The position numbers and the translations under genes are program-made. From IMG/VR virus record IMGVR_UViG_3300019458_000025: a stretch of 64,000 nucleotides of DNA. One strand, written 5' to 3'. How positions within the stretch are numbered: the stretch's first letter is position 1; each line of letters opens with the position of its first letter. This stretch comes from an uncultured virus (IMG/VR IMGVR_UViG_3300019458_000025) (lineage: Duplodnaviria; Heunggongvirae; Uroviricota; Caudoviricetes). The notes below the pieces were generated by a model. That model was given only the letters and a program-made list of their open reading frames with translations, did no database searches and was not told the origin of the DNA. This document shows positions 1 through 64,000 of this stretch, piece after piece.

Positions 1-366
1 ACCGGAGTCCAAGGCGTCACGGGCACGCAAGGCCAAACCGGGGTTCAGGGTCAGACCGGCGTCCAAGGCCAGACGGGAGTTCAAGGTCAAACCGGAGTCC
101 AAGGCCAGACGGGAGTCCAGGGCCAAACCGGAGTCCAAGGCCAAACGGGAGTCCAGGGTCAGACCGGAGTTCAAGGCGTTACGGGCACGCAAGGCCAGAC
201 AGGCGTTCAGGGTCAGACCGGCGTCCAAGGCCAGACGGGAGTTCAAGGTCAAACCGGAGTCCAAGGCCAGACGGGAGTCCAGGGCCAAACCGGAGTCCAA
301 GGCCAAACGGGAGTCCAGGGCCAGACGGGAGTCCAGGGTCAGACCGGTCTCCAGGGCGCAACCGGC
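1..366 (+). repeat. 18-bp coding tandem repeat (TGVQGQ unit)
   Basis: ACCGGAGTCCAAGGCCAG-like units with synonymous variation. Confidence 0.9.
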
Positions 367-783
367 GCTTCGTTCGGGACGCTCCCGCTTGACTCGATGG
401 AGTGGTCCGTCAACGGCACGCTCTCGACCGGATCGGATTTCGACGGTTTCCGCCAGGCATGCCGCTTCGGGAGCATCGTCTGTGTGTTCATGAGCCTCGG
501 CGATTCCGGTTCCGCGGGAACGACGATCGCGGACGTCAACCTGGGCACGGGACCTGCCGATCCCACAGTCCCGTACACGGTTCTCCCGCAGACGATCTAC
601 ACGACGCAGGCGAATCGGCCGATGCTCGCCGCCCTCTCGAACACGAACCGGAACGTGCAGGGAAACAACCCGAACATCGTTTCGTTCAAGCCTGGAGACA
701 TCCTGAGCATGGATATTGACCAGATCGGTACCGGCGCAGCGGACCTCGTCGTCTCGGTCCTCGTGCGCTACACCGGAAACTAG
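1..783 (+). CDS. Collagen-like (G-X-Y) repeat protein with C-terminal globular domain, 5'-truncated; possible virion fibre or surface protein
   Basis: Frame 1 is open from base 1: (TGVQGQ)n repeats continue into the 397..783 ORF. Confidence 0.85.
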   Translation, partial: TGVQGVTGTQGQTGVQGQTGVQGQTGVQGQTGVQGQTGVQGQTGVQGQTGVQGQTGVQGVTGTQGQTGVQGQTGVQGQTGVQGQTGVQGQTGVQGQTGVQGQTGVQGQTGVQGQTGLQGATGASFGTLPLDSMEWSVNGTLSTGSDFDGFRQACRFGSIVCVFMSLGDSGSAGTTIADVNLGTGPADPTVPYTVLPQTIYTTQANRPMLAALSNTNRNVQGNNPNIVSFKPGDILSMDIDQIGTGAADLVVSVLVRYTGN

Positions 784-859
784 ATTCCCGAAGGAGGAAC
801 GGCCTCAGTCGAGTACGCCGACAATGGCCTGGAAGAGGAACGAAGAGGAGAATGGCAGA

Positions 860-3800
860 ATGGCTACACTTGGTCTGGCGATGATCGTCCGGAACGAGGA
901 GAAGACCCTCGGGCGCTGCCTCCAGAGCGTCCATGGGTGCTTCGACGAGGTCGTCATCGTCGATACGGGATCGACCGACCGGACGAAAGAGATCGCCATG
1001 TCCTTCGGGGCGATGGTCTTCGACTTCCAGTGGATCGACGACTTCGCCGCGGCACGGAACTTCTCCTTCTCGAAGGTCAATTCCGACTACGTCATGTGGC
1101 TGGACGCCGACGACGTCCTCAAGCCCGAAGACCGCGACCGCCTCCAGACGCTCCGCTACAACCTGGGCCAGGCCGACGCCTATCTCATGCTCTACAACTA
1201 CGCCCAGGACGAGTACGGCCAATCGACCGGGAGCTTCTATCGGCACCGAATCCTCAGGAACTCCAAGGAAGCCAGATGGAAGTACCCCATCCACGAATGC
1301 CTGATCTTCCCGCACCAGACCTGGAAGGAGGCGATGACCAACGTCGTGGTCACGCACATGAGGTCCGAGGCCGAACTCGTCCAGGACCATGGACGGAACC
1401 TCAAGCTCCTCCGGAAGGCGGCCGAGCAGTACCCCGACGATCAGCGGATGAAGTTCTATTTCGCCAAGGAACTGATCAACGACGGGAAGGCGGAGGAAGC
1501 CGTAAAGATCTTCGAGGAGTACCTCCAGAAGGGCGACTGGCACGAAAACCGCGTGAACGCGCTCCTCTTCCTCGCCATCGGCTACTGGAAGCTCGGCAAG
1601 GAAGACAAGGCGATCGAGACGTGCCTCAAGGGCATTCATTTCGACCCTCGTTGGGCCGAATACTACTGCACGATCGGGCAGATCTACTACAACCGCGGAG
1701 ACTGGCCGAAGGCCGCCCAATGGTTCGAGATGGCGGCGCTCTGCAAGCTCCCCGAATCGTGGGGTCTGACGCTCCGGGACAACTACACCTGGGTGCCGCA
1801 CGACCGGCTCTGCAAGTGCTACGCGGAGATGAAGGATTTCCGCCGCGCGTGCGCGGAGAACGAGAAAGCGCTCAAGTTCAGGCCGAACGATTCCCGGATG
1901 CTCTTCAACCGGGAGTACCTCAGGGATACGTTGTTTCCCGGGCGCCTGGCCGAGCGGCCCATCCGCCTCAGCTTGGGAGGAGGGGCAAAACCCGTCCAAA
2001 GCTACCGGAACTGCGACCTCTTCCCCGGGCAGGGGATCGAGGAAGCGTTCGACCAGTGCGAGATCCCGTACCGGGATGGGGTCGTCCACGCGATCTATAG
2101 CGAACACTCGCTGGAGCATGCTCCGAGCCACGAAGCCTCCCGCGCCACGATCGCGGAATGGGCCCGCGTACTCCGCCACAACGGGACGCTCACGCTCAAG
2201 GTTCCGGATCTCGATCTCTGCTGCGAGGCGTTCCTTCGCGAAGAGGACCGGGAAGCACGGGACGGAGAGACCTGGAGTCCGAAGGACTGGTATCGCTACA
2301 CCATCTACGGCATCCAGAAGCCTCAAGGCTCCGAACCGGCCGAAGGGCAATACCACCGGACCGGGTTCACGAAGAGCGAACTGCGTCGGCTGCTCTCCAA
2401 GAACGGATTCGAGATCCGGAACCTCAGGAACTACGACGGGTGGGGGACGCCCTCGATCGAGGTGCAGGCGGTCCGCAAGGGCGCTCCCATCAAGGTCCGT
2501 TGGCTCTTCTCGACGATCAACGAGGACGATCCTTCGTGCCGCATCCGGCGGATGAACGTCCACCGGTGGCTCAAGACCCAGGGCGTGGACAGCGTCGCCG
2601 TCACCGAGTACCGGGAAAAAGTGAAGAACGACGCGGGAATCGCCGCGCTGGTCCGGGAACTGAAGGACGCGGACGTCGTCGTCATGTGCCATTTCGGCGA
2701 GGGAGAGGCCAAGCTCATCGAGCGCCTTCGTCGCTGCGGCGTCTCCGTCGTCATGGACGGCTGCGAGGATCTGGACGGCTACGACTACCAGCGCGAATGC
2801 TTCCAGGCCGTGAGCGTCGTCGAGTGCTGCTCGACCGTCCTCGCCAAGAAGTTCGAGAAGTACGGCCGGACGCGGGTCATCCCGGACGCCTACGAGCTAC
2901 CGGCCGAACAGACCGGCCACAGCTACGAGGCCCACGGAAAGGACGGGAAGATCCGGGTGGTCTGGTGCGGGATGGGGGGGAACGCCGTTAATCTCGATCC
3001 GCTCCGTCCGATCATCCAGGAACTCGGGATGGAACTGGCCGTCATCTCCGAGTGGGACAACGCCGACATCAAGTGGAACCGGAAGACGTGGCTCAGGGAC
3101 CTCTCGAACGCCGACATCGTCCTCGCGCCCCAGCGTCCGTGGCTCCAGCCAGCCAAATCGAACAACAAGGTCACCCAGGCCCAGGCCCTCGGGATGCCGG
3201 TCGTCGCGTCTCCGCTTCAGGCGTACCGGGAGGCGATCGACCACGGGAAGACCGGTTTCATATGCGAGACCGTCGAGGACTGGAAGACCTACCTCACGAT
3301 GCTCCGCGACGACGCCTCGCTCCGGGAGAGGATCGGGCGCGCGGCCCAGGTCGAAGTCCGGAAAAAGTACGCGATCGACGTCATCGGGGCGCAATGGATC
3401 GAGCTTCTGGAATCGCTCTGCGAGGAAAACTGCGCGCCTCCCAAGGTGGATATCATCGTCCCGACCTACAACAACCTGAAGTACCTCAAGGAATGCGTCG
3501 CGTCCATCCGCAAGAACACCGACTGGCCGTACAACATCATCGTCGTCAATTCCGGCACCGACGAAACCGCAAAGTGGCTCCAGCGGCAGCCCGACGTCAT
3601 CTACTACAATTCCCCAGAGCGGCTCCATTTCTCGGAGGCCAACAATGTTGGCCTCCAGATCTCCAAAGAGCGCTACGTGTGCCTCTTGAACGACGACACG
3701 ATCGTCGGGAAGCACTGGCTCTCGGCGCTCATGCACGAGGCGATGAAGCCCGGCGTGGGCGCCGTGGGTCCCTTCTCGAACTGCGACCGCGGATGGCTCC

Positions 3801-5296
3801 ACGACGAGGCCGTGGTCGTCGGCGGCGTCAGTCTCGTTCCCGGGATGACGCTTGAAGATGTTGCCAGCGTCAAGGACAAGATCCAGGACTACGCCCACCC
3901 GAAATCCGTGCGCGAGCGGGATTGGGTGGCTTTCTACTGCACGCTCATCCCGAGGGAAGTCGTCGAGAAGGTCGGCATCCTCGACCAGGGGTTCAAGAGC
4001 GGCTGCGAGGATCTCGACTACTGCAAGCGGATCAAGACCCAGGGGTACCGGGTCGTCCAGACCTACGACTCCTGGGTCTTCCATTTCGGCGGCAAGACCC
4101 GGAAGAACACCGAGATCTCGGACTTCGTCCAGCACCACGAGGAGGATCGCGCGAACCACGCGCTCCTCAAGGCGAAGTACGAAAAGCCGATCTTCGTCCT
4201 CTACACGGGTCCCGCGTGGGAGCAGTGGAGCCCGAAGAGCGTGAACGAAGGAGGGATCGGGGGAAGCGAGACCTGCGCCGTCTACGTCGCCCGGGAATTC
4301 GCGAAGCGCGGCTACCGTTCGGTGGTCTTCTCCGACTGCGCCGGGCTCGAAGGCGAGTACGACGGCGTGGTCTACCAGGACTACCGGAAGTTCCAGGACT
4401 TCATCTCGCAGAACTACGCGGAGATCTTCGTGTCCTCCCGGATCGCCGGGGTTTTCGGGCTCCCGATCCGGGCCGGATACAAGATCTGCTGGGTCCACGA
4501 CATCTGGCTTTCGCAGGACCAGAACGCGGAGATCCACAAGAACCGCGTGGACAAGTTCTACGTGCTCTCGCCGTGGCACCTCGACTTCTTCTCGCGCCAT
4601 CACCGGGTCGGACGGGAGAAACTCCATGTGACGCGGGACGGGGTCGATCTCGACCGGTTCCGTGAGAAGCCGCCTCGGGAGAAGGGGCGGCTCATCTACT
4701 CCAGTTCCCCGGACCGCGGGCTCGACACGCTGCTTGAGGTCTTCCCGAGGATCAGGGCCGAGATCCCCGAGGCGTCGCTCCACGTCTTCTACGGGTTCGC
4801 CAACTGGGAGAAGGCGATCCGCGCTAGGAACGACCAGGGCCAGTTGGCCTGGATGGAGCGCTTGAAGGGCGCGCTCCAACAGCCGGGCGTCGTCTACCAC
4901 GACCGGGTTGGCCAGGCCCGGCTTGCCCAGGAGTTCCTGAAGTCGGAACTCTGGGCCTATCCGACCTGGTTCACCGAGACGTTCTGCATCACCGCGGCCG
5001 AAGCCATGGCCGCAGGGCTCCCGATCATCACGACGGATCTGGCGGCCCTTTCGACGACGGTCGGCGATACCGGCATCCTCCTCCCGGGGGATTGCCGATC
5101 GAAGGAATACAAGGACCGCTTCGTGGCCGAATGCGTCCTGATGCTCAAGGACCCGGATCGCTGGAAGGAATACTCGGAAAGGAGCCTCGCGCGCGTCAAG
5201 GAGTTCTCCTGGTCCACGTTCGCCGACGAATGGCTCCAGGCGATCGAGCAGGACAAGAAGCGCAAATCCCCCGGTAAGCTCGTGGAGGTCGCATGA
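860..5296 (+). CDS. Multi-domain glycosyltransferase (GT2-TPR, SAM methyltransferase, GT-B, GT2, GT-B)
   Basis: MIVRNEE..VDTGSTD..WLDADD, TPR-like helices, EHSLEH..LKVPD, IIVPTYN..LLNDD, SSPDRGL..ETFCITAAEAMAAG; GAGGAG RBS before ATG 860. Confidence 0.9.
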   Translation: MATLGLAMIVRNEEKTLGRCLQSVHGCFDEVVIVDTGSTDRTKEIAMSFGAMVFDFQWIDDFAAARNFSFSKVNSDYVMWLDADDVLKPEDRDRLQTLRYNLGQADAYLMLYNYAQDEYGQSTGSFYRHRILRNSKEARWKYPIHECLIFPHQTWKEAMTNVVVTHMRSEAELVQDHGRNLKLLRKAAEQYPDDQRMKFYFAKELINDGKAEEAVKIFEEYLQKGDWHENRVNALLFLAIGYWKLGKEDKAIETCLKGIHFDPRWAEYYCTIGQIYYNRGDWPKAAQWFEMAALCKLPESWGLTLRDNYTWVPHDRLCKCYAEMKDFRRACAENEKALKFRPNDSRMLFNREYLRDTLFPGRLAERPIRLSLGGGAKPVQSYRNCDLFPGQGIEEAFDQCEIPYRDGVVHAIYSEHSLEHAPSHEASRATIAEWARVLRHNGTLTLKVPDLDLCCEAFLREEDREARDGETWSPKDWYRYTIYGIQKPQGSEPAEGQYHRTGFTKSELRRLLSKNGFEIRNLRNYDGWGTPSIEVQAVRKGAPIKVRWLFSTINEDDPSCRIRRMNVHRWLKTQGVDSVAVTEYREKVKNDAGIAALVRELKDADVVVMCHFGEGEAKLIERLRRCGVSVVMDGCEDLDGYDYQRECFQAVSVVECCSTVLAKKFEKYGRTRVIPDAYELPAEQTGHSYEAHGKDGKIRVVWCGMGGNAVNLDPLRPIIQELGMELAVISEWDNADIKWNRKTWLRDLSNADIVLAPQRPWLQPAKSNNKVTQAQALGMPVVASPLQAYREAIDHGKTGFICETVEDWKTYLTMLRDDASLRERIGRAAQVEVRKKYAIDVIGAQWIELLESLCEENCAPPKVDIIVPTYNNLKYLKECVASIRKNTDWPYNIIVVNSGTDETAKWLQRQPDVIYYNSPERLHFSEANNVGLQISKERYVCLLNDDTIVGKHWLSALMHEAMKPGVGAVGPFSNCDRGWLHDEAVVVGGVSLVPGMTLEDVASVKDKIQDYAHPKSVRERDWVAFYCTLIPREVVEKVGILDQGFKSGCEDLDYCKRIKTQGYRVVQTYDSWVFHFGGKTRKNTEISDFVQHHEEDRANHALLKAKYEKPIFVLYTGPAWEQWSPKSVNEGGIGGSETCAVYVAREFAKRGYRSVVFSDCAGLEGEYDGVVYQDYRKFQDFISQNYAEIFVSSRIAGVFGLPIRAGYKICWVHDIWLSQDQNAEIHKNRVDKFYVLSPWHLDFFSRHHRVGREKLHVTRDGVDLDRFREKPPREKGRLIYSSSPDRGLDTLLEVFPRIRAEIPEASLHVFYGFANWEKAIRARNDQGQLAWMERLKGALQQPGVVYHDRVGQARLAQEFLKSELWAYPTWFTETFCITAAEAMAAGLPIITTDLAALSTTVGDTGILLPGDCRSKEYKDRFVAECVLMLKDPDRWKEYSERSLARVKEFSWSTFADEWLQAIEQDKKRKSPGKLVEVA

Positions 5297-5499
5297 ACCT
5301 GACGGAAACGGAATTCGTCCTGCTCGACCGGGAATACAAGGACATGGAGCAGAAGTACATGGATTGGAAGACCGCCTGGATTCTCCACAACTCCGGCAAG
5401 AAGCGCCTGCAACCGGCCGAGATGAACGGCATCACGGACGCCTACCAGAAGGCGCTTGCGAAGTTTCGGCGGCACGTCCGGGATATCGACATCGTCTAG
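5293..5499 (+). CDS. Hypothetical protein
   Basis: ATGA overlap with upstream gene, GGAGG RBS. Confidence 0.7.
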   Translation: MNLTETEFVLLDREYKDMEQKYMDWKTAWILHNSGKKRLQPAEMNGITDAYQKALAKFRRHVRDIDIV

Positions 5500-5508
5500 G
5501 AGATCGCC

Positions 5509-5721
5509 ATGACGCCCCAGGAACTCCATTCCGTCAAGACCAAGCTGATCGCGCTCAGGTCCGGGTGGCTCGTCTACGACAAGAACCAGCGGGCGCTCGA
5601 CGCGAGGAAGCCCGCGCGACCCGAGAATCTCGTCCTCGGGGTCAAGCAGACGAAGGAGAAGGCGCGCGCACTCATGGTCGATTTCAAGGCGCTCGTGGCA
5701 TCGCTCAACGACCGGGATTAG
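5509..5721 (+). CDS. Hypothetical protein
   Basis: AGGAG RBS, operonic spacing. Confidence 0.7.
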   Translation: MTPQELHSVKTKLIALRSGWLVYDKNQRALDARKPARPENLVLGVKQTKEKARALMVDFKALVASLNDRD

Positions 5722-5736
5722 CGAAAGGAGCCTATC

Positions 5737-5916
5737 ATGGCCAAGCTGCTCGTCATCAACCCGGCGAAGAGGCGGGGACTCCGCGGCAATCCGCGCCTCC
5801 TCGTCATCAACCGCAAGAAGCCGGGTCTGGGGCTCGTCGTAAGCCTGCTCGTCACCGGAGGCATCGCCGTATGGGGCGCCATCGAAAGCCTGCGGAAGGG
5901 GTCTCCGGGAGCCTGA
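5737..5916 (+). CDS. Small basic membrane protein with duplicated LLVIN motif (not in ORF track)
   Basis: AAGGAG RBS; MAKLLVINPAKRRGLRGNPRLLVINRKKPGLGLVVSLLVTGGIAVW... Confidence 0.65.
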   Translation: MAKLLVINPAKRRGLRGNPRLLVINRKKPGLGLVVSLLVTGGIAVWGAIESLRKGSPGA

Positions 5917-5942
5917 CCCTGAACCCATAGGGAGGACAAGCC

Positions 5943-6455
5943 ATGGTGACGCTCATCGGGGTTCCGCGCGAGGACACCTGGTTCATCTCCGCGGACGGCC
6001 TCGCCCAGGGGGCCGCCGGGATCGTGGACCTCTTCAACGCCGCGGGCAGCGGGAAGACGATCAAGATCATGCACGCCTCGGTGCGCGCCGTCCAGGCGGC
6101 CGTGGGCGCCGAGAACATCCCGCGCATATTCCGAACCGTGGCCGTAGGCACGGGCGGAAGCGTGATCGCCCCGGTAAAGGCGGTCACCTCTCAAGCGGCG
6201 CTTCCCGCCCAGGTGACGGCGCGCACCGGACCCACCGCCGGAGCGACGATATCCGGCATCCAGTTGGGTTCCGGGTACATCGCTTCCCGATCGGCGACGG
6301 GCGCGACCGGGAGCCCGGAGGACAACGCTGTGATCTACGACTTCAAGCCGATGAGCGAAATGACTCCGCTCACGCTCGTGACCGGTGAAGGCATGGTGAT
6401 CAGCGGTACCGGTTCCGGAACGTGGGATTTCACGATCGTCTTCACGATCAAGTGA
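5943..6455 (+). CDS. Hypothetical Ala/Gly/Thr-rich protein, possibly structural
   Basis: GGAGG RBS; beta-strand-like composition. Confidence 0.7.
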   Translation: MVTLIGVPREDTWFISADGLAQGAAGIVDLFNAAGSGKTIKIMHASVRAVQAAVGAENIPRIFRTVAVGTGGSVIAPVKAVTSQAALPAQVTARTGPTAGATISGIQLGSGYIASRSATGATGSPEDNAVIYDFKPMSEMTPLTLVTGEGMVISGTGSGTWDFTIVFTIK

Positions 6456-6459
6456 CCTC

Positions 6460-6855
6460 GTGTACGAGAAATTGAAAAACCCGAGACTCATCGGCTACCG
6501 GCAGGTGGTGGCGTTCGAGCCCACCGAACACGGTCCGGTGGATGGTCTGGGCCAACTCATCCCGGAATCGGTCGTGGAGCAGATCGCCGACAAGCTGGTC
6601 GCAAAGGCGGACCCGCGGGTCCGGCAGATCCTGGCCGAGGAGAAGGTGAAGCTCGCCGAAGGGCTCAAGAAAAGCCTTCCTTTCGCCGGGATCTCGGTCA
6701 CGAGCTTCCTTTTGACGCTCTTCCTGGTCCCCGACGAGAAGAAGATCCTGAAACTTCTAGGATTTGGCGTTGCATCGGGATCGTTCCTGACCGGCCTCTA
6801 CTTCTTTGCCGACAAGATGGCGGAACTCAGCCGTGCGTCCGTCGAACGAAGGTAG
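6460..6855 (+). CDS. Hypothetical protein with two C-terminal TM helices
   Basis: Two hydrophobic segments. Confidence 0.7.
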   Translation: MYEKLKNPRLIGYRQVVAFEPTEHGPVDGLGQLIPESVVEQIADKLVAKADPRVRQILAEEKVKLAEGLKKSLPFAGISVTSFLLTLFLVPDEKKILKLLGFGVASGSFLTGLYFFADKMAELSRASVERR

Positions 6856-6901
6856 CGAGCGCGGAGAAGTCCGCGCCATTCCCTTTCTCCTCTTCCAGGC
6901 T

Positions 6902-6937
6902 GGAAGGGGGCGGGGTTCGTATGACCCGCCCCCTTCC
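6902..6937. terminator. GC-rich hairpin between convergent genes
   Basis: GGAAGGGGGCGGG / CCCGCCCCCTTCC. Confidence 0.6.
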
Positions 6938-7002
6938 GCCGCTTGTAATCTGGGGTGTGGAGAAGAGGTTGCCCGGATCTCCCGTGCCCCGAGGACGCGC
7001 CT

Positions 7003-7272
7003 CTAGGATGGCTTCCGTTTGGCGGACCGCGACCGGGCGCTCTTCAGCTTCTCGCCGCGCTTCCCGATCCCGATGACGACGTCCTCCCCGAAGAGGAAGT
7101 GCGTCCAGGTGATCGCTTCCTCGTCGCCGTTGTCGAAGGTGTAGGGCTCCGGATCGGCCTCGACCTTCTTCACGAACTCGGAGAGGGCCGCATCCCTGAT
7201 CCTCGGGAAGTACTTCCCCAGGACGACCGGGACCAGGGCCTTCAGGATCGTCGCGATCTCGTTCACGTTCAT
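7003..7272 (-). CDS. Hypothetical protein
   Basis: RBS and overlap with upstream ORF. Confidence 0.65.
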   Translation of the reverse strand: MNVNEIATILKALVPVVLGKYFPRIRDAALSEFVKKVEADPEPYTFDNGDEEAITWTHFLFGEDVVIGIGKRGEKLKSARSRSAKRKPS

Positions 7273-7466
7273 GGGCTTCTCCCCTTCCCCTTAGATCCCT
7301 TTTCCATCATGTGCGAACGACCGGCCCGGCAATTCGCCTCGACGATCTCGAAGAGCCGACGCTCAAGCCAGCAGGTCTCGCAGTAGGAGCCGACCGGCTT
7401 TTCGCAGAGGCGGCATTGGTATTCCCGGACGTTCCCGGGGTCTGTATTGCATATCTGGCAAGTCAT
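7269..7466 (-). CDS. Small Cys-rich (CxxC) zinc-binding protein
   Basis: CQIC, CRLC, CETC. Confidence 0.6.
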   Translation of the reverse strand: MTCQICNTDPGNVREYQCRLCEKPVGSYCETCWLERRLFEIVEANCRAGRSHMMEKGSKGKGRSP

Positions 7467-7816
7467 AGGTTATGCCCCCGCGGCCATAAAAAAAACGGGC
7501 GCACGGAGGAGAAGAGGCGGGAGATCTCATTCTGTCCAATGCGCGCCCGTTCCGGTGACTCACGGAGGAGTCACCGGATTCCAGGATACCAGATCCCGGG
7601 TCCGGAACCCAGGAGATCCTAGAGCATTCTCAGAAGTTAACGATTGTGCTTGACATGGAGGCCCATTATGGGATAGATTCACGGCATGGAGATTGCTGGG
7701 GAGGCATAGCCAGGGCCGGTGTAGGGCGGCCCAAAGCTCTGTTTCCCCCTCTCTCCAGGGCCAAGCCGCCTTTGACAGGTTAACCCCTCGAAGCGGTGGC
7801 TTGGCTCCTTTTATTT

Positions 7817-8389
7817 CTAGAGCAATTCTTCTTCCTCGGCGTCGAAACAGGTGTCGTCGCCGAGGAAGTCGTCGGGGACTTCGCTGGCCGCGACCGGCCG
7901 CGCGGTCTTGAGCCCGAGACGGCTTTCTATCCTCTCCAGGGCCAGGTTTGCCGCCTTGATGAGCCGCACGTAACGCTCCCGCCGGACAAAAAGCTCCTCG
8001 CGCGAGACGCCCCTCCTTTCCCAGATCGGCGCCTTCACCCCCTTGGGCCGAGCGGGTACTTTGGGAACCGGTTCGGGCGGCTTTGGGCTGCCGTTGCCGT
8101 TCGCGTGCCCGTTCCCGTTGCCGTTCGAGGGCGCACTTCGCAGCACCGGCTTTACGCTGCGCGATCCGCGACGACAGTCCTTGCATTGGCTCTGGCGTCC
8201 GTCCAGGCGCGCACGGTTGCGGTCGAAGCATTCGATGTCCAGCCTCCGTTCGCACCCGGGGCACAGCTTCGTTTCTGCCCCCGGGTGCGCTTCAACCGTG
8301 CTCGGTCGGTCAGCCCTGACCATTTTCCCCTCTTCTTGCGCGGGCCGTCCCCCAGGACGACCCTCCTCCAGAGCCAGGCTAGGGATCAC
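7817..8389 (-). CDS. Hypothetical protein with zinc-ribbon motif
   Basis: CPGC..F....DGRQSQCKDC. Confidence 0.6.
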   Translation of the reverse strand: MIPSLALEEGRPGGRPAQEEGKMVRADRPSTVEAHPGAETKLCPGCERRLDIECFDRNRARLDGRQSQCKDCRRGSRSVKPVLRSAPSNGNGNGHANGNGSPKPPEPVPKVPARPKGVKAPIWERRGVSREELFVRRERYVRLIKAANLALERIESRLGLKTARPVAASEVPDDFLGDDTCFDAEEEELL

Positions 8390-8886
8390 CCTCGTATGGC
8401 CTCGTAGATGAACTCGTCTTCCTCAGGATCGTACCAGCACCGTTCGATGACGCGGAGGGCGCCGACCTCTCGGACCCATTCGCCTTGAAGTTCGAGAACC
8501 GGTTCAAAGCCCGTGAGCCCGAACGGCTCGATGCGCCGCATCCGGCGTTCCCGCTCGATCGCTTCCTTGAGACCCAGTTCCATGATCTGGCGATCGCTGA
8601 TCAGCATGGACGGATCGAGGGGGTTTTCGGTTTCGATGCGCGCCATGAAGCGCTCGTATTGCGGGCCCTTGGCGAAGAGGAAGTCCTCGATGATCTCCAG
8701 GCTATGCTCGTTTGTGAGGTCCCAGATTTGGAACCCGAAGAGGCCGCCTTCGTCGATGGCCCGAATCCAGCCGTCCGCGGTCATATCGCGGATGGAGCGA
8801 TATCCCTTCGAGATTGCGAAGGGCTGATGCATGAAGAGCGAAACGTCGTGAACTTCGCCGGTCGGTGAGATCCAGTATCCCGCCAT
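8386..8886 (-). CDS. Hypothetical acidic protein
   Basis: Clean ORF, GYWISPTGEV start. Confidence 0.7.
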   Translation of the reverse strand: MAGYWISPTGEVHDVSLFMHQPFAISKGYRSIRDMTADGWIRAIDEGGLFGFQIWDLTNEHSLEIIEDFLFAKGPQYERFMARIETENPLDPSMLISDRQIMELGLKEAIERERRMRRIEPFGLTGFEPVLELQGEWVREVGALRVIERCWYDPEEDEFIYEAIRG

Positions 8887-9209
8887 TCGATCGCCTTCGC
8901 TCGGCTCCGAGGACCGCTACGTACAGGACGCTCCAGATCCGGACGGTCCGTCGAAGGCGGGAGGATGTCCCTTGGATTCGAGACCCTTGATGAGGACCGG
9001 CGAAGATAGGCCCGGTCTAGGACAAAGACCGTTCTTGGCCGAAGGGACTACCAGCCGGTCTACCGGAATCCAGAAGAACATCGCTCTCTCCCGCCTGCGC
9101 TGGATGACCAGGCAAATTGTAGCCCGGTATCCCATGGAGTCAAGCGCTTTCGTGGGCCACATTCAAACGGCGGGAAGCCCTGGAACGCGGTCCCCGCCGA
9201 TGGTATCTT

Positions 9210-10085
9210 ATGGTGATGCCGCGCTATATGGGGGCGGTCTTCCGGAGCCCTCGGACTGCGCGCCTGGAGCGCGATTACCGGGACATGGTCGCGCTCAGGA
9301 ACGACTCGACGATCCTGGACTTCGAGACGCGGGGTGATCCTCCCGAGGAATATCAGATCACCTTCCACGGGAAGACGCTGGTCAAGAACGGCGCCGTACG
9401 GATCGCCGACGTGCAGAAGCTCGCTCTCCGGCTCGGTGCCCAGTACCCCCTTCTCCGGCCGGATGTCCGCTGGATCACCCCCATCCACCATCCGAACATC
9501 TTTACCGGGACCGTCTGCCTGGGGCGCTTCTCCCAGGAATGGACCCCCGTGGTGAAGCTCGCGGATTTCGTCGAGATCCTGTGGGACATGGCGCGGCTTT
9601 CGATCCTGAACCCGCATAGCGCCGGTCCCGGCGCCGCGAAGGAGGATAAGTACTGGGCCGACCTCGACCGACAGTTCGGATTTCCCGTGGACAAGCGTCC
9701 CCTGCGGGACAAAGTGCTCCGGAGGGACGAGGGTTCGTCGATCCTTCGGCCGGAGGGCGCCCAGGACGACATCGTCATCATCGACGACGCGCCCGGCGTC
9801 TGCGGGCTTTCCGGATTGGAGGACGGAACGCCGCACTCATCGTACGCCTGGGAGACCACACCCGAAGATGTCCAGAACGTCCTCCGAGCCCACGGCATAC
9901 CGGTCGCCTATGACGAAGCCGAAAGAATCTCCTATGACCTCGACGATGAGGCCATCGCGAAGGCCGCGCTCTGGTATACGGAGATGGACGACCAGGCGGA
10001 TTCGGTGTACGACGAGATCGAGGACCAATTGAAGGAACTCGGCATGATCCCGGAGGGCTCGCCCAAGCGGTGGAGTGCGCCCTAG
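9210..10085 (+). CDS. Ubiquitin-conjugating enzyme E2 (UBC)-like domain plus acidic C-terminal domain ending in KRW motif
   Basis: YP..RPDVRWITPIHHPNIFTGTVCLG..WTP: HPN motif and catalytic Cys. Confidence 0.85.
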   Translation: MVMPRYMGAVFRSPRTARLERDYRDMVALRNDSTILDFETRGDPPEEYQITFHGKTLVKNGAVRIADVQKLALRLGAQYPLLRPDVRWITPIHHPNIFTGTVCLGRFSQEWTPVVKLADFVEILWDMARLSILNPHSAGPGAAKEDKYWADLDRQFGFPVDKRPLRDKVLRRDEGSSILRPEGAQDDIVIIDDAPGVCGLSGLEDGTPHSSYAWETTPEDVQNVLRAHGIPVAYDEAERISYDLDDEAIAKAALWYTEMDDQADSVYDEIEDQLKELGMIPEGSPKRWSAP

Positions 10086-10086
10086 C

Positions 10087-10341
10087 ATGTCCAAGCCCAG
10101 GAAACGCAAGCGCTGGAGTCCCGAGGTCTACGCAAAGAAGGAGGCCGGACTCAAGCGGTTCGTCCTGGTGGGCGACATCTGCCATCCCGGGAGGATCGTG
10201 GTCGAGGCTTCAACCATCGACGAGGCGGTCAAGAAGGCCGAGGACGGAGATTTCACGGTCTGGGACGAGTCCGCAAAGCACCTCCTTTTCCAATGGAACG
10301 GAGACCCGGAGATGGTCGAGATTCTTCCGTTGGAAGAGTAG
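10087..10341 (+). CDS. Hypothetical protein, N-terminal RKRKRW motif
   Basis: ATG immediately after upstream stop. Confidence 0.7.
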   Translation: MSKPRKRKRWSPEVYAKKEAGLKRFVLVGDICHPGRIVVEASTIDEAVKKAEDGDFTVWDESAKHLLFQWNGDPEMVEILPLEE

Positions 10342-10355
10342 CCCTCATTTTTCGC

Positions 10356-10383
10356 TTGACAACGCATTCACATCTGTTATGAT
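10356..10383 (+). promoter_or_regulatory. Sigma70-type promoter
   Basis: TTGACA-16 nt-TATGAT with extended TG. Confidence 0.6.
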
Positions 10384-10385
10384 CT

Positions 10386-10646
10386 GTGTGGTCGGAGAGA
10401 GTGGTGAGACGGCACTTCAAGGCGTGGGTCTACGAGGGGAAGACGGGCTTCCTCGCGCACGCGCTTGAAACCGACACGGTCGCCCAGGGGAAGACGACGT
10501 TCGAGGCCGTGAGCAATCTTCGCCAGTCGCTCAAGGACGAATGGGACTACATGCAGAAGAGCGGCGTCAACTGTTGGAAGCGGGCGCCCGAGGAATACTG
10601 GAACCGGGCCAAGAGGGACGGTGTGGTCCTGGAGGTGGAAATCTGA
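10386..10646 (+). CDS. HicB-like antitoxin domain protein
   Basis: AHALETDTVAQGKTTFEAVSNL resembles HicB N-terminal pattern. Confidence 0.55.
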   Translation: MWSERVVRRHFKAWVYEGKTGFLAHALETDTVAQGKTTFEAVSNLRQSLKDEWDYMQKSGVNCWKRAPEEYWNRAKRDGVVLEVEI

Positions 10647-10817
10647 CGGCAAAGCGTTTTTTCGTGAACCTTTTGGCGGACTTCTGTGTTTATGATTAGC
10701 TCGGGACAGTGAGGTCGGCCGGGCGTCTGCTACCGCGGGTCTTGAGTAGGGACTCCACGACTGAGGGGGTCAGCCAAGGAGGGCGCCCCGCAGGTCGCCT
10801 GAAAAGGCCCTTGGTCG

Positions 10818-10886
10818 CAGACGTGTTGAAGTGACGGGTTCCTTCTACTTGTAATAGAAAAGACCCGTCGCGACTATTGCCGTTTG
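10818..10886 (+). ncRNA. Y RNA-like gene 1 (Ro stem plus anticodon stem-loop UGU)
   Basis: GTGTTGAAG..GGTTCCTTC / CGACTATTGCC arms directly upstream of Ro60. Confidence 0.7.
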
Positions 10887-10914
10887 CGCCCTTCGGGGCG
10901 GAAGAGGAGAGCCC

Positions 10915-12666
10915 ATGGCCAAAGTCGGGTACACGAAGACCGACGCGGCGTCCCAGATGGCGGCCCACCCGGACGCGAAGACGAACCTCGCCGGAGGTCT
11001 CGCCTTCAACATCAACGACCCCTCGCAGAAGCTCCTCACGATGATCGGGGCCAGCTTCTTCGACGAGCCGACCTACTACAAGCCGTCTCCGGAGGACAAC
11101 AACGTCAACCGTCAGCCGGTCCTGGCCGGGCTCGCCAAGGAGGGCAAGGTCTCGGCCGAGCGCCTGAACGCGCTCACGGACCGCTCGCGCGAGGTCATCG
11201 AGACCGCGATCAAGGTCGCCAAGGGCGAGAACCCGCGCGACCTCCTCTCGCTCGCCCACTGGTGCCGGACGGAGATGAACATCCGGACGACCCCGCAGGT
11301 GCTTCTCGCGGTCGCCGCGGCCTGCCCGGAGACCCGGAAGTTCGTCCTGGAGTACGCCCCGAAGGTGATCCAGCGCGCGGACGAACTCCGCGACGTCTTC
11401 GCGATCTACAGCTACTTCTTCGGGCACCGGCTCCCGCACTCCCTCAAGAAGGGGCTCTCGAAGGCGTTCACGAAGTTCCGCGAGGCGGACTTCCTCAAGT
11501 ACGACGGCGTGGACCGGCCGACGCTCCGGGACGTCCTCCTCATGGTCGAGCGCGAGAAGGACTACCCGGTCTCGAAGGAGGTCTTCGAGTTCTTCGTGAA
11601 CGGCAAGGTGATCGACGAGGCGAAGACGCCGGTCATCGCCGCGCGGAAGAAGCTCTACCAGATGAAGAGCCTCGACGACGAGGCCAAGAAGCTCGCCAAG
11701 GCGAGCCACGCGAACTGGGAAGTCCTCCGCTCGCAGTTCGGGAAGGAGGTCTGGGCGTTCGCGGTCGAGGAGAAGCTCCTGGGCTACATGGCGACGCTCC
11801 GGAACCTCCGGAACATCCTGGAGGCCCAGGTCTCGAAGTCCGTCGTCAAGGCGGTCGCCGCCCGGCTGTCGGACCCGGAGGAGGTCAAGAAGTCGAAGCA
11901 GCTTCCGTTCCGGTTCTTCTCCGCCTACCGCGTCCTCGCCGGAGACGTCGAGAGCCGGTACGAGGTCGGCCGCGCGAAGGGCCGGATGCGCGAGATGGGC
12001 GAAGTCGATGAGGCGTCGGTCAACATCTTCCTGGACGCGATCGACAAGGCGCTCAAGATCTCGGCCGAGGCGCTCCCGAAGTTCCCGGGCGTGACCGCGA
12101 TCTTCGCCGACAACTCGGGCTCGATGTCGAGCCCGCTCTCGGAGAAGTCCACGCTCTCGGTCGCGGACGCCGCGAACATCCTCTGCGCGCTCAGCCTCTT
12201 CACCTGCGAGGAGACCGTGGTCGGCGCGTTCGGGACCGACGTCGCCGTCTGCCGCCTGTCCCAGGAGGACAAGATCCTCCGGAACATGGAGAAGATCGCC
12301 AAGGCCGACACCAAGGGCTGCTCGACCAACGGCTACCGGATCTTCGACTACCTCCGGGAGAAGAAGATCAAGGTGGACCGGGTGATCATGCTCTCGGACA
12401 TGCAGTGCTGGAACAGCACGCAGTCGGACCGGCAGTTCGCCCCGGCGTTCGTGGAGTACAAGCGTTCGGTGAACCCGGACGTCATCCTCCACTCGGTCGA
12501 TCTCCAGGGCCACGGCGACGCCGTGGTCCCGCCGGGCGAGCCCAAGGTGAACCTGGTGTCGGGGTTCAGCGAGAAGATCCTGGCGCGTCTCGCCGAGTTC
12601 GAGGGGATCGGGACCAAGGAGGACAAGCCGATCGCGACGCTCGATTACGTCCGGGCGAACTTCTAG
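10915..12666 (+). CDS. rsr: Ro60/TROVE-domain RNA-binding protein with C-terminal vWA (Rsr)
   Basis: TNLAGGLAF, FFDEPTYY, IQRADE, MATLRNLRN, KQLPFRFFSAY, DNSGSM, LSDMQ, GFSEK. Confidence 0.92.
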   Translation: MAKVGYTKTDAASQMAAHPDAKTNLAGGLAFNINDPSQKLLTMIGASFFDEPTYYKPSPEDNNVNRQPVLAGLAKEGKVSAERLNALTDRSREVIETAIKVAKGENPRDLLSLAHWCRTEMNIRTTPQVLLAVAAACPETRKFVLEYAPKVIQRADELRDVFAIYSYFFGHRLPHSLKKGLSKAFTKFREADFLKYDGVDRPTLRDVLLMVEREKDYPVSKEVFEFFVNGKVIDEAKTPVIAARKKLYQMKSLDDEAKKLAKASHANWEVLRSQFGKEVWAFAVEEKLLGYMATLRNLRNILEAQVSKSVVKAVAARLSDPEEVKKSKQLPFRFFSAYRVLAGDVESRYEVGRAKGRMREMGEVDEASVNIFLDAIDKALKISAEALPKFPGVTAIFADNSGSMSSPLSEKSTLSVADAANILCALSLFTCEETVVGAFGTDVAVCRLSQEDKILRNMEKIAKADTKGCSTNGYRIFDYLREKKIKVDRVIMLSDMQCWNSTQSDRQFAPAFVEYKRSVNPDVILHSVDLQGHGDAVVPPGEPKVNLVSGFSEKILARLAEFEGIGTKEDKPIATLDYVRANF

Positions 12667-12701
12667 AAGTCCGCCCGCAGGCTCTTTCTCAAGCAGACTT
12701 A

Positions 12702-12764
12702 GGCGCGGTGTTGAAGGGAAGGGTTACTTCGATTGAAGGTCTCTTCCCGCCCATTGCCCGTGCC
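12702..12764 (+). ncRNA. Y RNA-like gene 2 (minimal)
   Basis: GTGTTGAAGG..GGTTACTTC / CCGCCCATTGCC with pairing ends. Confidence 0.7.
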
Positions 12765-12771
12765 GAAAAAC

Positions 12772-13005
12772 TGGGGACGTGTTGAAGGAGTAGCGGGCTA
12801 CTTCTAACGATGAACGTCAAAGTCCGCATCCAGAGGTCGAAAGGACCCTCTCGATGAGCGGATGACGTTGTACCCTCCGAGGGGCAATTCGGCGCTACCG
12901 GCCACGATTGACCGGGAGAATCGCACTGGTCCGAGGCGAAGGCCAGAGAATCGTCCTTGCCCGAGTCGAAGACAAGGCTGCCCACTCCGACCATTGCCGC
13001 CCCCA
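12772..13005 (+). ncRNA. Y RNA-like gene 3 (long, multi-hairpin payload)
   Basis: TGGGGACGTGTTGAAGGAG..CTACTTC pairs with CTCCGACCATTGCCGCCCCCA. Confidence 0.65.
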
Positions 13006-13011
13006 AAAATT

Positions 13012-13171
13012 AGGGGCCATCGCGGCGCGGAAACGCGCCGGAACGAGTCTCTTCGGGTGATCAGGCCGAGACAATGGCCGCCGTCCATGCGCAAGTTCGA
13101 CACGGTCGGACAACCTGGCCAGGTTGGTTGCCCATGCGCGACGGGAACAGCCACTCATCACGATGGTCCCT
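13012..13171 (+). ncRNA. Unclassified structured RNA candidate
   Basis: AGGGGCCATCG pairs with CGATGGTCCCT; internal hairpins; intergenic. Confidence 0.45.
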
Positions 13172-13249
13172 GGAAAACGAGCGAGGCGTGCTGGAGGCGC
13201 CAGCGCCGCCTCGAAAACCTTGGAGCCTGTCTCTTTTCTTGGAAAGTAG

Positions 13250-14065
13250 GTGAAGCCGATGGATACGGCGCTGCTCGCGCGGCCCTTCGAGAAGATGGGC
13301 GCGAGGATCAAGCCCTCGTCGCTTCCGTCCTGGGAGAATGGGTTCTCGATGAACATCCTCCGGGACAAGGAGGGCGAGTTCTTCGCGTTCCAGGCGCGCG
13401 GGAACATGAACCTCGCGGCCCAGGTGGTCGATCTCCGCCCCGAGGACCGCCATCTCCTCCTCCTCGTCAAGGAATCGGCCCAGGACGGCAAGGTCACGAA
13501 GCACCGGTTCCTCTGCGGCCACGACGAACGGCACTGGTTCGTCGCGGCCGTTCCCGGCCGGAGCGTGAAGAACGTCCGGGAGGCCATGGAGGCGCTCAAG
13601 CCCGAGAGCGTCCGCGACCGCGAACTCCAGGTGGGCGTCAAGGGCCACGGCCGCAGGCGCCGGAAGAACGCGGCCTACATCCGGCAGGGGGAGTGGTTCT
13701 TCACGCCGGAACCCGGCCTCAACCCGCCCAAACACCTGGTCCTGCGGAACGAGCCCATCCGCCGGGGAGACCGCGGCAAGCCCCACATGATCGAGTTCGT
13801 CTACCGTTCCGGCGGCGAGAACGTCTACGTGAACACGACCTTCCCGAACGGCATCACGGAGGACCAGTACCGGGCGCTCGTCCGCCGGAACCCGAAGAAC
13901 CGGGACGCCCACTGGCGGACCATGCGGCGCGGCGCCGCCGTCTACGCGAAGGGCCGCGTCTGGCACGAAGACCACTCGACGATCGTCCTCCCCGGCTGGC
14001 ACCGGGTCCAGATGAACCGGGAAGCCGAGGCGCCGTCGATGCGGAACGTCGCGTTCCTGGACTGA
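13250..14065 (+). CDS. Conserved-looking hypothetical protein
   Basis: FLCGHDERHWFVA and RQGEWFF motifs; AGTAGG RBS. Confidence 0.8.
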   Translation: MKPMDTALLARPFEKMGARIKPSSLPSWENGFSMNILRDKEGEFFAFQARGNMNLAAQVVDLRPEDRHLLLLVKESAQDGKVTKHRFLCGHDERHWFVAAVPGRSVKNVREAMEALKPESVRDRELQVGVKGHGRRRRKNAAYIRQGEWFFTPEPGLNPPKHLVLRNEPIRRGDRGKPHMIEFVYRSGGENVYVNTTFPNGITEDQYRALVRRNPKNRDAHWRTMRRGAAVYAKGRVWHEDHSTIVLPGWHRVQMNREAEAPSMRNVAFLD

Positions 14066-14202
14066 TGGCCAACTGGAAGCGGAGGAAGCCCAGGAGCCAA
14101 GTCCGCTGCGGGATGTGTACGGACGCCCGGAAGGGCAAAAGCGAAGGCTCTAGGCGTCCGAGGCAGGGAAAGGAATTCCGGCCTCCGATCGAGGCCGAGT
14201 AG
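14065..14202 (+). CDS. Small basic protein with CxxC
   Basis: TGATG overlap; MANWKRRKPRSQVRCGMC. Confidence 0.55.
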   Translation: MANWKRRKPRSQVRCGMCTDARKGKSEGSRRPRQGKEFRPPIEAE

Positions 14203-14213
14203 GAGAGAGGCGC

Positions 14214-14687
14214 GTGATCCGGGCCGAGAGAGGGGACATCTGGTCCTATTCCGAGTCGCACTTCATCGTCATCCCCACGAACATCGGCTGGAAGTGGCAG
14301 GACGGCCGGAACGTGATGGGGCGCGGTCTTGCGCTCCAGGCGACGAAGAAGTGGCCGTACTTCTCCTTCTGGTTCGGCGAGATGTGCCGGAGGCACGGGG
14401 AGAAGACGCCCACCTGCGTCTATCCTTACGGCCCCCTCATCGCGTTCCCGGTGAAGCCGCTCAACAAGAAGGAGCCTCATCTCTCCTGGCGGTCGAACGC
14501 CGACACCGGCCTCATCGAGCGGAGCGCGCGGGAGCTTGCGGCGATCGAGGTGCCGAAGCCTGTCGCGTTGCCCCTCGTCGGATGCGGGAACGGCAAGCTT
14601 GAGATGTCGGAGGTCCGTCCGATCCTCGACCGGTATCTCGGCGATTCCCGGTTCGTCCTCGTCCTTGCGGAGCGCCCGGGAAGCTGA
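14214..14687 (+). CDS. Macro-domain (ADP-ribose-processing)-like protein
   Basis: GDIW..IPTN..VMGRGLA..FPVK..LPLVGCGNGKL. Confidence 0.75.
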   Translation: MIRAERGDIWSYSESHFIVIPTNIGWKWQDGRNVMGRGLALQATKKWPYFSFWFGEMCRRHGEKTPTCVYPYGPLIAFPVKPLNKKEPHLSWRSNADTGLIERSARELAAIEVPKPVALPLVGCGNGKLEMSEVRPILDRYLGDSRFVLVLAERPGS

Positions 14688-14718
14688 CCAAGTTCTCACC
14701 CATATACCCCCCTCTCGG

Positions 14719-14754
14719 GCGGCCGGAGGTCCCCAGCCTCCGGCCGCTTCTTTT
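14719..14754 (+). terminator. Intrinsic terminator
   Basis: GCGGCCGGAGG / CCTCCGGCCGC followed by TTCTTTT. Confidence 0.75.
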
Positions 14755-14758
14755 CCGG

Positions 14759-14786
14759 TTGCAACCGGCCAGTGTAGCGGTATAAT
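14759..14786 (+). promoter_or_regulatory. Promoter of tmRNA, followed by boxA-like GATCTTTCACAA
   Basis: TTGCAA-16 nt-TATAAT. Confidence 0.7.
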
Positions 14787-14815
14787 GGGCCGGTTACAAA
14801 CGATCTTTCACAAGT

Positions 14816-15203
14816 GGGGCCGAACTGGTTTCGACCGGGCGTGAAGGTGGATGTGCTGCGTGCCGTGGATCACCGGTTGGCCACGATAAAAATCCGGTGA
14901 AAACCTAACTGCCAAGGACAACGTCCTTCAGTTCCGGAAGTCCGGGGCGCCCGCCTTCCGGGCTCTCGCGGCCTAAGCCGCGACGTCGAGCGGCGTGACG
15001 CCGATAGCGCAGCTTGACGTTAATACCTCGTGCTGGGCAGCCGGAAGAGTCCGGGAGAAGGCTGCCGAGATCAAGACCGGAACAGGGTTGAGGAAGCGTG
15101 GCGATGCGCGTCCGAAAACCCGAGATCAAACCACCGCCTACGCACGTAGATGCCTCCATGGGCTCGCCTTGGGACGAGGGTTCGATTCCCTCCGGCTCCA
15201 CCA
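14816..15203 (+). ncRNA. ssrA: tmRNA; tag AKDNVLQFRKSGAPAFRALAA (14911..14976)
   Basis: 5' GGGGCCGAACTGGTTTCGAC, 3' GGTTCGATTCCCTCCGGCTCCACCA, tag ending ALAA-stop. Confidence 0.95.
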
Positions 15204-15234
15204 AAAATTTCGCTTTCCGGAAGAGGAGGAACGC

Positions 15235-15687
15235 ATGGTCGATTTCACGCAGTACCTTCCGGCGCTCTCGAACGTCCTCGTCATCCTCGGCTTCGTGGTC
15301 GGAGTCATGGTCTTCTGGACCGCCTTCAAGCTCGGCCAGAAGACCGCGCAGAAGACGGCCGACCACGTCATCCAGACGACGAAGGAAGCCGTGGACCTGG
15401 CCGTCCGCTCCGAACGCGAAATCCGGACGGTGATGGCCCAGATGTTCGCGCTCCAGGCCGATCAGCAGAAGGGAAAGCACCAATCCGAGGCGGAGGACAT
15501 CCGCAAGATGATGGGGGTGATGGAGGAGCGCACGAAGTACGAGATGGAACGGATGAAGGAGCAATACCTTCGCGAGACCGAACTCCTCAAGAAGTCGCAC
15601 GACCATGAAATGGAGATGCAGCGCCGCCACTTCGAGATCCTCACTCGCCAGTTGGAGGAGAAGGCGCGAGCGGACGAAGTCGCTTGA
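15235..15687 (+). CDS. Membrane-anchored coiled-coil protein
   Basis: GAGGAGG RBS; N-terminal TM helix. Confidence 0.75.
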   Translation: MVDFTQYLPALSNVLVILGFVVGVMVFWTAFKLGQKTAQKTADHVIQTTKEAVDLAVRSEREIRTVMAQMFALQADQQKGKHQSEAEDIRKMMGVMEERTKYEMERMKEQYLRETELLKKSHDHEMEMQRRHFEILTRQLEEKARADEVA

Positions 15688-15705
15688 TTCCCATTCCCGT
15701 GTCGC

Positions 15706-16461
15706 ATGCCCTCGGAATCAGGTGGAATCGGCGCTTGCCGGGCGCTCTACATCGACCTCCTGAAACGCGCGCTCCTCAACCGAATCTATTCGGACCGGGA
15801 AGCCGGATTCGACGAAAATAAGCGCGCGACCGGGATGGACTGGCCGAACTTCGCGCACACGATGATCGGCCAGGCGAGGCTCGACAACCTCCAATCCTGC
15901 GTCGAGACGGTCCTCCATGAAGGCATTCCCGGGGACCTGATCGAGACCGGCATCTGGCGCGGGGGCTCCTGCATCTTCATGCGTGGGATGCTCAAGGCGT
16001 ACGGCGAGACCGGCCGGAAGGTCTGGGTCGCCGACTCATTCGAGGGGCTTCCTCCTCCGAACGTCGAGAAGTACCCCAGAGACGAGGGCGTGGACTTCCA
16101 CAAGTATCCGGCCCTCGCTGTCGGTCTTGAGGAGGTCAAAGCGAACTTCGAGCGCTACGGGCTGCTCGATGACCAGGTCGTTTTCCTGAAAGGCTGGTTC
16201 AAGGATACGCTTCCCAAGGCGCCGATCGAGCGGCTGGCGGTGCTGCGCCTTGACGGGGACATGTACGAATCGACGATGGACGCGCTCTTCAACCTTTACC
16301 CGAAGCTGTCCCCGGGCGGATTCGCCATCATCGACGACTACGCCCTCTACTCCTGCGCGAACGCTGTCCACGACTACCGCCGGTGGAACAACATCGCCGA
16401 CGAGATCAAGACCATCGACTGGTGCGGGGCATTCTGGAGGAAGCCCATAGGCGCGCCCTAG
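15706..16461 (+). CDS. TylF/MycF/NovP-family O-methyltransferase
   Basis: HTMIG..GDLIETGIWRGG..ADSFEGLP..GWFKDTL..RLDGDMYES..IIDDY. Confidence 0.9.
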   Translation: MPSESGGIGACRALYIDLLKRALLNRIYSDREAGFDENKRATGMDWPNFAHTMIGQARLDNLQSCVETVLHEGIPGDLIETGIWRGGSCIFMRGMLKAYGETGRKVWVADSFEGLPPPNVEKYPRDEGVDFHKYPALAVGLEEVKANFERYGLLDDQVVFLKGWFKDTLPKAPIERLAVLRLDGDMYESTMDALFNLYPKLSPGGFAIIDDYALYSCANAVHDYRRWNNIADEIKTIDWCGAFWRKPIGAP

Positions 16462-16745
16462 CTCCCGCGCTCCTTGTCCTGGTGCTCCTTCATGACCTCT
16501 CGGGCGATCCGGTCGAACTCCCCGCTTTCGATGGCCTTCTTGATCTTCCAGGACAGCCAGGCGGCGAGCGGCCAGAAGAGCACGACCACGACCGGGACCC
16601 AGACGAACCTCGCGTATTGGCCCTTCCGGCGCCATTCCGCCCGGTCATATCGCGCAAGGCGGGATTCGAAGTTCATGAGAAGCCAGAAGACGCCGACCAC
16701 GAGGTAGTAGAAGAGGACGGTGAGCCAGATCTCGCCCGCGGTCAT
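16458..16745 (-). CDS. Small membrane protein
   Basis: Two hydrophobic helices. Confidence 0.65.
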   Translation of the reverse strand: MTAGEIWLTVLFYYLVVGVFWLLMNFESRLARYDRAEWRRKGQYARFVWVPVVVVLFWPLAAWLSWKIKKAIESGEFDRIAREVMKEHQDKERGS

Positions 16746-16746
16746 C

Positions 16747-17619
16747 TCAAGCGGGCCACGGACAGGTCGTCGCGTACGGCGCGAGCCTCCGGGCAACCTC
16801 CTCCATCGTCGGACGCTTGGCTGGGTCTTTCGCGAGCATCCGGCAGACAAGGTCGTCCACTTTCTTCGGAATCCGGACGTAGTAGGACGGCCGGACGGGC
16901 GCGACCGTGGAGACCTCCTCCTGGAGGACTTCGAAGGGCTTGTCCGGGACGAACGGAAGCCGACCGGTCAGCATCTCGTAGAGCATGACCCCGAGGGCGT
17001 AGACGTCGGTCGGCTCGTTCGTGTGCTTCCAGTAGCCGTGCATCTGTTCCGGGCTCATGTAGGCATCGGTCCCGGCGACCTCGCCCTTGTAATAGGGAGC
17101 CTTCCCGGCCTCGTAGGAGAGCCCGAAATCGAGGAGTATGAGCCCCTCGTCGGTTTCGAGGACGTTCTCGGGTTTCAGGTCCGCGTGGACGATCCCGCGG
17201 TCGTGGACGCGGGCGAGGATCTCCGCCAGGGTCTCGCCGACGCAGAGGCGTTCGGTAACGCTGAGATCCTCGCCGTCGAAGAGGATGGCGTCGAGGGGCC
17301 TGCCTTCCACGTACTCGGTGACGAAGTAGTCCTTGCCGCTTTCGATCAGGCCGGGAATGCCGGAAACGCCGATCAGTTCCCAGAGCGCCCCGGCCTCGCT
17401 CTGGAAGCCTTCCGCCGCGATCTTGTCGCGGGCGACTTTCGCGACGCCGACCTGGCGGGTGTCCTTGTCCTCGACCAGGTAGGCGGTCCCGAAGGCGCCT
17501 TCGCCCAGGGTCTTCCGGACGATGTAGCGTTCCCGGGCCTTCTCCCAGGTCTGGGCGGTCTTGGCTCCCGGCGGCGCGAGGAGTCCGAGACCGTACGGAC
17601 GGATCTCGCCGAGAGCCAT
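16747..17619 (-). CDS. Hanks-type Ser/Thr protein kinase
   Basis: LGEGAFG, VAK, HADLKPEN, DFG, YMSPEQ, DVYALG. Confidence 0.92.
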   Translation of the reverse strand: MALGEIRPYGLGLLAPPGAKTAQTWEKARERYIVRKTLGEGAFGTAYLVEDKDTRQVGVAKVARDKIAAEGFQSEAGALWELIGVSGIPGLIESGKDYFVTEYVEGRPLDAILFDGEDLSVTERLCVGETLAEILARVHDRGIVHADLKPENVLETDEGLILLDFGLSYEAGKAPYYKGEVAGTDAYMSPEQMHGYWKHTNEPTDVYALGVMLYEMLTGRLPFVPDKPFEVLQEEVSTVAPVRPSYYVRIPKKVDDLVCRMLAKDPAKRPTMEEVARRLAPYATTCPWPA

Positions 17620-17625
17620 CGGTCT

Positions 17626-17976
17626 CTAGAGGTCGGTCTCGTCCTCGGGGTCCTGCTCGGACTCCTCGGTCTCTGGCGTCTCGCCCTCGTGGAAGACCTC
17701 CTCGGCCTCCGAGAGCGCCTGATCGGCCTCCGTGTCGGCCGTGGGCGCGGCGGTGGCGGGAGCGGGCGTCGCCGCGGCCTTGGCGGGCGGGGGCGCCGAA
17801 GCCGTCGCCGGAGGAGGCGTCTTGAGCGACTTCTTCGTGTTCTCGACCGCGATGTCGGCCAGGCGGCTGGCCGTCTTGTCGGCGGTCTTCTGCTGCTTCT
17901 TCTTCGCGGCCTCGATCTGCTCCGGGGTCGGGGTCGGCGGGGGCAGGTGCCCGGCTCGCGCTACGGGATGCGGCAT
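17626..17976 (-). CDS. Pro/Ala-rich, acidic-tailed hypothetical protein
   Basis: AAGGAG RBS. Confidence 0.7.
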   Translation of the reverse strand: MPHPVARAGHLPPPTPTPEQIEAAKKKQQKTADKTASRLADIAVENTKKSLKTPPPATASAPPPAKAAATPAPATAAPTADTEADQALSEAEEVFHEGETPETEESEQDPEDETDL

Positions 17977-18021
17977 CGTGGTCTCCTTCCTCTTCCATCC
18001 AAAAATGTGAACATCTGTATT

Positions 18022-18528
18022 CTACCGCCAGCCCGCGCAGGAATCAATGATTGCCGCGAGCCGGTTGGCCCATCCGTCCGAGATGAAGTGCTTCCGGAGG
18101 CCGTCGCAGAGCTTCTGGAGTTCCTTGAGCGCCTCGACCGCGCCGATGTCCTTGAACGCGAGTTTCCGGGAGATCGTCCGGAGTTGCCAGGCGACGCAGT
18201 CGCCGAACTCGTCCTTGAACTTCTGGGCGCGCTTCATCTCGTAGGCGTCGGCGCCGTACTTGGACCAGCCGTTCCGGTCAAGATCCAGGCGCGTTTCGCG
18301 GTTCCGGGCCTCGTTCTGGCCCTGCCATTCGGTGCCCTCCAGGAGGCCGTAGTCCTCCTTCTGGGCCTCCTCATCGACCATGGGCTCGGCGATGTCGTAC
18401 CTGCGGACGAAGAAGTCCATCAAGTTGTCGATCAGCCAGTAGTCGCTCGCTTGCCGCTTTCGGGCGGTCGCGACCGCCTTCCCGATCATCTCGATCATGT
18501 CGAAGACGTACTCCCGAGTGATCCGCAT
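18022..18528 (-). CDS. Hypothetical protein
   Basis: GGAGG RBS before MRITREYV. Confidence 0.7.
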   Translation of the reverse strand: MRITREYVFDMIEMIGKAVATARKRQASDYWLIDNLMDFFVRRYDIAEPMVDEEAQKEDYGLLEGTEWQGQNEARNRETRLDLDRNGWSKYGADAYEMKRAQKFKDEFGDCVAWQLRTISRKLAFKDIGAVEALKELQKLCDGLRKHFISDGWANRLAAIIDSCAGWR

Positions 18529-18949
18529 TCCAGCCTCCTTGAAATAGCCGATGACCCAAGCTAGAATGGGGACTCCATGTTTCTCTCCTAAGTACCCAGG
18601 GGCACGGGTGACCGCCCGTGCCCCTGGGCGCCCCATCCAGCCCGCCAACCGGACTCCCAGGATTACTCGCCCAGCCGATCCTCCGGAACCATGAAACCGG
18701 TACTCCCCTGGAATGACCCTTCAGGTCCCGACATCGCAACGAAAAACTACATCGAACACACTCTCATCCGTCTTACGAGGCAGCGTTTCCGCGGTGACAG
18801 ACAAAATCGACACCCCCTGCGTTATGCGGAATCCGCGCGCCTGGATTAGGGGAAATCGTCAATGGATATACTCCCGTCCGTCCTACGAACGACACCCTAC
18901 CTCCGTGACATCGAATCGACGTCGTTGCCCTATCCCGGCCGCTGTAAAC

Positions 18950-19185
18950 CCTAAATCGGCACTCCCTTGGCTATAGTGCCGGGACCAGCGGGCTGTTGGT
19001 CCGAAAATCGTCGGCGACACTTCCTTCTTGGTGCTACGCGCGAAGTTCGTTACAGTGACACCGAAGACACTTCCTTGGCCTCTACCGGTCCCGGTGTCCG
19101 ATTACTGGTTGAAAAGGCACCGAAGACACTTCCTTGCTTCTACGCGGAAAGCTCGTTCCAGTGACGCCAAATACACTCCCTTGCA
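18950..19185. repeat. Degenerate ~50-60 bp iterated repeats with core CAC(T/C)TCC(C)TTG
   Basis: Exact CACCGAAGACACTTCCTTG at 19059 and 19118, plus variants. Confidence 0.7.
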
Positions 19186-19890
19186 ATAGCTCGTCGGATT
19201 GGCCCCGGTTTGGATAAAATCGACACGAGCCCTGGGGAAACACCCACTCCTCCCCGATTTCGGCAAGAAAATCGAGATTGGCCATGAAAATAGTCCGTTT
19301 CGAGGCCGATTCGGAGGGCAACAATCGAAACCCCGTCCTTTTGAGGGTTATCGGCGCCGAAGGTTACGCGAGATCGTCGCCTTCCAGAATCCTGATCGCA
19401 TTCTCCTGCCAGGGAGACGGGTCCCGGGCGGCCCGGCCGGAAGGAACGCCCGGTACCCCTTCCGGAGGGTCCGGGCAGACGGTTCGGCGGACTTCCTCCT
19501 TCCAGAACCGACTCCACCAGCGCCGATGGCGTCGGCAGACCCGGACGGACAAAGGGCATCCGCAACCGCATGAAATCCAGTACCATGCAGCGCGCCTCCG
19601 GCAAAAGTGACAGCCTGGGTCATTCGTGAAGAGGCAGACGCGGTAGGGGCGCCCGTGCAGGTCGCAGGTCGCCAGGAGCCCTTGGATCATGAGCTTTCCT
19701 CCTCGGTCTACTGTCGGGGCCGTCACAGCGTCCTGGGGGCATCGCACCCTATTGTCGGGGCGATTTCAGCGATCCCAGGCAGCCTCAAGATCCCGTAGCG
19801 TTGGCGGCCCGAGATCCAGACGGTGAGGTGTTACATCAGAGCAGACCAACCCCTATCCTACGACAGGAGGTGCAATTCCCATTTTAGAGG

Positions 19891-20124
19891 ATGAGGATGG
19901 GGAAGAACTTCGTCCACGCGCACGGTGATCGCGACCTCTACTCCAGCCTGGAGGCGGCCCAGGTACTTGGTGTGGCGGTGTCCACCCTTAACGCCCTGAT
20001 CTTCAAAGGGTTCCTGGAGCCTCCACCCGTAATCAGCGGAGTTCGTGTTTGGCGTCCTCGTGACCTAGACGCAGCCCGCACGGTCTTGGCGGCGCTGGCT
20101 CCTGCAAGAGGCGACGCCAAGTAG
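19891..20124 (+). CDS. MerR/excisionase-type HTH DNA-binding protein
   Basis: YSSLEAAQVLGVAVSTL..G...P....GVRVW. Confidence 0.7.
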   Translation: MRMGKNFVHAHGDRDLYSSLEAAQVLGVAVSTLNALIFKGFLEPPPVISGVRVWRPRDLDAARTVLAALAPARGDAK

Positions 20125-20447
20125 ATCGCCTCTCCTCTTGAATCGGCGATTGCCATAAGGTGTCGTTCGTTGCTTGCCCCTTGAGGCAGATCACGGGCAG
20201 TAAGCCTCTGCACCATTTAGTCGCCGAAGGAGGGGATGGGGGCGTGAAAGGCTATGGGCAACACACCCCCTTTGTTCTACGTGCGATCGCTACGTCTGTG
20301 ACGTGGAATCGGCGGATCTTCTCCTTTTCTTGGTCGAAGCCCCCGATTTCTTTAGGAGGGACGGCCGGAAGGCCCCTGCGGAAACGAGCGACACTTCCCC
20401 TTGTTTCTACGCGAGGTCGTTACCGCCGTGACATGGAATCGACGGGC

Positions 20448-21005
20448 CTACGCTTTTTTCTGGCCGATCCGGTGCCTCGGTTCGATGACCCGGAACGGAG
20501 CGTCCTTGACGGGAGGCGGCTGAATGTAGTCGTCGGCGAGCGGCGGGAGCCCCATGAGCGGCTCCGGCCTCATCGGGGGCACCGGGATCGCCTGGATCGC
20601 GCGGCCGAACCCTCGCCGGGTGTAGTCCATGATCGACAGGCACCCTTTGAGAAGCTCCCCCAAGCTCAGCTTCTCGCCGAACGTGAGCGAGACCTCGACC
20701 GACCGCGCGTTGATTCTTCCGCTCGACCGGGCGACGACTTCCCGCATCTCGACGATGGTCTCGCCAGTCTGGGCCGCTTCTTCGAGGCGCCGGAGGGCGC
20801 GCTGATCGAGGACCATCCGGTCGATCTCGTCGGCGATCGTGGGGTTGACGCCGTGAGGCGACGGGTAGGCCCGCGGCCGGGAAGGCTCCTCCGGAACCGA
20901 AAGCTCGCGGCGTTCCTCGGGCTCCTTCTCCTTCTTCCGGTCGGGCATCTTGAAGTGGCCGTTCTTCGACCCGGCGCCGGTCATCATCTTCCAGTACTCG
21001 TTCAT
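20448..21005 (-). CDS. Hypothetical protein
   Basis: GGAGG RBS, ATGA overlap. Confidence 0.7.
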   Translation of the reverse strand: MNEYWKMMTGAGSKNGHFKMPDRKKEKEPEERRELSVPEEPSRPRAYPSPHGVNPTIADEIDRMVLDQRALRRLEEAAQTGETIVEMREVVARSSGRINARSVEVSLTFGEKLSLGELLKGCLSIMDYTRRGFGRAIQAIPVPPMRPEPLMGLPPLADDYIQPPPVKDAPFRVIEPRHRIGQKKA

Positions 21006-21553
21006 ACGGCCTCCCGAGCGACGGCCCGGCGCTTTTCACCATGCTCGTAGCGGACCCCGCGCTCCTCGACGATGAAGTTGTAGATGTCGCCATCGAGGGC
21101 ATCAGCGATGTACTCGAACGCCTTGTAGGCGCTGATCTTGCCGCTGCACGTATAGATGTCGATCGTGGCCAGGCCAAACTCCGGCCAGGTGTGGATCGCG
21201 ATGTGGCTCTCGGCGATGATCGCGACCACCGAGAGGCCCTGGGGCTTGAACTGATGGCTCCAGACCTTGACGAGCGTGAGTTTCGAGATCTCGATCGCCT
21301 TCCGGATGGTCTCCTCCAGGCGCGCGCGGTCGTCCAGGATTCCGAACTTGACGTTCTCGATGTCGGCCATGAGGTGCCAGCCAAGGGTGACGGGGCGGTC
21401 GCCCTGGAGGGCCGCCAAGTGGTGGGGATCGCCGATGCGCCTCAACTGGTCGGCCACGTAGGCAAGGCGCTCGGTCTTGAACGAGGACTGGTCCAAGCCT
21501 CCGAAGTACACGATGCTTCTCTCCACTGCGGAGTATAACCGAATGTGTGCCAA
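21002..21553 (-). CDS. speD: S-adenosylmethionine decarboxylase proenzyme with N-terminal extension
   Basis: GWHLMAD..HQFKPQGLS..IAESHIAIHTWPE..DIYTC. Confidence 0.88.
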   Translation of the reverse strand: MAHIRLYSAVERSIVYFGGLDQSSFKTERLAYVADQLRRIGDPHHLAALQGDRPVTLGWHLMADIENVKFGILDDRARLEETIRKAIEISKLTLVKVWSHQFKPQGLSVVAIIAESHIAIHTWPEFGLATIDIYTCSGKISAYKAFEYIADALDGDIYNFIVEERGVRYEHGEKRRAVAREAV

Positions 21554-21579
21554 GGCACCAGCCTTTTCGGGTACGTCGG

Positions 21580-22005
21580 CTAGATCGCCCCGTGGGTCTG
21601 GTATCGCGGGACGGCGTACCCCTTGTCCACGAGCAGGCGGTTGACGGACTTCGCGCGGTCCCCGAAATCCGCCGGATTGAGCCAGACGAGGACGACCGGC
21701 CGATCATACGGGTCCTTGTCCACGCTGATGATGTAGACCTCCTTGCCGCGGATGAGCGGCCGGAGGAAGTCGCGCGCCTCGATCGCGCGCCTGCGGACCT
21801 CGGGGTCCTTGTCGTTCAGTTCCGGGGTGTCGATCCCGTAGAACCGGCACGGGGGGTTCGAGTAGTTCCGCTCCCCCTTGTCAATGAGGAGGTAGCAGGT
21901 GTCCCCATCGTGGACGACGTCGAAGGGGTCGCCCTCGACCAGTTGACCGTCCTTCCAGATCAGCTTCTTCACCCAGGCGCGGTATTGGAAAGGCACGAAT
22001 TCCAT
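21580..22005 (-). CDS. Thermonuclease (SNase-like)
   Basis: VHDGDT..RFYGIDTPE..DPYDR..NRLLVDKGYA. Confidence 0.85.
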   Translation of the reverse strand: MEFVPFQYRAWVKKLIWKDGQLVEGDPFDVVHDGDTCYLLIDKGERNYSNPPCRFYGIDTPELNDKDPEVRRRAIEARDFLRPLIRGKEVYIISVDKDPYDRPVVLVWLNPADFGDRAKSVNRLLVDKGYAVPRYQTHGAI

Positions 22006-22025
22006 GGGTCCTCCTTCCTTCGGTC

Positions 22026-22259
22026 CTACATCTCGATCTCCTTGGTGACCTTCCACACATGGAGGAGATCTGGGTCCGGATGACCCTGGGCGATGAGTTC
22101 CCGGCGGTAGGCGCGCGCCTTGGCCGCGGTCTCCCATACCGGCGGCTCGTCGAGTTCCTCGACGTCATGCGGGTACTGCCAGGGTTTCTCCACGCCGACA
22201 CCCTCCGGATGGTAGAGGACTTCATAGTACGTGGTCTTGTGCCCCCAGCGTTTGGGCAT
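22026..22259 (-). CDS. Hypothetical protein, N-terminal KRWG motif
   Basis: GAGGTG RBS; MPKRWGH. Confidence 0.7.
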   Translation of the reverse strand: MPKRWGHKTTYYEVLYHPEGVGVEKPWQYPHDVEELDEPPVWETAAKARAYRRELIAQGHPDPDLLHVWKVTKEIEM

Positions 22260-22432
22260 CGGTCACCTCGATAGTGGATCAAGCGACATCATTCTACTTC
22301 GCCGGATTTCCAACTTCCAGGTCTCAGATTCTTGTACGCTTTTCGCCTTTTGCGTTCCCAGTAACCCGGTAGACGGGCGAATGAGCGAAACCGGCAGGCC
22401 GGTTCACCCACAGGAAGTAGAGGAGGACAGGC

Positions 22433-22636
22433 ATGGCCGATGCAGCGAATCTTGCGGAAGGCGAGCGGGAGTACATCGCGTACGCGGGGACGTCCTTCAT
22501 CAGGGACTACCTCAAGCGGAAGGGCGTCCGGGAGTCCGTCACCTGGTTCGAGCTTGAGGGGATGCTGGCCGACGCCTGGATCGAGGCGTGGCTCGCCGCC
22601 AAGATCGACGACGGGATGATCCACATTTCCCATTGA
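22433..22636 (+). CDS. Hypothetical protein
   Basis: GAGGAGG RBS. Confidence 0.65.
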   Translation: MADAANLAEGEREYIAYAGTSFIRDYLKRKGVRESVTWFELEGMLADAWIEAWLAAKIDDGMIHISH

Positions 22637-22900
22637 CATCTGTGAACAATTGTGTACATTCAGGGTGCTCTTTTCCATTGTGTACCAGGATGACGGTCGC
22701 GGGTCCTTTGGGCGGTAGCCGCCGCAGGATCTAGGCCGTGATCCATGTCTCCTTTGGCTTTGGGCCGAAAGGCCGCAGCCGAAGAAACGCCGGGTGAAAT
22801 GACGACGGTCCCGGCCGCGTTTGGGAAGCCTTCCAAGCTGCCCGGCACGGCTTTCGCACGGGTCGGACGATCGGACGTCGAAAAGGACATGGAGACAATC

Positions 22901-24379
22901 ATGTCGCAGAGTCTCACGCTCAAGACGCGCCTTGAGTACGACAAGGTCGCGGTCGGGAAGTCCCGGGTCGTACACCTCCTCGTCAGCCTCGAAGGGGCGA
23001 AGTTCGAGGCCGACAGCCGGAAGCCCCTCTCCATCTCCGCGGCGATCGACGTCTCGGGCTCGATGGGCGAGGAGCACGGGAAGAAGATCCAGTACGCCAA
23101 GCGCAGCCTCCAGAAGCTGATCGACCACCTGACCGAGAAGGACACGCTCTCGATCGTCGCCTTCTCGGACACCGTCTGGACGGTCTTCGAGACCGCGAGG
23201 ATGACGTCCGAGGCCAAGGAGAAGGCCAAGGCCGAGGTCGAGAAGCTCCACCCGCACCAGAGCACCAACCTCTCGGGGGCGACCTACGAGTCCTATGAGC
23301 ACCTGAAGGAGCCGAGCGGCGACGTCGTCCGCTCCTTCCTCTTCACGGACGGCCTTCCGACCGCCGGGGAGACGCACCACGACCGGCTGGTCGAGATCGC
23401 CAGGCAGAAGCCCTCCAAGGCCGGGCTCACCTGCTTCGGGTACGGGAACGATCACGATCCGGAGCTTCTGGCGTCGATGGCCAAGGCCGGAGGCGGGAAC
23501 TTCTACTTCATCAAGACGCCGGACCAGTGCGCCGGGACCTTCGGCCGGGAACTGGGAGGGCTGCTCACCTGCGTCGCCCAGGCGATCAAGGTGAAGGTCA
23601 AGGCCGCCAAGGACGTGCGGGTCAAGGAAGTCCTGAACGACCTCGACGTCAAGGGCAAGGACGACGAGAGCGAGGCCGTGGTCTCGGTCGATGACGTCTA
23701 CGCCGAGGAGAACCGGAAGATCGTCCTCAAGCTGGAGATCCCCGAGGGATCGAAAGCGCTCATGGCCAGAGCCGTCAAGGTCTGCGACGTCGAGATCGCC
23801 TACCAGGATCTCCTGGCCCGCGAACCCCGCGCGGGGGAGGCCGCGGTCAAGATCGAGTACGTGAAGGACGGCGACGAGCAGAAGGAGCCCGCCAAGGAGG
23901 TCGAAGAGCAGATCGCGCTCATCCAGGCGGCCGAGGCCCAGGAGGAGGCCGAGAAGTTGGCCAACAAGGGCGACTTCGCGGGCGCGAAGAACGCGATCAA
24001 GGTCGCCATGGTCGTCTGCCGCAAGGTCGGGACGCAGTTCGCCCACGCGATCGCCGATGACCTCGACCGGCACGTCATGAAGTGCTTCGCGGACGAGCAC
24101 GAGTACAGGGCCGGTGGACAGAACTACGCGGTCTCGAACCGGCGCGGATATCTGCGCGGTCGCGGCGCGACCATCGGCACGCATTCCCTGTTCTCGTCGA
24201 GCCACCAGAAGGGGATGGCCGCGGAGTTCGAGGAGGGCGACCTGGGCGGTCCGGAGGACGAATCCGATCCGATGCCGTCCGCGCCCGTTCCGGGACCGGT
24301 CGTCCAGAAGCCGTCGAAGCCCAAGGCCAAGACGTCGCGGCCCGCGGGCCTGTCCAAGACCCGGAGGACCAGGCGCTAA
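22901..24379 (+). CDS. vWA-domain protein (YfbK-like)
   Basis: MIDAS DVSGSM, STNLSGA, FTDGLPT, FGYGNDHD. Confidence 0.88.
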   Translation: MSQSLTLKTRLEYDKVAVGKSRVVHLLVSLEGAKFEADSRKPLSISAAIDVSGSMGEEHGKKIQYAKRSLQKLIDHLTEKDTLSIVAFSDTVWTVFETARMTSEAKEKAKAEVEKLHPHQSTNLSGATYESYEHLKEPSGDVVRSFLFTDGLPTAGETHHDRLVEIARQKPSKAGLTCFGYGNDHDPELLASMAKAGGGNFYFIKTPDQCAGTFGRELGGLLTCVAQAIKVKVKAAKDVRVKEVLNDLDVKGKDDESEAVVSVDDVYAEENRKIVLKLEIPEGSKALMARAVKVCDVEIAYQDLLAREPRAGEAAVKIEYVKDGDEQKEPAKEVEEQIALIQAAEAQEEAEKLANKGDFAGAKNAIKVAMVVCRKVGTQFAHAIADDLDRHVMKCFADEHEYRAGGQNYAVSNRRGYLRGRGATIGTHSLFSSSHQKGMAAEFEEGDLGGPEDESDPMPSAPVPGPVVQKPSKPKAKTSRPAGLSKTRRTRR

Positions 24380-24791
24380 GCGACTATTTCCTCCCTCTCT
24401 CGGGGGAGCCCAGGGGGGCGTACCGCACCCCTGGGCTCCCCGATTGTATCAGCCGGAACAGCCCCGCCGGGATCATCGTTGATGACGCAATAGGTGGGAA
24501 TATGCCCGGTTAGGGAAGAAGACGGGAATCGCCTGGGGCCTTGCGGCCCCAGGCTCACGCTCGCGGACTTCGAGACCGCCTCCGGTACTACGGGATGACG
24601 AGGATGAACGGCTGCGGAAGGACGATGCCGCCGATCCGATCGCCCATCTGGTTGAACGAGTTCGGTAGAGCCAGCGGGGCGAATACGAAAATGACGATGG
24701 CCTTCATGAACGCACCCTGCCTCATGGGAACTCTCCTTCTTGAGGGCTGGAAAGAGTATACCACTTTTTTCCACCAATCGTTTTTTTTTGC

Positions 24792-24820
24792 TTGACACCG
24801 AACCTTTTCCCGGCTAGGGT
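24792..24820 (+). promoter_or_regulatory. Promoter at head of tRNA array, with T-rich UP-like tract
   Basis: T-run then TTGACA-17 nt-TAGGGT. Confidence 0.65.
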
Positions 24821-25051
24821 GTTTATTGTTACGGACGCAGAGCAAGGAGAACGGACTTCCGTGATCATGCGGTCACAACCCCGCCCAGTAGCATCCGTGC
24901 GACCCACAGTCGCCGACAGTCGGAGACTGTCGTACGGATGCTTGCCCGGCCTGTTTATCGAAGGTACCACGGCGAAGCACCTCGATAACCAGGCCGAGCG
25001 GCCGTGGACCGGGTGCGGGGGAGCCGCGTGAAGTAGACGAAAGGAAAAGCG

Positions 25052-25084
25052 AACCCCGCGCCCGGAAGGACGCGGGGTTTTTTT
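25052..25084 (+). terminator. Intrinsic terminator in tRNA-array leader
   Basis: AACCCCGCG..CGCGGGG followed by T7. Confidence 0.75.
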
Positions 25085-25332
25085 GTTGGCCTGAAAAATT
25101 GTGGGCCCACCAGCCGGGAAGGCTGATGGGCCCTGCTTGAGTGGTCTCGACCCGCAGCCATCGGCGTATGCCGGGTGCGGGACGAGTAGCTGCGGCGTGG
25201 ACTAGACGCCGCAAGTTGACAATCGGGCTGGAAACGAAGAGAACAATGTGGGGGCCTGGGCCGGGAAGGCTCAGGCCCCCACTTCCCCCCCATTCTAGCC
25301 GATTTCTCGGCTTTTTCAAGTACCCGTCTCCC

Positions 25333-25406
25333 GCGGGAGAAGTGTTACGGAAGCACGGGACCCTTCCAAGGTTCAGGCGCCGGTTCGACTCCGGTCTCCC
25401 GCACCA
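25333..25406 (+). tRNA. tRNA-Gly(TCC)
   Basis: Cloverleaf, encoded CCA. Confidence 0.85.
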
Positions 25407-25431
25407 CAAACTTTCCGGGTACACTTGAGGC

Positions 25432-25650
25432 GTGTTCGAGGCCAAAGAGGACCCGGTCCTCGCGCCGGGCACCTGGCACCTCTGGCGTCAAGGGCAGAAG
25501 CCCTTCGTCCTCTTCGCGTGTCCCAAGTGCGGGAAGGTTGCCGGACTCGACCATGAGATCGCGCCGGATGGGACCGTGAGGCCGAGCGTCGAGTGTCCGA
25601 CGAAGGGCTGCTTCCACGACGATGTCAAGCTCATGGGATGGAACCCATGA
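25432..25650 (+). CDS. Small zinc-ribbon protein
   Basis: CPKCG..PSVECP..GCFH. Confidence 0.65.
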   Translation: MFEAKEDPVLAPGTWHLWRQGQKPFVLFACPKCGKVAGLDHEIAPDGTVRPSVECPTKGCFHDDVKLMGWNP

Positions 25651-25994
25651 AGTTCCTCTGTATCTGCGAAGGCGGCAACGTCCGGAGCGTCGCCCTCGCG
25701 CGCACGCTCAAGGACAACTTCCGGCAGGACGCGATCTCGGCGGGCTGGGCCTATAACGGCCGGGATCTCCTTGAGCGCCTCGGGGAATGGGCCGACTTCA
25801 TCATCCTCATGCAGCCCTATTTCCTCGACCGGGTTCCCGAAGCGTTCCGGACGGTCTGGAAGCGCAAGATCCGCGTCCTCGATGTCGGCCAGGACCGGTT
25901 CGGTGTGCCGAGCCATCCTGAACTGGTACGCATCGTGAGCGAGGCCGCGCAATCCTGGTACAACGCCAACTGGCAGATCCCGGGCGGGGTGTGA
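25647..25994 (+). CDS. Low-molecular-weight PTP-like phosphatase
   Basis: N-terminal CX5R loop LCICEGGNVRS; SAG; WAD.I. Confidence 0.75.
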   Translation: MKFLCICEGGNVRSVALARTLKDNFRQDAISAGWAYNGRDLLERLGEWADFIILMQPYFLDRVPEAFRTVWKRKIRVLDVGQDRFGVPSHPELVRIVSEAAQSWYNANWQIPGGV

Positions 25995-26053
25995 CGGCAG
26001 CACGCGACCTTCCCAAGGTTGAAGAGCGGGTTCAATTCCCGTCGCCCGGTCCA
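25980..26053 (+). tRNA. tRNA-Gly(CCC)
   Basis: Cloverleaf, TCCA end. Confidence 0.85.
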
Positions 26054-26081
26054 GAAATAGCTCATCAACTCCACGCTTCAT

Positions 26082-26152
26082 AGGTCACGGTCCAGCGACC
26101 AGCCGGGTCTCCAAAACCCAGCAGCCCGGGGCGGCACCGGGGTGGCCTGCCA
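26082..26152 (+). tRNA. tRNA-Trp(CCA), atypical D and T loops
   Basis: CT-CCA-AA loop, GCCA end. Confidence 0.7.
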
Positions 26153-26160
26153 AAATTCTG

Positions 26161-26206
26161 GTTCCTGAGTGTGCCGGGCGCACGCTACCTTGTCACGGTA
26201 GAAGAA
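26161..26206 (+). pseudogene. 5' part of split tRNA-Asp(GTC)
   Basis: GGTTCCT acceptor strand, D arm, CTACC-TTGTCAC-GGTAG. Confidence 0.7.
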
Positions 26207-26249
26207 ACTTATACCTTGACAGTACCGACATTTTAGTTATTCTTCGGAT

Positions 26250-26807
26250 ATGTACTCTCAAGATCAGTTGACCGCCGCCTTCAAGCTCAGAGGAAAAGGA
26301 TGGCCTACATCGGCCATTTCAAAGAACTTGAAAGTCCCGCATAGGACTGTAGATCGTTGGTTGAAGGGGGTTCCGCCCGGAACCAAGGCCCATCATCTTT
26401 GGAAGTTCAGACCGTGGACGCCAGAGGAGGATCAGAAGATAAGGGAGTGCTGGGGAAAGGTTCTAATGTCCGAAGTCGCCAAAGTGCTCGGACGAAGCAA
26501 AATGGCGTGTGACCAGCGCGGGTGTCGCTTGGGTCTACCTCATAGACCAAAGCGTAATGCCGGGAAATCTCGATATGCCGCACTGAGGAGGGCGAGGAAA
26601 GTCCTTCCTAAGAAGTGTATGGTTTGCGGCTATGACAAGTTCGTGGACTGGCATCATATTATCCCGAGGAAGGAAGGCGGAACACATGACGTTCGTAATA
26701 CGATCATGTTGTGCCCAAACCACCATCGAGAAGCCGATCAGGGGCTCATCTCTAAGAAGACGCTTCTTTCAATAACCGTGAAATATTTGGCGCAGATGGC
26801 AAAGTAG
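26250..26807 (+). CDS. HNH endonuclease with HTH and Myb-like segments; own promoter at 26216
   Basis: CMVCG..WHHIIP..GG....N...LCPNHH; AT-richer than flanks. Confidence 0.85.
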   Translation: MYSQDQLTAAFKLRGKGWPTSAISKNLKVPHRTVDRWLKGVPPGTKAHHLWKFRPWTPEEDQKIRECWGKVLMSEVAKVLGRSKMACDQRGCRLGLPHRPKRNAGKSRYAALRRARKVLPKKCMVCGYDKFVDWHHIIPRKEGGTHDVRNTIMLCPNHHREADQGLISKKTLLSITVKYLAQMAK

Positions 26808-26867
26808 TCGAGCCGCCCGCTTGTCAAGCAGGATACAGAGCGGGTGCGAGTCCCGTCTGCGCCGCCA
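26789..26867 (+). tRNA. tRNA-Asp(GTC)
   Basis: Cloverleaf, GCCA end; overlaps HNH stop. Confidence 0.75.
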
Positions 26868-26868
26868 A

Positions 26869-26892
26869 GTTCGACTCCCGTAGGGATCGCCA
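26869..26892 (+). pseudogene. 3' part of split tRNA-Asp
   Basis: GTTCGACTCCCGT-AGGGATC-GCCA; AGGGATC pairs with GGTTCCT at 26161. Confidence 0.7.
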
Positions 26893-26974
26893 AACTTCGG
26901 CGAGGAAAACGGGCTCCGCGCGAAGAGCCTGCCGCTGGCATGGAAACGCGCGCTTACAGTGGCTCTCGCCATAC

Positions 26975-27049
26975 TGCCCTGTCGTCTAACTGGTAGGATT
27001 CCTGGTTCTGACCCAGGCGATGGAGGTTCGAATCCTCCCGGGGCAGCCA
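26975..27049 (+). tRNA. tRNA-Gln(CTG)
   Basis: Cloverleaf. Confidence 0.88.
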
Positions 27050-27068
27050 AGCTTCTGCTATAATCCAT

Positions 27069-27142
27069 GCCGCTTGGGTGTGACGGTAGCACTCCACGCT
27101 GAAGACGTGGCGGGCACGGTTCAATTCCGTGAGGCGGCACCA
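27069..27142 (+). tRNA. tRNA-Phe(GAA)
   Basis: Cloverleaf. Confidence 0.85.
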
Positions 27143-27159
27143 AGAATTGGCGAGGGGGA

Positions 27160-27657
27160 ATGATGACCTGCGGGCAGTGCAAGAAGGCCCAGGCGACCGT
27201 CCACGTCACGTTGCGCGAGAACGGCAAGTACGTCGAGGGCCACTACTGCCCTCCTTGCGCGCAGAAGTCCGGCGCCTGCGACCTCAACGTGACCATGAGC
27301 GACATCATGGCCCAGACGGCGCCGAGACCGCGCCGAGCGTCCCATCACCAGATCCGGTGCCAGCGCTGCGGGATCAGCCTGGCCGACATCAAGAAGAAGA
27401 CCCGGATCGGCTGTTCCGAGGACTACAAGCTTTTCGAGCGCGACCTGGTCGAGTTCATGGATCAATACCACGGGTCGTCGCAGCACGCCGGGAAGGTCCC
27501 CGGGGTCGATCGGCGGACGCGGTTGGAAGCCGAACTCACGCGGCTCCAGGTGGAACTCGGAAAGATCGTCAAGCAGGAAAAATACGAGGACGCGGCGAAG
27601 ATCCGGGACCGCATCCGCCAGATCGAAGCAGATCTTGAGAAAAACGTGGGGTGTTGA
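27160..27657 (+). CDS. mcsA: McsA (protein-arginine kinase activator; CxxC motifs plus UVR domain)
   Basis: CGQC..ATVHVT..CPPCA..CQRCG..RIGCSEDY..HAGKVP..EKYEDAAKIRDRI. Confidence 0.88.
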   Translation: MMTCGQCKKAQATVHVTLRENGKYVEGHYCPPCAQKSGACDLNVTMSDIMAQTAPRPRRASHHQIRCQRCGISLADIKKKTRIGCSEDYKLFERDLVEFMDQYHGSSQHAGKVPGVDRRTRLEAELTRLQVELGKIVKQEKYEDAAKIRDRIRQIEADLEKNVGC

Positions 27658-27779
27658 AGGACAGGCATACTTCTAGGGACCTGGAAGTCCGGGTGCGAAT
27701 CCCGGCGTCGGCATACGGGCCGACGTGGCGTAAGAGCAGCGCGCCAGGAGTAAGGAGCCTATCCGCCTATTGCCCCCAC
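27646..27779 (+). ncRNA. Y RNA-like gene 4 (YrlA-type permuted tRNA domain)
   Basis: Conserved arms; T arm, loop-closed acceptor stem, D arm in that order. Confidence 0.75.
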
Positions 27780-27801
27780 CTTAATTCAATAGTGGATCAG
27801 G

Positions 27802-28491
27802 GTGGAATACCTATACAATGCCACTGTGGTCCACCACGGTCTAAGGAAATCAAAGTTCTTCCTTTCTTCGAAGTACGATGGGAAAACTCGGCGCTGCGCC
27901 TGGGTGAACTGTGGTGCCTGCGGACGAAGATTCATTAAGCCGGTCGCGCGCATTCGTTCGCGCGTCGGATGTTCCATTCTATGCAGGGCTCGACTTCGCA
28001 GGACTTGCGTTACCAGAAAATGTCCTGTATGCAAAAAAGCCTTCCTTGCAAGGCCATCTAGGATTGCTCAGGCCAAAGGACCACTGTGCTGTAGTCGCAA
28101 TTGTCGGAGCACGGCACAACGCATAAACAGCGGTGTAATGGTCTCGCGACCGGAAAACTGGGGGAAAAGCGGCGGACGGTCTGAGGCGGCTAGAATACGC
28201 AAATCGTTTGGTCCTAAAGCTAAATGTGTTGCATGCGGGATAACCTTCAGACCAGTCTTGACACTTCACCATATAGATGGCGATGACCAAAACAATACGA
28301 AGTCAAACCTTGAAATCGTTTGCTGGCTTCATCACGCGATAAGGCACATGGTTCGGAAGGGTAAAACGTGGACATACAGCACAAAACACCTAACACCTAG
28401 AAGGCTTCTTCATAAACTGGAAAGGCTAGTGGCGACTACGAAATTGGGGGGCGTCGTCCAAAGGAAGGACGCCAGTTCGGCAGACTGGTAA
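27802..28491 (+). CDS. HNH endonuclease with Cys-rich repeats
   Basis: LTLHHIDGDDQNNTKSNLEIVCWLHH; AT-richer; overlaps tRNA-Ala. Confidence 0.8.
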   Translation: MEYLYNATVVHHGLRKSKFFLSSKYDGKTRRCAWVNCGACGRRFIKPVARIRSRVGCSILCRARLRRTCVTRKCPVCKKAFLARPSRIAQAKGPLCCSRNCRSTAQRINSGVMVSRPENWGKSGGRSEAARIRKSFGPKAKCVACGITFRPVLTLHHIDGDDQNNTKSNLEIVCWLHHAIRHMVRKGKTWTYSTKHLTPRRLLHKLERLVATTKLGGVVQRKDASSADW

Positions 28492-28520
28492 TGCGGGTTC
28501 GAGTCCCGCCGCTTCCACCA
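28447..28520 (+). tRNA. tRNA-Ala(GGC), C33
   Basis: G3:U70 pair, cloverleaf. Confidence 0.8.
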
Positions 28521-28538
28521 GAATTCCGAGGGCCTCTC

Positions 28539-29303
28539 GTGCGCGGATTCACGACCAAGGTCGAGCGAGCGGACGGCCCCCTCGTCTCCTGCATCATGGC
28601 GACCGGCCGGAGGCAGGACTACCTGGCCCAGGCCATCCGGTACTTCCTCAGGCAAAGCTACGAGCCGCGGGAGCTTCTCGTGATCGACGACGATCCGGAC
28701 TCCGCGGAATCCATCATTCCGAAGGACCCCCGCGTCCGGTACTACCGGGTCGATCCCATGACGATCGGCCGGAAGCTCAATTTCGGGATCGAGCGCGCCC
28801 GCGGCCGGATCATCCAGAAGCTGGACGACGACGACTGGTACCACCGGTGGTTCCTCTCGACCATGGTCGCGACGATGTCGGCCAAGGGATGGGAAGGCTC
28901 GATGGCCTCGACGAGCACGTTCCTCGTCCTCATCCTGGAAACGGGCGAACTCAAGCACGGGGGCCACACGCTGTTCGTCGGGGGCTCGCTCGCCTTCGAC
29001 CGGAAGCTCTGGGAGAAGGCGCCGTTCGAGGATCTGAGCGACGGAGAGGACGACCGGTTCATCGCCGCGCACGTCGGCGCGCCGAGACGTTACCTCATCG
29101 ACCCGGAGCTTTACGTGGTCGTCCGGCGTGGAGAAGGCCACACCTGGACCATGGCCGGGGGCCGGAACATCGACGAGCACTTCAAGCGGCAGCCGCGGTA
29201 CACGAAGTCCCTGGAGGAGATCGTGGGCGCGGAGGATGCCGCCTTCTATCGAATGAAGATCGAAGCGCGGCAGCGCGCGATCGGAAAACTTGTGGAGCGT
29301 TGA
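28539..29303 (+). CDS. Family 2 glycosyltransferase
   Basis: PLVSCIMAT..ELLVIDD..LDDDDWY. Confidence 0.85.
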   Translation: MRGFTTKVERADGPLVSCIMATGRRQDYLAQAIRYFLRQSYEPRELLVIDDDPDSAESIIPKDPRVRYYRVDPMTIGRKLNFGIERARGRIIQKLDDDDWYHRWFLSTMVATMSAKGWEGSMASTSTFLVLILETGELKHGGHTLFVGGSLAFDRKLWEKAPFEDLSDGEDDRFIAAHVGAPRRYLIDPELYVVVRRGEGHTWTMAGGRNIDEHFKRQPRYTKSLEEIVGAEDAAFYRMKIEARQRAIGKLVER

Positions 29304-29386
29304 AGGTCGGGGTTACTTCTGGAACGAACCGGGAAACCGGGGCGGTTTCGACACCGCCGGTCCTCGACCGCCTATGGCCTCCACAA
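29290..29386 (+). ncRNA. Y RNA-like gene 5
   Basis: GCGTTGAAGG..GGTTACTTC / CCGCCTATGGCC. Confidence 0.7.
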
Positions 29387-29392
29387 CAATCT

Positions 29393-29466
29393 TGTGGGGT
29401 GTTGAAGGGTTCGGATACTTCTGACTGCCTATCAGACCCGTTCCGTGCCTGCCTATCGCCCCCACA
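29393..29466 (+). ncRNA. Y RNA-like gene 6 (anticodon stem-loop GCC)
   Basis: Conserved arms; TCTGA-CTGCCTA-TCAGA. Confidence 0.7.
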
Positions 29467-29473
29467 TCAATCT

Positions 29474-29608
29474 TGCGGGGAGTTGAAGATCCGGGTTACT
29501 TCCTTACCACTTCAAGGACGTGGTGTAGCGGCGCACGCCGGGCTAGAAACCCGGAGGAAGACGTTCGACTCGTCTCGACCGTGACCTGTGTCGCCTATCG
29601 CCCCCGCA
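29474..29608 (+). ncRNA. Y RNA-like gene 7 (D arm, anticodon arm AGA, T arm)
   Basis: Conserved arms; CCGGG-CTAGAAA-CCCGG; GTTCGACTC. Confidence 0.7.
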
Positions 29609-29615
29609 TCAATCT

Positions 29616-29750
29616 TGTGAGGTGTTGAAGGTCAGGGTTACTTCCTCTTGAAAAGGAGAGGACCGGTTCGACTCCGGAAGGCGCCCGCAAGGGGGCCTTT
29701 AGTGTAACGGCAGCACGCTATGTTGACCTTGGCCGCCTATTGCCCTCACA
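29616..29750 (+). ncRNA. Y RNA-like gene 8 (permuted tRNA, anticodon-like loop TGA)
   Basis: Order anticodon arm, T arm, GCAA-closed acceptor, D arm. Confidence 0.75.
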
Positions 29751-29756
29751 AAACAT

Positions 29757-29888
29757 TCGGGGTGTTGAAGGGCTCCGTTACTTCCCTTACAAGGACGTGG
29801 TCCGGGTTCGAATCCCGGCGTCGGCCGCAAGGTCGATGTGGTGTAATGGCAGCACACGAACATGACGGTGTCCGCCTATTGCCCCCGA
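29757..29888 (+). ncRNA. Y RNA-like gene 9 (permuted tRNA, anticodon-like loop TAC)
   Basis: Same order as gene 8. Confidence 0.75.
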
Positions 29889-29904
29889 TTAATCTCTCGA
29901 CCTT

Positions 29905-29978
29905 GGGGGTGTAGCTCAACGGGAGAGCGCCGCGTTCGCAACGCGGAGATGGGGGTTCGATTCCCCTCACTTCCACCA
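29905..29978 (+). tRNA. tRNA-Ala(CGC)
   Basis: Cloverleaf, G3:U70. Confidence 0.9.
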
Positions 29979-30116
29979 GATCTTGGACCGGTGATTGCCG
30001 GGAGCGGCGTAGCTCATGATGCCCCGGCTGACGACTCGCGTGTCGCAGCGCGGAGAGGCCAGGGGGCTGGAGTAGAAGCGCCCGGTTGACCGTGAGCAGC
30101 CGGTCCTTCAGAATTC

Positions 30117-30192
30117 GGGCGGGCATGTACCAAGGAGGCGACTGACCCTTGCAAGGTCGGTGCGGAGGGTTCGATTCCCTTCCCGTCCACCA
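30117..30192 (+). tRNA. tRNA-Ala(TGC)
   Basis: Cloverleaf, G3:U70. Confidence 0.8.
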
Positions 30193-30207
30193 ATCTGGAG
30201 AGGAGAG

Positions 30208-30510
30208 ATGAAACGGCTGGGCCGCTGCGCACTCTGCGAGCGCGACGAATGCCGCCTCTACCGGCATCACCTGGTTCCGCAGTCGCGGAAGCACCACGAG
30301 GAAGAGGACTACGGCACGCTCGCGAAGCTCTGCCGGGATTGCCACCGGAAGATCCACGCGACCTGGGACAACAAGACGCTCGCGCGCGCGTACGAGACCG
30401 TGGGCAAGATTCGATCCGCTCCGGAGATCCAGTCCTACCTGAAGTGGATCAAGAAGCAATCGTCGTCGCGGTACTTTGGCAGCAGCGACGCCAACGGGCG
30501 AGACGACTGA
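30208..30510 (+). CDS. Small HNH-family protein
   Basis: CALC..HHLVP..LCRDCHRKIH. Confidence 0.8.
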   Translation: MKRLGRCALCERDECRLYRHHLVPQSRKHHEEEDYGTLAKLCRDCHRKIHATWDNKTLARAYETVGKIRSAPEIQSYLKWIKKQSSSRYFGSSDANGRDD

Positions 30511-30525
30511 CCTTGGAACATTCCC

Positions 30526-30615
30526 GTGTCCCGTTCCGCACGGCGGTCTGTAAAACCGTTGGCAGTAAACAAGTGCGGTGGATGCCGAGAGGTTCGATTC
30601 CTCCGGGGCACACCA
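30526..30615 (+). tRNA. tRNA-Tyr(GTA) lacking a normal D arm, long variable arm
   Basis: CT-GTA-AA loop, GGTTCGATTCC, ACCA. Confidence 0.7.
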
Positions 30616-30616
30616 A

Positions 30617-30691
30617 TGGGGCGTCGTCTAACCGCTAGGACGGCGGTCTTTGAAGCCGCTTGTGAAGGTTGGAATCCTTCCGCCCCAGCCA
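30617..30691 (+). tRNA. tRNA-Gln(TTG)
   Basis: Cloverleaf. Confidence 0.85.
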
Positions 30692-30699
30692 GAATTCAT

Positions 30700-30774
30700 G
30701 CGACCGTGGCCGAGAAGCTAGGTGCCACCTTGCCAGGGTGGATGACGCGGATGCGAGTTCCGCCGGTCGCTCCA
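30700..30774 (+). tRNA. tRNA-Gly(GCC)
   Basis: Cloverleaf. Confidence 0.8.
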
Positions 30775-30775
30775 A

Positions 30776-30849
30776 CGGCGCGTAGTTCAAAAGCAGAACA
30801 GGCGGCCGATAACCGCCAGACGGAGGAGCGTTACCTCCCGCGCCGACCA
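30776..30849 (+). tRNA. tRNA-Ile(GAT), C33, atypical T loop
   Basis: GGCGG-CCGATAA-CCGCC. Confidence 0.75.
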
Positions 30850-30901
30850 AGCTTGACGGATAGCATCCCCAGCGTCCGGGCGCTGCAACGGCGCCCTTCA
30901 T

Positions 30902-30978
30902 GGTGACCGAAGGCAAAGAGTCGAGCCCTCCGGCCGTGACCCGGAGCTTAGCCGGTGCGAGTCCGGTCGGTCACCCCA
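30902..30978 (+). tRNA. tRNA-His(GTG)
   Basis: G-1:C73, cloverleaf. Confidence 0.8.
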
Positions 30979-30989
30979 AGAGTTCGTTT

Positions 30990-31065
30990 CGGGGCATAGG
31001 GTAATGGTTAACCCGCCACTTTGGGGTAGTGGAGTATCCCGGTTCGAGTCCGGGTGCCCCGACCA
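30990..31065 (+). tRNA. tRNA-Pro(GGG)
   Basis: Cloverleaf. Confidence 0.88.
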
Positions 31066-31066
31066 T

Positions 31067-31140
31067 GGGCGCGTAGTTCAACAGCAGAATCCATCCGTGA
31101 CATGGATGAGACGCTGGTGCGACTCCAGCCGCGCCCACCA
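31067..31140 (+). tRNA. tRNA-Val(GAC)
   Basis: Cloverleaf. Confidence 0.8.
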
Positions 31141-31245
31141 ATCTTGTGGTAGACTAAAAGTACCCTCTCCCTGGAGGCGGGGCTTGGACCGGGAGGTCCG
31201 AGAGGTGTGCGCCTCAGGGGGCATCGGTTCGAGCCCCGCCAGCCT

Positions 31246-31605
31246 TTAAGAGTTCCGCAATCGTAGGTTTCCCGCCGCCTCGAATGGGAAGATGTTCGGG
31301 ATCGTGATCCATTTCCGGTCGGCGCCCGAAGCCCAGGTACCGCCGCAGTGCTGGATGCGCTGGTAGACCGCGTACTGGATCATGAGTTGATCGACCGGAT
31401 CGGCGCGGAGCGCGATCCCGGCCTTGTCGAGCGCCCAGGCCGTGAACGACCTCGGAGTGAAGCCGAGCGGGATCTTGTCGCCGTACATCTCGCGGAACTT
31501 CTTGGCGACTGCGTCCCGCGCGCGAAGGAGGGTCTCCAGGTCGATGGGGAGCCAGTGGAGGTCGTCGTCCCAGCGGCCGTTGTTGTGCTTCCAGCGAACC
31601 CACAT
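31246..31605 (-). CDS. Hypothetical protein
   Basis: GAGG RBS. Confidence 0.65.
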   Translation of the reverse strand: MWVRWKHNNGRWDDDLHWLPIDLETLLRARDAVAKKFREMYGDKIPLGFTPRSFTAWALDKAGIALRADPVDQLMIQYAVYQRIQHCGGTWASGADRKWITIPNIFPFEAAGNLRLRNS

Positions 31606-31742
31606 GACCTCAACAGCGCAAGTTCCGTGCCACCCGGTTCGGTCCTCGAAAGCTTAAAATCCGAGAGGGTACGGGCGTTGCCGGTCACGCCTTAACGCTA
31701 CCGTTAACGCCCGCTATCGCTATCGTGTATGATGCGGGGCCT

Positions 31743-31934
31743 ATGTCGAAGAAGGATGAACTCCTCCGGAAGATCGAGGAACTCCAGCGCCAGGAAAAGG
31801 AAGCCAGGCGCCAGAAGCCGGAACAGGAATACAAGCCCCGCAGGATGCGAGCCGATCGGATGCCGCTGGGCTGTTGGCTCTGGGTGCTTGCGGCGACCGG
31901 CGCCGTCATCTACGGGATCGCCAAGCTTGTCTAG
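31743..31934 (+). CDS. Small protein with C-terminal TM helix
   Basis: MSKKDELL..WLWVLAATGAVIYGIAKLV. Confidence 0.6.
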   Translation: MSKKDELLRKIEELQRQEKEARRQKPEQEYKPRRMRADRMPLGCWLWVLAATGAVIYGIAKLV

Positions 31935-32008
31935 GCCGGGGTCGTCCAACGGCAGGACACCTGCATGGTAGGCAGGAAATACGGGTTCGACTCCCGTTCC
32001 CGGCTCCA
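31935..32008 (+). tRNA. tRNA-Thr(GGT)
   Basis: Cloverleaf. Confidence 0.85.
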
Positions 32009-32210
32009 GTCGTGTCCGATCTGCGGGGAACTGGGCATCCCTTGCGGCTGAGGGGATGACGAGGCCGAGGAGGACTTCGACGATGAGCTAAGAAAAAGCC
32101 CGGCCACAAGGCCGGGCCAGGGGCGGGTCTAGTGATCCAAGTATAGCATGTCATTGGAAACGGGCGCTTTGCTAGACGGATACGGTACCAAGGGGGAAAG
32201 AGTTATTAAT

Positions 32211-32285
32211 GCCGCGCAAGCGTAGATAGCGACGTTCCCGCCTTGTAAGCAGGAGAGCGGAGTGCAAGTCTCCGGCGCGGCTCCA
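32211..32285 (+). tRNA. tRNA-Thr(TGT)
   Basis: Cloverleaf. Confidence 0.78.
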
Positions 32286-32353
32286 CAAAAATCAAGCCCG
32301 GATAAAGTCAGGGCTTGTTGAGGGATCGGGGTCACGGAAAAGGAGAAGATTTC

Positions 32354-32428
32354 GTCAGCGTAGTTCAGCTAGAAGAACGCCCGTCTCATAAGCGGGAGAT
32401 GCCGGGGCAGATCCGGCCGCTGACACCA
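32354..32428 (+). tRNA. tRNA CAT (Met or Ile2)
   Basis: CT-CAT-AA loop, atypical T loop. Confidence 0.75.
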
Positions 32429-32429
32429 C

Positions 32430-32521
32430 GGAGAGTGAAGTGGATGGGAGTCCGCCGCCCGCTCGAAACGGGATGGTGCTCCGATGAGGGGCATGGGGAT
32501 CAAGACCTCCGCTCTCCGCCA
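32430..32521 (+). tRNA. tRNA-Ser(CGA)
   Basis: Long V arm, GCCA. Confidence 0.78.
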
Positions 32522-32544
32522 AGCTTCATCGCCCGCACGATTAT

Positions 32545-32635
32545 GGAGACGAAGCCAGAAGGCGTGGCACCCTGCCCTGAAAGCAGCGGACCCGGGCAAC
32601 CGGGGCGGCGGGTTCGAGTCCCCCCGTCTCCTCCA
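32545..32635 (+). tRNA. tRNA-Ser(TGA)
   Basis: Long V arm; C33. Confidence 0.72.
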
Positions 32636-32698
32636 GATCTTGACCGAATCCTTCCGGCATGGGATACTATTTGGCAGTCCCGTGGGGGAGGGTGATTC

Positions 32699-32989
32699 AT
32701 GTACCTCAAGATGGCCGGGATGGGCGCGTTGGGACGGCCGAATGCCCTGAACGGCATCAAGCTCGGCCAGGCCGACCAGTCGAACGGAACCGCGAAGACG
32801 GTACGTACCGTCTGGGCAGTGCTCGGAACCGCGAGCATGGCGCTCTCGGCCTACCACGGGTACAAGCGGAACCTCTCGGTCGGCTGGGCGATCTGGTGGG
32901 CGTTCATGGGAGCGCTCTTCCCGGTGCTCACGCCCGCGATCGCGATCGCCCAGGGGTTCGGGAAGCGCGCGCTGCCCGAACACCGGTAG
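32699..32989 (+). CDS. Small membrane protein
   Basis: GGAGGG RBS; MYLKMAGMG.., two TM helices. Confidence 0.75.
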   Translation: MYLKMAGMGALGRPNALNGIKLGQADQSNGTAKTVRTVWAVLGTASMALSAYHGYKRNLSVGWAIWWAFMGALFPVLTPAIAIAQGFGKRALPEHR

Positions 32990-33052
32990 CTCGCCGTTCC
33001 CTGCCGCGTACGTTTGTTAACCGGACCAACGTCTGTTAACATATGTATCTCC

Positions 33053-33709
33053 ATGCGCATCGTCTGTATCAGCGATACCCATCTCGTCCACCGGAAGAAC
33101 AGCATTCCGATTCCGGACGGAGATCTCCTCATCCACGCCGGAGACGCGACCTTGCGCGGGACCATGGGCGAGATTGCGGAATTCAGCGCGTGGTTTCGAA
33201 CCTTTCCACATCGTCACAAGGTCTTCATCGCCGGGAACCACGACTGGCTCTTCGAGAAAAATCCGATGCTCGCCCAAAGCCTTCTCGACCGCTCGATCAC
33301 GTACCTGGAGGACAGCGTGACCGAGGTCGAAGGGTTGCGGATTTACGGGAGCCCGTGGTCGCCGCGGTTCCTGGTATGGGCGTTCAACCTCGATCGCGGG
33401 GAACCCATCCGCAGGAAATGGAACCTGATTCCGGAAGGAATCGACATCCTCGTGACCCACGGTCCGGCAATAGGAGACCTTGGGGGCGTGATTCCTCAGT
33501 GGCGTTCCTGGGAGGACGCGATCCCGATGGATGTCGGCTGCGCCGATCTCCGGAATGCGCTCCTTCGGGTGCGTCCGAAGCTACATGTCTGCGGCCACGT
33601 CCATGAAGGCTATGGGGCCTACCAGTTGAGTCCCACGAAGATCGTCAACGCCTCGATCGTCGATGGCTCGTTCAACCCGGTCCACAAGGCCGTGGTCATT
33701 GACTTGTAA
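33053..33709 (+). CDS. Calcineurin-like metallophosphoesterase
   Basis: SDTH, HAGD, AGNHD, THGP, GHVHE. Confidence 0.9.
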   Translation: MRIVCISDTHLVHRKNSIPIPDGDLLIHAGDATLRGTMGEIAEFSAWFRTFPHRHKVFIAGNHDWLFEKNPMLAQSLLDRSITYLEDSVTEVEGLRIYGSPWSPRFLVWAFNLDRGEPIRRKWNLIPEGIDILVTHGPAIGDLGGVIPQWRSWEDAIPMDVGCADLRNALLRVRPKLHVCGHVHEGYGAYQLSPTKIVNASIVDGSFNPVHKAVVIDL

Positions 33710-33712
33710 GCT

Positions 33713-33790
33713 TGGCGGTGTTGAAGGATGGGGTTACTTCTATTCCCTCATTCGAGAGAACGAGAGTCCTCGTCCGACTATTGCCCGCCA
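33713..33790 (+). ncRNA. Y RNA-like gene 10
   Basis: GTGTTGAAGG..GGTTACTTC / CCGACTATTGCC. Confidence 0.7.
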
Positions 33791-33804
33791 TCAAGATCAG
33801 ACAC

Positions 33805-33892
33805 GGAGGCGTTGGGCATGCGGCAGGCCCCCCTCGTTGGAAGCGAGGCGCCCTAACACGGCGGGCAGGTTCGACTCCTGTCGCCTCCGCCA
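33805..33892 (+). tRNA. tRNA-Ser(GGA)
   Basis: Long V arm, GCCA. Confidence 0.82.
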
Positions 33893-33960
33893 GAATTGGT
33901 ACTCCTAAAGTCACGTTGATATAGAAAAGGTATTATCACCGTGACACTTGAGGTACTTCT

Positions 33961-34479
33961 ATGCGGGCTGAACGCGCAAGCAGCTTCTACATCAATAACG
34001 ACGGAATCGCCTCGGTCGAGTACGAAGGGCAGACCCATGTGCTCGGACGGGTCGGAATAGACGCCATCGAGCCGGATTTGCTTCACGGAGAGCGCGTCCT
34101 GGCCGCACGATGGCACGAAACAAGCGACTTCTTGAGAACCCATCATCTTCGCCATAAAGTCCATCTTGTCGCTGAACGCGAGCCAATCTACCAATATGGT
34201 TTCCTGTGGCTTTCCTTCAGCTTCGATCGGGGCCGGGCCAGAAAGAGATGGGGGCGCGGGCTTGACCTGAAATCGCTTGACCAAGCCAGCGAAACATTGG
34301 CGGATGCGATTCCGGCGAAAACATACCCGGACTACCACGGGCGCATCGAAAAAGAAGGGACTCGCTGGGTCTTCCATATCGAGATCGTGGATGAAGACCC
34401 AGCCGAAAAGTTTTTCAAGGTGTTTTTTCGGGCTCTCGACAAGAAGCCCGTCCTTCGGGAATACCTGATGCCTGCCTGA
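33961..34479 (+). CDS. KRW-family hypothetical protein, paralog of 54150..54668
   Basis: Shared VLGRVGID.IEPDLL and YGFLWLSFSFDRGRARKRW. Confidence 0.8.
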   Translation: MRAERASSFYINNDGIASVEYEGQTHVLGRVGIDAIEPDLLHGERVLAARWHETSDFLRTHHLRHKVHLVAEREPIYQYGFLWLSFSFDRGRARKRWGRGLDLKSLDQASETLADAIPAKTYPDYHGRIEKEGTRWVFHIEIVDEDPAEKFFKVFFRALDKKPVLREYLMPA

Positions 34480-34497
34480 GAAATGTTTCAGAATCTC

Positions 34498-34583
34498 GGA
34501 GAGGTAGACCAACTGGTAAGTCAGCACGTTGCTAACGTGCCGCCTGAAAGGGCTTGCAGGTTCGAATCCTGTCCTCTCCGCCA
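34498..34583 (+). tRNA. tRNA-Ser(GCT)
   Basis: Cloverleaf. Confidence 0.88.
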
Positions 34584-34858
34584 AGCTTGTCATGCAAGGA
34601 TTCCTCGCGCTCCAAAAGGAATCCTTTCGGGGTCAACCTGGGTTGACCTCGGTCAACTCAGGTTGAAGGCGTACGGGAAACCTATACAGCCCGTACCGGA
34701 AACCCGAACGCCATCACCGATCGCATCGCCAGCATTAACCGAGATCATCGGCAATTGCCATTCTGACGGCCGCCAAATGGCGGAAACCCCTACAGAACCT
34801 TCCAAATTTTAACGGAAATGGGGTGTCCGTGTGGCACACGGTTTGCATACGACAAGCC

Positions 34859-35473
34859 ATGCGCCTCGAACTCCGGATGTTCGATCCGAACGATCCGTCG
34901 CATCTCAACCACGTCCATGTGGAAGCCCACGAGGTCATCCGGACCGATCGGGGACCCCTCGAACTCGGGCGGTTCCTGGGCCACGGGAGCGGCGGGAAGG
35001 TCTTCGAGATCGAGGACAACCGCGCGGCCAAGGTCGTCCGGCGCTACCGCTTGGAGGTCCGGATCGCCCGGATGATCCAGGAGGAGCCTTGCGAGAACGT
35101 GATCCCGATCCTGGAGGTCCGGAAGGCCGCAGACTACGCCGTCATCGTCATGCCGAAGGGCGAGTCGCTGACGAACGCGGAGTACGAGTCGCTCGATCTC
35201 GACCGGCTTTACGCGCCGATTGATGCCTACCTCGCCATCCGGCGCCTGCTCTACAAGGACGGCCGCGTGCCCCGAAATCTGATCAAACTTGACGGCCGCG
35301 TGGCCGTCATCGACTTCTCGCACGCGCGCTACATCCGGCGACCGCGGCGGCGGCTCAGGGAGTTCATCCCGATCACTAGGTTCATGACATCCACAGGCCC
35401 CGCGAGGCATCGCACAAGCGATGCTCTTGGCTCCGACGATACCCGGGATGGGCACGGGACAATAGGAGCTTAA
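34859..35473 (+). CDS. Degenerate protein-kinase-like protein
   Basis: LGHGSGGKVF, AAK, YKD....N, IDF. Confidence 0.6.
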   Translation: MRLELRMFDPNDPSHLNHVHVEAHEVIRTDRGPLELGRFLGHGSGGKVFEIEDNRAAKVVRRYRLEVRIARMIQEEPCENVIPILEVRKAADYAVIVMPKGESLTNAEYESLDLDRLYAPIDAYLAIRRLLYKDGRVPRNLIKLDGRVAVIDFSHARYIRRPRRRLREFIPITRFMTSTGPARHRTSDALGSDDTRDGHGTIGA

Positions 35474-35522
35474 AGAACGGTACGCCTGCCGTACCGGGTG
35501 GAACTCCCGGCGCGGGGAGCCA
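35397..35522 (+). ncRNA. tRNA-like RNA (8/5-type) with expanded anticodon arm
   Basis: Acceptor, 7-bp D stem, V arm, T arm, GCCA end. Confidence 0.5.
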
Positions 35523-35573
35523 ATATCGGTCACAGAGGTCGCGGATCGAGCGCTTTCTCCATGGAGGTGATCC

Positions 35574-35762
35574 ATGGACGCGGCGTTCCATCAAGCGCTC
35601 AAGGAGTACGGAAGAATCATCAAGGCAAGCGGTTGGCGAGCGGGAGAGCCGTTCATCGAAAAGAACGAGCGCAAGTTCAAGGACTTCAGGAAGTGGGCGC
35701 GCGCGCTCGCCGTCATCCTTCGCACGATCGAACTCCTCAAGGCCGGGTACCCAAGAAGCTAA
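35574..35762 (+). CDS. Hypothetical protein
   Basis: GGAGGTG RBS. Confidence 0.65.
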   Translation: MDAAFHQALKEYGRIIKASGWRAGEPFIEKNERKFKDFRKWARALAVILRTIELLKAGYPRS

Positions 35763-35816
35763 GGGGGCTGTCTGCAAAACAGCTATGCGTGGGTGCGAGT
35801 CCCACCCCGGCCTCCA
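35741..35816 (+). tRNA. tRNA-Cys(GCA)
   Basis: Cloverleaf, U73. Confidence 0.85.
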
Positions 35817-35858
35817 AAATTCTGGTGCGATCCCGATCGCTCCGGTAGGATGCGGTTG

Positions 35859-36146
35859 ATGGCCGACAAGACCGAGCGCGTGGCCAATCCGGAACAGGGT
35901 TACTCCTTCGGACTCGACCTCCCGTTCATGTACCGCCAGGAAGACCCGGACCGATGGGTCGTCTACGGGCGGAAGGACGGCGAAGTCGTAGCCAGCTTCG
36001 ACGGAAGCGAGGCGTTTCCGGAGGCCCTCCGGCACAACCTCTTCGCCCACCAACGGGCCTTCTGGGCACGGGAGCTTGCGTACCAGGACTGCTTCAAGCG
36101 GAACAAGGCCGGGGTCGATCTCGCGGCGATCGACTCGACGCCCTAG
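35859..36146 (+). CDS. Hypothetical protein
   Basis: Clean ORF between tRNAs. Confidence 0.65.
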   Translation: MADKTERVANPEQGYSFGLDLPFMYRQEDPDRWVVYGRKDGEVVASFDGSEAFPEALRHNLFAHQRAFWARELAYQDCFKRNKAGVDLAAIDSTP

Positions 36147-36327
36147 CGCGCCGGAAATAAAAATGGCGGGATCAAAGCTCCCGCCGGGCTTCTTATCAGA
36201 AGGCGCTCTGCCCGCGCTTCTCTATGCGCGTTCAGCGCTACCGCAATCAAGTACGGCCGCGCCGACAGAGGACCCGGCGCGGGCAGAGCACGCAGGATCG
36301 TATCAGCGCGAGAAGATTCTACCAGAT

Positions 36328-36401
36328 GCCGGTGTGGTTCAATAGGAGAACACCTCTTTCGTAAAGAGGAGACGCCGGAGCGTTACCGGCCACCGGCCCC
36401 A
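36328..36401 (+). tRNA. tRNA-Thr(CGT)
   Basis: Cloverleaf, atypical T loop. Confidence 0.78.
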
Positions 36402-36402
36402 T

Positions 36403-36477
36403 AGCAGTGTCAGCTAACTGGTAAGCTGCTCCGTTGTTACCGGAGTCATGGAGGTCCGAATCCTCCCGCTGCTGCCA
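36403..36477 (+). tRNA. tRNA-Asn(GTT)
   Basis: Cloverleaf. Confidence 0.8.
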
Positions 36478-36485
36478 ACATTCAT

Positions 36486-36564
36486 TCCGGGGATGCCTCT
36501 GCTGGTTCGAGGCAGCGGTTTGTTAAACCGTCAGTCGCAGGTTCAATTCCTGCCCCCGGAGCCA
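36486..36564 (+). tRNA. tRNA-Asn(GTT)
   Basis: Cloverleaf. Confidence 0.82.
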
Positions 36565-36569
36565 AACTT

Positions 36570-36643
36570 GCCCCCGTGGTGTAACAGATGCATCGCGAGT
36601 TTCTACCTCGCGGGTCTCGGTGCGACTCCGAGCGGGGGTTCCA
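36570..36643 (+). tRNA. tRNA-Arg(TCT)
   Basis: Cloverleaf. Confidence 0.8.
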
Positions 36644-36645
36644 CA

Positions 36646-37077
36646 TTATGTGACCGTAGTGACGAGTTTTGCGAGGTCGCCGGTGTAGACCGAATCCTTG
36701 TAGTATTCAAGCCGACCGGAGATGATGTCATTGATGAACTCGTCATCCCTTAGGTTGACGACGTCCACCTCGACACCATAATCGCGAGCATCCGCGACGA
36801 CGCCTTCCTCGTACGCCTTGGCCTTGACCGGATTGTCGGACAAAATGATGACCGCGAGCGAGATCTGCTCGCATCCCATTTCCGTGAACTCCTGCCGGTA
36901 GGCAAGGATGTCGTCCCATTGTCCGAGTCGCTCGAAAAGCGCGTCCTGGTCGCCGCGTCTGGTGGCGCTAGGAACGCACGGATTGACGCACACGAACTCG
37001 ATTTCTCGATAAAGACGACGCTTTCCCCATCGCTTCCGCGCTTCGACGGCGGGACCCCATCGGACGACAAGCGCCAC
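36646..37077 (-). CDS. KRW-motif hypothetical protein
   Basis: VALVVRWGPAVEARKRWGKRR; start uncertain. Confidence 0.7.
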   Translation of the reverse strand: MALVVRWGPAVEARKRWGKRRLYREIEFVCVNPCVPSATRRGDQDALFERLGQWDDILAYRQEFTEMGCEQISLAVIILSDNPVKAKAYEEGVVADARDYGVEVDVVNLRDDEFINDIISGRLEYYKDSVYTGDLAKLVTTVT

Positions 37078-37135
37078 GAATCGAGGATAGCAAATGGCGC
37101 GCTCACGAGAAAGATTTGGCTCAGCACACATACGT

Positions 37136-37211
37136 GCCCCTATCGTCTAGAGGCCCAGGACGCGACCCTCTCAAGGTCGAGACACCGGTTCGAATCCGGT
37201 TAGGGGCGCCA
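37136..37211 (+). tRNA. tRNA-Glu(CTC)
   Basis: Canonical cloverleaf. Confidence 0.92.
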
Positions 37212-37212
37212 T

Positions 37213-37287
37213 GCCCTCATCGGCTAACGGCAGGCCGCCAGGTTCTCAACCTGGAAACGGCGGGTTCAACTCCCCCTGAGGGTACCA
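37213..37287 (+). tRNA. tRNA-Glu(CTC)
   Basis: Cloverleaf. Confidence 0.78.
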
Positions 37288-37332
37288 AGCTTCCCGGCTT
37301 CCCCGTATACTTGAGGTAGAGGGGAGGCACCT

Positions 37333-37752
37333 ATGTCGGACGACAGCGATACCCGGAAAAAGGAAGACCCCGAGGCGAAGAAGTCTGGCGTGAGCGCGAT
37401 CGCCAAGAGCGTCATCGCCCTCTTCGCGGTCGGTATCGTGACCTCGGCCGCGACCTTCGTCACGACCACGATCATGGACCTCCGCGACAAGGTCCGGGAA
37501 CTGGAACTCGACCGGAGCAAGTGGGGGACGCTGACCGAACTCCACAACAAGCAGAACCGGTTCGAGATAGAACTGGAGGTCACACAGCGGGTCTTCGAGT
37601 ACGAGTTCGGCCGGAAGATCCCGAAGCCGCGCGTCGAACGGACGCCTCCGGAGAACCCCGCGACCGAGCCTCCGATCGAGCCTCCCCGGGTCCGCGCGTT
37701 CGATCCGGAGGAGTACCGCCAGATGCAGCAGCAGAAGTACGGGCCTAAGTAA
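37333..37752 (+). CDS. Membrane-anchored hypothetical protein
   Basis: GGAGG RBS, TM helix. Confidence 0.75.
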   Translation: MSDDSDTRKKEDPEAKKSGVSAIAKSVIALFAVGIVTSAATFVTTTIMDLRDKVRELELDRSKWGTLTELHNKQNRFEIELEVTQRVFEYEFGRKIPKPRVERTPPENPATEPPIEPPRVRAFDPEEYRQMQQQKYGPK

Positions 37753-37900
37753 CCGGAGCCGTCCGGAGAAGGATCTCGATCAGGAAGAGGTGTCGGCAAC
37801 GCTCGCACCCCTCGATGTGAGCGATCGCCTCAAGCCCAGCCGCGGGTGGAAGGGTCCGATCCAGGAGATCCGGAAGAATCCAGTTCACGAGTTCGCACAT
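37745..37900 (-). CDS. 51-aa stand-alone zf-HC2/ZAS (anti-sigma zinc finger)-like protein (not in ORF track)
   Basis: GGAGGTG RBS; MCELVNWILPDLLDRTL..IAHIEGCERC. Confidence 0.6.
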   Translation of the reverse strand: MCELVNWILPDLLDRTLPPAAGLEAIAHIEGCERCRHLFLIEILLRTAPVT

Positions 37901-37952
37901 GGTTCACCTCCAAGGGCTCTTGGCCGGTCGGCCCGGAGGTAAACAGGGATTC

Positions 37953-38030
37953 GGCCCGCTCGACTACGTTTAGCTAGGTCACCGCTCTTTCAAGGCGGAG
38001 GAACCGGGGCAGCACCGGTGCGGGCTACCA
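37953..38030 (+). tRNA. tRNA-Glu(TTC)
   Basis: CT-TTC-AA loop, atypical T loop. Confidence 0.75.
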
Positions 38031-38100
38031 GATTTCATGAGGCCACGATAAGGAAGGAGGTCCCGTATGAAACGGGATGGCAAAGACGGCACCTGATCCC

Positions 38101-38178
38101 GCGCTCGTCGTCCAACTGGTAGGACACCCGACTTTTAATCGGGGCATACTGAGGGTTCGACTCCCTCCGAGCGCACCA
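38101..38178 (+). tRNA. tRNA-Lys(TTT)
   Basis: Cloverleaf. Confidence 0.88.
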
Positions 38179-38179
38179 T

Positions 38180-38253
38180 GCCTCCGTAGGTCAATGGCAG
38201 ACGACCTCGCTCTTAACGAGGGGATGGAGGTTCGAATCCTCCCGGGGGCACCA
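38180..38253 (+). tRNA. tRNA-Lys(CTT)
   Basis: Cloverleaf. Confidence 0.85.
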
Positions 38254-38259
38254 AAATTC

Positions 38260-38335
38260 GCGCTCGAAGCTGTAGCAGCACAGCGTCCGGCCCTTAACCG
38301 GGGGTTTGAGGGTGCAAGTCCCTCCGAGCGCACCA
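38260..38335 (+). tRNA. tRNA-Lys(CTT), C33
   Basis: Cloverleaf. Confidence 0.78.
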
Positions 38336-38494
38336 GGCTTAGCCCACAAACTTCTTCCAGAGCGCGTTGAGCGCGAGGTAGCCGAGTGTGGCGCCGGAAC
38401 CGCCGATGAACCAGGTGAGGAAGTGCCAGAGCGCGCCTTTCCACGAGCGTTCCATGGTCTCCTCCCGATGGTATTATAGCCTGCTGGAACCGCG

Positions 38495-38848
38495 ATGGAC
38501 GAGATCGAGATCCCGGAGCACATTCGAACCAGGTACCTCTTCAAGACCGTGGGCCATCCGGAAGGTGAACTGACCCATCCGACGCACTGCACCTTCTTCA
38601 CCTACAGAATCTGCACCTGCGGCCTCATCGCGGACCTCATCCGATGGGCGCACGCACCTCGCTTCTATCCGAAGATCGACCAGGAGTACGACGAGCACCG
38701 AGGCGCCTTGGAAAAAAGCCTGACGTCTGTGCCGGACGTAGCTCAGGAGGGAAGCCGCGGACCGAAAAAGGCGAGGGGAAAGCGTGGACGCAAAAAGGAT
38801 GGGGCGGCTCAGGGAGCGCTATTTCCGAAAGACCACGGCCAGCCCTGA
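38495..38848 (+). CDS. His/Cys-motif hypothetical protein (paralog 1)
   Basis: RY..KT..PEG...H...C......ICTCG. Confidence 0.65.
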   Translation: MDEIEIPEHIRTRYLFKTVGHPEGELTHPTHCTFFTYRICTCGLIADLIRWAHAPRFYPKIDQEYDEHRGALEKSLTSVPDVAQEGSRGPKKARGKRGRKKDGAAQGALFPKDHGQP

Positions 38849-39065
38849 GGGCGCATTCGGACACCACGGGGACTGCGAGGTCTTCCGGGTCGATATCTGT
38901 ACATGCGGTTTCCTGCACGATCTCCTTCCGCTGGCGCCCGACACCGAGGCGCTCTATCCGGACTTCTGGCCCCAGTGGAACCGTCATCAGCGGGCGATCG
39001 ACATCCTGTTCGAGAAGAAGATGGCGTCCTCCGAGAAAGCTTCAGGCCCCCGTGACGGGAACTAA
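38784..39065 (+). CDS. His/Cys-motif hypothetical protein (paralog 2)
   Basis: Same motif as upstream ORF. Confidence 0.65.
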   Translation: MDAKRMGRLRERYFRKTTASPEGAFGHHGDCEVFRVDICTCGFLHDLLPLAPDTEALYPDFWPQWNRHQRAIDILFEKKMASSEKASGPRDGN

Positions 39066-39124
39066 GCAGACCTACCTGATTCAAAACCAGGTGTTTGGAG
39101 GTGCAAATCCTCCCGGGGGTACCA
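39046..39124 (+). tRNA. tRNA-Leu(CAA), short V arm
   Basis: TT-CAA-AA loop. Confidence 0.75.
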
Positions 39125-39125
39125 C

Positions 39126-39202
39126 GGGCTCGTGGCGCAACTAGCAGACGCGCCTCGCTTAGGACGAGGAGGATGGGGGTGCAAATCCCCCCGAGCCCAC
39201 CA
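39126..39202 (+). tRNA. tRNA-Leu(TAG), short V arm
   Basis: Cloverleaf. Confidence 0.82.
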
Positions 39203-39208
39203 AGATTC

Positions 39209-39297
39209 GCCCCCGTGGTGCAACGGCAGACACCGCTGCCTTAAAACCAGAAGGCTCGCGAAAGCGGGTGCAGGTTCGACTCCTGCCGGGGGCACCA
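39209..39297 (+). tRNA. tRNA-Leu(TAA)
   Basis: Long V arm. Confidence 0.78.
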
Positions 39298-39345
39298 TTC
39301 ACTGATTCAGCGGGCATTCAATCCTCAGCGAATACCGCGGATCGC

Positions 39346-39696
39346 TCAGAGGAGCCAAGGGCGGACCTTCCTATTCAGGGCCCTGTCCGCCTTATAGAGC
39401 ACTTCCTCGATAGAGTCGAGTTCGTCCTTGAGGGCGGCCTGGACATGCTCCGGTTGCGAGCCCATGAACGCCATGAGCAGGTCCGCGTTCTTGAGAGCTT
39501 CCTCGTAGATGATGAGCCGTCCTTCGGAAATCGTGGGGTCGTTCTCCAGGTGGTGATGGATGTCCTCGACCGCTCCCTGGAGCATCCACAGGGCCTGCGG
39601 CACGTCCGTCAGATCCACAAGCGGAAGCTCGCGTCCGCGCAGCCAGAGGTCGGTCGCTGCCATGAGCACCTTGAGCGCCATTTCGGGTTTGGCCAT
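39346..39696 (-). CDS. Hypothetical protein
   Basis: AGGAGGTG RBS. Confidence 0.7.
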   Translation of the reverse strand: MAKPEMALKVLMAATDLWLRGRELPLVDLTDVPQALWMLQGAVEDIHHHLENDPTISEGRLIIYEEALKNADLLMAFMGSQPEHVQAALKDELDSIEEVLYKADRALNRKVRPWLL

Positions 39697-39755
39697 GGAT
39701 CACCTCCTGGCGCTTTTACGATACCAGGCAAAGCCCATGACGTAAAAAATAAGAT

Positions 39756-39833
39756 GCCCCTGTGCCGCAACTTGGCAGACGGGCCTGTCTCAGGAACAGG
39801 TAACTGTGGGTTCGAATCCCACCGGGGGCACCA
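39756..39833 (+). tRNA. tRNA-Leu(CAG), short V arm
   Basis: Cloverleaf. Confidence 0.82.
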
Positions 39834-39853
39834 GGCTTGTATAATCGGCCGGG

Positions 39854-40486
39854 ATGGTAGACCTGAAGCTCAGGCTGCTGTCGAACTTTAGCGACTACTA
39901 CGACTTCTCGTTCGACGGCCTCGGCGAAGAGTTCAGGCGTTTCACGACCGATGGGCTTTCCCGTCCGGCGATGCTCACGTTCCTGGGGCACCATGGGTTC
40001 AATCCGCCCAAGCACGGCAAGGTCTGGGAGATCGCGATGGACTGCCCGAAACTGGTCGTCTATACCGACGAAAGGTCTCATCGCGGGGAGGGCAAGCTCC
40101 TTCTTGGTTCCAAGGAGGCCATGGAGCAATACCCGGGAAGCTACGCGAGCGAGTATATCGAATCCGCGCCCCAGAGCCTGCGGCTTCTCCAGGTCGGGAT
40201 GATGCGCTGGATGCTATCCTACCGGAGCGACGACGCCTGGCGGTCGAACGTCGGAAGCGAGGTCGAGATCTCGATCCTGAGCGAGCACGTCGGCTACAGC
40301 TTGAAGATAGCAGCGCCCCTCTTCGCGATCGACTTCGTAACCGACAGGAAGGGCGCCCAGTATGCCGTGGACTTCAACGTGGCTCCCGGCCTCAAGTGGA
40401 CCGGCATCGACGATAGGATGAAGCCGGAGGACATCGTTAACCTCATCAAGGACGGAGTCCTCCGCCAGCGGACACTTTCGGGTTGA
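39854..40486 (+). CDS. ATP-grasp-like protein
   Basis: WRSNVG..FAIDFV......YAVDFNVAPG resembles RimK-type C-terminus. Confidence 0.55.
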   Translation: MVDLKLRLLSNFSDYYDFSFDGLGEEFRRFTTDGLSRPAMLTFLGHHGFNPPKHGKVWEIAMDCPKLVVYTDERSHRGEGKLLLGSKEAMEQYPGSYASEYIESAPQSLRLLQVGMMRWMLSYRSDDAWRSNVGSEVEISILSEHVGYSLKIAAPLFAIDFVTDRKGAQYAVDFNVAPGLKWTGIDDRMKPEDIVNLIKDGVLRQRTLSG

Positions 40487-40519
40487 CAGCGGTCCACAAG
40501 TGTGGTCAATTGAAGTCGG

Positions 40520-40753
40520 ATGACCAAATACTTCTTCTTCGGGTCGGCGCCGTTCAGGCAAAGCGAACGGCACATCACGAAGGGAAGCGACTACATCGTC
40601 CACGGGGGGCTCTCGAAGGCCGATCACGAGCGCACGGTCGAGATCACCGAGGAGGTCTCCAAGGAATGCCGGAAGGACCCTCCGCAGACGTCGGGCGAAT
40701 TCCGCATGATCGTGAACGACGCCGTCAAGAAGGTCGGCGCTGGCGCGACCTAG
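40520..40753 (+). CDS. Hypothetical protein
   Basis: Clean ORF. Confidence 0.55.
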   Translation: MTKYFFFGSAPFRQSERHITKGSDYIVHGGLSKADHERTVEITEEVSKECRKDPPQTSGEFRMIVNDAVKKVGAGAT

Positions 40754-40819
40754 AAGCATCCTCCCCGGCGTTGCCCGGCCTAACGTGCCGGTCTACGACG
40801 TCGGGCAAGCATGAATCGA

Positions 40820-40895
40820 CGCGGGTGGGAAGGCCCGGTGGTCTCGTGTGGCTCATAACCACATAAGAGAGGTTCAACTCCTCTACCCGCTACCA
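40820..40895 (+). tRNA. tRNA-Met(CAT), 1:72 mismatch (initiator-like)
   Basis: CT-CAT-AA loop. Confidence 0.78.
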
Positions 40896-40903
40896 GAATT
40901 CAA

Positions 40904-40977
40904 GCCCGCGTAGGATAACGGCAGACCGCCTGGATCACACCCAGGAAGCGGAGGTTCGACTCCTCCCGTGGGCACCA
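40904..40977 (+). tRNA. tRNA-Val(CAC)
   Basis: Cloverleaf. Confidence 0.82.
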
Positions 40978-40987
40978 TAAGCTACGA

Positions 40988-41063
40988 TGCGGGGTAGATG
41001 CACGGTGGCATCGCCAGTCTCATAAGCTGGAGAAGGACGGTTCAATTCCTCCCCCCGCTACCA
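40988..41063 (+). tRNA. tRNA-Met(CAT), 1:72 mismatch
   Basis: Cloverleaf. Confidence 0.78.
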
Positions 41064-41069
41064 ATCTTC

Positions 41070-41144
41070 GCCCCGTTAGCTCAACGGTAGAGCGCCGAGC
41101 TTACACCTCGGAGGGCGGGGGATCGTCACCCTCACGGGGCACCA
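41070..41144 (+). tRNA. tRNA-Val(TAC)
   Basis: Cloverleaf. Confidence 0.82.
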
Positions 41145-41331
41145 GAATCATAGGGCGTCCACGGACGCCCCTTTCGAATCAAGCAATGCCTTTCTACGGA
41201 AGGGCACTGAAATATGGGAACCTGGATCAAGGGACCGCACGGGCCAGGCAACGCCGTCGTCGTGATGCGGTTGGCGCTGGGATGCCCTTGCATTAGGCCG
41301 AAGGCGCCAGGTGGGCTGAGGACGGCTCCAT

Positions 41332-41408
41332 GCTCGGGTGCTGCAACTGGCAGACAGACCACGTTGAGGACGTGGGTTTTATGGGTTCGAATCCCATCCC
41401 GAGCACCA
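41332..41408 (+). tRNA. tRNA-Leu(GAG), short V arm
   Basis: Cloverleaf. Confidence 0.82.
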
Positions 41409-41414
41409 ATCTTC

Positions 41415-41504
41415 GGGCGCGTGGTGGAACTAGCAGACACACCAGGTTGAGGGCCTGGCGGGCGATCTAAGCCCATGGAGGTGCAACTCCTCTCGCGCCC
41501 ACCA
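41415..41504 (+). tRNA. tRNA-Leu(GAG), long V arm
   Basis: Cloverleaf. Confidence 0.85.
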
Positions 41505-41517
41505 ATCTTTCTTGAAC

Positions 41518-41595
41518 CCGGGTGTAGGATAACCTGGTTAATCCGCCTCGTTCGGGACGAGGAGAGTGCCGGTTCGAATCCGGCCACCCGGACCA
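41518..41595 (+). tRNA. tRNA-Pro(CGG)
   Basis: Canonical cloverleaf. Confidence 0.9.
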
Positions 41596-41598
41596 CTT

Positions 41599-41675
41599 CA
41601 GGGACATGGGGAGGCAGCGCCCCACGAGCGTCGGAAGCTCGCATAGGCCCGGTGCAAGCCCGGGGTCCCTGACCA
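41599..41675 (+). tRNA. tRNA-Pro(CGG), atypical
   Basis: GT-CGG-AA loop. Confidence 0.72.
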
Positions 41676-41717
41676 AGCTTGATTGATGTCCGTACCTCTT
41701 TTTCCTACACTGAGGGG

Positions 41718-41906
41718 GTGCCTGACGAAGAAAAACCGCAGGACAAAAGGATCGACTGCGTAGACTGCGGAATCGAGTTCGTCTGGACAGTTGCAGAACA
41801 GAAGCTCTGGAAGGAACGCAAACTGGAGCACGATCCCAAACGCTGCAAGGCGTGCCGCGATATCCGCCGTCAGGAGAGGGACAAGCAGGACCAGCAGCAC
41901 GGATAG
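41718..41906 (+). CDS. Zinc-ribbon (zf-trcl-like) protein
   Basis: DKRIDCVDCG.EF.WT..EQ......PKRCKACR. Confidence 0.8.
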   Translation: MPDEEKPQDKRIDCVDCGIEFVWTVAEQKLWKERKLEHDPKRCKACRDIRRQERDKQDQQHG

Positions 41907-41915
41907 AGGTGGAAT

Positions 41916-42269
41916 GTGGCCGAAACCGGTGGCATCACGGTTTATCAGTGTTCGTTCTGCGGCTACCCACTCCTTACCGAGGACGAAGTAAAGGTCGCCA
42001 AGCTCTGGGATGACGGCTTCCGATTCCCGAGCGGCAACTTCATCGAAGAGCGCCTCGTTTGCAAGGACGAATTCGACTGCGCCCGGCGCCAAAGGGACTT
42101 CAAGCCTGGTCTTTCCAAGGAAGAGCCGGAATTCTCGCAGGGTCCCAACTTCAAGAACCCGGGCAAGCGCGCGCGGCGCATTTGCTCGCTCGATACGTTC
42201 GGGTGGAACGAGGACGGGTCCAGCTACGTCATCCGGGGCGACGGCTGCACCTGCGAGGAGTCGGAATAG
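41916..42269 (+). CDS. Cys-containing hypothetical protein
   Basis: GAGGTGG RBS. Confidence 0.6.
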   Translation: MAETGGITVYQCSFCGYPLLTEDEVKVAKLWDDGFRFPSGNFIEERLVCKDEFDCARRQRDFKPGLSKEEPEFSQGPNFKNPGKRARRICSLDTFGWNEDGSSYVIRGDGCTCEESE

Positions 42270-42530
42270 ATGGCGCTGCGACCAGCGGACAGGGAAAACT
42301 TCCAGACCATGCTCCGGGCCGCGGAGAACGGGGACCTCGCCATCATCGAGACCCGGCGCCGGTCGGACGGCAGTTACGTGGCCATGATCGCGGCCGTGTA
42401 CCAGGAGGTCCCGGGAGGCGAGTTCATCATCGTCCCGTTCGGCGAGATGGCCGCTGACGACCCCTACGAGATCTACGAGCCGCCCGCAGGAAAGCCTCCT
42501 TTCGGTCGCAAGCGGTGGCATCCGGGATAG
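42270..42530 (+). CDS. DUF6117-like protein with C-terminal RKRW
   Basis: NFQTMLRAAENGDLA..IVPFG....DPYE.YEPP. Confidence 0.7.
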   Translation: MALRPADRENFQTMLRAAENGDLAIIETRRRSDGSYVAMIAAVYQEVPGGEFIIVPFGEMAADDPYEIYEPPAGKPPFGRKRWHPG

Positions 42531-42534
42531 GATT

Positions 42535-42625
42535 CGGCGCGAGGGCTGGTGCTCACGGAGGATTTATATCCCTCTCGGCGGTAGATGACCGCTCGGATAG
42601 GGTTCGATTCCCTACGCGCCGATCA
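42535..42625 (+). tRNA. tRNA-Ile(TAT), long V arm
   Basis: TT-TAT-AT loop, GGTTCGATTCC. Confidence 0.7.
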
Positions 42626-42643
42626 ATCTTTTGAGAAACGACG

Positions 42644-43183
42644 ATGGCCGCGATCGCCGAAAAGGAGAAGCCTCGGGACCTGGACATCAACTCGAACGGG
42701 ATCATCTTCCTCAAGGACCGTGCGCTCGGGGACGCGGCCACGCGCGTCGCGCGGCAGCAGTTCAGGTGGCTAAGGCCAAGCGAGATCCCGCTCCTTTACC
42801 TCTGGGTCGAGGTGAACGCGATCGCCAGAAGCGTCGATCGGCGATTCAAGGTAGTGGCCCTCTTCGACTTCTTAGACGAATACGGAAAACTGCTGGCCGA
42901 GCCCAGGCCAAGGGCCGATATCGTGACCTATTTTGCGCTTCCCGCGATGGGCCGGAAAAGATGGGGGCCGGTCGGCTCCGAGGACATAGCGAGGGAATCC
43001 TGGACGATCCGCCACATGCTCTCGGCCAGTGGCTACTGGTCTAGGATTCCGAACGTAGAGCAAGGCGACAAGGACTTCCAACTGGTCACGGCCGTCCGAG
43101 ATGGGGAAGAGGCGTCGGAGGTCTTGAGACTCACGAACGACTTCATTGTCATGTCGCCCCTCGCGACGATCTGGAAAGATTAA
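42644..43183 (+). CDS. KRW-family hypothetical protein
   Basis: LDINSNGIIFL..MGRKRWGP. Confidence 0.75.
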   Translation: MAAIAEKEKPRDLDINSNGIIFLKDRALGDAATRVARQQFRWLRPSEIPLLYLWVEVNAIARSVDRRFKVVALFDFLDEYGKLLAEPRPRADIVTYFALPAMGRKRWGPVGSEDIARESWTIRHMLSASGYWSRIPNVEQGDKDFQLVTAVRDGEEASEVLRLTNDFIVMSPLATIWKD

Positions 43184-43187
43184 ATCT

Positions 43188-43217
43188 CGGGCCCAAGGGA
43201 AGGCAGCGTCCCGTCTA
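43188..43217 (+). pseudogene. 5' remnant of a split tRNA-Pro
   Basis: CGGGCC plus D arm GGGA-AGGCAGCG-TCCC, like tRNA-Pro at 41599. Confidence 0.5.
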
Positions 43218-43260
43218 TTACTATATTCACTTTCACCCCACACCTACTGAGTAGTACAAT

Positions 43261-43335
43261 CGGGGCATGGGAAACCGGAAATCCGCCGCGCTTGGGACGC
43301 GGAAAAAGAGGGTTCAACTCCCTCTGCCCCGACCA
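43261..43335 (+). tRNA. tRNA-Pro(TGG)
   Basis: Cloverleaf. Confidence 0.82.
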
Positions 43336-43350
43336 CGCAAGGGGTTCATC

Positions 43351-43938
43351 GTGTGCCGGAAATGTCGCACGTTGTTTTCAAGTAGAGTGCGCATAAATGG
43401 CGAGATAAAAACCTTGACTGGAAGAAGATATTGTCTGGAGTGCTCTCCATTCGGATGGCACAATCGAAGCAAACTAGAAATCATGGACCCAAGGGTTGTG
43501 TGGAATGAGAAGAAATTGCGCTGGGCGGTAAGAACAAGCAAGACGGTCAGTAAAGCTCTAATAAAATTGGGCCTAAGACCTGCGGGAGGAAATTACCGTA
43601 CATTTAAGCGTCAGGTGACGCTACTTGAAATAAGTACATCCCACTTCAATCTGAGCTATCATCCCCCACATCCAACAGCCTCCTTTCGAGAGGTATTCTG
43701 TAAGGACAGTCTAATCTCACGAACCACGCTTAGAAAGTATTTAAGAAAAGTAAACGCCGTCAAATGCGCAGGATGTGGAATTTGCGATAGCTACAACGGG
43801 AAACCTATTGTCTTGCAGGTAGAGCATAAAAACGGACAGTCAAACGACAACAGGTTGTCAAATCTTGAATGGCGTTGTCCAAATTGTCATAGCCAAACCG
43901 CTACGTTTTGTAGAATGACAGCGAGGAAGCACGGATAG
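43351..43938 (+). CDS. HNH homing endonuclease
   Basis: CAGCG...YNGKPIVLQVEHKNG..NDNRLSNLEWRCPNCHSQT; AT-rich. Confidence 0.88.
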   Translation: MCRKCRTLFSSRVRINGEIKTLTGRRYCLECSPFGWHNRSKLEIMDPRVVWNEKKLRWAVRTSKTVSKALIKLGLRPAGGNYRTFKRQVTLLEISTSHFNLSYHPPHPTASFREVFCKDSLISRTTLRKYLRKVNAVKCAGCGICDSYNGKPIVLQVEHKNGQSNDNRLSNLEWRCPNCHSQTATFCRMTARKHG

Positions 43939-43966
43939 CTGGGTACAAATCCGGGTGGCCCGACCA
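43932..43966 (+). pseudogene. 3' remnant of a split tRNA-Pro
   Basis: GGGTACAAATCC..GGCCCG-ACCA pairs with CGGGCC at 43188. Confidence 0.5.
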
Positions 43967-44009
43967 GAATTCTTCAACCACGGGGGGGGCTCCGCTGCAA
44001 TAACCTTGC

Positions 44010-44132
44010 ATGCTTGGGCGCCTGATCGACGGGATCGTCTTCCTGATCGGCACGGCGATGACGCTCGCATGGCTCGGGCTCATCGCGGTCGTCAAGATGT
44101 TCGACCGGAAGGACAGAGATCCTCGGAAGTAG
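44010..44132 (+). CDS. 40-aa membrane peptide (not in ORF track)
   Basis: MLGRLIDGIVFLIGTAMTLAWLGLIAVVKMFDRKDRDPRK. Confidence 0.5.
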   Translation: MLGRLIDGIVFLIGTAMTLAWLGLIAVVKMFDRKDRDPRK

Positions 44133-44136
44133 ATAT

Positions 44137-44484
44137 TGGAGCGTTCGGTCTGTCGCTGCGGCGGAGAAATCCGCCTAGCCCATGGGACAACGGCCCCAAA
44201 GGGTACACGTAAGTCTCCTGCCGCGCCTTCACCCGCCTTCGTGGCGCGCGGTCCGAGGCAGGGCACGTAACCAGCCGTGTCCGCTACCGACCTCTGCCGA
44301 AGGAGATGATCTTGGCCGGGTCGCTCGGCGGTCTTCGGGCTGCCGGAAGGTTAGGGTTAATCCTGCCGTGAGGGGAGGGCTCCAATCCTTCCCGAAGCGA
44401 GAGGCGGCATAAAAACGCGGGTGTAGCGACTAAACCGCCCAGCAGGTGGATGTGTAGGCTAAAGCGAGGTCAGCGAACGCTCCA
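44137..44484 (+). ncRNA. Unclassified ~350-nt structured RNA
   Basis: 11-bp terminal stem TGGAGCGTTCG / CGAACGCTCCA; many hairpins. Confidence 0.55.
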
Positions 44485-44724
44485 TCAACTTCCCTGGCGC
44501 GCGATCCGGCGTCCGAGGCTCAGGCCGCAAAAACAGCCGTCCGGAGCCACGGGGATCGAATGGTCGGCGCGCCCCATCCGCAGGCCGTGGATCGGACAGG
44601 CGAACCAGGTGTGGCCGTTCGGGCAGGAGAACTCGGCGCGTTGGCAGCGGCATCGGCTGCGAGCGGGCCGCATGCAGACGGGGCAGTTCTCGTCGTATGG
44701 GTTCTCCTCGACGCCGTAGAGCAC
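44485..44724 (-). CDS. Small Cys/His-rich protein
   Basis: CPVC..CRC..CPNGH.W..CPIH..CFC. Confidence 0.65.
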   Translation of the reverse strand: MLYGVEENPYDENCPVCMRPARSRCRCQRAEFSCPNGHTWFACPIHGLRMGRADHSIPVAPDGCFCGLSLGRRIARQGS

Positions 44725-44851
44725 GGCTCGATTCTAGCTTGCACTTGCGGTAATGAAAAGGGGCGCCTCGCGGCGCCCCTCCACACGGAGTTGTATGCGT
44801 CGGTTGGGAAGTATATCATGGCCGGATCTGCGTTTCAACCCGGATCGAACG

Positions 44852-45061
44852 ATGCCCGATCTCAAGTGCGGCTACTGCGGGACCGAGATTGAGTCCCAGG
44901 ACGGGAAGCTGCCGCGGCACCTTCCTTGCGGGCGAGGCGAGATCGCGCCAGATACGAGGAGCCCGGATTACATCGGCTTCGTCGAACGCAGGGCCAAGGC
45001 GCTCCGGCTCGGCCGCTGGAGCCGGAAGCAATCGGAGGGTCCATTCGAGAAGGCGACCTGA
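44852..45061 (+). CDS. Small zinc-binding protein
   Basis: CGYCG......LPRH..C. Confidence 0.5.
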   Translation: MPDLKCGYCGTEIESQDGKLPRHLPCGRGEIAPDTRSPDYIGFVERRAKALRLGRWSRKQSEGPFEKAT

Positions 45062-45073
45062 TCGAAAACTTAT

Positions 45074-45147
45074 GCCCCCGTGGTGTAGCAGATGCACGGC
45101 TGTTTCCTAAACAGCAAGTCCAGGTGCGACCCCTGGCGGGGGTACCA
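45074..45147 (+). tRNA. tRNA-Arg(CCT)
   Basis: Cloverleaf. Confidence 0.8.
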
Positions 45148-45153
45148 AGATTC

Positions 45154-45229
45154 GTCCCTATCGACCAATTGGATAGGTCAGGACCCTGCGAAGGTCCAGA
45201 TCGAGGTTCGAGTCCTCGTAGGGACACCA
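45154..45229 (+). tRNA. tRNA-Arg(GCG)
   Basis: GGACC-CTGCGAA-GGTCC; A20-type D loop. Confidence 0.88.
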
Positions 45230-45235
45230 AGATTC

Positions 45236-45330
45236 GGGGACGGCTGAGGCGCTGGTGTGCCCCTCCGGCTTCAACCCGGGCGGGTCGGTCAAGGCCGACC
45301 GGTGGGTTCGATTCCCATCCGTTCCCGCCA
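45236..45330 (+). tRNA. selC: tRNA-Sec(TCA)
   Basis: 8-bp acceptor, long D stem, CT-TCA-AC loop, long V arm, GCCA. Confidence 0.85.
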
Positions 45331-45333
45331 GAG

Positions 45334-45407
45334 GCCCCCATGGTGTAGCAGATGCATCGCTGGCTTCGAACCGGCGGGTCGAGGTGCGACTCCTCGTGGG
45401 GGTTCCA
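45334..45407 (+). tRNA. tRNA-Arg(TCG)
   Basis: Cloverleaf. Confidence 0.8.
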
Positions 45408-45415
45408 GAATTGAG

Positions 45416-45694
45416 ATGAAGACCGTCGTCGTCAACCTCCGGCATGAACCCTTCGACGTCTATATCGGACGCGCGAAAGGCGACGGGGGAATTTTCGGGA
45501 ACCCGTTCGTGATCGGGAAGGATGGCGATCGCGAAGAGGTACTTCGGAGATTCAAGGCGTACTTCCTGGAGCGGGTTGAACGGGACCCCGGTTTCCGTGA
45601 GAAAGTCTTAGCGCTTCGAGGCAAACGGCTCGGATGCTTCTGTGCGCCGCTCGCCTGCCACGGCCGGATCATTGCCGACTACGTGGACGGGTGA
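45416..45694 (+). CDS. DUF4326 protein
   Basis: DVYIGR..FGNPF..LRGKRLGCFCAP.ACHG. Confidence 0.85.
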   Translation: MKTVVVNLRHEPFDVYIGRAKGDGGIFGNPFVIGKDGDREEVLRRFKAYFLERVERDPGFREKVLALRGKRLGCFCAPLACHGRIIADYVDG

Positions 45695-45695
45695 T

Positions 45696-45917
45696 CTACC
45701 GCGGACGCCACCGCTTTCGCGGGTGCTTTTGGCGCTCCGTTTTCAGGATGCGCCCAGTCGGCCCGTCTCGAACGAACGCCATAAGCGCTGTTTGCTCGGC
45801 GAGATCCTTCGCGTACTCGACGGCGTCGTCGTAGTCGTCGAATATCTCGTAGCGATGGTTCGTGGTCGGTTCTACGGCCAGCCACACCTCATAGGGTCCG
45901 CGGTATAATCCCGGCAT
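45696..45917 (-). CDS. Hypothetical protein with C-terminal RKRW
   Basis: MPGLYRGPY..KHPRKRWRPR. Confidence 0.65.
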   Translation of the reverse strand: MPGLYRGPYEVWLAVEPTTNHRYEIFDDYDDAVEYAKDLAEQTALMAFVRDGPTGRILKTERQKHPRKRWRPR

Positions 45918-45965
45918 CCCACTACCCCCCAGGTACGATGCCTGCGTATCAACCTCGACAAGCAC

Positions 45966-46040
45966 GCCCCGGTAGTGTAACAGATCGCACGGCAGTCTCC
46001 GAAGCTGCAAGTGAAGGTGCGATTCCTTCCCGGGGTACCA
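45966..46040 (+). tRNA. tRNA-Arg(CCG)
   Basis: Cloverleaf. Confidence 0.82.
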
Positions 46041-46063
46041 ATAGCCGACGAAAGGAGACGGCC

Positions 46064-46561
46064 GTGTCCCATCCGCTGTGGCCCGACGTCCGCGGAAACG
46101 TCGGGTATCCGAGTCCTCCGCCCGCGGCGCCGAAGGAGCCCGACCGATCGGACCGGGCGTGCAACTGCCCTCATTCCGCCGTGATTCATGGACCAGGTGG
46201 GGGCTGCCGGGGCGCAGGCTGCATGTGCGGATGGGAGCGCGTGAACGGCGCCCTCGTCGAGAAGAACACCGGAGCATCTGGCGCGGAACTCGGAAAACTC
46301 GGGCGCCGTCGCCAGGAGCTTCTCCGGATTCCCTGCTACTACTGCGGTGGGAAGTCCGAGAACCTGGACCATGTGATCCCGCGGTCCCGGGGAGGCGCTG
46401 GTGCCGGGAACAAGGTCGCTTCCTGTATCCGCTGCAACTGCATGAAGTCGAACATGCTTTACGAGGAGTTCATCGAGCAGTGCCGGAAGATCCTGGCGTG
46501 GCACGAGTCGCGCATGCGCGCGCACGCCGCCCGGGACGCCGCGAACGCCCCCGTGGCCTAA
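46064..46561 (+). CDS. HNH endonuclease
   Basis: CYYCG....LDHVIPRSRGG......SCIRCNCMKS; AAGGAG RBS. Confidence 0.8.
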   Translation: MSHPLWPDVRGNVGYPSPPPAAPKEPDRSDRACNCPHSAVIHGPGGGCRGAGCMCGWERVNGALVEKNTGASGAELGKLGRRRQELLRIPCYYCGGKSENLDHVIPRSRGGAGAGNKVASCIRCNCMKSNMLYEEFIEQCRKILAWHESRMRAHAARDAANAPVA

Positions 46562-46623
46562 CTGGATAAGGCTCCCGGCTACGAACCGGGCGACTGAAGG
46601 TTCGAGTCCTTCCGGGGGTACTA
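46547..46623 (+). tRNA. tRNA-Arg(ACG)
   Basis: Canonical cloverleaf, ends ACTA. Confidence 0.88.
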
Positions 46624-46676
46624 ACCCATAAAAAACGTTGATCTCTCCGTTCCGGCCCGATACGATTGGAGGGCGT

Positions 46677-47300
46677 ATGAGCGCGGTCCCGGTCCTTGAG
46701 CGCCCGGCGCTCGTCCTGAACAAGCGCTGGCAGGCCATCCAGGTGACCTCCGTCAAGGAGGCCATCGGACTCGTCTGCAAGGGCAACGCCCGGATCATCG
46801 ACCCGGAGACGTTCCAGGCACATGACCTTGGGTCCTGGGCCGACGTCTCCCGGTCCAGGGAGAAGTTCGAGAAGGCCGTGATCCGGTCGTCGAGGCTGAC
46901 GCTCCTGGCGCCGGAGGTGATCGTCCTCTCGAACTACGACGACCTCGGCCAGCGCTCGGTCGTCTTCTCCCGAAGGAACATCTTCAAGCGGGACAAGTAC
47001 TGCTGCCAGTACTGCGGCAAGCAGTTCAGGTCCGAGCTTGCGATGCACGACCTCACGATCGACCACGTCTGCCCGAAGGCGAAGGGCGGCAAGTCGTCCT
47101 GGGAGAACTGCGTCCTCGCGTGCATCGCCTGCAACAAGAAGAAGGCCGACCGGACGCCGGAGGCCGCGGGCATGAAGCTCAGGAGGCAGCCGAAGAAGCC
47201 CCAGTGGAGCGCGCTCTCGTGCGTCATGCCCGGGAAGCGCCTGAAGTCCTGGGAGCAGTTCATCTCGGACGCCTACTGGGAGGTCGAACTGGAGCCGTAG
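46677..47300 (+). CDS. HNH endonuclease (LVLN/McrA-like family)
   Basis: LVLN..FSRRNIFKRD..CQYCG..TIDHV.P..GG..WENCVLAC..CN. Confidence 0.9.
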   Translation: MSAVPVLERPALVLNKRWQAIQVTSVKEAIGLVCKGNARIIDPETFQAHDLGSWADVSRSREKFEKAVIRSSRLTLLAPEVIVLSNYDDLGQRSVVFSRRNIFKRDKYCCQYCGKQFRSELAMHDLTIDHVCPKAKGGKSSWENCVLACIACNKKKADRTPEAAGMKLRRQPKKPQWSALSCVMPGKRLKSWEQFISDAYWEVELEP

Positions 47301-47374
47301 GTAGCTACGCAACCCAGCGGCCCTGAACCGGGGTCGTGTGGATAGGGGTTGGCCAGAGCGAATGCGGGTTCAGC

Positions 47375-47414
47375 AAGGAATGGCGCTCGTCGAAAGGCGG
47401 GCGCCGTTTCCTTT
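47375..47414 (+). terminator. Terminator closing the tRNA array
   Basis: GGAATGGCGCTCGTC-GAAA-GGCGGGCGCCGTTTCC-TTTT. Confidence 0.7.
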
Positions 47415-47448
47415 TGCCATCAACTGAGAAAATGTTTACAATTGATCC

Positions 47449-47880
47449 GTGGCGATGATCTCGCGTCCGGAAGCCTTCCGCATCCTGAACGACGTCCGGA
47501 GCGCCCTGGCCAATCTCGATCCGAACGACCGGAGCGAGGCGATCCGCGCCGCGCTTATGATCGGATGGGAACTGGCCAGTCTGCTTGTTCTTGTACGAGA
47601 GGAAGAGAAAACACGCAAGATCCCGCTTCGTCGCAAGCGCTGGGGTGAGATGGGCGTAAGCGCAGAGGACGTCCTGGAGATCCTCGACGCGATGGCCAAC
47701 GAGATGGACCAGGCGGAGCCCGTGGAAAAGCAAGACCGGACGACCGTCGCCTTCAAGGTCATCGAGATCGTTCAGGATGCAATCGAGGAGAATCGTCCGG
47801 TTCCCGATTCCCGGAGCCTCATGGGTCTTGCCGTCGCATCGTTCCGGATGGAATGGGGACGCGATCCGCGGGTCGGATGA
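47449..47880 (+). CDS. KRW-motif hypothetical protein
   Basis: LRRKRWGE. Confidence 0.7.
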   Translation: MAMISRPEAFRILNDVRSALANLDPNDRSEAIRAALMIGWELASLLVLVREEEKTRKIPLRRKRWGEMGVSAEDVLEILDAMANEMDQAEPVEKQDRTTVAFKVIEIVQDAIEENRPVPDSRSLMGLAVASFRMEWGRDPRVG

Positions 47881-47886
47881 GGACCG

Positions 47887-48411
47887 ATGGGCGATTACAG
47901 GACGTTTTTCATCGACGGTTTCGGGAACCTTCATTTAGATCACGTAAAAGTCGGGAACCTGGTGGTCGAGCCGTATGGGGCCTTCACGAAAGGTCTGTGG
48001 GAACGGGACAACATGCTTGTGGATCTTTGGGCACACGCCTACAACTCCCTGATCCTCCGCCCGAGCCTGATTCCGCTGAGCGTCCATGCGCGGCGTACCG
48101 CTGACGATCCTCAGGGGCGCGTGAGCGTCGTAGCACTCTTCGACATGTTCAAGGAGTTCGGACGCCGGAAGCGCTGGAAATGGAGGGACGAGCCGCCGGA
48201 GATCCTGGTGAGAGCCTTTCATGTGCTCGCCGACTGGCTCCGGAACGAAGGCCGCGAGGTCCGCGTGAAGACGCCGACGACAAGCTGGCGCTGGGGCGTG
48301 GACGTTCCCGTCCGTTCCGGGCCGGAAGCCTGGGACGTTGCCGACAGGATGGGCGCTTTCATCGAGGGGAGCGTGCTCCGGTCGATCGTGGCCGAGGAAG
48401 GGGTCGGGTAA
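47887..48411 (+). CDS. KRW-family hypothetical protein
   Basis: GAGG RBS; GRRKRWKW. Confidence 0.75.
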   Translation: MGDYRTFFIDGFGNLHLDHVKVGNLVVEPYGAFTKGLWERDNMLVDLWAHAYNSLILRPSLIPLSVHARRTADDPQGRVSVVALFDMFKEFGRRKRWKWRDEPPEILVRAFHVLADWLRNEGREVRVKTPTTSWRWGVDVPVRSGPEAWDVADRMGAFIEGSVLRSIVAEEGVG

Positions 48412-48415
48412 CGGG

Positions 48416-49294
48416 ATGAGGGATGTCTTCGAGGATACGGCCAACGTGAACGCCCATTACTACCTCGATTCCTCCGGCCATGAGATCAGCCGGATGGAAT
48501 TCCTCGGCTACGTCCACGAAGGACAATGGTCGTACATGATCTATGTGGGGGGCGGTTACGTGCCGCTCAAGGTGGCCGTCACCACCGTCAGCCATCGGAG
48601 ACACCATGCTGGAGGAGAAGCCGACGCCATCGAAGCCTTCGAAGAATGGGCGCGGGAAACGCGCCCGGAGGAGATCGGAGAAGGCGAGGACTACGAAAAG
48701 GAGGTTCAGGAAGCCATCGAAGCGGGGGAGGAACCGCCTTCTCCGGAATACGAAGCCCATATCGAGGCCATCCCGGAACGCGCCGGAACCGAACCCGCTT
48801 CGATCGAGAAGGACTTTTACATCGACATCGACGGACAGGTGACGATGGACGGTGTCCTCGTCGGGAACGCCTTGGCCGACGACATCGGACCCGGGCTCAC
48901 CTATACCGATTTCGAACTCCTGAGGCACTGGCGGGATCTCCGCGAACGCATGGATCAGTGGGTGGAAGAGGATCGTCGCATCCCGAAGGGCGTCCTTTAT
49001 GCGCACCGCTTACCCGGGAAAACCGAAGGACGTCTCGGCTTCGGGCTTCGTTTCGGCGCCACCGGGCGTGGCAAGCGCTGGGGTGAAGGGCTTTTGGAGC
49101 ATCTCGGGCGGAACCTCGAAACGCTCGTCCAGAAGCTCATGCGGGTCGAGAAGGTCGAGTCGCAAATCGGCCGCGAGGACGACGAGTACGTGCTTCGCAT
49201 CGAAGACCCCGACTTCGACGGGTTCTCGTTCGTGAGTTTGGCTGCCTACCTAAGACGCCACCAGCTTTTGGAGTATGTGGTCGAGCCCGTATGA
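48416..49294 (+). CDS. KRW-family hypothetical protein
   Basis: GRGKRWGE. Confidence 0.75.
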   Translation: MRDVFEDTANVNAHYYLDSSGHEISRMEFLGYVHEGQWSYMIYVGGGYVPLKVAVTTVSHRRHHAGGEADAIEAFEEWARETRPEEIGEGEDYEKEVQEAIEAGEEPPSPEYEAHIEAIPERAGTEPASIEKDFYIDIDGQVTMDGVLVGNALADDIGPGLTYTDFELLRHWRDLRERMDQWVEEDRRIPKGVLYAHRLPGKTEGRLGFGLRFGATGRGKRWGEGLLEHLGRNLETLVQKLMRVEKVESQIGREDDEYVLRIEDPDFDGFSFVSLAAYLRRHQLLEYVVEPV

Positions 49295-49686
49295 AGACGC
49301 AAAGCCTCGGATCGCTCTGGGAAGACAACGCCATCCAGTTCACCCGCCTGGTCGCGGAGGTCTGGGCTGCCGGACTCACGCCCGGCCAATGGCAGACGCT
49401 CCTCGACGAACTCGAAATGTCGGACCAGCAGTTGACCGATGTTTTCGAAAAGGCCGAGGAGGAATGGGAGAGGCTCAAGGAACAGATCACCCGGCGCCGG
49501 AAACGCTGGCTTCCCGGGGGACTGCCGGTCAACGACCTCTACGCCAAGATCCTCACGATCATCAAGAACTACGGCCTTTTCGTCGATCAGGCCACGGCCA
49601 TCGGGGAGTCGATGGATGTGAAGCGGAAAGAACTCCGGGAGCTACTCGACCGCGCGGCCGAACATTCCATTCTGGCCGGAGACTAG
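49291..49686 (+). CDS. KRW-motif protein with two similar helical halves
   Basis: RRRKRWL in the linker. Confidence 0.75.
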   Translation: MKTQSLGSLWEDNAIQFTRLVAEVWAAGLTPGQWQTLLDELEMSDQQLTDVFEKAEEEWERLKEQITRRRKRWLPGGLPVNDLYAKILTIIKNYGLFVDQATAIGESMDVKRKELRELLDRAAEHSILAGD

Positions 49687-49687
49687 G

Positions 49688-50530
49688 ATGGCAAGGCTCG
49701 ACGACCTCGAAGTGGACGAAGTCCTCGACGACGCGCGCCGCGCGGGCGTCCTGGACATGATCTGGGACTGGTCGGACGCCTATGGGTGGCCGCGCCCGGA
49801 AACGCCGGAGGAAGTGCTCGCGTGGCTTCTTGAGATGATCCGCCATGAGGTGCGCGCGGCCGAATCGGTCTGGTCGGCCTACGAGATCGCCGAGGCCAGG
49901 GAGCGGGTCGCTCTTTTCGAGGAGGTCGTCCGGCGCCTCCGGTCGCTTGAGGTGATCCCGGCGGTCCCGCCATGGGTCGAGGAGCGGCGCCGATGGGGGA
50001 TATCCGGGATGGGCGACCTCGGCATTTTAGAGATCACGCCGAGGGGGGCCGTCCTGATCGACGACATGCCGTGGACGACCTATCGGGGCGATCCGCTCCA
50101 TGCAGGCGATGTCCACGGGGACCCCCGGCTCGTTCGGGATCTCCAGCCCGAAGCCCGGAGGCTCATGCGGCTCTGGACGGAGGTCGTGCCGGAGACGCGC
50201 CACTCGATCTTTGCTCCCATCGCCCGATGGTTCGACGACGAGCCGAAAGGGCGCGTATCCGTCGCCCTTTTCATGCATCCCGTGGAGCCCATGGCCAGGA
50301 AGCGATGGGGAGAGCGGCATGCCAGCCACGCGGAGATCCTTGCCCTTTTCGAGGAATTGGCTGACCGCGTCCAAACGGACATGGGGCGCGAAGCCGAGGT
50401 CAGCCACTGGTACGGGGTCCCCATTCTTGTCGTGGACGTCCGGAGCGGCCGGGACGCTCGGAAGGTCGTCAGCTTTCTCCACGAAGCGACGAAGTTCACG
50501 GAGATCGAAAGGTATGTCCAGGTCTTTTGA
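49688..50530 (+). CDS. KRW-family hypothetical protein
   Basis: ERRRWG and ARKRWG. Confidence 0.75.
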   Translation: MARLDDLEVDEVLDDARRAGVLDMIWDWSDAYGWPRPETPEEVLAWLLEMIRHEVRAAESVWSAYEIAEARERVALFEEVVRRLRSLEVIPAVPPWVEERRRWGISGMGDLGILEITPRGAVLIDDMPWTTYRGDPLHAGDVHGDPRLVRDLQPEARRLMRLWTEVVPETRHSIFAPIARWFDDEPKGRVSVALFMHPVEPMARKRWGERHASHAEILALFEELADRVQTDMGREAEVSHWYGVPILVVDVRSGRDARKVVSFLHEATKFTEIERYVQVF

Positions 50531-50584
50531 AGATCAGGGGCTACCCGGACGCCCCTAGCAGGGGGGGGGACGGAGGAGATCCGC

Positions 50585-50947
50585 ATGCTCGCGACGATTC
50601 TGGCGCCTATCGAGAAGAAATTCAGGGACCTGCTTGATCTCATGGACGTGGACGCAAGCATCGACGAGAGCCGCTTAAAGACGGTCTTCATCTCGACCGA
50701 ACACGACCCGGGGGTGGGCATTCGCGGCGGACCGGTCTTCACGCTATGGTGGGCTCTGGGAACCGGAGTCGAGCGGAAACGCTGGCCGACGCGGATCAAG
50801 GAGGAAGATTTCCCCACGGACATCTTCGTGGTCGAGGAGGATTGGCTCGTCCCGAAGGAGGAGTGGCAGGACGAGATGGACGTGATCCTGGCGAACCGCA
50901 AAATCATCTTCGACGCGATGATGAATTGGTACATGAGGCCGTATTGA
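50585..50947 (+). CDS. KRW-motif hypothetical protein
   Basis: ERKRWP; start uncertain. Confidence 0.7.
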   Translation: MLATILAPIEKKFRDLLDLMDVDASIDESRLKTVFISTEHDPGVGIRGGPVFTLWWALGTGVERKRWPTRIKEEDFPTDIFVVEEDWLVPKEEWQDEMDVILANRKIIFDAMMNWYMRPY

Positions 50948-50956
50948 GGACTGCCC

Positions 50957-51436
50957 GTGCGGGACTACACCTTCAGCATCACAGAGCAGGGCGACGTTTT
51001 CGTGAACGGAGCGTTTTTCTCGGACGTCCGAGACGAGGAGATCATCCAGCAGCTTTTGGGACGCGATCGGACCGCCGCCCGAAAGTGGGATCTGATGAAC
51101 GATTCTCTTGAGCAAGAACCGTTCGTTTCCTTCTTGACCTTCTATCGTCCCGAGGGGCAGGAGGCCCCGCAAATCGAGCTAAGAATCCCGTTCGAAGCCC
51201 GGGACGCCGGAAAGCGGTGGGGTGCGGGAGCAAGGCGCGCTCTGGCGACGGCGCTCGACAGCATGACCTGGGCGCTTTTTGACATCTATGCGATCTCGGG
51301 CGGATACGAGCGCACGAAGAATGGATTCGACGTCACCCTCGACATATCACCGGACCAGAATGTGGCCTCGCTTGCACTTATCCTCCGAGCGATGATCCGA
51401 AAATACCGTCTAGGACGGTCGATGGTGGCACGATGA
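50957..51436 (+). CDS. KRW-family hypothetical protein
   Basis: AGKRWGA. Confidence 0.75.
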   Translation: MRDYTFSITEQGDVFVNGAFFSDVRDEEIIQQLLGRDRTAARKWDLMNDSLEQEPFVSFLTFYRPEGQEAPQIELRIPFEARDAGKRWGAGARRALATALDSMTWALFDIYAISGGYERTKNGFDVTLDISPDQNVASLALILRAMIRKYRLGRSMVAR

Positions 51437-51900
51437 AAAACGCGCTCGTCATCGTCCACCTGTCAAGCCTGGACTCCTACACCTGGCAGGCCGGTGAGGA
51501 CTTGGGCTACGAACTCGCGGCGACAATCGGAGATGCCATCCGCGAGCATCCGGGACCAGTCTACATCATCGACCAGGGATGGGAGTACGCGGGACGGCAG
51601 AGCAAGCCCAGGATGGAAGTCCTGGAAAGCGTCAAGCGCCGGTCGGCGACGCTGCCGCCGGTCTCCTGGATCAAATACGACGAGGCCGATCCGGACGACC
51701 CGGACTGGCCGGAATTCCTTGCCATCCTCACCGATCGGCTCCGTAATGACGGCGTCGGCAAGGTCGAGGTCGGGGGCATCTGGTACGATCCGGCGTTCGA
51801 AAGCGGGTGCGCGACCGAGGTCTATCTTGGCCTCCGGAAACACTTTCCCACGACCGTGAACCGGGACCTCGTGGGGTGCGAGAGCGACATCGAGGAATAG
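51433..51900 (+). CDS. Isochorismatase/cysteine-hydrolase-like fold protein
   Basis: ALVIVH..PVYII..LRNDGVGKVEVGG......CATEV. Confidence 0.55.
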   Translation: MKNALVIVHLSSLDSYTWQAGEDLGYELAATIGDAIREHPGPVYIIDQGWEYAGRQSKPRMEVLESVKRRSATLPPVSWIKYDEADPDDPDWPEFLAILTDRLRNDGVGKVEVGGIWYDPAFESGCATEVYLGLRKHFPTTVNRDLVGCESDIEE

Positions 51901-51909
51901 GGGGGCACC

Positions 51910-52290
51910 GTGCGGACGAGCAAGTACTTCGAGATCACCGAGAACACGGTCAAGCCGCTCGCACCGGAGTACGCCTGGCTCATGGTGGAACAACTCGATG
52001 ACCTGTCATACGTGGGCTTCGATACGGACCCCCTGGGTACCGATCTGGTCCATCTTGTTGATGAGGATGGCCGAGTGTTCGAGCCCGTAACATTGGGCGT
52101 CCCGATCGCCTCCGATGGCTACCTCGAAGGCTGGAGGTTCAGGGGTACATTCGTCTACTGGGACCAGGAACGCGGCTGGGTGGATTGGAAGGATCTTCCG
52201 AGGGAGGTCCAGAAGCGTCTCCTCCCTCATCGCGCCAAGCGCTGGATTCCGGAAGATCGGCCCATTCGCGAACCGAAACGGAGGCGCTGA
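51910..52290 (+). CDS. KRW-motif hypothetical protein
   Basis: RAKRWI near C-terminus. Confidence 0.7.
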   Translation: MRTSKYFEITENTVKPLAPEYAWLMVEQLDDLSYVGFDTDPLGTDLVHLVDEDGRVFEPVTLGVPIASDGYLEGWRFRGTFVYWDQERGWVDWKDLPREVQKRLLPHRAKRWIPEDRPIREPKRRR

Positions 52291-52973
52291 TGGCCGTCGT
52301 CCACCTGGGCAACGCCGTCTTCATCGACAAGACCCCGATCACGCCCGCGGACTGGCGTGGCGAACGTCGGCTCCGGAAACGATGGGGAACGCCCACCCAG
52401 CGCGCCATCGAGTGGCTCGACGAGGCCATGGCCCGCGGGGAGAAGGTCTCGATCAATCCCTGGGTCGAGTTCCCGAGCCTGGAACGCGCCTATGTCGGCG
52501 TCGCCCTCATGATGGACGGCCAGGTCCGCGATACGATCACGCTCAAGGAAGTGCCTTACTTCGAGCCGATGGCGCCCTATCTACCGTACGATCTTATCGA
52601 CTCCGAACTGAAAGACGCCAAGCCCTGGATGTTCGAGGAGATGGGATGGGTGGAGGTGAGGGATAAGGACGACTGGGAGTCGCTCCTGGAGGCCCACAAG
52701 ACCGCCTACAAGAAGGAGGACGAGGACGACCGCTACGAATACGATGGCCCCGGCCTCTACGACGGACGCGACATGACGAAGGCGTACGACTCCGTCGAGG
52801 ACTACGAAGAATCGGTGCTTGAGGACCAGGCGACGGAACTCATCGACTACATGTTCTCGGGCGGCCTCCTCGCGTCCGACCTCAAGGGCGACGAGTGGGC
52901 CAAGGCGTTCGAGAAGCTTGCGCTTGAGGCGGCCGAGGAATCAGGAGAGGAGTACGAAGAGGAATCCGACTGA
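52290..52973 (+). CDS. Highly acidic KRW-motif protein
   Basis: GGAGG RBS; LRKRWGT. Confidence 0.78.
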   Translation: MAVVHLGNAVFIDKTPITPADWRGERRLRKRWGTPTQRAIEWLDEAMARGEKVSINPWVEFPSLERAYVGVALMMDGQVRDTITLKEVPYFEPMAPYLPYDLIDSELKDAKPWMFEEMGWVEVRDKDDWESLLEAHKTAYKKEDEDDRYEYDGPGLYDGRDMTKAYDSVEDYEESVLEDQATELIDYMFSGGLLASDLKGDEWAKAFEKLALEAAEESGEEYEEESD

Positions 52974-52983
52974 AGTACTACCG

Positions 52984-53463
52984 ATGAAGAAGAAGCGGGT
53001 CGAAATCATTCCAGCCGACCGGATCGAAGGGAGCGCCATCTACGTGGTGATGGAAGCTCCGATGCCGGGATGGTTCTGGGAGCATGGCGACCCGAGCGAA
53101 GAGGTGCTTCTGAAGATCCACAAGCGCCTGAGATCCGGCGGTTGGGGACGCGAGAACATCGACACCATCTATTCCTACTTCCAGGAGGCAGTCGAGCCTA
53201 CGTTCGACCTTCCAAAGGGCGGCTTCCGGAAGCGCTGGGGAGAGGCGGCCGTGGTCCCGGACGCCCGCTTCTGGGTCTGGCTGGACAGCGCCTATCTCAT
53301 CGAGAATCCAAGGTTGCTGGAAGACCTGCCGCGGCTCCGCGGGGAAGGCTTCATCATCGACTGGAGGATTTCCGCCGATCGGGGACCGCTCAAGGGAGAG
53401 GAATGGGGACCCGGCACGATGATTTACGATTATTTTGTCGTCGGTCCTCCAGAACGGGAATGA
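52984..53463 (+). CDS. KRW-motif hypothetical protein
   Basis: FRKRWGE. Confidence 0.72.
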   Translation: MKKKRVEIIPADRIEGSAIYVVMEAPMPGWFWEHGDPSEEVLLKIHKRLRSGGWGRENIDTIYSYFQEAVEPTFDLPKGGFRKRWGEAAVVPDARFWVWLDSAYLIENPRLLEDLPRLRGEGFIIDWRISADRGPLKGEEWGPGTMIYDYFVVGPPERE

Positions 53464-53514
53464 TCATCCAGATAACATCGACACCGTCTGCTCCTACTTC
53501 GAGGAGGGCGTCCC

Positions 53515-54153
53515 ATGAGAAAGCTGGAGATGCTCGACGGGATCATCGCGGAACTGCAAAGATCCCCGAATGCTGAGGAGCAGACGATAGGGGAGCTTCT
53601 CGCAAGCGTCCGGACAGGTGGAGGAGGATTTCCGGAGATCACCTCGACCTTGGACGACCTCATTGCAGTGGCCCGTTCGATCAGGCGGGAGATCGGAGCC
53701 TCTAAACGGGGGGGGGCAGGAGTGAACTACGAGGTCTTCGTCGAAGCACCGGCCTCCATCGACGAAACGGGCGAGGTCTCCATCTCGACAGGCGAGCATT
53801 TTTATGCCGCAAGCGCCTTCGGCACGACGAAGGCGATCGGCGACTATCTGCGCGAGCAGGGATTCGGCGGCCTTGGCCGGTACGTGCGATCGCTCAGGAA
53901 ACGAATGGTCGCGTACCTATCCGGTATGGAAGTACCCGCGGAACTCAGGCGGCGCGGATACGGCAGCATGCTCGTTTACTCGCTGCTCCGCGAGTTCGAA
54001 CGCCTGAACATCCAAACGGTGGTGCTGCATGCGAGCCCGTCCCGCGGGATCTCGATGGACTCGCTGGCGGCCTTCTACAAGAGGTTCGGCTTTCGCGACG
54101 TCGATTGCTGCGCCGAGGATGTCTGGCCGGTCATGAGGCTGGACCTGAAATGA
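53515..54153 (+). CDS. GNAT-family acetyltransferase (C-terminal domain)
   Basis: MEVPAELRRRGYGS..FYKRFGF. Confidence 0.8.
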   Translation: MRKLEMLDGIIAELQRSPNAEEQTIGELLASVRTGGGGFPEITSTLDDLIAVARSIRREIGASKRGGAGVNYEVFVEAPASIDETGEVSISTGEHFYAASAFGTTKAIGDYLREQGFGGLGRYVRSLRKRMVAYLSGMEVPAELRRRGYGSMLVYSLLREFERLNIQTVVLHASPSRGISMDSLAAFYKRFGFRDVDCCAEDVWPVMRLDLK

Positions 54154-54668
54154 CGCGGACCGAACGGACCAGCCACTTCTTCATCCACGACTACGGGGTC
54201 GCCTCGTTCACCGTTCCCGAGGGGAAGACGACGGTCCTCGGACGGGTCGGGATCGACGACATCGAGCCGGATCTTTTGGAAGGCGAACGAGGGCTGGCGA
54301 AGCGTTGGAAGGAGACGAGCGACCTCCTCCGGACGAACCGGATCAGGTCCAAAGTGCGTCTCTTCGCCGAGCGGCATTGGGATTTCGACTATGGGTTCCT
54401 CTGGCTTTCCTTCAGCTTCGACCGCGGCCGTGCCCGGAAAAGGTGGGCGCCAGGGCTTCGACCCGAAGACCTGGACGAGGCCGTACGCCGGTTGGCTTAT
54501 CTTATCGAGATGATCCCGCATCGCAGCGCGAGGATCGACAAGTCCCCGGACAAGTGGATCTTCGACATCGAGATCACCGACGAGGAACCCGCGGCACGGT
54601 TCTTCGACGTGTTCTTCCGAGTGCTTTCGCACAACCCCAGCCTCGTGGAATACTTGAGGGGAGCCTGA
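54150..54668 (+). CDS. KRW-family protein, paralog of 33961..34479
   Basis: High visible similarity. Confidence 0.8.
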   Translation: MTRTERTSHFFIHDYGVASFTVPEGKTTVLGRVGIDDIEPDLLEGERGLAKRWKETSDLLRTNRIRSKVRLFAERHWDFDYGFLWLSFSFDRGRARKRWAPGLRPEDLDEAVRRLAYLIEMIPHRSARIDKSPDKWIFDIEITDEEPAARFFDVFFRVLSHNPSLVEYLRGA

Positions 54669-54669
54669 G

Positions 54670-54909
54670 ATGCGCAAAGCGCGCGATCTGTCGCCGCACG
54701 AACTGGCGGAGGTCGTTCAGATGGTTCAGGATCTCCTCTATCTCGACATTGACGAGCGCGGTCCCGCCTTCGAGTGGTACAACCGCGACAAGTTCTTCGA
54801 CGAGTACATGTTCCGGATGCTTCACGAACTGATGGAGAGGTTCGGGCTCCGTCCGGGGCGCCCGAGGACCCGGCGCGGACCTGCGGGAAAGCGGTGGAGG
54901 CGTCCGTGA
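54670..54909 (+). CDS. KRW-motif hypothetical protein
   Basis: C-terminal AGKRWRRP. Confidence 0.7.
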   Translation: MRKARDLSPHELAEVVQMVQDLLYLDIDERGPAFEWYNRDKFFDEYMFRMLHELMERFGLRPGRPRTRRGPAGKRWRRP

Positions 54910-55226
54910 CGAAGTACCAGGAATGGGTCTGGTCGGCGGCGATCGACATCGCCAGATGGAGCGGCCCCGCTTTTGAGCGGATGATAGGGGATTACGTCAG
55001 CGATTCCTACTGGTATACGGTCGAGGACCGGCACGAAACCGTGCTCCGGGAAACGCGGCATCCGCCCACGTTGGAGGACATCGCCAAGGGAGTCGGACCG
55101 CTCGATACCTGGGAGGCCATCAGAAAGTTCGCCGTGTGGCTCGCGATGACCCGCGATTTGGCCTGGGCGGTCAATAGTCTGGTCGGAAGAACGGGACGGA
55201 AACGCTGGACGCCCATGGAGTGGTGA
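54906..55226 (+). CDS. KRW-motif hypothetical protein
   Basis: C-terminal GRKRWTP. Confidence 0.7.
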   Translation: MTKYQEWVWSAAIDIARWSGPAFERMIGDYVSDSYWYTVEDRHETVLRETRHPPTLEDIAKGVGPLDTWEAIRKFAVWLAMTRDLAWAVNSLVGRTGRKRWTPMEW

Positions 55227-55228
55227 TC

Positions 55229-55690
55229 ATGGCTTTCGCGCGGAAACGCTGGGGACGAGGCGCTCTTGAGGCCATGGCCGACGATCTGGCCAGGGAGCGC
55301 AATAAGGCGGACGAAGCCCTTTCCGAGCTTATGGAGATCGAAGAACCGGACGTAGAGACGGTCCAGGAGATCGGCATCCTGGAAGGAACGATCGACATCT
55401 TCAGTCAGATCATCCAGGCCATCCAGCAGCAAGCGAGCAGACAGGACTTCCTGAAGATGGTCGATCTGCTGCTTCGCATGGCCGTGAAAGGCCAACGGGC
55501 GGTCACGGGCTATGACGGACAGGCCGAGCATTGGCGCGGATACGCCACGAACATCGCCTGGAATCCTCGGGCGTACGCCAAAATCGGCTTCCAGAGCGCC
55601 GAAATCGACGCCCTACTCAAGCTGAACCGGGATTACGATCTCGGTCTTGACCGGGTCCTCGTCGAGGAAGCGAGCCATTACATCTATTGA
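55229..55690 (+). CDS. KRW-motif hypothetical protein
   Basis: N-terminal ARKRWGR. Confidence 0.72.
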   Translation: MAFARKRWGRGALEAMADDLARERNKADEALSELMEIEEPDVETVQEIGILEGTIDIFSQIIQAIQQQASRQDFLKMVDLLLRMAVKGQRAVTGYDGQAEHWRGYATNIAWNPRAYAKIGFQSAEIDALLKLNRDYDLGLDRVLVEEASHYIY

Positions 55691-55733
55691 AAAACCTCTT
55701 CCTAGAAACTGTGAAGATTGTTACAATTGAGAT

Positions 55734-55985
55734 ATGCCGAACGGACCCTTGGACGAGCGCCAGGAGGAGATCGAGGAGATTCTGAGACGGTCGATCACGG
55801 CCTCAGAACTCGCCCGCAAGCTCCGCGTGGCCGTAGGCACGGTCTACCGCTGGCTCGAAACGCAGGAGGATATCCCGGTCCTCCTCATCCGGACCGGCCC
55901 TCGGAGGGAAACGCCGCTATTCCCCCAACCGGAGATCTACCAGTGGTTCGAGATGCACGAAGCCAGAAGGAGAGGGCCGAAATAG
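55734..55985 (+). CDS. HTH DNA-binding protein
   Basis: ITASELARKLRVAVGTVYRWL. Confidence 0.75.
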   Translation: MPNGPLDERQEEIEEILRRSITASELARKLRVAVGTVYRWLETQEDIPVLLIRTGPRRETPLFPQPEIYQWFEMHEARRRGPK

Positions 55986-55995
55986 GCCGGAACCT

Positions 55996-56475
55996 ATGTA
56001 CCTGAACGAGTTCCTGGGGCGTCTGGGCACGATGATCACGACGACGACCCACACTCACTCGAAGGAGACGACCTACGACTCGGACGGCTTCAGCCCCTTC
56101 GAGTGCTCCTACTACCAGGAGCCGGTGATCGACGACCCGGAGAACCTGGAGGACCGGGGGTTCCCCCAGGTCCCGGACTCCCCCTTCGAGCAGATCCCGC
56201 CCTTCAAGGCCCCCAAGCGACCGCCGAAACCGCCTCCTCCGCCTCCGGTCAAGCCGCCGGTCCATATCGTGGCGCCGCTTCCGCCGAGAAAGCCGCGCAA
56301 GCTGCCGCCCGCGGTGCCCCCGGTGCCGCCCGCGCCGCCCCCGGAGGAGATGTGCTGCGTCCCGCTTGAGCGCGTCCAGGATCTTGCCAAGACCCTCCGG
56401 GAACTGGCCGACGAGCTTGACGAGGTCTGCAAGGCCCCGGGTGGGGGCGCCGTCCGCGAGTCCGAGATCTCGTAA
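55996..56475 (+). CDS. MY-start Pro-rich protein with SPFEQIPPF module
   Basis: Paralog of 56487..56873. Confidence 0.75.
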   Translation: MYLNEFLGRLGTMITTTTHTHSKETTYDSDGFSPFECSYYQEPVIDDPENLEDRGFPQVPDSPFEQIPPFKAPKRPPKPPPPPPVKPPVHIVAPLPPRKPRKLPPAVPPVPPAPPPEEMCCVPLERVQDLAKTLRELADELDEVCKAPGGGAVRESEIS

Positions 56476-56486
56476 CGAGGAAGATC

Positions 56487-56873
56487 ATGTACACCAATAT
56501 CGGCGACCTCGGCCAGGGCCGGACGCCCCGCGCCTTTCCTCCCGAGATCCTCATGGACACGGACGAGATGAGCCCGCTCGACATCGACGAACTCGTGAAT
56601 CCAGAGCCCGTGATCTTCGAGGAGCCCAAGGAACACGTCGAACGCGGGATTCCCGGAGTCCCGACCTCCCCGTTCGAGCAGATCCCGCCGTTCGAGCCGG
56701 GATGGGGGGTCGAGGAGGCCGAAGGCGCGCCGCCGGAGATCAAGAAGGAGATGTGCTGCATCCCCATGTCCCGGATGAGGCGCGTGGCCGACGTCATCAA
56801 GAAGCTGGCCGACCAGATCGACGACATCTGCGAGACGCCCGCCGGGGACGAGGTCGCGTCGGAGGAGCTATAG
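56487..56873 (+). CDS. MY-start protein with SPFEQIPPF module
   Basis: GAGG RBS; EMCC.P motif shared with upstream ORF. Confidence 0.78.
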   Translation: MYTNIGDLGQGRTPRAFPPEILMDTDEMSPLDIDELVNPEPVIFEEPKEHVERGIPGVPTSPFEQIPPFEPGWGVEEAEGAPPEIKKEMCCIPMSRMRRVADVIKKLADQIDDICETPAGDEVASEEL

Positions 56874-56875
56874 CC

Positions 56876-57052
56876 GTGTACGTGAACGCGCTTCCCGGAT
56901 ACCCGCGCGAGCGGAGGGACGTCTACGACCGGCTTTCAGGCGAGTTCCTGAGCGAGGAGGAATACGTCCTCGGACATATTCCCCCGCTCCCGGCCGAGCT
57001 TTGGGACCCGGCGAGCCCCGTGGAGGCGGACGACGGAACGAGCGTCGTATGA
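56876..57052 (+). CDS. Small MYVN-start protein
   Basis: GGAGGAG RBS, GTG start. Confidence 0.6.
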   Translation: MYVNALPGYPRERRDVYDRLSGEFLSEEEYVLGHIPPLPAELWDPASPVEADDGTSVV

Positions 57053-57063
57053 GCCGCATGTAC

Positions 57064-57330
57064 GTCAACCACCCCGCCCTAAAGGGCGGGGCTTGTGAAA
57101 GGAGGTGTATCACAAGCCCACGTTGACCAGACTAAGCTCGAAGGATGTACAGCTTCGAGCTACGTTCGGCGGGTCATGACACCGGCGGATGCGTTGCCAG
57201 TCCGCCGCTCTGTCGTCCGGCATTAAAAGGCTGAGGGTGTAGGCCGGTGTGCCGGGCATGACAAGCCCGCCGAACATTGTCGAGGCGAACTTTACCCCGA
57301 AAGGGGCGGCCCCGTTATGGGGCATTTTTT
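57064..57330 (+). ncRNA. omegaRNA scaffold (HEARO-like) upstream of iscB
   Basis: GTTGACCAGACTAAG..CTACGTT..CCAGTCC..CTCTG..CATTGTCGAGG pattern. Confidence 0.75.
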
Positions 57331-58667
57331 GACGGAGTAGCGATGCAGCGGGTATTTGTTCTTGGCATGGATGGAAAGGCTCTCATGCCCTGTCGTCCAT
57401 CGAGAGCCAAGGAACTGCTCAAGGCCGGGAAAGCCGTTGTATTTCGTCGCTATCCGTTCACGCTCATCATGAAGAAGCAGACCGGGAAACAGGTTCAGCC
57501 GGTCGCCTTCAAGGTTGACCCGGGCAGCAAAATCACAGGCGGCGCGTTGGTGGCGGACTTCAAGCGCGGCAAGGAGGTCATATGGGCGGCTGAAATCGAG
57601 CACCGGGGACAGGCGGTCCGGGACAATCTTCTGTCGCGAAGGGCCTTGCGCCATGGGAGAAGGAACCGCAAGACGCGGTATCGGAAACAGAGATTCCTGA
57701 ATAGAACGCGCCCGGAAAGCTGGCTCCCTCCAAGCTTGAAGAGCCGGGTTTCAAACATCGCAACGTGGCTCTCGCGCCTCCGGCGCTGGAGTCCGATTTC
57801 ATCGGTTGCCATGGAACTGGTCAAGTTCGACACCCAGAAGATGAAAAACCCTGAAATTTCCGGCGTCGAGTACCAGCAAGGGACGCTCGCGGGATATGAG
57901 GTTCGCGAGTATCTCTTGGAGAAATGGGGTCGGAAATGCGCCTATTGCGGGGTCGAGAATGTCCCCTTAGAGGTGGAACATATTATTCCCAAGAGCCGGG
58001 GAGGTTCAAACGGGGTCTCAAATCTCGCGGTTTCCTGCGAGCCATGCAACAAGACGAAAGGAAATAGCACGGCGGCGGAATTCGGGCATCCCGATGTTCA
58101 GGCGAAGGCGGAAACGCCGCTCAAGGACGCCGCCGCCGTCAACGCAACCAGGTGGAGGCTGTTCGAGAGATTGAAGAAGGCCGGTCTGCCCGTTGAATGT
58201 GGAACGGGAGGCCGGACGAAGTTCAACCGTACGGTCCAAGGCTATCGAAAGGCGCATTGGACGGATGCCGCATGTGCCGGGGTGTCGGGGAGATTCGTAC
58301 GGCTTGACCCCCTCATGCTCCCCATTCTCATCAGAGCGGTTGGGCACGGAATCCGTCAGATGTGCGGCACGGACAGGTTCGGCTTTCCAAAGCGCCATCG
58401 GATGCGCCAGAAGTCCCACCATGGCTTTCAGACGGGCGATATAGTGCGCGCCGTGGTTCCGAACGGGAAAAGGAAAGGGACGCACATAGGCGTTGTTCTG
58501 TGTCGGGCCTCTGGAAGCTTTGATATTAAAACCAGGGGCGGACGCGCGGCGGGCATCAGTTACAGACATTGCGTGGTTGTTCAGCGGGCTGATGGATATT
58601 CGTATGCTGTAGGAGGCGGCGCTTCCTTCCCCGGCCTGAAGGCTGGGGCTTCCGCGCCGTCCATTTG
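57064..58667 (+). mobile_element. Non-autonomous IS200/IS605-family IscB element
   Basis: Left end GTCAACCACCCCGCCCTAAAGGGCGGGGCTTG; right-end hairpin CCCCGGCCTGAAGGCTGGGG; no tnpA inside. Confidence 0.88.
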
Positions 58668-58671
58668 GTGA
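57343..58671 (+). CDS. iscB: IscB RNA-guided endonuclease
   Basis: (P)LMP domain, RuvC-I VDPGSK, Arg-rich bridge helix, ELVKFD, HNH, HWTDAAC. Confidence 0.93.
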   Translation: MQRVFVLGMDGKALMPCRPSRAKELLKAGKAVVFRRYPFTLIMKKQTGKQVQPVAFKVDPGSKITGGALVADFKRGKEVIWAAEIEHRGQAVRDNLLSRRALRHGRRNRKTRYRKQRFLNRTRPESWLPPSLKSRVSNIATWLSRLRRWSPISSVAMELVKFDTQKMKNPEISGVEYQQGTLAGYEVREYLLEKWGRKCAYCGVENVPLEVEHIIPKSRGGSNGVSNLAVSCEPCNKTKGNSTAAEFGHPDVQAKAETPLKDAAAVNATRWRLFERLKKAGLPVECGTGGRTKFNRTVQGYRKAHWTDAACAGVSGRFVRLDPLMLPILIRAVGHGIRQMCGTDRFGFPKRHRMRQKSHHGFQTGDIVRAVVPNGKRKGTHIGVVLCRASGSFDIKTRGGRAAGISYRHCVVVQRADGYSYAVGGGASFPGLKAGASAPSIW

Positions 58672-58886
58672 ACGACCTTGAGTCTCCGCCGAGGAACGAC
58701 GAGAACGCGACCTGGTCCGGGGATCTCAATAACCCCCGGGAGTACGACGCGCTCGTCAATCCGGAGCCCGTCATCTACGAGCAGCCGGAGGGCGAGGACT
58801 GGGAAGACGAAGGTTTTCCGGACGACGCGATTACGCCATTCCAGCAAATCCCGGCGTTCACGGGGGGCCTGGCATTCGTTCTGTGA
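58668..58886 (+). CDS. 3' part of MYVN-start gene interrupted by the IscB element (first two codons at 57058..57063)
   Basis: LVNPEPVI..GFP...TPFQQIPAF module. Confidence 0.7.
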   Translation: MNDLESPPRNDENATWSGDLNNPREYDALVNPEPVIYEQPEGEDWEDEGFPDDAITPFQQIPAFTGGLAFVL

Positions 58887-58907
58887 AGGGCGTGGCCACG
58901 AAAGGCG

Positions 58908-59777
58908 ATGCGGTATCGACGGCTTGGAAAGACCGGCTTCAACGCCTCGATCCTGGGGCTCGGGGGAGAGTCCGCCCTCTACCGGCGCTCGGATAAGGCG
59001 ATCGCGATCATCCTGCGCGCCCTAGAACTCGGGATCAACTACTTCGACACGGCGCCGCTTTACGAGGAATCGGAACTCAACTACGGCGAAATCCTTCCCC
59101 GTCACCGCGCGGACATGTTCATCGCGACGAAGACCGACCAGCGGAGCTACGGGGACGCCTGGCGGCAGTTCGAGCGCTCGCTCAAGCGTCTCCGGGTCGA
59201 TCGCGTGGATCTCCTCCAGATCCACCACCTCGACTACCCCCACGAACTGGACGAGATCTTCGATCCCCAGGGCGCCGTCCGGATGGTCCACGAGGCCAAG
59301 GAACAGGGATTGGCGAGGTTCGTGGGCGTCACCGGGCACACGGACCCGGACGTCCTCCTTGAGTCGATCGAACGCTATCCCTTCGATACCATCCTCATGG
59401 CGCTCAACCCGGCCGAGGTCCACGTCCATTCGTTCCAGGCGGAGCTTCTTCCCCGGGCGGTCCGGATGGACATGGGCGTGATCGCGATGAAGGTCTTCTC
59501 CAGGGGGATCTTCTTCGAGCGTCTTCCCTGGGCAGCCGACCTCCTTCTCGACTACGCGCTCACGCTCCCGATCGCGTCGGCGATCGTCGGGGTCATGAAC
59601 GAGAGCCAGTTGATCCGGAACGCAGAGATCGCCAGCCGCTGGAGCGCGATGCCGCAGGGGGACATGGAGGAGCTTGAGGAGGAGAGCCTGCCGTTCGCGG
59701 CCGAGATCAACTTCTACCGGAAGGGCGCCCGCGGGCCCTTCCCGACGCCGGAGACGATGATCGCCAGGGTCCATTGA
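58908..59777 (+). CDS. Aldo/keto reductase
   Basis: YRRLGKTG..GINYFDTAPLY..IATK..SLKRL..DLLQIH..IAMKV. Confidence 0.92.
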   Translation: MRYRRLGKTGFNASILGLGGESALYRRSDKAIAIILRALELGINYFDTAPLYEESELNYGEILPRHRADMFIATKTDQRSYGDAWRQFERSLKRLRVDRVDLLQIHHLDYPHELDEIFDPQGAVRMVHEAKEQGLARFVGVTGHTDPDVLLESIERYPFDTILMALNPAEVHVHSFQAELLPRAVRMDMGVIAMKVFSRGIFFERLPWAADLLLDYALTLPIASAIVGVMNESQLIRNAEIASRWSAMPQGDMEELEEESLPFAAEINFYRKGARGPFPTPETMIARVH

Positions 59778-59787
59778 GGAAGAGCCC

Positions 59788-60102
59788 ATGTACGTAAGCG
59801 GCGCCGAGGAAATCGCCTCGAAGGGGTTCGGCTTCGAGACCACGAGGAAAGGCGTCACGCTCATGACGACGCCCACGGGAGAGCAGGTCGCGCTCACCCA
59901 GGAAGAGGAGAAGGATATCGCCAAGGAGGCGCTCCGGGACAAGCTCAAGCTCCAGATGACCGAGGGGTACCGGATGAAGGACACGGTCATCAACTCGGTC
60001 CTGAACGCGGCCGGATACGCCGTAGGACTCGGGATCGCGGGACTCGCGCTCGCCTTCGTCGTCAAGTGGACCGGCATCCGGAAGCCGAAGGTGAGCATTT
60101 AG
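59788..60102 (+). CDS. MY-start protein with C-terminal TM helix
   Basis: GAGG RBS. Confidence 0.72.
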   Translation: MYVSGAEEIASKGFGFETTRKGVTLMTTPTGEQVALTQEEEKDIAKEALRDKLKLQMTEGYRMKDTVINSVLNAAGYAVGLGIAGLALAFVVKWTGIRKPKVSI

Positions 60103-60113
60103 AGAGGAAGGCG

Positions 60114-60410
60114 ATGGTCTACGTGGACGACGTGTCCGACGCGGGCTCCTCCCACGCGGAGATCGTGGGCTGGCTCAACCGGAACCGGAAGACCGCGCCC
60201 AAGGGCACGGAAGGCTTCAACGTGACCCGCGGAGTGACCGCGCGGAAGTTCGTCGAGGTAGCGGTCAACGTCTACGAGAACATCGCCGACTACAAGCGGC
60301 GCTTCGGCGAGTGGCTGAAGACGCTGGTCGCATCGGGTTTCCCCTCGGACTGGACGAACCTCAACCGATACACGTTCCGGAGCGTCGGGAAGAAGACCCG
60401 GCTCACGTAG
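60114..60410 (+). CDS. Hypothetical protein (MVYVDD start)
   Basis: GAGGAAGG RBS. Confidence 0.7.
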   Translation: MVYVDDVSDAGSSHAEIVGWLNRNRKTAPKGTEGFNVTRGVTARKFVEVAVNVYENIADYKRRFGEWLKTLVASGFPSDWTNLNRYTFRSVGKKTRLT

Positions 60411-60419
60411 GAGAAGGCC

Positions 60420-60662
60420 GTGAAAAGGAAGGGCAGGAAGCGCTGGGGGCGCGCGTTCGTGAAGTTCCTCCTGGTCGCGGAAATCGAAGTGGAGAAGTCG
60501 GACGCTGCTCTCGAAGAAGCGCAGGACTTACTGGACAGGTTCCGGGAGACCGTCCGCCCGAGCGCCGAATGGGGTATAACGCTGGCTCGGGCGACCCGCA
60601 AGGATCTGGAGGGAGATCCGGATCTCCTGGTTCACGGAGTCTCCATGTTCGAAACCGACTAG
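60420..60662 (+). CDS. KRW-motif hypothetical protein
   Basis: MKRKGRKRWG. Confidence 0.7.
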   Translation: MKRKGRKRWGRAFVKFLLVAEIEVEKSDAALEEAQDLLDRFRETVRPSAEWGITLARATRKDLEGDPDLLVHGVSMFETD

Positions 60663-60670
60663 GGGGGGCC

Positions 60671-61009
60671 ATGAGCGAGTACTGGGACGACATCGAGACG
60701 ATCGCCAAGGAGATCCGGGAAGAGTACCCCGATCCGATTCGCGACCATAACAGGCGCGTCGAGCGCGTGAGCGAGGACGTGGACGGCTCGTCCTGGATCA
60801 TCTACTACGACCAGAACGAGACCGTACTCAACGAAACCGAGAACGAGCCGGACGATAGCGACGTCGCGGCCATGGCCGGACCCGATCGGGGCTGGAAGGA
60901 TCTCCGGATGATTGCCGCCTACCTGGCGATGGAGGGCGACGTCTGGCAGACGCTTAACGAACTCGACAAGGAAGCCGAGGAATCCGAAGAGGTCGAGGAA
61001 GGATCGTAA
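60671..61009 (+). CDS. Acidic protein resembling Ocr-type DNA mimic
   Basis: 112 aa, strongly acidic; SEDVD....IIYY; acidic tail. Confidence 0.55.
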   Translation: MSEYWDDIETIAKEIREEYPDPIRDHNRRVERVSEDVDGSSWIIYYDQNETVLNETENEPDDSDVAAMAGPDRGWKDLRMIAAYLAMEGDVWQTLNELDKEAEESEEVEEGS

Positions 61010-61028
61010 GTCATTGAAGGGGTGAGAC

Positions 61029-61757
61029 TTGTACATCGACGATCTCGGAAGGCGCGGCGGGGGTGGTCGGCCGGGAGGCGGACGTCCGGCCGGGGGCCGT
61101 CCTGGCGGCGCTCGGCCTGGCCCAGGGCCGCGTCCAGGCCGCGGGATGGGTCCCCGAGGCCCCGGAAGGCCCGGCCCGCGTCCTGGGAGGCCCCCGGGAC
61201 GCCCTGGAGGCCCTCCTGGACGCCCGGGAAAGCCCTGGGGAAGGCCAGGCGCCCGTCCTTGGCCTCCAGGCTGGCGGGAACGCTTCCGGCATCGTCCGCG
61301 GCGTCCCCACCACGTCATCCAGACGGACCTCATTCCCTGGTACGTGACGAGCGGCTACCTCCAGCCGACTCCGTACGCGGAATGCTACTGGGTCTGTCCC
61401 CCGGACGGGCAGTGCTTCTACTTCTGTCCGCCGGACGGCTATTACTACCCGCCCGACGTGCCGCCGCCCGGGTCGATCGTGACCGAGCCGGAACCCGGGG
61501 TCATCGGGAGCCTCCTGGTTGGCCCGGACCAGAACTACGTCCCGAGCGGCCTCTGGGGCTTAGGGGACGCGCCGCACATGGACCCGGGCGACGATTCCCT
61601 CTTCGGAGCCGAGGACGAGCACGAGATCGACCACTGGTCGCTCCCTCAGACCGCGGAGATGCAGTTCTCCATGGAGCCGACCTATGGTCTTGGACCGGAG
61701 CACAAGCCGAAGTATCCGGTAACGGTCAGCCCCTATAAGGTCCGGCGAGAGTCGTAG
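61029..61757 (+). CDS. MY-start protein with Gly/Pro/Arg-rich repeat N-terminus
   Basis: (GRPG)n region then Cys/Tyr/Pro-rich domain. Confidence 0.72.
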   Translation: MYIDDLGRRGGGGRPGGGRPAGGRPGGARPGPGPRPGRGMGPRGPGRPGPRPGRPPGRPGGPPGRPGKPWGRPGARPWPPGWRERFRHRPRRPHHVIQTDLIPWYVTSGYLQPTPYAECYWVCPPDGQCFYFCPPDGYYYPPDVPPPGSIVTEPEPGVIGSLLVGPDQNYVPSGLWGLGDAPHMDPGDDSLFGAEDEHEIDHWSLPQTAEMQFSMEPTYGLGPEHKPKYPVTVSPYKVRRES

Positions 61758-62498
61758 ATGTACATCGAGCAGGGCACGATCATCGACGTCCCCCGTGAAC
61801 GGTGGCCCATGGAAGGGCGACCGCCCGAGGGACAGTTCGTGCCGCTCGATGTCCTCCCGCACGGCCGCGTCGGAGGAGGTCCCATGCGTGGATTCGGAGA
61901 CATCGCGCCGATCCCGGCCGACTGGGTGGTCGAGAAGTGGTTCGCCCAGTACGCGAGGGAAGACGATCTTCCGGACGGCATGGTCGGCTTCGGGACCGTG
62001 GTGACGCCGAGCGGCTACGAGACCGTCGAGATCCTGGTCGATCCGGATTACGGCTTCGACGAGTTCAAGGCGCGGTTCGCCCGGTGGCTCCGGACGCCGC
62101 CCAAGAGCGGCCGGTTCGCGGGCGTCCCCATGTCCGGCGTCCTCGTAGGCCGCGTCACGATCTCGTGGTCTTCTCCCGACAGCTACACCTTCCGGCACGC
62201 GAGACCGACTCCTCTTGCGGGCGACGAGGACACGGACGAGGTCATCGACATCCCCTGCTATTCGATCCCCGGGGAAGGAAAGATGCGGCCGATCTACAGG
62301 GACTACCCGATCACGCCGCCCTTCTACGTCGAGTTCGCGGGACCCAAGACGAACCAATGCTGCAAGCGCGCGGGCCCCTTCGGGACGATCGACGAGGCCA
62401 CTCGATACGCCGGAAAGCACGGCGGATACAAGGCCGCGCCGCGCGACGGCTGGTTCCAGGTCTTCGATTCCAGGGGACAGATCGCGCTCATCACGTAG
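61758..62498 (+). CDS. MY-start protein, C-terminal domain shared with 63293..63901
   Basis: PPFYVEFAGP....GPF....EA.RY. Confidence 0.75.
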   Translation: MYIEQGTIIDVPRERWPMEGRPPEGQFVPLDVLPHGRVGGGPMRGFGDIAPIPADWVVEKWFAQYAREDDLPDGMVGFGTVVTPSGYETVEILVDPDYGFDEFKARFARWLRTPPKSGRFAGVPMSGVLVGRVTISWSSPDSYTFRHARPTPLAGDEDTDEVIDIPCYSIPGEGKMRPIYRDYPITPPFYVEFAGPKTNQCCKRAGPFGTIDEATRYAGKHGGYKAAPRDGWFQVFDSRGQIALIT

Positions 62499-62506
62499 CT
62501 CCGGAC

Positions 62507-62731
62507 ATGTACCTGAACGTGGTGGAAAGGTTTATGGGACAGACGGCGCAGCCGACGACGACGCTCTTCGACAGCGACCGGCACACGATCGTGGACCACG
62601 ATCCTCTCGTGGACCCGGAAGGAGTGCTCCTCGATCCGCGAGAACCCGAAGATCTCGGATTTCCCTTTCAGCCCGTGTCGCCGTTCGACCAGGGCTACGA
62701 GGTGATCAATCCCGTGGAATCGTTCAGGTAA
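62507..62731 (+). CDS. MY-start protein with diverged SPF module
   Basis: LVDPEGVL..EDLGFP..PVSPFDQ. Confidence 0.68.
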   Translation: MYLNVVERFMGQTAQPTTTLFDSDRHTIVDHDPLVDPEGVLLDPREPEDLGFPFQPVSPFDQGYEVINPVESFR

Positions 62732-62746
62732 TCCGAAAGGAAGCCT

Positions 62747-62953
62747 ATGGCCAGGAGAATCGTGCGGGAGACGGATCACTACATCGCCGAACCGGCCAAG
62801 AAAGGCGTACGGATCACGGCCAAGGACCCCGGGGTTACGCCGAAATCCCGCGTGGTGAGCTTCGCCACATGGGAGGCCCTCGAAGACTACGACGACCACA
62901 CCTTCGATGCGGCCGTCGTTCTTGAGCTTGGCATCGGCACGTTCGTGAAATAG
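62747..62953 (+). CDS. Hypothetical protein
   Basis: AAGGA RBS. Confidence 0.65.
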   Translation: MARRIVRETDHYIAEPAKKGVRITAKDPGVTPKSRVVSFATWEALEDYDDHTFDAAVVLELGIGTFVK

Positions 62954-62962
62954 ATCGAGAAG

Positions 62963-63292
62963 ATGATGAAACTCTTCGCGGACAAGGTTCGGGAGATGAT
63001 CGAAGTGGACGACGATGTCGTCGTCGCCTACGGGTATACCTTGGACCGGAAAACGCTTCTGATCTACTTTCATGAATGGCGTCTGGTGCGCGAGACCATC
63101 CATCACCGCCGGGGCGGCGAAGACGTGTCCGAGATCGAAGAGAGCGAGTTTTTCGAGCCTGAGTTCTTCTTTCGGAACGTGAAGCGCTGGTACCTCGGGG
63201 AACCGGGGCGCGGGCTAAACGAGAACCTGGCCGCGCTCTTCGAGACGTTCGGACGGCCGCTTTCGACGACCCCGGGCGGGAGATACCCGTAA
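62963..63292 (+). CDS. KRW-motif hypothetical protein
   Basis: NVKRWY. Confidence 0.68.
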   Translation: MMKLFADKVREMIEVDDDVVVAYGYTLDRKTLLIYFHEWRLVRETIHHRRGGEDVSEIEESEFFEPEFFFRNVKRWYLGEPGRGLNENLAALFETFGRPLSTTPGGRYP

Positions 63293-63901
63293 ATGTACAT
63301 CTCCGACGCCGAAGAAGGACCGCAGGCAGCCAGGGAGATCGTCCCGGCGGCGGGCGGCCACATGGAACGGAAAGACGACGCCTGGTGGTTCGTCCTGGAC
63401 GAGAAGACCTACAAGCTCCTCCAGACGACGCCGGTGAAACCGGTCTCGCGCTGGATTCCGTCCGAGCCGCTCTGGTGCCTGCCGGGCCCTCCCTCCGAGC
63501 CGACCCTGGGCGTCTTCCTCCATCCGGAGACCGGCCAGTACTGCATGCCCTCGACGCTGCCGGGCGAGTGGCAGCCGCCGTACTCGCTCCGGAGCGAACA
63601 GGTCACCTACGACCTCGACGGCCTGGGGATCTGGATCGACCCGAGGCGGTTCCACCAGTTCCCGGCTCCGGGCGGCCTCCCCGGGTTCCTCGCGCCCTAC
63701 CAGCCGCCCTACTACGTCGAGTTCACGGGCCCCACGACCGGAGGGAAAAAGGCGCTCAAGGGACCGTTCGCTTCCTGGCAGGAGGCCGAACGCTACGTCC
63801 AGCGAAACGAGGCCATGCTCGCCGGACAGGGATACTACCAGATCGTGGACGGGACCGGACTGCCGGTCGATCGGAAGGAATTCTACGGGCCTGGGCTATA
63901 A
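63293..63901 (+). CDS. MY-start protein, paralog of 61758..62498 C-terminus
   Basis: PPYYVEFTGP....GPF....EA.RY. Confidence 0.75.
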   Translation: MYISDAEEGPQAAREIVPAAGGHMERKDDAWWFVLDEKTYKLLQTTPVKPVSRWIPSEPLWCLPGPPSEPTLGVFLHPETGQYCMPSTLPGEWQPPYSLRSEQVTYDLDGLGIWIDPRRFHQFPAPGGLPGFLAPYQPPYYVEFTGPTTGGKKALKGPFASWQEAERYVQRNEAMLAGQGYYQIVDGTGLPVDRKEFYGPGL

Positions 63902-63903
63902 CG

Positions 63904-64000
63904 ATGGCGAGACTGAAGCGGAAGCGCTGGGGCCATTTCGAGGGCGGTCTCATCGACGACGGCGCTTTTCATCCGGTGTTCTCCGGCGACGACTATTACT
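63904..64000 (+). CDS. KRW-motif protein, 3'-truncated
   Basis: MARLKRKRWGHFEGG.. Confidence 0.6.
   Translation, partial: MARLKRKRWGHFEGGLIDDGAFHPVFSGDDYY

Follow-up and report, generated by a model that had tools for sequence, protein, structure and literature searches.

Why does a phage carry a series of small genes with the handle of a Ro60-type Y RNA, and why do the tips of several of these genes resemble the anticodon arm of a tRNA, each with a different anticodon? This question is raised by the gene at 10816..10888 of the window, that is, of the whole stretch of DNA that was analyzed, which has a length of 64,000 nucleotides.

The Ro60 gene and its setting

The window is phage-like, and its source is a large uncultured phage. 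Its Ro60 protein is encoded on a contig of 139,916 bases, by an open reading frame that matches the Pfam families TROVE (9.9e-20) and vWA_Ro60 (2.3e-9):

10915..12666, + strand: Ro60 orthologue of 583 amino acids, with a TROVE and a Ro60-type vWA domain (ORF and Pfam)

A protein search recovered 952 homologues of this Ro60, and its nearest relative in a cultured virus is merely 30% identical. No DNA match for two of the Y RNA regions was found among 50,697 phage records. The window also contains 46 tRNA genes and a tmRNA, as identified by ARAGORN, and the Rfam search of the whole window, at the gathering thresholds, returned 41 matches, which correspond to 38 tRNAs, a tRNA-Sec, the tmRNA, and a HEARO RNA. 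No RNA ligase, kinase-phosphatase, other RNA-repair gene, or known counter-gene to tRNA nucleases was seen within the 64 kb.

Ten Y RNA-like genes

Ten genes that share the Ro60-type handle were recognized in the window, by motif patterns, relaxed patterns, and the reading of the sequence itself, rather than the six counted in the earlier, sequence-only reading. Their common 5' sequence is GUGUUGAAGG, followed by 6–8 nt and UUACUUC, and the common 3' sequence is CGCCUAUUGCCCC. The pattern GTTGAAG-N6-10-TWMCTTC has seven matches, all on the + strand, against an expectation of 0.01, which indicates that these genes are real repeats. The general fold consists of a closing stem, an asymmetric internal loop with conserved letters, a second stem (P2), whose sequence differs among the copies while its pairing is kept, and a variable head. 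The scores given below refer to R1, a covariance model trained on 20 elements, all from other phages, with no sequence from the window.

c1 (the flagged gene), 10816..10888, + strand: handle P1, internal loop GUUGAAG plus CUAUUGCC, P2, and a single apical hairpin

c2, 12702..12764, + strand: apical hairpin with a 4-nt loop, not anticodon-like (R1 20.3 bits)

c3, the long copy, 12773..13003, + strand: same handle, with an insert of ~165 nt

c4, of the YrlA type, 27646..27779, + strand: hairpin of 6 bp with a tetraloop, T arm, sealed acceptor stem, and D arm

c5, 29292..29384, + strand: partial tRNA-like head, with a CUUC that is not followed by a 7-nt loop (R1 19.5 bits)

c6, 29394..29465, + strand: handle and hairpin at 29420-29436 (R1 19.1 bits)

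c7, 29474..29608, + strand: handle around an unpermuted tRNA-like insert at 29514-29583, with its anticodon arm at 29538-29554 (loop CUAGAAA)

c8, 29615..29751, + strand: permuted tRNA body, with the arm at 29642-29658 (CUUGAAA), T arm, sealed acceptor stem, and D arm

c9, 29757..29888, + strand: permuted tRNA body, with the arm at 29781-29797 (CUUACAA), 5-nt linker, T arm, sealed acceptor stem, and D arm

c10, 33713..33790, + strand: apical hairpin with a 4-nt loop, not anticodon-like (R1 20.0 bits)

The first copy ends 27 nt before the start of Ro60, and c2 and c3 lie 36–340 nt past its stop codon. The seven copies from c4 to c10 are on the same strand as Ro60, at a distance of 15–21 kb, within the tRNA array. 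The R1 model recovers c8 (59.8 bits, E 5e-13), c9 (53.3 bits, E 2e-11), and c4 (33.4 bits, E 2e-6) with high scores, and c1, c2, c5, c6, and c10 with 19–20 bits (E 0.004–0.008; 20.4 bits and E 0.0037 in the case of c1), but misses c3 and c7 in the window. As it was not found by R1, c3 is the least certain copy. The earlier proposal that the hosts of the hairpins are Ro60-linked Y RNA-like genes is supported by the shared handle, the adjoining TROVE/vWA gene, the family motif, and the matches to R1.

The predicted fold of c1 (-39 kcal/mol, z -4.36) is more stable than that of any of 200 shuffled sequences. The difference from the shuffles is also clear for c8 (z -4.50), modest for c6 (-2.38) and c9 (-1.93), and no better than the shuffles for c5 (-1.28) and c7 (-0.53). 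In c1 and c6, the head is formed by the hairpin alone, with no tRNA elbow, and the heads of c2, c3, c5, and c10 are of other kinds.

The anticodon-arm-like hairpins

Five hairpins with the appearance of an anticodon arm had been described in these genes, and all of them are present, at the following positions and with the structure that had been attributed to them:

c1, 10843-10859, + strand: UUCUA-CUUGUAA-UAGAA, 5 bp

c6, 29420-29436, + strand: UCUGA-CUGCCUA-UCAGA, 5 bp, with U at position 37

c7, 29538-29554, + strand: CCGGG-CUAGAAA-CCCGG

c8, 29642-29658, + strand: UUCCU-CUUGAAA-AGGAG

c9, 29783-29795, + strand: UCC-CUUACAA-GGA

Four of the five follow directly after the conserved CUUC, as had been claimed for most of them, and the fifth (29538) lies inside the nested tRNA-like insert. 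The other five of the ten copies (12702, 12773, 27646, 29292, and 33713) have no 7-nt CU..A loop. Individual arms also depart from the canonical form. The loop of c6 has a U instead of a purine at position 37, the lowest-energy structure predicted for c8 favors a stem of 7 bp with a 6-nt loop, and the stem of c9 has three contiguous pairs, or four of five pairs in the register of its relatives.

The insert of c7 is the only part of these genes that passes the cut-off of the Rfam tRNA model (RF00005, 29 bits), with a score of 41.2 bits, and ARAGORN calls it a tRNA-Ser(aga), although it has two mismatches in the acceptor stem, lacks CCA, and is enclosed by the handle. The same model aligns the hairpin of c9 as an anticodon arm, at 19.8 bits, below the cut-off, and gives no match in the other copies.

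The stems of these arms differ from those of the window's own tRNAs, and the arms are hence not copies of them. Given this difference, together with the fact that the 5' half of the arm stem is part of a family-wide motif, descent within the family appears to be a better explanation of the arms than the recent capture of a tRNA gene. The window's own 45 tRNAs provide a standard for the loop, with U33 in 41 of 45, and a purine at position 37 in every one of the 45.

Homologous elements in other phages

The scan of viral contigs with a single protein recovered no relative, and a profile scan was needed. A profile of 29 Ro60 proteins provided 80 viral loci, which are the best 80 of 294 relatives, and amount to 694 kb. 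The exact motifs of the window were not found in the other viral Ro60 loci, and the shorter GTTACTTC is shared; it is found 134 times on the Ro60 strand of these best 80 of 294 loci, and six times on the opposite strand, against an expectation of 10.6. The collection has 125 non-redundant elements, including the ten of the window, and may be biased by its assembly through a motif; 57 of the elements have a T-arm motif 12–45 nt past the CUUC.

In these 57 elements, a stem of at least 5 bp that begins at the CUUC and closes a 7-nt loop is found in 22 cases, in comparison with 2.8 in shuffled sequences, and each of the other loop sizes from 3 to 10 gives 1–4 cases. The same combination occurs in 10 of the 68 elements without a T arm, where 1.9 would be expected. 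The classification of the loops by minimum-energy folds of the stretch from the CUUC to the T stem proved to be too noisy, and register counts were used instead. Counted from the C of the UAC, the T stem lies at a distance of 23 nt in 26 of the 57 elements, and of 21–22 nt in 17 more. In tRNAs, positions 26 to 48 span 23 nt.

A count anchored on the T arm, with a wider motif net, was based on an arm with at least four of five pairs, a 7-nt loop, and a 5-nt linker. This canonical arm, with the geometry of a tRNA, is found in 27 of the 67 viral and window elements, whereas no other combination of linker and loop exceeds nine of the 67, except for a shifted reading of the same hairpin (22). The 27 arms have C32 in 21 cases, U33 in 23, a purine at position 37 in all 27, and A38 in 25, and they present 14 different triplets, most often GUU (6), UGU (5), and GCU (3). 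In a smaller tally, G36 is followed by G37 in five of six cases, as it is in seven of eight of the window's own tRNAs. The expectation that homologues would keep U33 and the 7-nt loop while the anticodon varied holds for a sizeable minority of them, represented by these 27 elements; the other 40 of the 67 have no canonical arm.

The pairing of the arm is supported by covariation. When 45 elements are aligned, pairing is kept in 72% of the cells of the arm (96% in the T helix), and its two variable pairs present compensatory changes in 8 and 16 of the 45 sequences. In 20 full-length elements, RNAalifold predicts the handle, the hairpin with the 7-nt loop, the T arm, and the acceptor stem unaided, with compensatory changes in 17 of the 24 predicted pairs, and in eight of the nine pairs of P2. 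An extension of P2 through GUUAC/GUAC, with a bulged U, was rejected, being neither predicted by RNAalifold nor present in several of the homologues.

The likeness to tRNAs is also found in the models themselves. The part of R1 that runs from the hairpin to the T arm also matches true tRNAs of the window, and when a relative is aligned to the Rfam tRNA model, its hairpin falls on the anticodon arm. In its stem, loop length, composition, 5-nt linker, and 23-nt span, the arm has the properties of the anticodon arm of a tRNA.

The flagged copy itself is less constant. The closest relative of the window phage (L081), with a Ro60 that is 77% identical, has an orthologue of c1 in which the handle is kept, and P1 and P2 covary through compensatory changes; the head is different, and no hairpin with 5 bp and a 7-nt loop is found in it. 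In a more distant relative (L082), the hairpin is present; its loop reads AUUGAAA, and it is followed by a T arm.

Turnover of the triplet in phages and its constancy in bacteria

Pairs of elements from different loci, with a handle and body at least 85% identical, provide a comparison of the triplet with the rest of the RNA. In 10 viral pairs, 12 changes in 30 sites were found at positions 34–36, versus 89 in 1180 elsewhere, which, in a small sample from few environments, is a signal of faster change in the triplet, rather than a measurement. These pairs represent five independent groups of orthologues, of which three have changed the triplet or the distal arm, and two are unchanged; a frame that stays while the anticodon varies is thus seen in three of the five groups of near-identical phage orthologues.

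In the first of the changed groups (A), the RNAs are 93% alike and carry the alleles GGU, UCU, and UAU, which all differ at positions 34–35, with the remainder of the arm being identical. In the second group (B, loci L060 and L072), the RNAs are 95% identical over 161 columns, and seven of the 15 differences fall within the 11-nt distal arm, which changes from GA-CUUGUAA-UC to UG-CUAGGGA-CA, with compensation in both of the stem pairs. The third group (C) has GCU in one case and UCC in the other.

The motif shared by the viral loci recurs in 80 loci from bacterial genomes, mostly Bacteroidota, with 113 occurrences on the Ro60 strand and 10 on the opposite strand. A strict count of contiguous pairs indicated no enrichment of 7-nt loops in these loci (four of 70, against 3.1 expected), because the demand for contiguous pairs excludes arms with one mismatch. 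When one mismatch is allowed, in the count anchored on the T arm, a canonical arm is found in 24 of the 93 bacterial elements, as a single peak, and is absent from 69 of the 93. More than half of these arms (13 of 24) belong to one group of orthologues, with the loop CUCAU(U/C)A and a pyrimidine at position 37. In the chromosomes of the Chryseobacterium type, the triplet is invariant, also with a pyrimidine at position 37, and no change at positions 34–36 was found in 46 bacterial pairs.

Relationship to YrlA and to other known systems

The YrlA RNAs adjoin Ro60, on its strand and at a distance of up to ~4 kb, in 254 bacteria and 22 phages, and are characterized by the motif GNCGAAN0-1G near the 5' end, which is the proposed contact with Ro60, a YUAY that opens the variable region, an acceptor stem that is closed, and T and D stem-loops with almost no variation (Chen et al. 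2014, PMC4201824). The genes of the window resemble this family (RF02553) in their location on the strand of Ro60, with c1–c3 beside it, and in the YUAY, and may do so in the purine-rich 5' motif of the internal loop; the YUAY is the feature which is represented by UUAC or CUAC in seven of the ten copies, by AUAC in c4 and c6, and by UUCC in c1. The hairpin occupies the published V position, right after the UUAC that corresponds to YUAY. The T arm, sealed acceptor stem, and D arm follow one another in the order of YrlA in three of the ten copies (c4, c8, and c9), and the heads of the other seven do not have this order.

The differences are also considerable. All ten copies have GUUGAAG, with a U where the published motif has a C; the counterpart in the relatives is GUGUAG, GCGUAG, or AUUGCAG. 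Between the handle and the T arm, the window family has a 17-nt arm with the features of an anticodon loop, at a place where the consensus of RF02553 forms no hairpin, and the window also differs in its ten copies, seven of which are so distant from Ro60. Elements of related phages match RF02553 over its full length at 31–44 bits, where the cut-off is 69 (five related phage records reach 43.8 bits at most), and the model has no match at the gathering threshold in the whole window, and none at E <=10 in the three stretches that contain c1 and c4–c9. As none of them reaches the RF02553 cut-off, the genes of the window fall outside the Rfam family, and are a variant of the YrlA kind.

The nearest structural parallel is found in Salmonella Typhimurium, where a YrlA domain is an L-shaped mimic of a tRNA, with a sealed acceptor end and a Ro60-binding stem, as in the window; according to the authors of the structure, the anticodon loop is missing from this head, and its anticodon stem runs on into the handle (Wang et al. 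2018, 10.1101/312249). In the window family, by contrast, the anticodon arm is complete, and the handle exits between the D arm and the anticodon arm, rather than through an opened anticodon loop. In the available parts of the literature, YrlA is regarded as an RNA without an anticodon loop, whose partner recognizes the elbow of the tRNA. The Y RNA Yrn1 of Deinococcus radiodurans may have an anticodon arm of 5 bp, as here, but has a 6-nt loop and another order of arms, with no variation of the triplet described in the accessible text (PMC4201824). In the Thermus phage phiLo, the Y RNA-like RNAs Yrl1 and Yrl2 are encoded beside a phage Ro60 and have been shown to bind it, although they have a stem-bulge-stem structure with a CGAA motif, and the accessible text mentions neither a tRNA-like head nor an anticodon arm (PMC12135203). 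In red algae and one archaeon, circularly permuted tRNA genes also have the T arm before the D arm, and an acceptor end that is at first closed by a loop; they differ in giving rise to working tRNAs, through a splicing endonuclease and a ligase (10.1101/312249). In the literature searches and the texts that were consulted, the V stem-loop of YrlA was nowhere found to be interpreted as an anticodon arm, and no turnover of its triplet was described.

It is very probable, on this evidence, that the genes of the window are Y RNA genes of the YrlA lineage, several of them with an anticodon arm.

Alternative explanations

An arm of this kind may be no more than the variable (V) stem-loop already described in YrlA, or a remnant of tRNA ancestry, which aids folding and has no anticodon-specific reader. 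This explanation is possible, if doubtful. The order of the junction (D arm, handle, hairpin, T arm) is that of the V place, many copies have no hairpin or have tetraloops, and the hairpin has been lost in the c1 orthologue of L081. The model that is cited for the origin of YrlA, from a dimeric tRNA transcript, would also predict leftover anticodon arms (10.1101/312249). A simple folding aid would not, however, be expected to keep the length of the loop, its C32, U33, purine 37, and A38, and a linker of exactly 5 nt while positions 34–36 vary, and this conservation spans Ro60 proteins that are merely 27–43% identical to that of the window. The compensatory changes in the stem, the exchange of the distal arm in RNAs that are otherwise 95% identical, and the difference between these arms and those of the window's own tRNAs also count against this explanation.

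The RNAs may instead serve as scaffolds that bring enzymes of tRNA processing, repair, or decay (RNase P, the CCA-adding enzyme, a ligase, or PNPase) to Ro60, with the arm completing the shape of a tRNA that these enzymes need, rather than acting as a decoy. Such a role would provide no cause for the rapid change of the triplet between close phages, and c1 and c6 lack a tRNA elbow; in addition, RtcB was found in one of five related phage records. These points make the scaffold unlikely, despite the evidence that TruB and DusA modify YrlA, which RNase P also cleaves (PMC4201824), that the Ro60 and Y RNA-like RNAs of a phage form a complex with host PNPase (PMC12135203), and that cellular rsr genes adjoin rtcB (10.1101/312249; PMC7790460).

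It is much less likely that some of the copies give rise to working tRNAs, from nested, split, or circularly permuted precursors, with the handle acting as a processing signal. The unpermuted insert of c7 would fit such an arrangement, as would a viral element with a whole tRNA, ending in ACCA, inside its handle (L053), and two others that end in the acceptor 3' strand and CCA (L022 and L023). The mismatched acceptor stem of c7, with no CCA, does not. Triplets with A34, such as AGA and AGG, are unusual in bacterial decoding, which is also contrary to the precursor explanation. Processing of YrlA towards a canonical tRNA has been raised by the authors of its structure (10.1101/312249). The permuted copies of the window would have to be both cleaved and ligated between positions 26 and 27, and no bacterial enzyme for such a step is reported in the accessible text (10.1101/312249).

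Finally, it is hardly credible that short hairpins in these repeats would look like anticodon arms by chance, a disfavored view for which it can be said that the copies of one genome are paralogues, whose shared CU..AA loops may be inherited, and that three of the six folds tested are not clearly above the shuffles (z -0.53, -1.28, and -1.93), but which is contradicted by the enrichment, confined as it is to a single loop length and a single linker length in each of two independent collections (27/67 and 24/93), and by the 22 arms observed, versus 2.8 in the shuffles.

A possible role as exchangeable decoys

The Y RNAs are known as tethers between Ro60 and other proteins. In the reading preferred here, Ro60 would grip the handle, through predicted binding to the conserved stem and internal loop, and the tRNA-like head would be displayed, and offered to proteins that read anticodon loops. 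The head is predicted to keep a true anticodon arm, with a 5-bp stem, a 7-nt loop, C32, U33, purine 37, and A38, followed by a 5-nt variable loop and then the T arm, while the handle would leave the tRNA body between positions 26 and 27, that is, between the D arm and the anticodon arm. In the short copies, c1 and c6, the anticodon arm would be displayed alone.

Most likely, such a head would act as a competitive ligand for enzymes of the host that, in the course of an infection, cleave or modify particular tRNAs. The turnover of the triplet in the phages, while it is frozen in the bacterial chromosomes, would best fit a ligand for anticodon-specific host factors, and the exchange of the triplet between close phages may be due to the role of these RNAs as decoys for tRNA-specific host enzymes. 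There are precedents for parts of this proposal. In Salmonella, the operon is activated by tRNAs cut in the anticodon loop, and the authors suggest that the YrlA head may be a competitive inhibitor of the nuclease involved (PMC7790460). Phage tRNAs have also been proposed to counter the anticodon nucleases of the host (PMC10264068).

The decoy role of these Y RNAs is put forward tentatively, as one that may well not hold, and the scaffold for general tRNA enzymes and the relic with no function are serious competitors of it. The more specific version is rather improbable; in this case, the decoys would be exchangeable, with the triplet swapped to fit the host tRNA that is targeted by the local nuclease or modifying defense, and the ten genes would form a panel of baits that complements the 46 tRNA genes of the phage. 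As a complete explanation, with phage Y RNAs of the YrlA lineage, heads formed by anticodon arms, the predicted display on Ro60, and the decoy role, the proposal is evenly poised between being right and wrong.

The sequence-only reading also maintained that none of these RNAs can be aminoacylated, which is not established, given that the YrlA of M. smegmatis is opened by RNase P and then receives CCA (PMC4201824).

The AriB nuclease of the PARIS system targets Lys(UUU), Thr(UGU), and Asn(GUU) (PMC12409363). The two commonest viral triplets, GUU and UGU (6 and 5 of the 27 arms), overlap these targets, which is taken as a coincidence, and not as evidence.

Implications

For the annotation of genomes, the presence of these genes means that tRNA finders will call some of the elements tRNA genes, as in the Ser(aga) of the window and the tRNA-Arg(cct) of the Streptomyces phage GiJojo. 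The same arrays are found, unannotated, in cultured actinophages, such as GiJojo and the Gordonia phage Rabbitrun, in which direct tests of the proposed role are possible.

The partner of the tRNA-like head of bacterial and phage Y RNAs has been a standing question since 2014. A widespread subclass with an anticodon arm, in which the triplet is variable in the phages and yet fixed in the chromosomes, points to partners that read the anticodon. If this is so, the Y RNAs with anticodon arms would link the Ro60 particles with the tRNA-targeting defenses against phages.

Y RNA-like genes and tRNA-like parts in other loci

The Y RNA-type handle, formed by the Ro60-type stems and their internal loop, is joined to a whole tRNA or to tRNA-like parts in some of the other loci with Ro60 homologues. 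At L053:875, a whole tRNA with a terminal ACCA is enclosed by a single handle. At L022:855 and L023:3769 the handle bears no more than an anticodon arm, the T arm, and the 3' strand of the acceptor, followed by CCA, which looks like the 3' half of a tRNA carried on a Y handle. In the chromosomes of Chryseobacterium and its relatives (L128-L172), a single Y RNA paralogue in each genome retains an arm whose loop, CUCAU(U/C)A, is invariant and presents a methionine-like triplet and a pyrimidine at position 37 (tRNA numbering).

Unannotated arrays of Y RNA-like genes, of the same kind as those of the window, are also found in two cultured phages, Streptomyces phage GiJojo (L083) and Gordonia phage Rabbitrun (L084), where they adjoin the Ro-like gene of each phage. 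At 9796-9870 of the GiJojo record, one of the elements is overlapped by an annotated tRNA-Arg(cct), and this annotation looks like a mis-call.

Surroundings of the Y RNA-like genes in the window

Directly upstream of c1, the Y RNA-like gene that precedes the Ro60 gene, the stretch at 10690-10816 shares 79% identity with the equivalent place in the closest relative (L081), and the comparison of the two indicates a possible fold, with 4 of 32 pairs compensated. The stretch may represent a further conserved non-coding RNA or a leader. The stop codon (29301-29303) of a glycosyltransferase-like ORF (28491-29303) lies within the conserved GUUGAAG of c5, and this ORF therefore overlaps the Y RNA that opens the tandem array.

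Other RNA genes and protein cargo of the phage

The window also contains the following features:

716-5296, multi-glycosyltransferase with TPR repeats (1526 aa)
9210-10085, ubiquitin-conjugating-enzyme-like protein (UQ_con, 6.6e-9)
14816-15203, the phage's own tmRNA (tag AKDNVLQFRKSGAPAFRALAA)
16750-17619 (minus strand), Ser/Thr protein kinase (2.5e-36)
45236-45330, selenocysteine tRNA (65.6 bits with the Rfam model, whose cut-off is 47; SeC by ARAGORN)
57064-58671, HEARO RNA (164.5 bits) and RRXRR/HNH protein (Pfam 7.4e-69)

The HEARO RNA is followed by the protein with RRXRR and HNH domains, the two overlapping partially at 57277-57295, and together they form a predicted IscB-type RNA-guided nuclease unit in a phage. 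The UQ_con protein, the kinase, and the multi-glycosyltransferase are unusual cargo for a phage.

What the first reader, a model, noticed from the sequence alone, without database searches (positions are those of the whole stretch)
26161..26892. HNH cassette that splits a tRNA-Asp gene and carries its own replacement tRNA-Asp
Seen: 26161..26206 is the 5' two-thirds of a tRNA-Asp(GTC). 26869..26892 is its T loop and acceptor 3' strand (AGGGATC pairs with GGTTCCT), with only about 3 nt missing at the junction. Between them lie a promoter (TTGACA..TATTCT), an AT-richer HNH gene and a sequence-divergent intact tRNA-Asp(GTC) that overlaps the HNH stop codon. Known: free-standing homing endonucleases spread through phage tRNA regions. 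Inference: a 'cut-and-replace' homing element that destroys its target tRNA gene and compensates with an immune isoacceptor.
Basis: partly seen in the sequence, partly recalled or inferred. Interest (0 to 1): 0.74.

Follow-up and report, generated by a model that had tools for sequence, protein, structure and literature searches.

The report
HNH cassette splits phage tRNA-Asp gene
In the big tRNA gene array of an uncultured huge phage, a selfish nuclease gene has landed inside the tRNA-Asp gene and broken it, with a second, weaker tRNA-Asp gene lodged between the two halves; it is a real and tidy, but so far single, example of a known kind of mobile element.

Summary
Window 26160-26206 and 26869-26892 are positions 1-47 and 51-74 of one tRNA-Asp(GTC); 3 nt of the T-stem are missing. 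The halves are separated by 662 nt: a sigma-70-like promoter, an intact, AT-richer HTH/Myb-like/HNH ORF (26250-26807) and a second tRNA-Asp(GTC) (26789-26867) that overlaps the HNH stop. Syntenic relatives carry the uninterrupted gene and no such HNH, so the split is derived. ARAGORN calls the halves a tRNA only after the 3-nt gap is filled.

The interpretation needs correcting. The "replacement" tRNA is not private HNH cargo. The same unusual paralogue (T-loop G55) lies 8 nt downstream of the intact tRNA-Asp in HNH-free relatives and is absent in a third relative. There it scores 46 bits; here only 23.8, below Rfam's threshold of 29. G55 T-loops occur in about a quarter of both arrays' tRNAs. 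No second copy of this HNH exists in the collections searched; cutting and immunity are untested.

Best reading: a free-standing homing-endonuclease-type gene, interlocked with the neighbouring Asp paralogue, was captured at a break in the T-stem. T4 SegB, which recognises the DNA of tRNA T-arms, is the closest precedent. This is a new variant of a known kind, of moderate interest.

The parts
26160..26206 (+). 5' part of the broken canonical tRNA-Asp(GTC), tRNA positions 1-47
   Evidence: Sequence. 85% identity with the intact gene and its upstream spacer in L003. All stems pair once the gap is filled. Not called alone by ARAGORN or Rfam.
26207..26249 (+). Left end of the insert, with a sigma-70-like promoter (26216-26243) ending 6 nt before the HNH start codon
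   Evidence: Promoter scan: 10 of 12 matches, 16-nt spacer. No counterpart in relatives G001 or G002.
26250..26807 (+). Intact 185-aa ORF with HTH_23, a Myb-like region and a C-terminal zinc-finger HNH nuclease domain; AT-richer than its surroundings
   Evidence: Pfam and PHROGs HNH families. The invariant CxxC..HH..N..CPNxH columns of the family alignment are all present. GC and GC3. Absent from G001 and G002.
26789..26867 (+). Second, non-canonical tRNA-Asp(GTC) ('N'), with a G55 T-loop, one C.A mismatch in the anticodon stem and an encoded CCA; its first 19 nt also encode the HNH C-terminus and stop codon
   Evidence: ARAGORN. Rfam 23.8 bits, below the threshold of 29. Orthologues in L003 and L007, with 5 pairs changed on both sides and 98.3% of cells paired. 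The L003 orthologue scores 46.2 bits.
26868..26868 (+). Single A between the CCA of N and the 3' remnant (right junction)
   Evidence: Sequence. The junction is spanned with 0 differences by contigs from two runs.
26869..26892 (+). 3' part of the broken canonical tRNA-Asp, positions 51-74: one T-stem base, T loop, T-stem 3' strand, acceptor 3' strand, G73, CCA
   Evidence: 26 of 26 identical to L003 when the next 2 nt are included. The same 24 nt are preceded by an intact T-stem in all 19 viral and metagenomic loci. Acceptor pairing 7 of 7 with 26160-26166.
26893..26974 (+). 82-nt stretch between the 3' remnant and tRNA-Gln(CTG); unexplained. It occupies the place taken by spacer plus N in the L003 type and by 1 nt in L106
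   Evidence: No match in G001 or G002 or in IMG/VR. The predicted fold is not significant, z = -1.78. Present in a second sample.

Best explanation
A free-standing HNH endonuclease gene of homing type sits inside the canonical tRNA-Asp(GTC) gene of a huge phage's tRNA array. It has its own promoter and is physically interlocked with a neighbouring tRNA-Asp paralogue (N). The insert enters the 5' strand of the T-stem, costs 3 nt and kills that gene. N, a resident and weaker paralogue type of this phage group, is then the only tRNA-Asp gene that ARAGORN finds in the window. SHOWN: the anatomy; that the split is derived; that the HNH is absent from relatives; that N occurs without the HNH in relatives; that the halves are undecayed. 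INFERRED, by analogy with T4 SegB: a double-strand break in or beside the T-arm DNA of tRNA-Asp was repaired by capturing an HNH-N segment. The likely donor had the HNH in its usual intergenic position, between the spacer and N. The left junction (AAGAAAC) resembles the spacer that precedes N in relatives (AAAGAAAA then C), which fits a microhomology join. A cycle of amplification and collapse within one genome is an alternative route to the same order. The loss is tolerated because tRNA-Asp is redundant (N and the host's tRNA), not because the cassette evolved to replace it.
For: Split and derived state. Three intact allele states exist in syntenic relatives: Asp-1 nt-Gln in L106; Asp-8 nt-N-Gln in L003, L007, L009, L010 and L014, where L003 and L014 are the same contig. 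The arrays share tRNA order over tens of kb. The HNH has an intact catalytic motif and DNA-binding modules, a promoter-like site and atypical composition, and it is absent from G001 and G002. Relatives of this HNH recur in phage tRNA arrays: 18 of 80 IMG/VR loci have a tRNA within about 1.5 kb, and 8 (6 distinct) lie in same-strand arrays with a tRNA just downstream (the script printed 81 because it counted ARAGORN's summary line). N is a conserved structured gene. The halves are undecayed: 7 differences from L003, all in the 5' part, including a compensatory pair at 12/22, and 21 of 21 pairs form. Precedent: SegB recognises a 27-bp site containing the conserved T-psi-C stem-loop motif and cuts at the 3' ends of tRNA genes (PMC2330249, abstract and discussion passages). 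SegB also drives rearrangement of a tRNA-plus-segB unit, with microhomology at the repeat boundary (PMC13096335, abstract and passages). The junctions are real in two samples.
Against: No cleavage data exist. The HNH has no close relative: the best full-length hits are at or below 43% identity. No second copy or donor arrangement (Asp-spacer-HNH-N) was found, so spread is not shown. The empty site of this sub-lineage (Asp followed by the 82-nt stretch) was not found. The microhomology is 5-6 nt and was read by eye. The order 5' half-HNH-N-3' half cannot be derived from the L003 order in one simple step. Many tRNAs in the same genome share the canonical T-arm (35 of 46 ARAGORN calls lack the GGTGC form), so a nuclease that recognised only the T-arm would cut its own genome; extra specificity has to be assumed.
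Confidence: 0.62

Rival explanations
1. HNH and N are one evolved mobile unit: the nuclease targets canonical tRNA-Asp genes, its insertion destroys them, and the carried T-loop-variant isoacceptor is immune and keeps the phage supplied, which also makes the cassette hard to lose.
For: N lies inside the insert and shares 19 nt with the HNH ORF. N differs from the canonical gene at 2 of 7 T-loop positions, right beside the break point. N is present in some relatives and absent in another. No other tRNA-Asp is called in the window.
Against: The N type occurs without any HNH next to an intact tRNA-Asp in 5 loci. The window's N is a poor tRNA: 23.8 bits against 46.2 for its orthologue. The G55 loop is common across both arrays, 11 of 46 and 12 of 43. 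This HNH appears in only one contig lineage. Two of the three HNH ORFs in the window that read into a downstream tRNA do so into a canonical U55 tRNA.
Confidence: 0.15
2. Passenger model. The split and the reordering came from recombination among the array's many near-identical T-arms, or from another nuclease, and this HNH merely sits at the scar.
For: The T-arms of the canonical gene and of N match at 15 of 17 positions, read by eye. The array holds at least five HNH ORFs and many tRNA fragments. The Asp|Gln junction differs in all three allele types.
Against: Both junctions are non-homologous: N is complete through its CCA and no chimeric tRNA is present. The only material with no counterpart in relatives at the left junction is the promoter plus the HNH.
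Confidence: 0.17
3. The interrupted gene still works: the 662 nt act as an intron, or the halves form a split tRNA.
For: The halves are undecayed and lie on one strand in the right order.
Against: 3 nt of the T-stem are absent, and the direct join is not a tRNA. No intron or ribozyme family was found at E<=10. The ORF and N fill nearly all of the insert, leaving only 43 nt upstream.
Confidence: 0.03
4. Assembly artefact.
For: Metagenomic contig; T-arm repeats.
Against: An independent Logan contig of 87,970 nt from X1 has 0 differences, and a junction-spanning contig comes from a second sample and study. X1 may be the source sample, so it is not fully independent.
Confidence: 0.03

Closest known systems
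T4 SegB, a free-standing homing endonuclease in the phage tRNA gene cluster (PMC2330249; PMC13096335)
   Same: A nuclease gene embedded in a phage tRNA array, absent from related phages whose arrays are otherwise homologous. SegB recognises the T-psi-C stem-loop DNA and cuts near the 3' ends of tRNA genes, and here the break lies in the T-stem. SegB co-mobilises or rearranges neighbouring tRNA genes as a unit, with microhomology at the boundary.
   Different: SegB is GIY-YIG, not HNH. It lies between tRNA genes and splits none. Its activity is shown by experiment, whereas nothing is shown here.
HNH nicking and homing endonucleases of the phage T5 tRNA region (recalled from memory; no call)
   Same: HNH-family genes interspersed among phage tRNA genes.
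   Different: As recalled, they are intergenic.
Group I introns with homing endonucleases in bacterial and phage tRNA genes (mentioned in the introduction of PMC2330249)
   Same: A mobile nuclease-bearing insert inside a tRNA gene.
   Different: Those sit in the anticodon loop and splice out, so the tRNA survives. Here there is no ribozyme, the site is the T-stem, 3 nt are lost and the gene is dead.
Integrase-mediated insertion into tRNA gene 3' ends
   Same: A displaced 3' tRNA fragment lies downstream of an insert. A likely example was seen in passing: a Hyphomicrobiaceae MAG has a second 3' piece of its tRNA-Glu about 2.9 kb away.
   Different: Integrating elements rebuild the tRNA with their own copy of the 3' end. 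Here the 5' half is left unrepaired, the fragment is not a repeat of N's 3' end, and no integrase was noticed nearby.

Membership tests
Free-standing homing endonuclease gene (HEG) | Intact nuclease catalytic motif | tested here: met
   Pfam HNH_2 4e-9 and HNH 3e-8. All invariant columns of the 12-sequence family alignment (C123, C126, H135, H136, N150, C155, P156, N157, H159) are present in the window protein.
Free-standing homing endonuclease gene (HEG) | Present in one genome and absent from the homologous locus of close relatives | tested here: met
   Syntenic arrays. No homologue in G001 (92% complete) or G002. The tRNA-Asp is intact in the relatives.
Free-standing homing endonuclease gene (HEG) | Not within an intron or intein; own expression signals | tested here: met
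   Promoter-like site, 10 of 12 matches. No intron family at E<=10. A consensus match is not proof of function.
Free-standing homing endonuclease gene (HEG) | Site-specific cleavage of the HEG-less allele near the insertion point | not testable with these tools
   Needs an enzyme assay.
Free-standing homing endonuclease gene (HEG) | Evidence of spread (same gene in several genomes or sites) | tested here: not met
   Only the window's own protein and one 47%-identity partial hit by word search. HMMER finds 2843 hits at E<=0.001, but the best full-length relatives are at or below 43% identity.
Functional tRNA (the carried tRNA-Asp, N) | Scores as a tRNA | tested here: inconclusive
   ARAGORN calls it. 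Rfam gives 23.8 bits against a gathering score of 29. The L003 orthologue scores 46.2 bits, yet ARAGORN misses it.
Functional tRNA (the carried tRNA-Asp, N) | Cloverleaf maintained by compensatory change | tested here: met
   5 of 20 pairs changed on both sides and 98.3% of cells paired; slid controls give 43-55%. Only 3 sequences, two of them near-identical.
Functional tRNA (the carried tRNA-Asp, N) | Conserved U54-U55-C56 T-loop | tested here: not met
   The loop reads TGCGAGT, i.e. G at position 55. The same variant is in 11 of 46 and 12 of 43 array tRNAs, so it may be tolerated in this system.
Functional tRNA (the split canonical tRNA-Asp) | Complete T-stem and a tRNA call | tested here: not met
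   Positions 48-50 are absent. The direct join gives 0 ARAGORN genes; the gap-filled join is called.
Group I intron in a tRNA gene | Ribozyme core and an intact spliced product | tested here: not met
   No intron family hit. The joined exons lack 3 nt.

The most novel reading that the evidence does not exclude
The HNH and the G55-variant tRNA-Asp form a true cut-and-replace module. The nuclease reads the T-arm DNA of canonical tRNA-Asp genes, breaks them and installs itself together with a T-loop variant it cannot cut. More broadly, the G55 T-loops carried by about a quarter of the tRNAs in these huge-phage arrays would be footprints of an arms race with homing endonucleases, or host nucleases, that target T-arms.
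Probability: 0.12. Interest if true: 0.8.

Novelty: new variant of a known kind. Interest (0 to 1): 0.45.

Why it matters
Free-standing homing endonucleases normally settle between genes, or hide in introns and inteins, so that the host gene survives. Here one sits directly inside a tRNA gene and kills it, next to a redundant isoacceptor. That gives a natural snapshot of how endonuclease-driven breaks at conserved T-arm DNA can remodel phage tRNA arrays. Three allele states at this site are available in relatives. It yields a simple testable prediction: cleavage at T-stem positions 47-51 of the intact allele, and protection by the G55 loop. It also draws attention to an unexplained abundance of G55 T-loops in these phage tRNAs. 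It remains one instance with no activity data.

Tried and rejected
Rfam scoring of each half as a truncated tRNA gave no tRNA hit; nhmmer with the array's own profile missed the 5' half and gave E 7.4 for the 3' half. ARAGORN on 360 join variants called 118, which is too lenient to be informative, so it was replaced by the controlled test. No whole genome is held. Earlier-findings look-up: nothing. The IMG/VR scan with the upstream flanking protein found no relative. The exact 5'-half pattern had 0 matches, the 82-nt-stretch pattern 0, and the pattern for the 3' end of N 0. The deposited phage collection gave only generic tRNA hits at 78-81% identity. Runs: X2 has no cover over 26076-26823, so it says nothing about the left junction, and no uninterrupted variant was seen in either run; contigs drop rare variants, so this is no evidence of absence. 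The X1 'joint' that skips 1015 nt rests on 28- and 36-nt pieces with 3-4 mismatches and 240 other letters between them, so it is another organism's tRNAs. Idea that G55 tRNAs cluster beside HNH genes: not supported, since of the three tRNAs read into by HNH ORFs only N has G55. Idea that the 82-nt stretch is a decayed copy of N: no T-arm or GTC loop is visible, and its fold has z = -1.78. Integrase-type att duplication: rejected, because the fragment pairs with the 5' half and not with N. The PDB sequence search places the HNH domain nearest the IscB, McrA and Cas8-HNH type domains (E 2e-5 to 5e-3) and names no characterised homing enzyme. No structure prediction or complex prediction was run.

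Full report
CONTEXT. The window is part of a metagenomic contig; the HNH protein's cluster sits on a single 139,916-bp contig. No whole genome is held. Its content looks like a huge phage. ARAGORN finds 46 tRNA genes and a tmRNA, almost all between 25.3 and 46.6 kb on the + strand. Rfam confirms 38 tRNAs, a tRNA-Sec, the tmRNA and a HEARO RNA at curated thresholds. Pfam finds a Ro60/TROVE protein, a ubiquitin-conjugating-like enzyme, glycosyltransferases and several HNH genes. Runs that hold the stretch are labelled cave metagenomes.

THE OBSERVATION. The sequence at 26160-26206 reads as acceptor 5' strand, D arm, anticodon arm (GTC), a 4-nt variable loop and the first T-stem base. The sequence at 26869-26892 reads as the last T-stem 5' base, T loop, T-stem 3' strand, acceptor 3' strand, G73 and CCA.

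Neither piece reaches Rfam's tRNA model, even when the search stretch ends at the junction so that truncated matches are allowed. The decisive evidence is comparative. The exact 24-nt 3' fragment occurs in 2 IMG/VR loci, 17 metagenome loci and 4 GTDB loci. In all 19 viral and metagenomic loci it is preceded by an intact T-stem.

L003, from a 266,490-bp viral contig, is syntenic with the window. Its order is tRNA-Gly(CCC), a conserved spacer, an intact tRNA-Asp(GTC), tRNA-Gln(CTG), tRNA-Phe and tRNA-Ala(GGC). The two arrays share gene order over tens of kilobases. BLAST aligns window 26079-26204 with L003 at 85% (E 1e-35) and window 26869-26894 at 26 of 26. Positions 48-50 (CGG) are missing from the window.

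ARAGORN finds nothing in the direct join, in either half alone, or in the reversed order. It calls a 74-nt tRNA-Asp(GTC) once the three bases are supplied from L003. All 21 stem pairs then form. The 7 differences from L003 all lie in the 5' part and include a compensatory change at 12/22, so the halves have not decayed. Only 0.29% of window 7-mers would pair 7 of 7 with the acceptor 5' strand.

A Logan contig of 87,970 nt from run X1 (possibly the source sample) covers the region with no differences. A 153-nt contig from X2, a different sample and study, crosses the right junction with no differences.

THE INSERT (26207-26868, 662 nt).
- Promoter: a promoter-like site with 10 of 12 consensus matches ends 6 nt before the ATG.
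- ORF: the 185-aa ORF has HTH_23, a Myb-like region and a C-terminal zinc-finger HNH domain. It retains every invariant residue of a 12-member family alignment.
- Composition: GC falls to 0.47-0.555 against 0.61-0.66 in the flanks. GC3 is 0.58 against 0.86-0.91 in neighbouring genes.
- Relatives: the word-based search found only the protein itself and one partial hit. Exhaustive HMMER found 2843 proteins at E<=0.001 and 186 at E<=1e-10, including roughly 190-aa proteins with the same Myb-like plus HNH layout, but none above about 43% identity.
- Habit of the family: of 80 IMG/VR loci that encode relatives, 18 have a tRNA within about 1.5 kb. Eight (six distinct) lie in same-strand tRNA arrays with a tRNA just downstream. 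I ran no background control for these counts.
- Absence elsewhere: the HNH is absent from the 92%-complete relative G001 and from G002.

THE 'REPLACEMENT' tRNA. The last 19 nt of the ORF, including its stop codon, lie inside a second tRNA-Asp(GTC), here called N (26789-26867). N is not private cargo. In L003, L007, L009, L010 and L014 (L003 and L014 are the same contig), a gene of the same type follows the intact tRNA-Asp after 8 nt and precedes tRNA-Gln. It shares the odd D loop and the G55 T-loop. Between the window and these relatives the acceptor and D stems differ by fully compensatory changes: 5 pairs changed on both sides, 98.3% of cells paired, slid controls 43-55%. It is therefore a conserved structured RNA.

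In L003 both Asp genes score well (46.8 and 46.2 bits). The window's N scores 23.8, below Rfam's threshold of 29. It has a C.A mismatch in the anticodon stem, A38 where the relatives have C38, and a longer variable region.

In a third relative, L106 (a 60.6-kb contig binned in a Nitrospiraceae MAG), the intact tRNA-Asp is followed after 1 nt by tRNA-Gln. N, the HNH and the 82-nt stretch are found nowhere in that genome. N is therefore itself variably present.

The G55 loop is not special to N. It occurs in 11 of 46 ARAGORN tRNAs in the window and 12 of 43 in G001.

HOW IT MOST LIKELY AROSE AND WORKS. Shown: relative to the L003 order (5' half, 3' half, spacer, N, Gln), the window has 5' half, promoter-HNH-N, one A, 3' half, an 82-nt unknown stretch, Gln. 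Both junctions are non-homologous: N is complete through its CCA, and there is no chimeric tRNA.

Inferred: the break lies in the T-stem, beside the most conserved DNA of any tRNA gene. T4 SegB, a homing endonuclease that lives in a phage tRNA cluster, recognises a site built around the T-psi-C stem-loop motif and cuts at the 3' ends of tRNA genes. It also spreads its own gene together with neighbouring tRNA genes (PMC2330249, abstract and passages). SegB further drives rearrangement of a tRNA-plus-segB unit, with microhomology at the unit boundary (PMC13096335, abstract and passages).

By analogy, I propose a nuclease-made break in the T-arm of tRNA-Asp that was repaired by capturing an HNH-N segment. 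The left junction reads AAGAAAC. The spacer before N in relatives reads AAAGAAAA followed by C. This suggests a donor in which the HNH occupied the ordinary intergenic position between spacer and N, and a microhomology join. That donor was not found, nor was the true empty site of this sub-lineage. An amplification-and-collapse route within one genome is equally possible.

The canonical gene is dead. N and the host's tRNA presumably cover tRNA-Asp supply. Because the HNH stop codon lies inside N, RNase P processing of N would remove the stop codon from the same transcript. Nuclease expression and N maturation may therefore be mutually exclusive per transcript; this is inference only.

RIVALS.
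- Evolved cut-and-replace module: not excluded, but weakened by N occurring without the HNH, by N's low score here, by the commonness of G55 and by the lack of other copies.
- Passenger model (the HNH merely sits at a recombination scar): cannot be excluded without enzymology.
- Functional intron or split tRNA: very unlikely, because 3 nt are missing, there is no ribozyme and the direct join is not a tRNA.
- Assembly artefact: very unlikely.

VERDICT. This is a new variant of a known kind: free-standing homing-type endonucleases in phage tRNA arrays. It is a single instance with no activity data, of moderate interest.

Noticed in passing
window 27648-27790, 29615-29755, 29758-29890 (+); Ro60/TROVE ORF 10915-12663: Three units with conserved flanks (GGTGTTGAAGG...TTACTTC on the left, CCGCCTATTGCCCCC on the right). 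Each encloses a permuted tRNA-like core in the order variable hairpin, T arm, acceptor stem closed by a tetraloop, D arm. The consensus fold has 44 pairs, 14 of them with compensatory changes. Order and motif resemble YrlA-type Y RNAs (GNCGAAN0-1G motif; PMC4201824 passages), and the phage encodes Ro60. No Rfam family matches at E<=1, so this is a reading by resemblance.
   Followed up: partly
window 57064-57295 and 57277-58671 (+): A HEARO RNA (164.5 bits) lies directly upstream of, and overlaps, a 464-aa RRXRR + HNH ORF. This is an IscB-like pair inside a phage contig.
   Followed up: no
window array 25.3-46.6 kb; G001 57-84 kb: A G55 T-loop (GGTGC in place of GGTTC) occurs in 11 of 46 and 12 of 43 ARAGORN tRNAs, although U55 is recalled to be nearly universal. 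All tRNAs encode CCA. The cause is unknown.
   Followed up: partly
window 27802-28491 / tRNA-Ala(GGC) 28447-28520; 45938-46561 / tRNA-Arg(ACG) 46547-46621; 26250-26807 / tRNA-Asp 26789-26867: Three HNH ORFs in the array end inside the next tRNA gene, with overlaps of 45, 15 and 19 nt. Relatives L062 and L063 do the same. RNase P processing would strip the stop codon, and the phage has its own tmRNA (14816-15203).
   Followed up: no
window 43261-43966: An intact tRNA-Pro(TGG) is followed by an HNH_3-type ORF (43267-43938; phrog_10822 at 4e-33). Right at the ORF's stop codon lies a 3' tRNA fragment whose acceptor 3' strand differs by 1 nt from that of tRNA-Pro. This may be a second HNH-associated tRNA remnant.
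   Followed up: partly
window 26874-26954, run X2: A 151-nt, low-depth (2.3) contig matches the 3' remnant and the 82-nt stretch with 5 differences, but unlike AT-rich sequence precedes 26874. A related phage may have a different insert at nearly the same point of the T loop. The evidence is too thin to rely on.
   Followed up: no
window 26072-26156 (+): By eye, the conserved 'spacer' upstream of the split gene is a reduced tRNA-Trp(CCA)-like element with a CTCCAAA loop, a 7-bp acceptor stem and CCA. L007 and L106 have an ARAGORN tRNA-Trp(CCA) between Gly(CCC) and Asp. No tool scored it.
   Followed up: no
window 36328-36398, 39061-39124, 32223-32270, 30588-30615, 37975-38030: Further tRNAs or tRNA pieces that ARAGORN missed: 36328-36398 scores 55.2 bits in Rfam; 39061-39124 has nhmmer E 8e-9 and an odd anticodon loop.
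   Followed up: no
L104/L105 (one contig of a Hyphomicrobiaceae MAG); L004, L006, L008, L011, L012, L015, L018, L019: A tRNA-Glu(TTC), probably cellular (by eye), shares its last 24 nt exactly with the phage tRNA-Asp. In the MAG, a second 3' piece lies about 2.9 kb from the intact gene, which looks like an integration scar.
   Followed up: no
window 26893-26974: An 82-nt stretch of unknown nature sits where relatives have spacer+N or 1 nt. It has a 7-bp terminal stem but its fold is not significant.
   Followed up: partly

Follow-up and report, generated by a model that had tools for sequence, protein, structure and literature searches.

Genes in and around the KRW block

Positions 47449 to 55690 of the window (the whole 64-kb stretch of DNA that was analysed, from an uncultured huge bacteriophage) hold 16 consecutive genes, most of which encode the tripeptide KRW. 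Gene calls and start codons, on which the N-terminal cases hinge, were made in this analysis. The genes are given below with the nucleotide (nt) position of the motif and with orthologues in L001, a syntenic metagenome relative at ~50% amino-acid identity to the window; family A is a paralogous family that recurs among the carriers.

47449..47880, + strand: carrier, 143 aa; internal LRRKRWGEM (nt 47635-47643); similarity to family A confined to the motif region
47887..48411, + strand: family A, 174 aa; GRRKRWKW (nt 48169-48177)
48416..49294, + strand: acidic N-domain, then a family A domain, 292 aa; GRGKRWGEG (nt 49073-49081); KRW retained in orthologue L001:2-616
49291..49686, + strand: carrier, 131 aa; RRRKRWLPG (nt 49501-49509); KRW retained in orthologue L001:622-1017
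49688..50530, + strand: fusion of an N-domain and a family A domain, 280 aa; ARKRWGER (nt 50300-50308) in the family A domain; N-domain ends PPWVEERRRWG (RRW variant, nt 49988-49996); two genes in the relative, L001:2754-4103 (three N-domain repeats) and L001:4103-4693
50585..50947, + strand: carrier, 120 aa; ERKRWPTR (nt 50777-50785); KRW retained in orthologue L001:4703-5068
50957..51436, + strand: family A, 159 aa; AGKRWGAG (nt 51212-51220)
51433..51900, + strand: non-carrier, isochorismatase/nicotinamidase-like fold; orthologue L001:6581-7087 also without the motif
51910..52290, + strand: carrier, 126 aa; HRAKRWIPE (nt 52237-52245), 14 residues short of the C-terminus; KRW retained in orthologue L001:7084-7461
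52290..52973, + strand: carrier, 227 aa, very acidic (net charge -30); RLRKRWGTP (nt 52377-52385)
52984..53463, + strand: carrier, 159 aa; GFRKRWGEA (nt 53230-53238) within a 14-residue loop insert
53515..54153, + strand: non-carrier, GNAT acetyltransferase; orthologue L001:8735-9172 also without the motif
54150..54668, + strand: family A, 172 aa; RARKRWAPG (nt 54438-54446)
54670..54909, + strand: carrier, 79 aa; PAGKRWRRP at the C-terminal end (nt 54889-54897)
54894..55226, + strand: carrier, 110 aa; GRKRWTPMEW at the C-terminal end (nt 55200-55208); orthologue L001:9169-9483 ends GKKRWAPREW
55220..55690, + strand: carrier; likely start ATG 55229, giving MAFARKRWGRG (nt 55244-55252); L001 orthologue starts MRIKGRKRWGKG

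One public gene call for the last of these carriers begins downstream of the motif, which would count against a tag there. In the 54150 protein, a second KRW (AKRWK, nt 54300-54308, residues 51-53) was rejected as a motif copy and is instead the family's separate conserved helix Trp. A sigma-70-like site lies directly upstream of the block, the count of such sites not being above that in shuffled sequence; the site could place transcription of the block early, a timing with which a virion-packaging role would fit less well.

KRW is also encoded elsewhere in the window:

9210..10085, + strand: E2-like protein (UQ_con, HPN...C motif), 291 aa; SPKRWSAP at the C-terminal end (nt 10065-10073)
10087..10341, + strand: carrier, 84 aa; N-terminal MSKPRKRKRWSPE (nt 10108-10116)
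22026..22259, - strand: carrier, 77 aa; N-terminal MPKRWGHK (nt 22245-22253)
33961..34479, + strand: family A, 172 aa, 58% identity to the 54150 protein; RARKRWGRG (nt 34243-34251)
36646..37077, - strand: carrier, 143 aa; EARKRWGKR close to the N-terminus (nt 37027-37035)
42270..42530, + strand: DUF6117 protein, 86 aa; terminal tail GKPPFGRKRWHPG (nt 42510-42518)
42644..43183, + strand: family A, 179 aa; MGRKRWGPV (nt 42956-42964)
45696..45887, - strand: carrier, 63 aa, weak gene call; HPRKRWRPR at the C-terminal end (nt 45708-45716)
46677..47300, + strand: HNH endonuclease; NKRWQ (nt 46722-46730) in an atypical context
60420..60662, + strand: carrier, 80 aa; N-terminal VKRKGRKRWGRAF (nt 60438-60446)
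62963..63292, + strand: 109-aa protein; NVKRWYLG (nt 63182-63190), a doubtful copy
63904..64000, + strand: ORF cut by the window end; N-terminal MARLKRKRWGHF (nt 63922-63930)

The re-called genes reproduce the initial annotation's count of 14 carriers among the 16 block genes, all 11 of the genes that it named outside the block, and the N- and C-terminal examples that it quoted. The twelfth outside gene encodes the HNH protein, in which NKRWQ is probably a chance copy. The description of the motif as usually RKRWG was overstated: of the 14 carriers in the block, 5 have RKRWG and 7 have KRWG.

Enrichment and protein-level constraint

Counts cover two genomic loci, the window and L001. Across all six frames the window contains 29 KRW tripeptides (26 on the + strand, 3 on the - strand). 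The called proteins hold 26 in-frame copies spread over 25 of 94 proteins (14,793 aa), so that carriers make up about a quarter of the small proteins of this phage. The composition-based expectation is 1.49 copies, and 2,000 within-protein shuffles gave a mean of 1.46 (sd 1.2, maximum 6), in agreement with the earlier claim of an excess over chance. KRW is the most over-represented tripeptide of the window proteins (z ~20), and its permutations are scarce (RKW 4, KWR 1, WRK 1, RRW 2 and KKW 1). The block contributes 15 copies versus 0.31 in shuffles, and the 78 called genes outside it contribute 11 versus 1.2 expected, the truncated ORF at 63904 being additional. Enrichment is stronger still in L001, with 23 copies in 22 of 32 genes versus 0.65 expected, and no shuffle exceeded 6 copies in either locus. 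A 17.3-kb bacterial control locus (61.5% GC) contained a single KRW over six frames.

Most copies are read as protein: 27 of the 29 lie in the coding frame (26 in called proteins and one in the truncated ORF), and the other two, at 7791 and 54014, fall outside any called frame. Codon usage varies at all synonymous positions, with Lys encoded by AAG (18) or AAA (8) and Arg by CGC (14), CGG (6), CGA (4), CGT (1, the remainder of the CGN counts) or AGR (3). The in-frame bias and the varying codons together indicate that the constraint acts on the protein and not on a DNA repeat, as had been proposed.

Kinship, conservation and placement of the motif

Carriers had been described as unrelated, which holds in part. 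Most carriers lack detectable similarity to one another and the motif is portable between folds, but 7 of the 25 window carriers belong to family A (~165 residues each, with KRW as the sole invariant stretch) and two further domain families recur among them. L001 has five family A genes, and homologues from other assemblies (n = 12) carry KRW in 10 cases and LRW in one. Ten orthologue comparisons, at 33-69% overall identity, include 7 that retain KRW in place with flanks 29-67% identical, 2 with a basic-basic-Trp variant and 1 in which the motif has moved. Observed variants are RRW, LRW, KKW, MRW and MKW; the resulting order of conservation (Trp > Arg > Lys) is the one to be expected were Trp the anchor residue. 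The same proteins lack the motif in both loci, namely GNAT, the isochorismatase-like protein, an HTH protein and the 55996 family. These comparisons support selection on the motif at the protein level and its retention across the lineage.

Tail gains, loop insertions and one relocation likewise support a portable element that is more than the signature of a single family. The E2-like UQ_con protein (9210) and the DUF6117 protein (42270) carry the motif in C-terminal tails, confirming that recognisable folds have it appended, and the DUF6117 tail is absent in the 3 plasmid homologues inspected among 87 matching records. In one paralogue pair, the 54894 protein has a KRW tail and the protein encoded at 60671-61009 an acidic tail instead. 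In the 52290 family the motif lies inside a ~30-residue segment missing from the 3 most distant homologues. The L001 orthologue of the 52984 protein lacks the 14-residue insert and has KRWG in a 19-residue insert of another loop.

The sequence context of the motif is flexible and of an exposed type: flanks are rich in Gly and Pro (25.7% versus 12.9% background, p = 3e-14) and depleted in hydrophobic residues. Placement is biased towards the C-terminus, with 14 of 49 copies no more than 8 residues from it (versus 5.9% of positions); 2 copies lie 9-20 residues from the C-terminus, 5 near the N-terminus and 28 internally. In AlphaFold2 (AF2) models, which were built from alignments of just 7 and 12 sequences, the motif lies in the least confident internal stretch of the 54150 protein, between a strand and a helix, and in the family A fold it forms the loop that follows strand one of a ferredoxin-like half. 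Since the motif there belongs to a folded domain, its role in family A could be that of a structural or ligand-binding loop and not of a tag.

A putative docking motif and its alternatives

We give about even odds to the reading that the consensus [GAP]-[RK]-[KR]-K-R-W, with G or x-P next, acts as an address tag, a short linear motif by which the carriers dock on one common receptor. Trp would seat in a receptor pocket, and the basic residues before it would contact an acidic receptor surface, such that a single receptor could gather many varied small, mostly acidic accessory proteins at one place. By analogy, our best guess for this place is a phage-specified assembly, which would be either an infection compartment or the interior of the head as it forms, the latter allowing co-ejection. 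The other option would be a hub of the host. The initial annotation had inferred a sorting system of this kind, with packaging, import, a protease site or hub docking as sub-options. The analysis turned up no receptor, compartment or link to the virion, and no obvious peptide-binding hub was seen among the window proteins.

Known systems offer partial parallels. Encapsulin cargo-loading peptides are short, terminal and common to unrelated cargo, and dock against the inside of an HK97-fold shell; their sequence differs from KRW and they usually occupy one terminus only. Eukaryotic monopartite nuclear localization signals (NLSs) are basic clusters, at times with an aromatic residue (the KR-aromatic importin-alpha minor-site classes), read by one receptor. 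The likeness to an NLS noted earlier is one of sequence only, in the basic and aromatic residues, their exposed, position-independent context and the differing folds of the carriers; the tmRNA, the tRNA array and the phage gene families of the window point to a bacterial host, and no importin-like or ARM-repeat protein was seen within the window. The T4 capsid targeting sequence (CTS) of the internal proteins and Alt (Mullaney and Black 1996, as cited in PMC5694885) is likewise a short peptide common to otherwise different phage proteins, which it brings to the prohead, and is transferable to foreign proteins. As described there, the prohead protease removes it from the N-terminus as a propeptide of 10-20 residues; KRW has a three-residue core of unrelated sequence and lies near the N-terminus in just 5 of 49 copies. 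PMC5694885 also describes phiKZ-like giant phages, in which strongly diverged tandem ejection or inner-body paralogues (SPN3US gp53/gp54) hold on to one short peptide as their other sequence drifts, as here, and many proteins of a single functional class bear a three-residue motif, as KRW carriers may. Their prohead-protease motifs (S/A/G-x-E or A-x-E, with cuts that remove long propeptides; PMC5694885) differ from KRW, which is basic plus aromatic, often at the extreme C-terminus and also found beyond a paralogue family.

A possible but unlikely alternative to docking is a hook for nucleic acid or another polyanion, in which an Arg-rich stretch ending in Trp binds DNA or RNA in the manner of arginine-rich motifs or AT-hooks; Lys and Arg would contact phosphates, Trp would stack, and acidic effector domains would be tethered to the phage genome, nucleoid or RNA. 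Many copies are strongly basic locally (RRRKRW, RKRKRW and RGRARKRWGRG, the local net charge reaching +8), Arg is 1.5-fold enriched in the flanks, placement within the protein is free, five carriers are situated among tRNA genes, and known arginine-rich RNA-binding peptides include a functional Trp. However, the carriers are acidic overall (median pI 5.3, net charge down to -30), which is unusual for nucleic-acid binders, local net charge is just 0 to +2 in 17 of 46 listed copies, and the strict Trp followed by Gly or x-Pro resembles a defined pocket ligand more than an electrostatic patch.

Slightly less likely still, in our estimate, is an enzyme recognition site, either cleaved by a phage (prohead) protease or serving as a modification sequon for the GNAT inside the block, the E2-like enzyme or a window Ser/Thr kinase. 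Domain borders are frequent sites of the motif (KRWG, KKWG or LRW closes each repeat of L001:2754-4103, and RRWG marks the junction of the two 49688 domains), and short leaders precede it at N-termini (MPKRW/G, MAFARKRW/G and MRTKRW/G, with the slash after Trp). GNAT is conserved within the block in both loci and itself lacks the motif, and three-residue protease motifs mark many T4 and phiKZ-like internal head proteins, diverged paralogues included (PMC5694885). Yet the 14 copies closest to the C-terminus include two with no residue after Trp (RRKRW and PRKRW), so cleavage there would remove almost nothing, and in family A a cut would split the predicted folded domain; no protease gene was found within the window. 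Of the three positions Lys varies most, with L, M or R in its place in variants; this speaks against acetylation or ubiquitin-like conjugation there, and Ser or Thr follows the motif in just 3 of 26 window copies, which argues against a kinase.

Poorer still are the prospects of KRW having no common function, whether as a relic of shared ancestry (one diverged family with a KRWG turn) or as an easily arising structural capping motif. It would account for the seven window carriers and five L001 genes of family A with their invariant KRW core, for the helix that often comes after the motif, and for the 12 of 26 window copies that sit 70-78 residues ahead of the C-terminus, including those of three small proteins that start with the motif. 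Against this, motif-masked profiles of family A halves recover family A alone, the small N-terminal carriers score <1% probability in hhalign, as do controls, and the motif occurs on domains of independent origin (UQ_con and DUF6117), changed loops in one orthologue pair and is kept where flanks diverged. A DNA or mRNA signal incidentally read as KRW (for example a ribosome-binding or recombination element, AARCGNTGG) is barely credible: motif codons of the C-terminal class often lie 11-24 nt ahead of the next gene's start, but 35 of the 49 copies in the window and L001 are not close to a downstream start, the other five frames hold only 2 of 29 copies, and the synonymous variation extends to CGN versus AGR.

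KRW counts in the window and a syntenic contig

The tripeptide Lys-Arg-Trp (KRW) is the most over-represented tripeptide of the window's proteins (z ~20), and its permutations are rare. Genes were called with our own codon-usage model, for which the window's long ORFs were the training set, so gene starts are approximate; the call comprises 94 proteins and 14,793 residues, and genes are named here by start coordinate. Six-frame translation of the window contains 29 KRW, of which 26 lie in frame in 25 called genes, one in 63904 (an ORF cut by the window end, with this single in-frame copy) and two elsewhere. Composition predicts 1.5 copies, and within-protein shuffles (n = 2000) gave a mean of 1.46 and never more than 6, confirming the enrichment behind the initial annotation's proposal of a portable [RK]KRW(G) tag on about 25 proteins, also against a shuffled background. 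A block of 16 consecutive genes (47449-55690, + strand) holds 15 copies in 14 genes against 0.31 expected; outside it, KRW occurs in 11/78 called genes against 1.2 expected, and the 14 genes at 10.4-21.6 kb have none. Codons differ between copies at each synonymous position (AAG/AAA; CGC/CGG/CGA/CGT, AGA/AGG), so the constraint is on the peptide and not on a DNA repeat, as originally claimed. The gene list and terminal examples put forward for the tag were likewise correct against our gene call. The description 'usually RKRWG' was overstated, since RKRWG occurs in 5/14 block carriers (proteins bearing KRW) and KRWG in 7/14, and some individual copies call for caution: those in 46677 and 62963 are doubtful, and 54150 has one copy that belongs to a separate conserved Trp. 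For 55220, a public gene call puts the start downstream of the motif; its orthologue in a second genome has no Met at the public start position and conserves RKRWG in frame.

That second genome is represented by L001, a 14-kb metagenome contig (58.6% GC) reached via a profile built on the most numerous family of carriers and syntenic with the block at ~50% amino-acid identity; KRW counts cover these two genomic loci. Six-frame translation of L001 contains 25 KRW, of which the gene strand carries 24. Its set of 32 genes, three of which were added by hand, has 23 copies in 22 genes; the expectation is 0.65, and none of 2000 shuffles exceeded 6. L001 copies often stand at the extreme protein end (...GRKRWKA*, ...KKRWAP*, ...RKRWEPE*, ...RRKRW*). 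The bacterial locus L005 (Aliiruegeria), a weak and spurious species-genome match kept purely as a composition control, is GC-matched and contains one KRW in 17 kb. In ten orthologue comparisons, KRW was kept at the aligned place in seven, replaced by LRW or KKW in two and found elsewhere in one; flanks of 17-24 residues were just 29-67% identical in the seven comparisons with KRW in place. Non-carriers in both genomes are 51433 (isochorismatase-like fold, ESM Atlas), the GNAT protein 53515, the HTH protein 55734 and the 55996/56487 family.

Carrier families and movement of the motif

All-against-all BLAST and profile searches identified one ~165-residue domain common to seven window carriers, here called family A.

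Family A window members (full-length profile match, motif masked): 33961, 42644, 47887, 50957, 54150, 48416C and 49688C (the last two being C-terminal halves of 48416 and 49688)

Four L001 genes join family A by profile search and a fifth, L001:5068-5562, through the identical protein P0044. Members are 16-20% identical to 54150, except for the 33961/54150 pair at 59%, and KRW is the sole invariant run in the seven window members. A profile search run exhaustively over 1.84 billion representatives gave 43 matches at E <= 0.001. Six represent the window's own seven proteins, and 12 are full-length homologues (~164-180 residues) from other assemblies, with KRW in 10, LRW in 1 and neither in 1. 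The other 25 are giant proteins matching over ~30 N-terminal profile positions only, which were set aside as hairpin-pattern likeness; the three scanned are Ig-repeat DUF7507/DUF11 adhesins. Family A is absent from Pfam, PHROGs, NCBIfam and PADLOC (NCBIfam and PADLOC gave 0 matches for 24 carriers), and an AF2 model of 54150 (pLDDT 80.7, built on a 7-sequence alignment) had no Foldseek match at E <= 0.001. Its layout is a beta-hairpin-rich N-half plus a C-half of generic ferredoxin-like fold (best Z 6.9, VIA-align). Within the C-half, KRW occupies the loop that follows the first strand; in the AF2 model it falls between strand 83-91 and helix 105-120, where the motif stretch of 54150 is the lowest-confidence internal segment (mean pLDDT 60). 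Family A is an undescribed family.

The initial view that carriers are unrelated holds in part: seven share family A, but the motif also occurs on UQ_con, on DUF6117 and on at least 12 proteins without detectable mutual similarity. Two smaller domains also recur, the 49688 N-domain and the 54894/60671 type; the former is tripled in L001:2754-4103, where every unit ends PPWxxx[RK][KR][KR]WG. Motif-masked profiles of the family A halves retrieve family A only, with other carriers scoring no higher than non-carriers. Twelve of the 26 window copies sit 70-78 residues from the C-terminus, family A accounting for seven, and three proteins of 77-84 aa with the motif at their start share this spacing and have no detectable similarity to family A. 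Beyond family A, the spacing is seen in 10087, 22026, 60420, 47449 and 52984, and in 8497 of L001. Because ~72 residues follow the motif in the small KRW-starting proteins, they were considered as stand-alone family A C-halves; this idea was rejected, as masked profiles equalled controls and hhalign gave <1% probability, also equal to controls.

KRW also stands on a putative enzyme, and four further carriers show that it moves independently of fold.

9210-10085 (+): predicted 291-aa eukaryote-like E2 (ubiquitin-conjugating) protein with UQ_con and HPN...Cys, carrier 9210

Carrier 9210 matches PF00179 (E2) at 35.9 bits (cutoff 27) over profile positions 46-108 only, and its HPN...Cys active-site motif reads HHPNIFTGTVCLG; neither an E1 nor a ubiquitin-like gene was recognised within the window. 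Carrier 42270 matches DUF6117 (PF19612) at 53.4 bits (cutoff 27) over residues 1-77, and its last 13 residues, GKPPFGRKRWHPG, are a KRW tail beyond that match, absent from the 3 alphaproteobacterial plasmid homologues inspected of 87 matching records, whose ends differ or come earlier. The end GRKRWTPMEW of 54894 corresponds to GKKRWAPREW in its orthologue, and in the paralogue 60671 this end is replaced by an acidic tail. Within the 52290 family (n = 12), KRW is present in seven members and MRW or MKW in two, and the three most distant members lack the entire ~30-residue KRW-bearing segment; a 52290 model (AF2 alignment depth 12 sequences) had no match in PDB or BFVD. In 52984, KRWG lies within a 14-residue insert of one loop; the L001 orthologue is without this insert and has KRWG in a 19-residue insert ~40 residues further on.

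Short linear motifs are typically gained, lost and relocated in this way. To our knowledge, gain, loss and loop-to-loop movement between orthologues have seldom been documented so clearly in phage proteins. The gained tails, inserts and relocation bear out the portable tag of the initial annotation, whose sorting role is a candidate reading.

Searches for relatives in IMG/VR found none for 49688, P0007, the 52290 pair, the HTH pair or a 48-base window-end stretch. The isolated-phage collection gave no tblastn match for 52290, 54150 or 42270, and word-based protein searches with 49688 and 42270 returned self-matches only. Among the full-text literature matches listed, judged on titles and abstract starts, none described a phage tag 'KRWG'. 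The KRW motif, its positional freedom and family A are new.

Motif anatomy and candidate functions

Anatomy statistics were taken over 49 copies from the window and L001. Arg stands at position -1 in 26/49 copies, and R, A, G, P and M are the favoured residues at positions -2 to -4; Gly is at +1 in 22/49 and Pro at +2 in 14/49, and 39/49 copies have G/P at +1, P at +2 or termination of the chain at +1. Motif flanks are rich in Gly and Pro (25.7% together against 12.9% overall; p = 3e-14) and poor in hydrophobic residues. Copies lie <=8 residues from the C-terminus in 14/49 cases, against 5.9% of positions, 9-20 residues from it in 2/49, <=12 residues from the N-terminus in 5/49 and internally in 28/49. 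Homologues have the variants RRW, LRW, KKW, MRW and MKW, and conservation therefore follows Trp > Arg > Lys. Carriers are a gene subset, mostly small proteins without a Pfam match; their median pI in the window is 5.3 against 6.6 for non-carriers, and in L001 both classes are acidic. These data show KRW to be an exposed, transferable peptide under selection across the lineage and confined to a subset of genes. Huge phages encode hundreds of small genes without known function, and a shared transferable tag would assign a large share of these to a single functional class. The motif also offers an experimental handle, as a pull-down peptide, a reporter tag or a loss-of-function point mutation.

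We infer that a single receptor reads the peptide, with Trp anchoring the peptide and its basic residues facing an acidic rim, and that the receptor would bring KRW proteins to one place, for which we favour, by analogy, a phage-specified assembly. A fuller version, which we advance tentatively as one possibility, is that KRW(G) would serve as the address code of a sorting route encoded by the phage, in which one phage receptor would recognise an NLS-like basic-Trp tag anywhere accessible and direct dozens of unrelated effectors into the head interior, for co-injection, or into an infection compartment. The adjacent pair 54894 and 55220 was co-folded with controls not run (score 0.00, mark 0.32), which is evidence neither way. 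A sigma-70-like match, TTGCCA-17-TACAAT (10/12), lies at 47414-47442 (+) in the 149-nt gap directly before the block's first gene and is the only one in 46.5-57.5 kb; the number of such sites is not above that in shuffles. This site may confer early expression on the block, and early expression would fit head loading worse.

The closest described system is the capsid targeting sequence of T4, an N-terminal, cleaved propeptide of ~10-20 residues (PMC5694885). Like it, KRW occurs on proteins of different families (UQ_con, DUF6117, family A and others); unlike it, few copies are near the N-terminus (5/49), with 14/49 near the C-terminus and 28/49 internal. KRW would act as a docking or targeting peptide, and position and sequence both set it apart from the T4 type: it is not tied to the N-terminus and its sequence is unrelated. 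The same source describes diverged paralogous ejection proteins of phiKZ-like giant phages that retain short conserved peptides (PMC5694885). KRW and its variants differ from giant-phage prohead-protease motifs, which end in Glu (L/I-x-E, S/A/G-x-E), and probably resemble a basic nuclear localisation signal in sequence only; the tmRNA, 46 tRNAs and PHROG families of the window point to a bacterial host, and no ARM/HEAT-repeat (importin-like) protein was found within the window. Should KRW serve as a cargo signal, phages would have a second type of such signal, position-independent in contrast to the N-terminal cleaved T4 signal, and KRW would be a ready tool for phage-borne protein delivery.

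Among alternatives to a receptor-read address, a hook for polyanion or nucleic acid is unlikely: the arginine-rich context and free position of KRW fit such a role, but carriers are acidic overall and many copies have little local charge. We consider a protease site or modification sequon unlikely. It would suit copies at domain junctions and behind short N-terminal leaders, and a GNAT is conserved in the block; however, <=8 residues follow Trp in 14/49 copies and none in 2, Lys is poorly conserved, Ser/Thr are scarce after the motif, and in family A the motif lies inside a folded domain. That KRW is a relic of common ancestry, as the sharing of family A by seven carriers might suggest, is very improbable, being opposed by the masked-profile results and hard to square with gain, loss and relocation. 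The reading-frame and codon data count against a DNA-level signal, which is extremely improbable. A ribosome-binding site was considered for C-terminal copies and rejected, as distances to the next start follow no regular spacing (-40 to 125 nt) and the majority of copies have no start nearby.

Other features of the window

The window has 62% GC, and its genes sit on a 139,916-bp contig in the protein database. Features beyond the KRW carriers are as follows.

1-783 (+): collagen-like Gly-x-y repeat protein, cut by the window start
824-5296 (+): 1490-aa multi-glycosyltransferase/TPR protein following the collagen-like gene, with GT2, TPR, methyltransferase and GT1/GT4 domains
10915-12666 (+): Ro60/TROVE protein with vWA domain, 30% identical to a Halogranum tailed virus protein
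25333-46621 and 14816-15203: tRNA genes (all +, within 21 kb, small ORFs interspersed) and tmRNA, respectively
45236-45330 (+): tRNA with anticodon TCA, selenocysteine tRNA family RF01852 (65.6 bits, gathering score 47)
57064-57295 (+): HEARO RNA (Rfam RF02033, 164.5 bits)
57277-58671 (+): 464-aa ORF with RRXRR and HNH domains, HEARO RNA directly before, missed by our gene caller
55996-56475, 56487-56873, 58668-58886 and 62507-62731, with L001 11379-11840 and 11844-12236: second paralogous family, without KRW

A Ser/Thr kinase, an AdoMet decarboxylase and several HNH endonucleases are also encoded, and this gene set, together with the glycosyltransferase/TPR and Ro60-like proteins, is typical of very large phages. 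No Y-RNA-like family was detected beside the Ro60/TROVE gene (Rfam, gathering thresholds). ARAGORN identified 46 tRNA genes and the tmRNA, confirmed by Rfam, and Rfam alone detected one further tRNA gene at 36328-36398; the tmRNA tag is AKDNVLQFRKSGAPAFRALAA. The RF01852-matching tRNA is placed inside an arginine-tRNA array, and stop-codon use in called genes (TGA 39, TAG 38, TAA 17) gives no sign of recoding. Judged from sequence, the HEARO RNA and RRXRR/HNH ORF are a predicted IscB-type RNA-guided nuclease element within the phage genome, and GC3 of this ORF (0.67) is below that of neighbouring genes. The second paralogous family has the common peptide SPFEQ[IVF]PP[FY] and a Cys-Cys...Cys segment, and the family is conserved in the window and L001.
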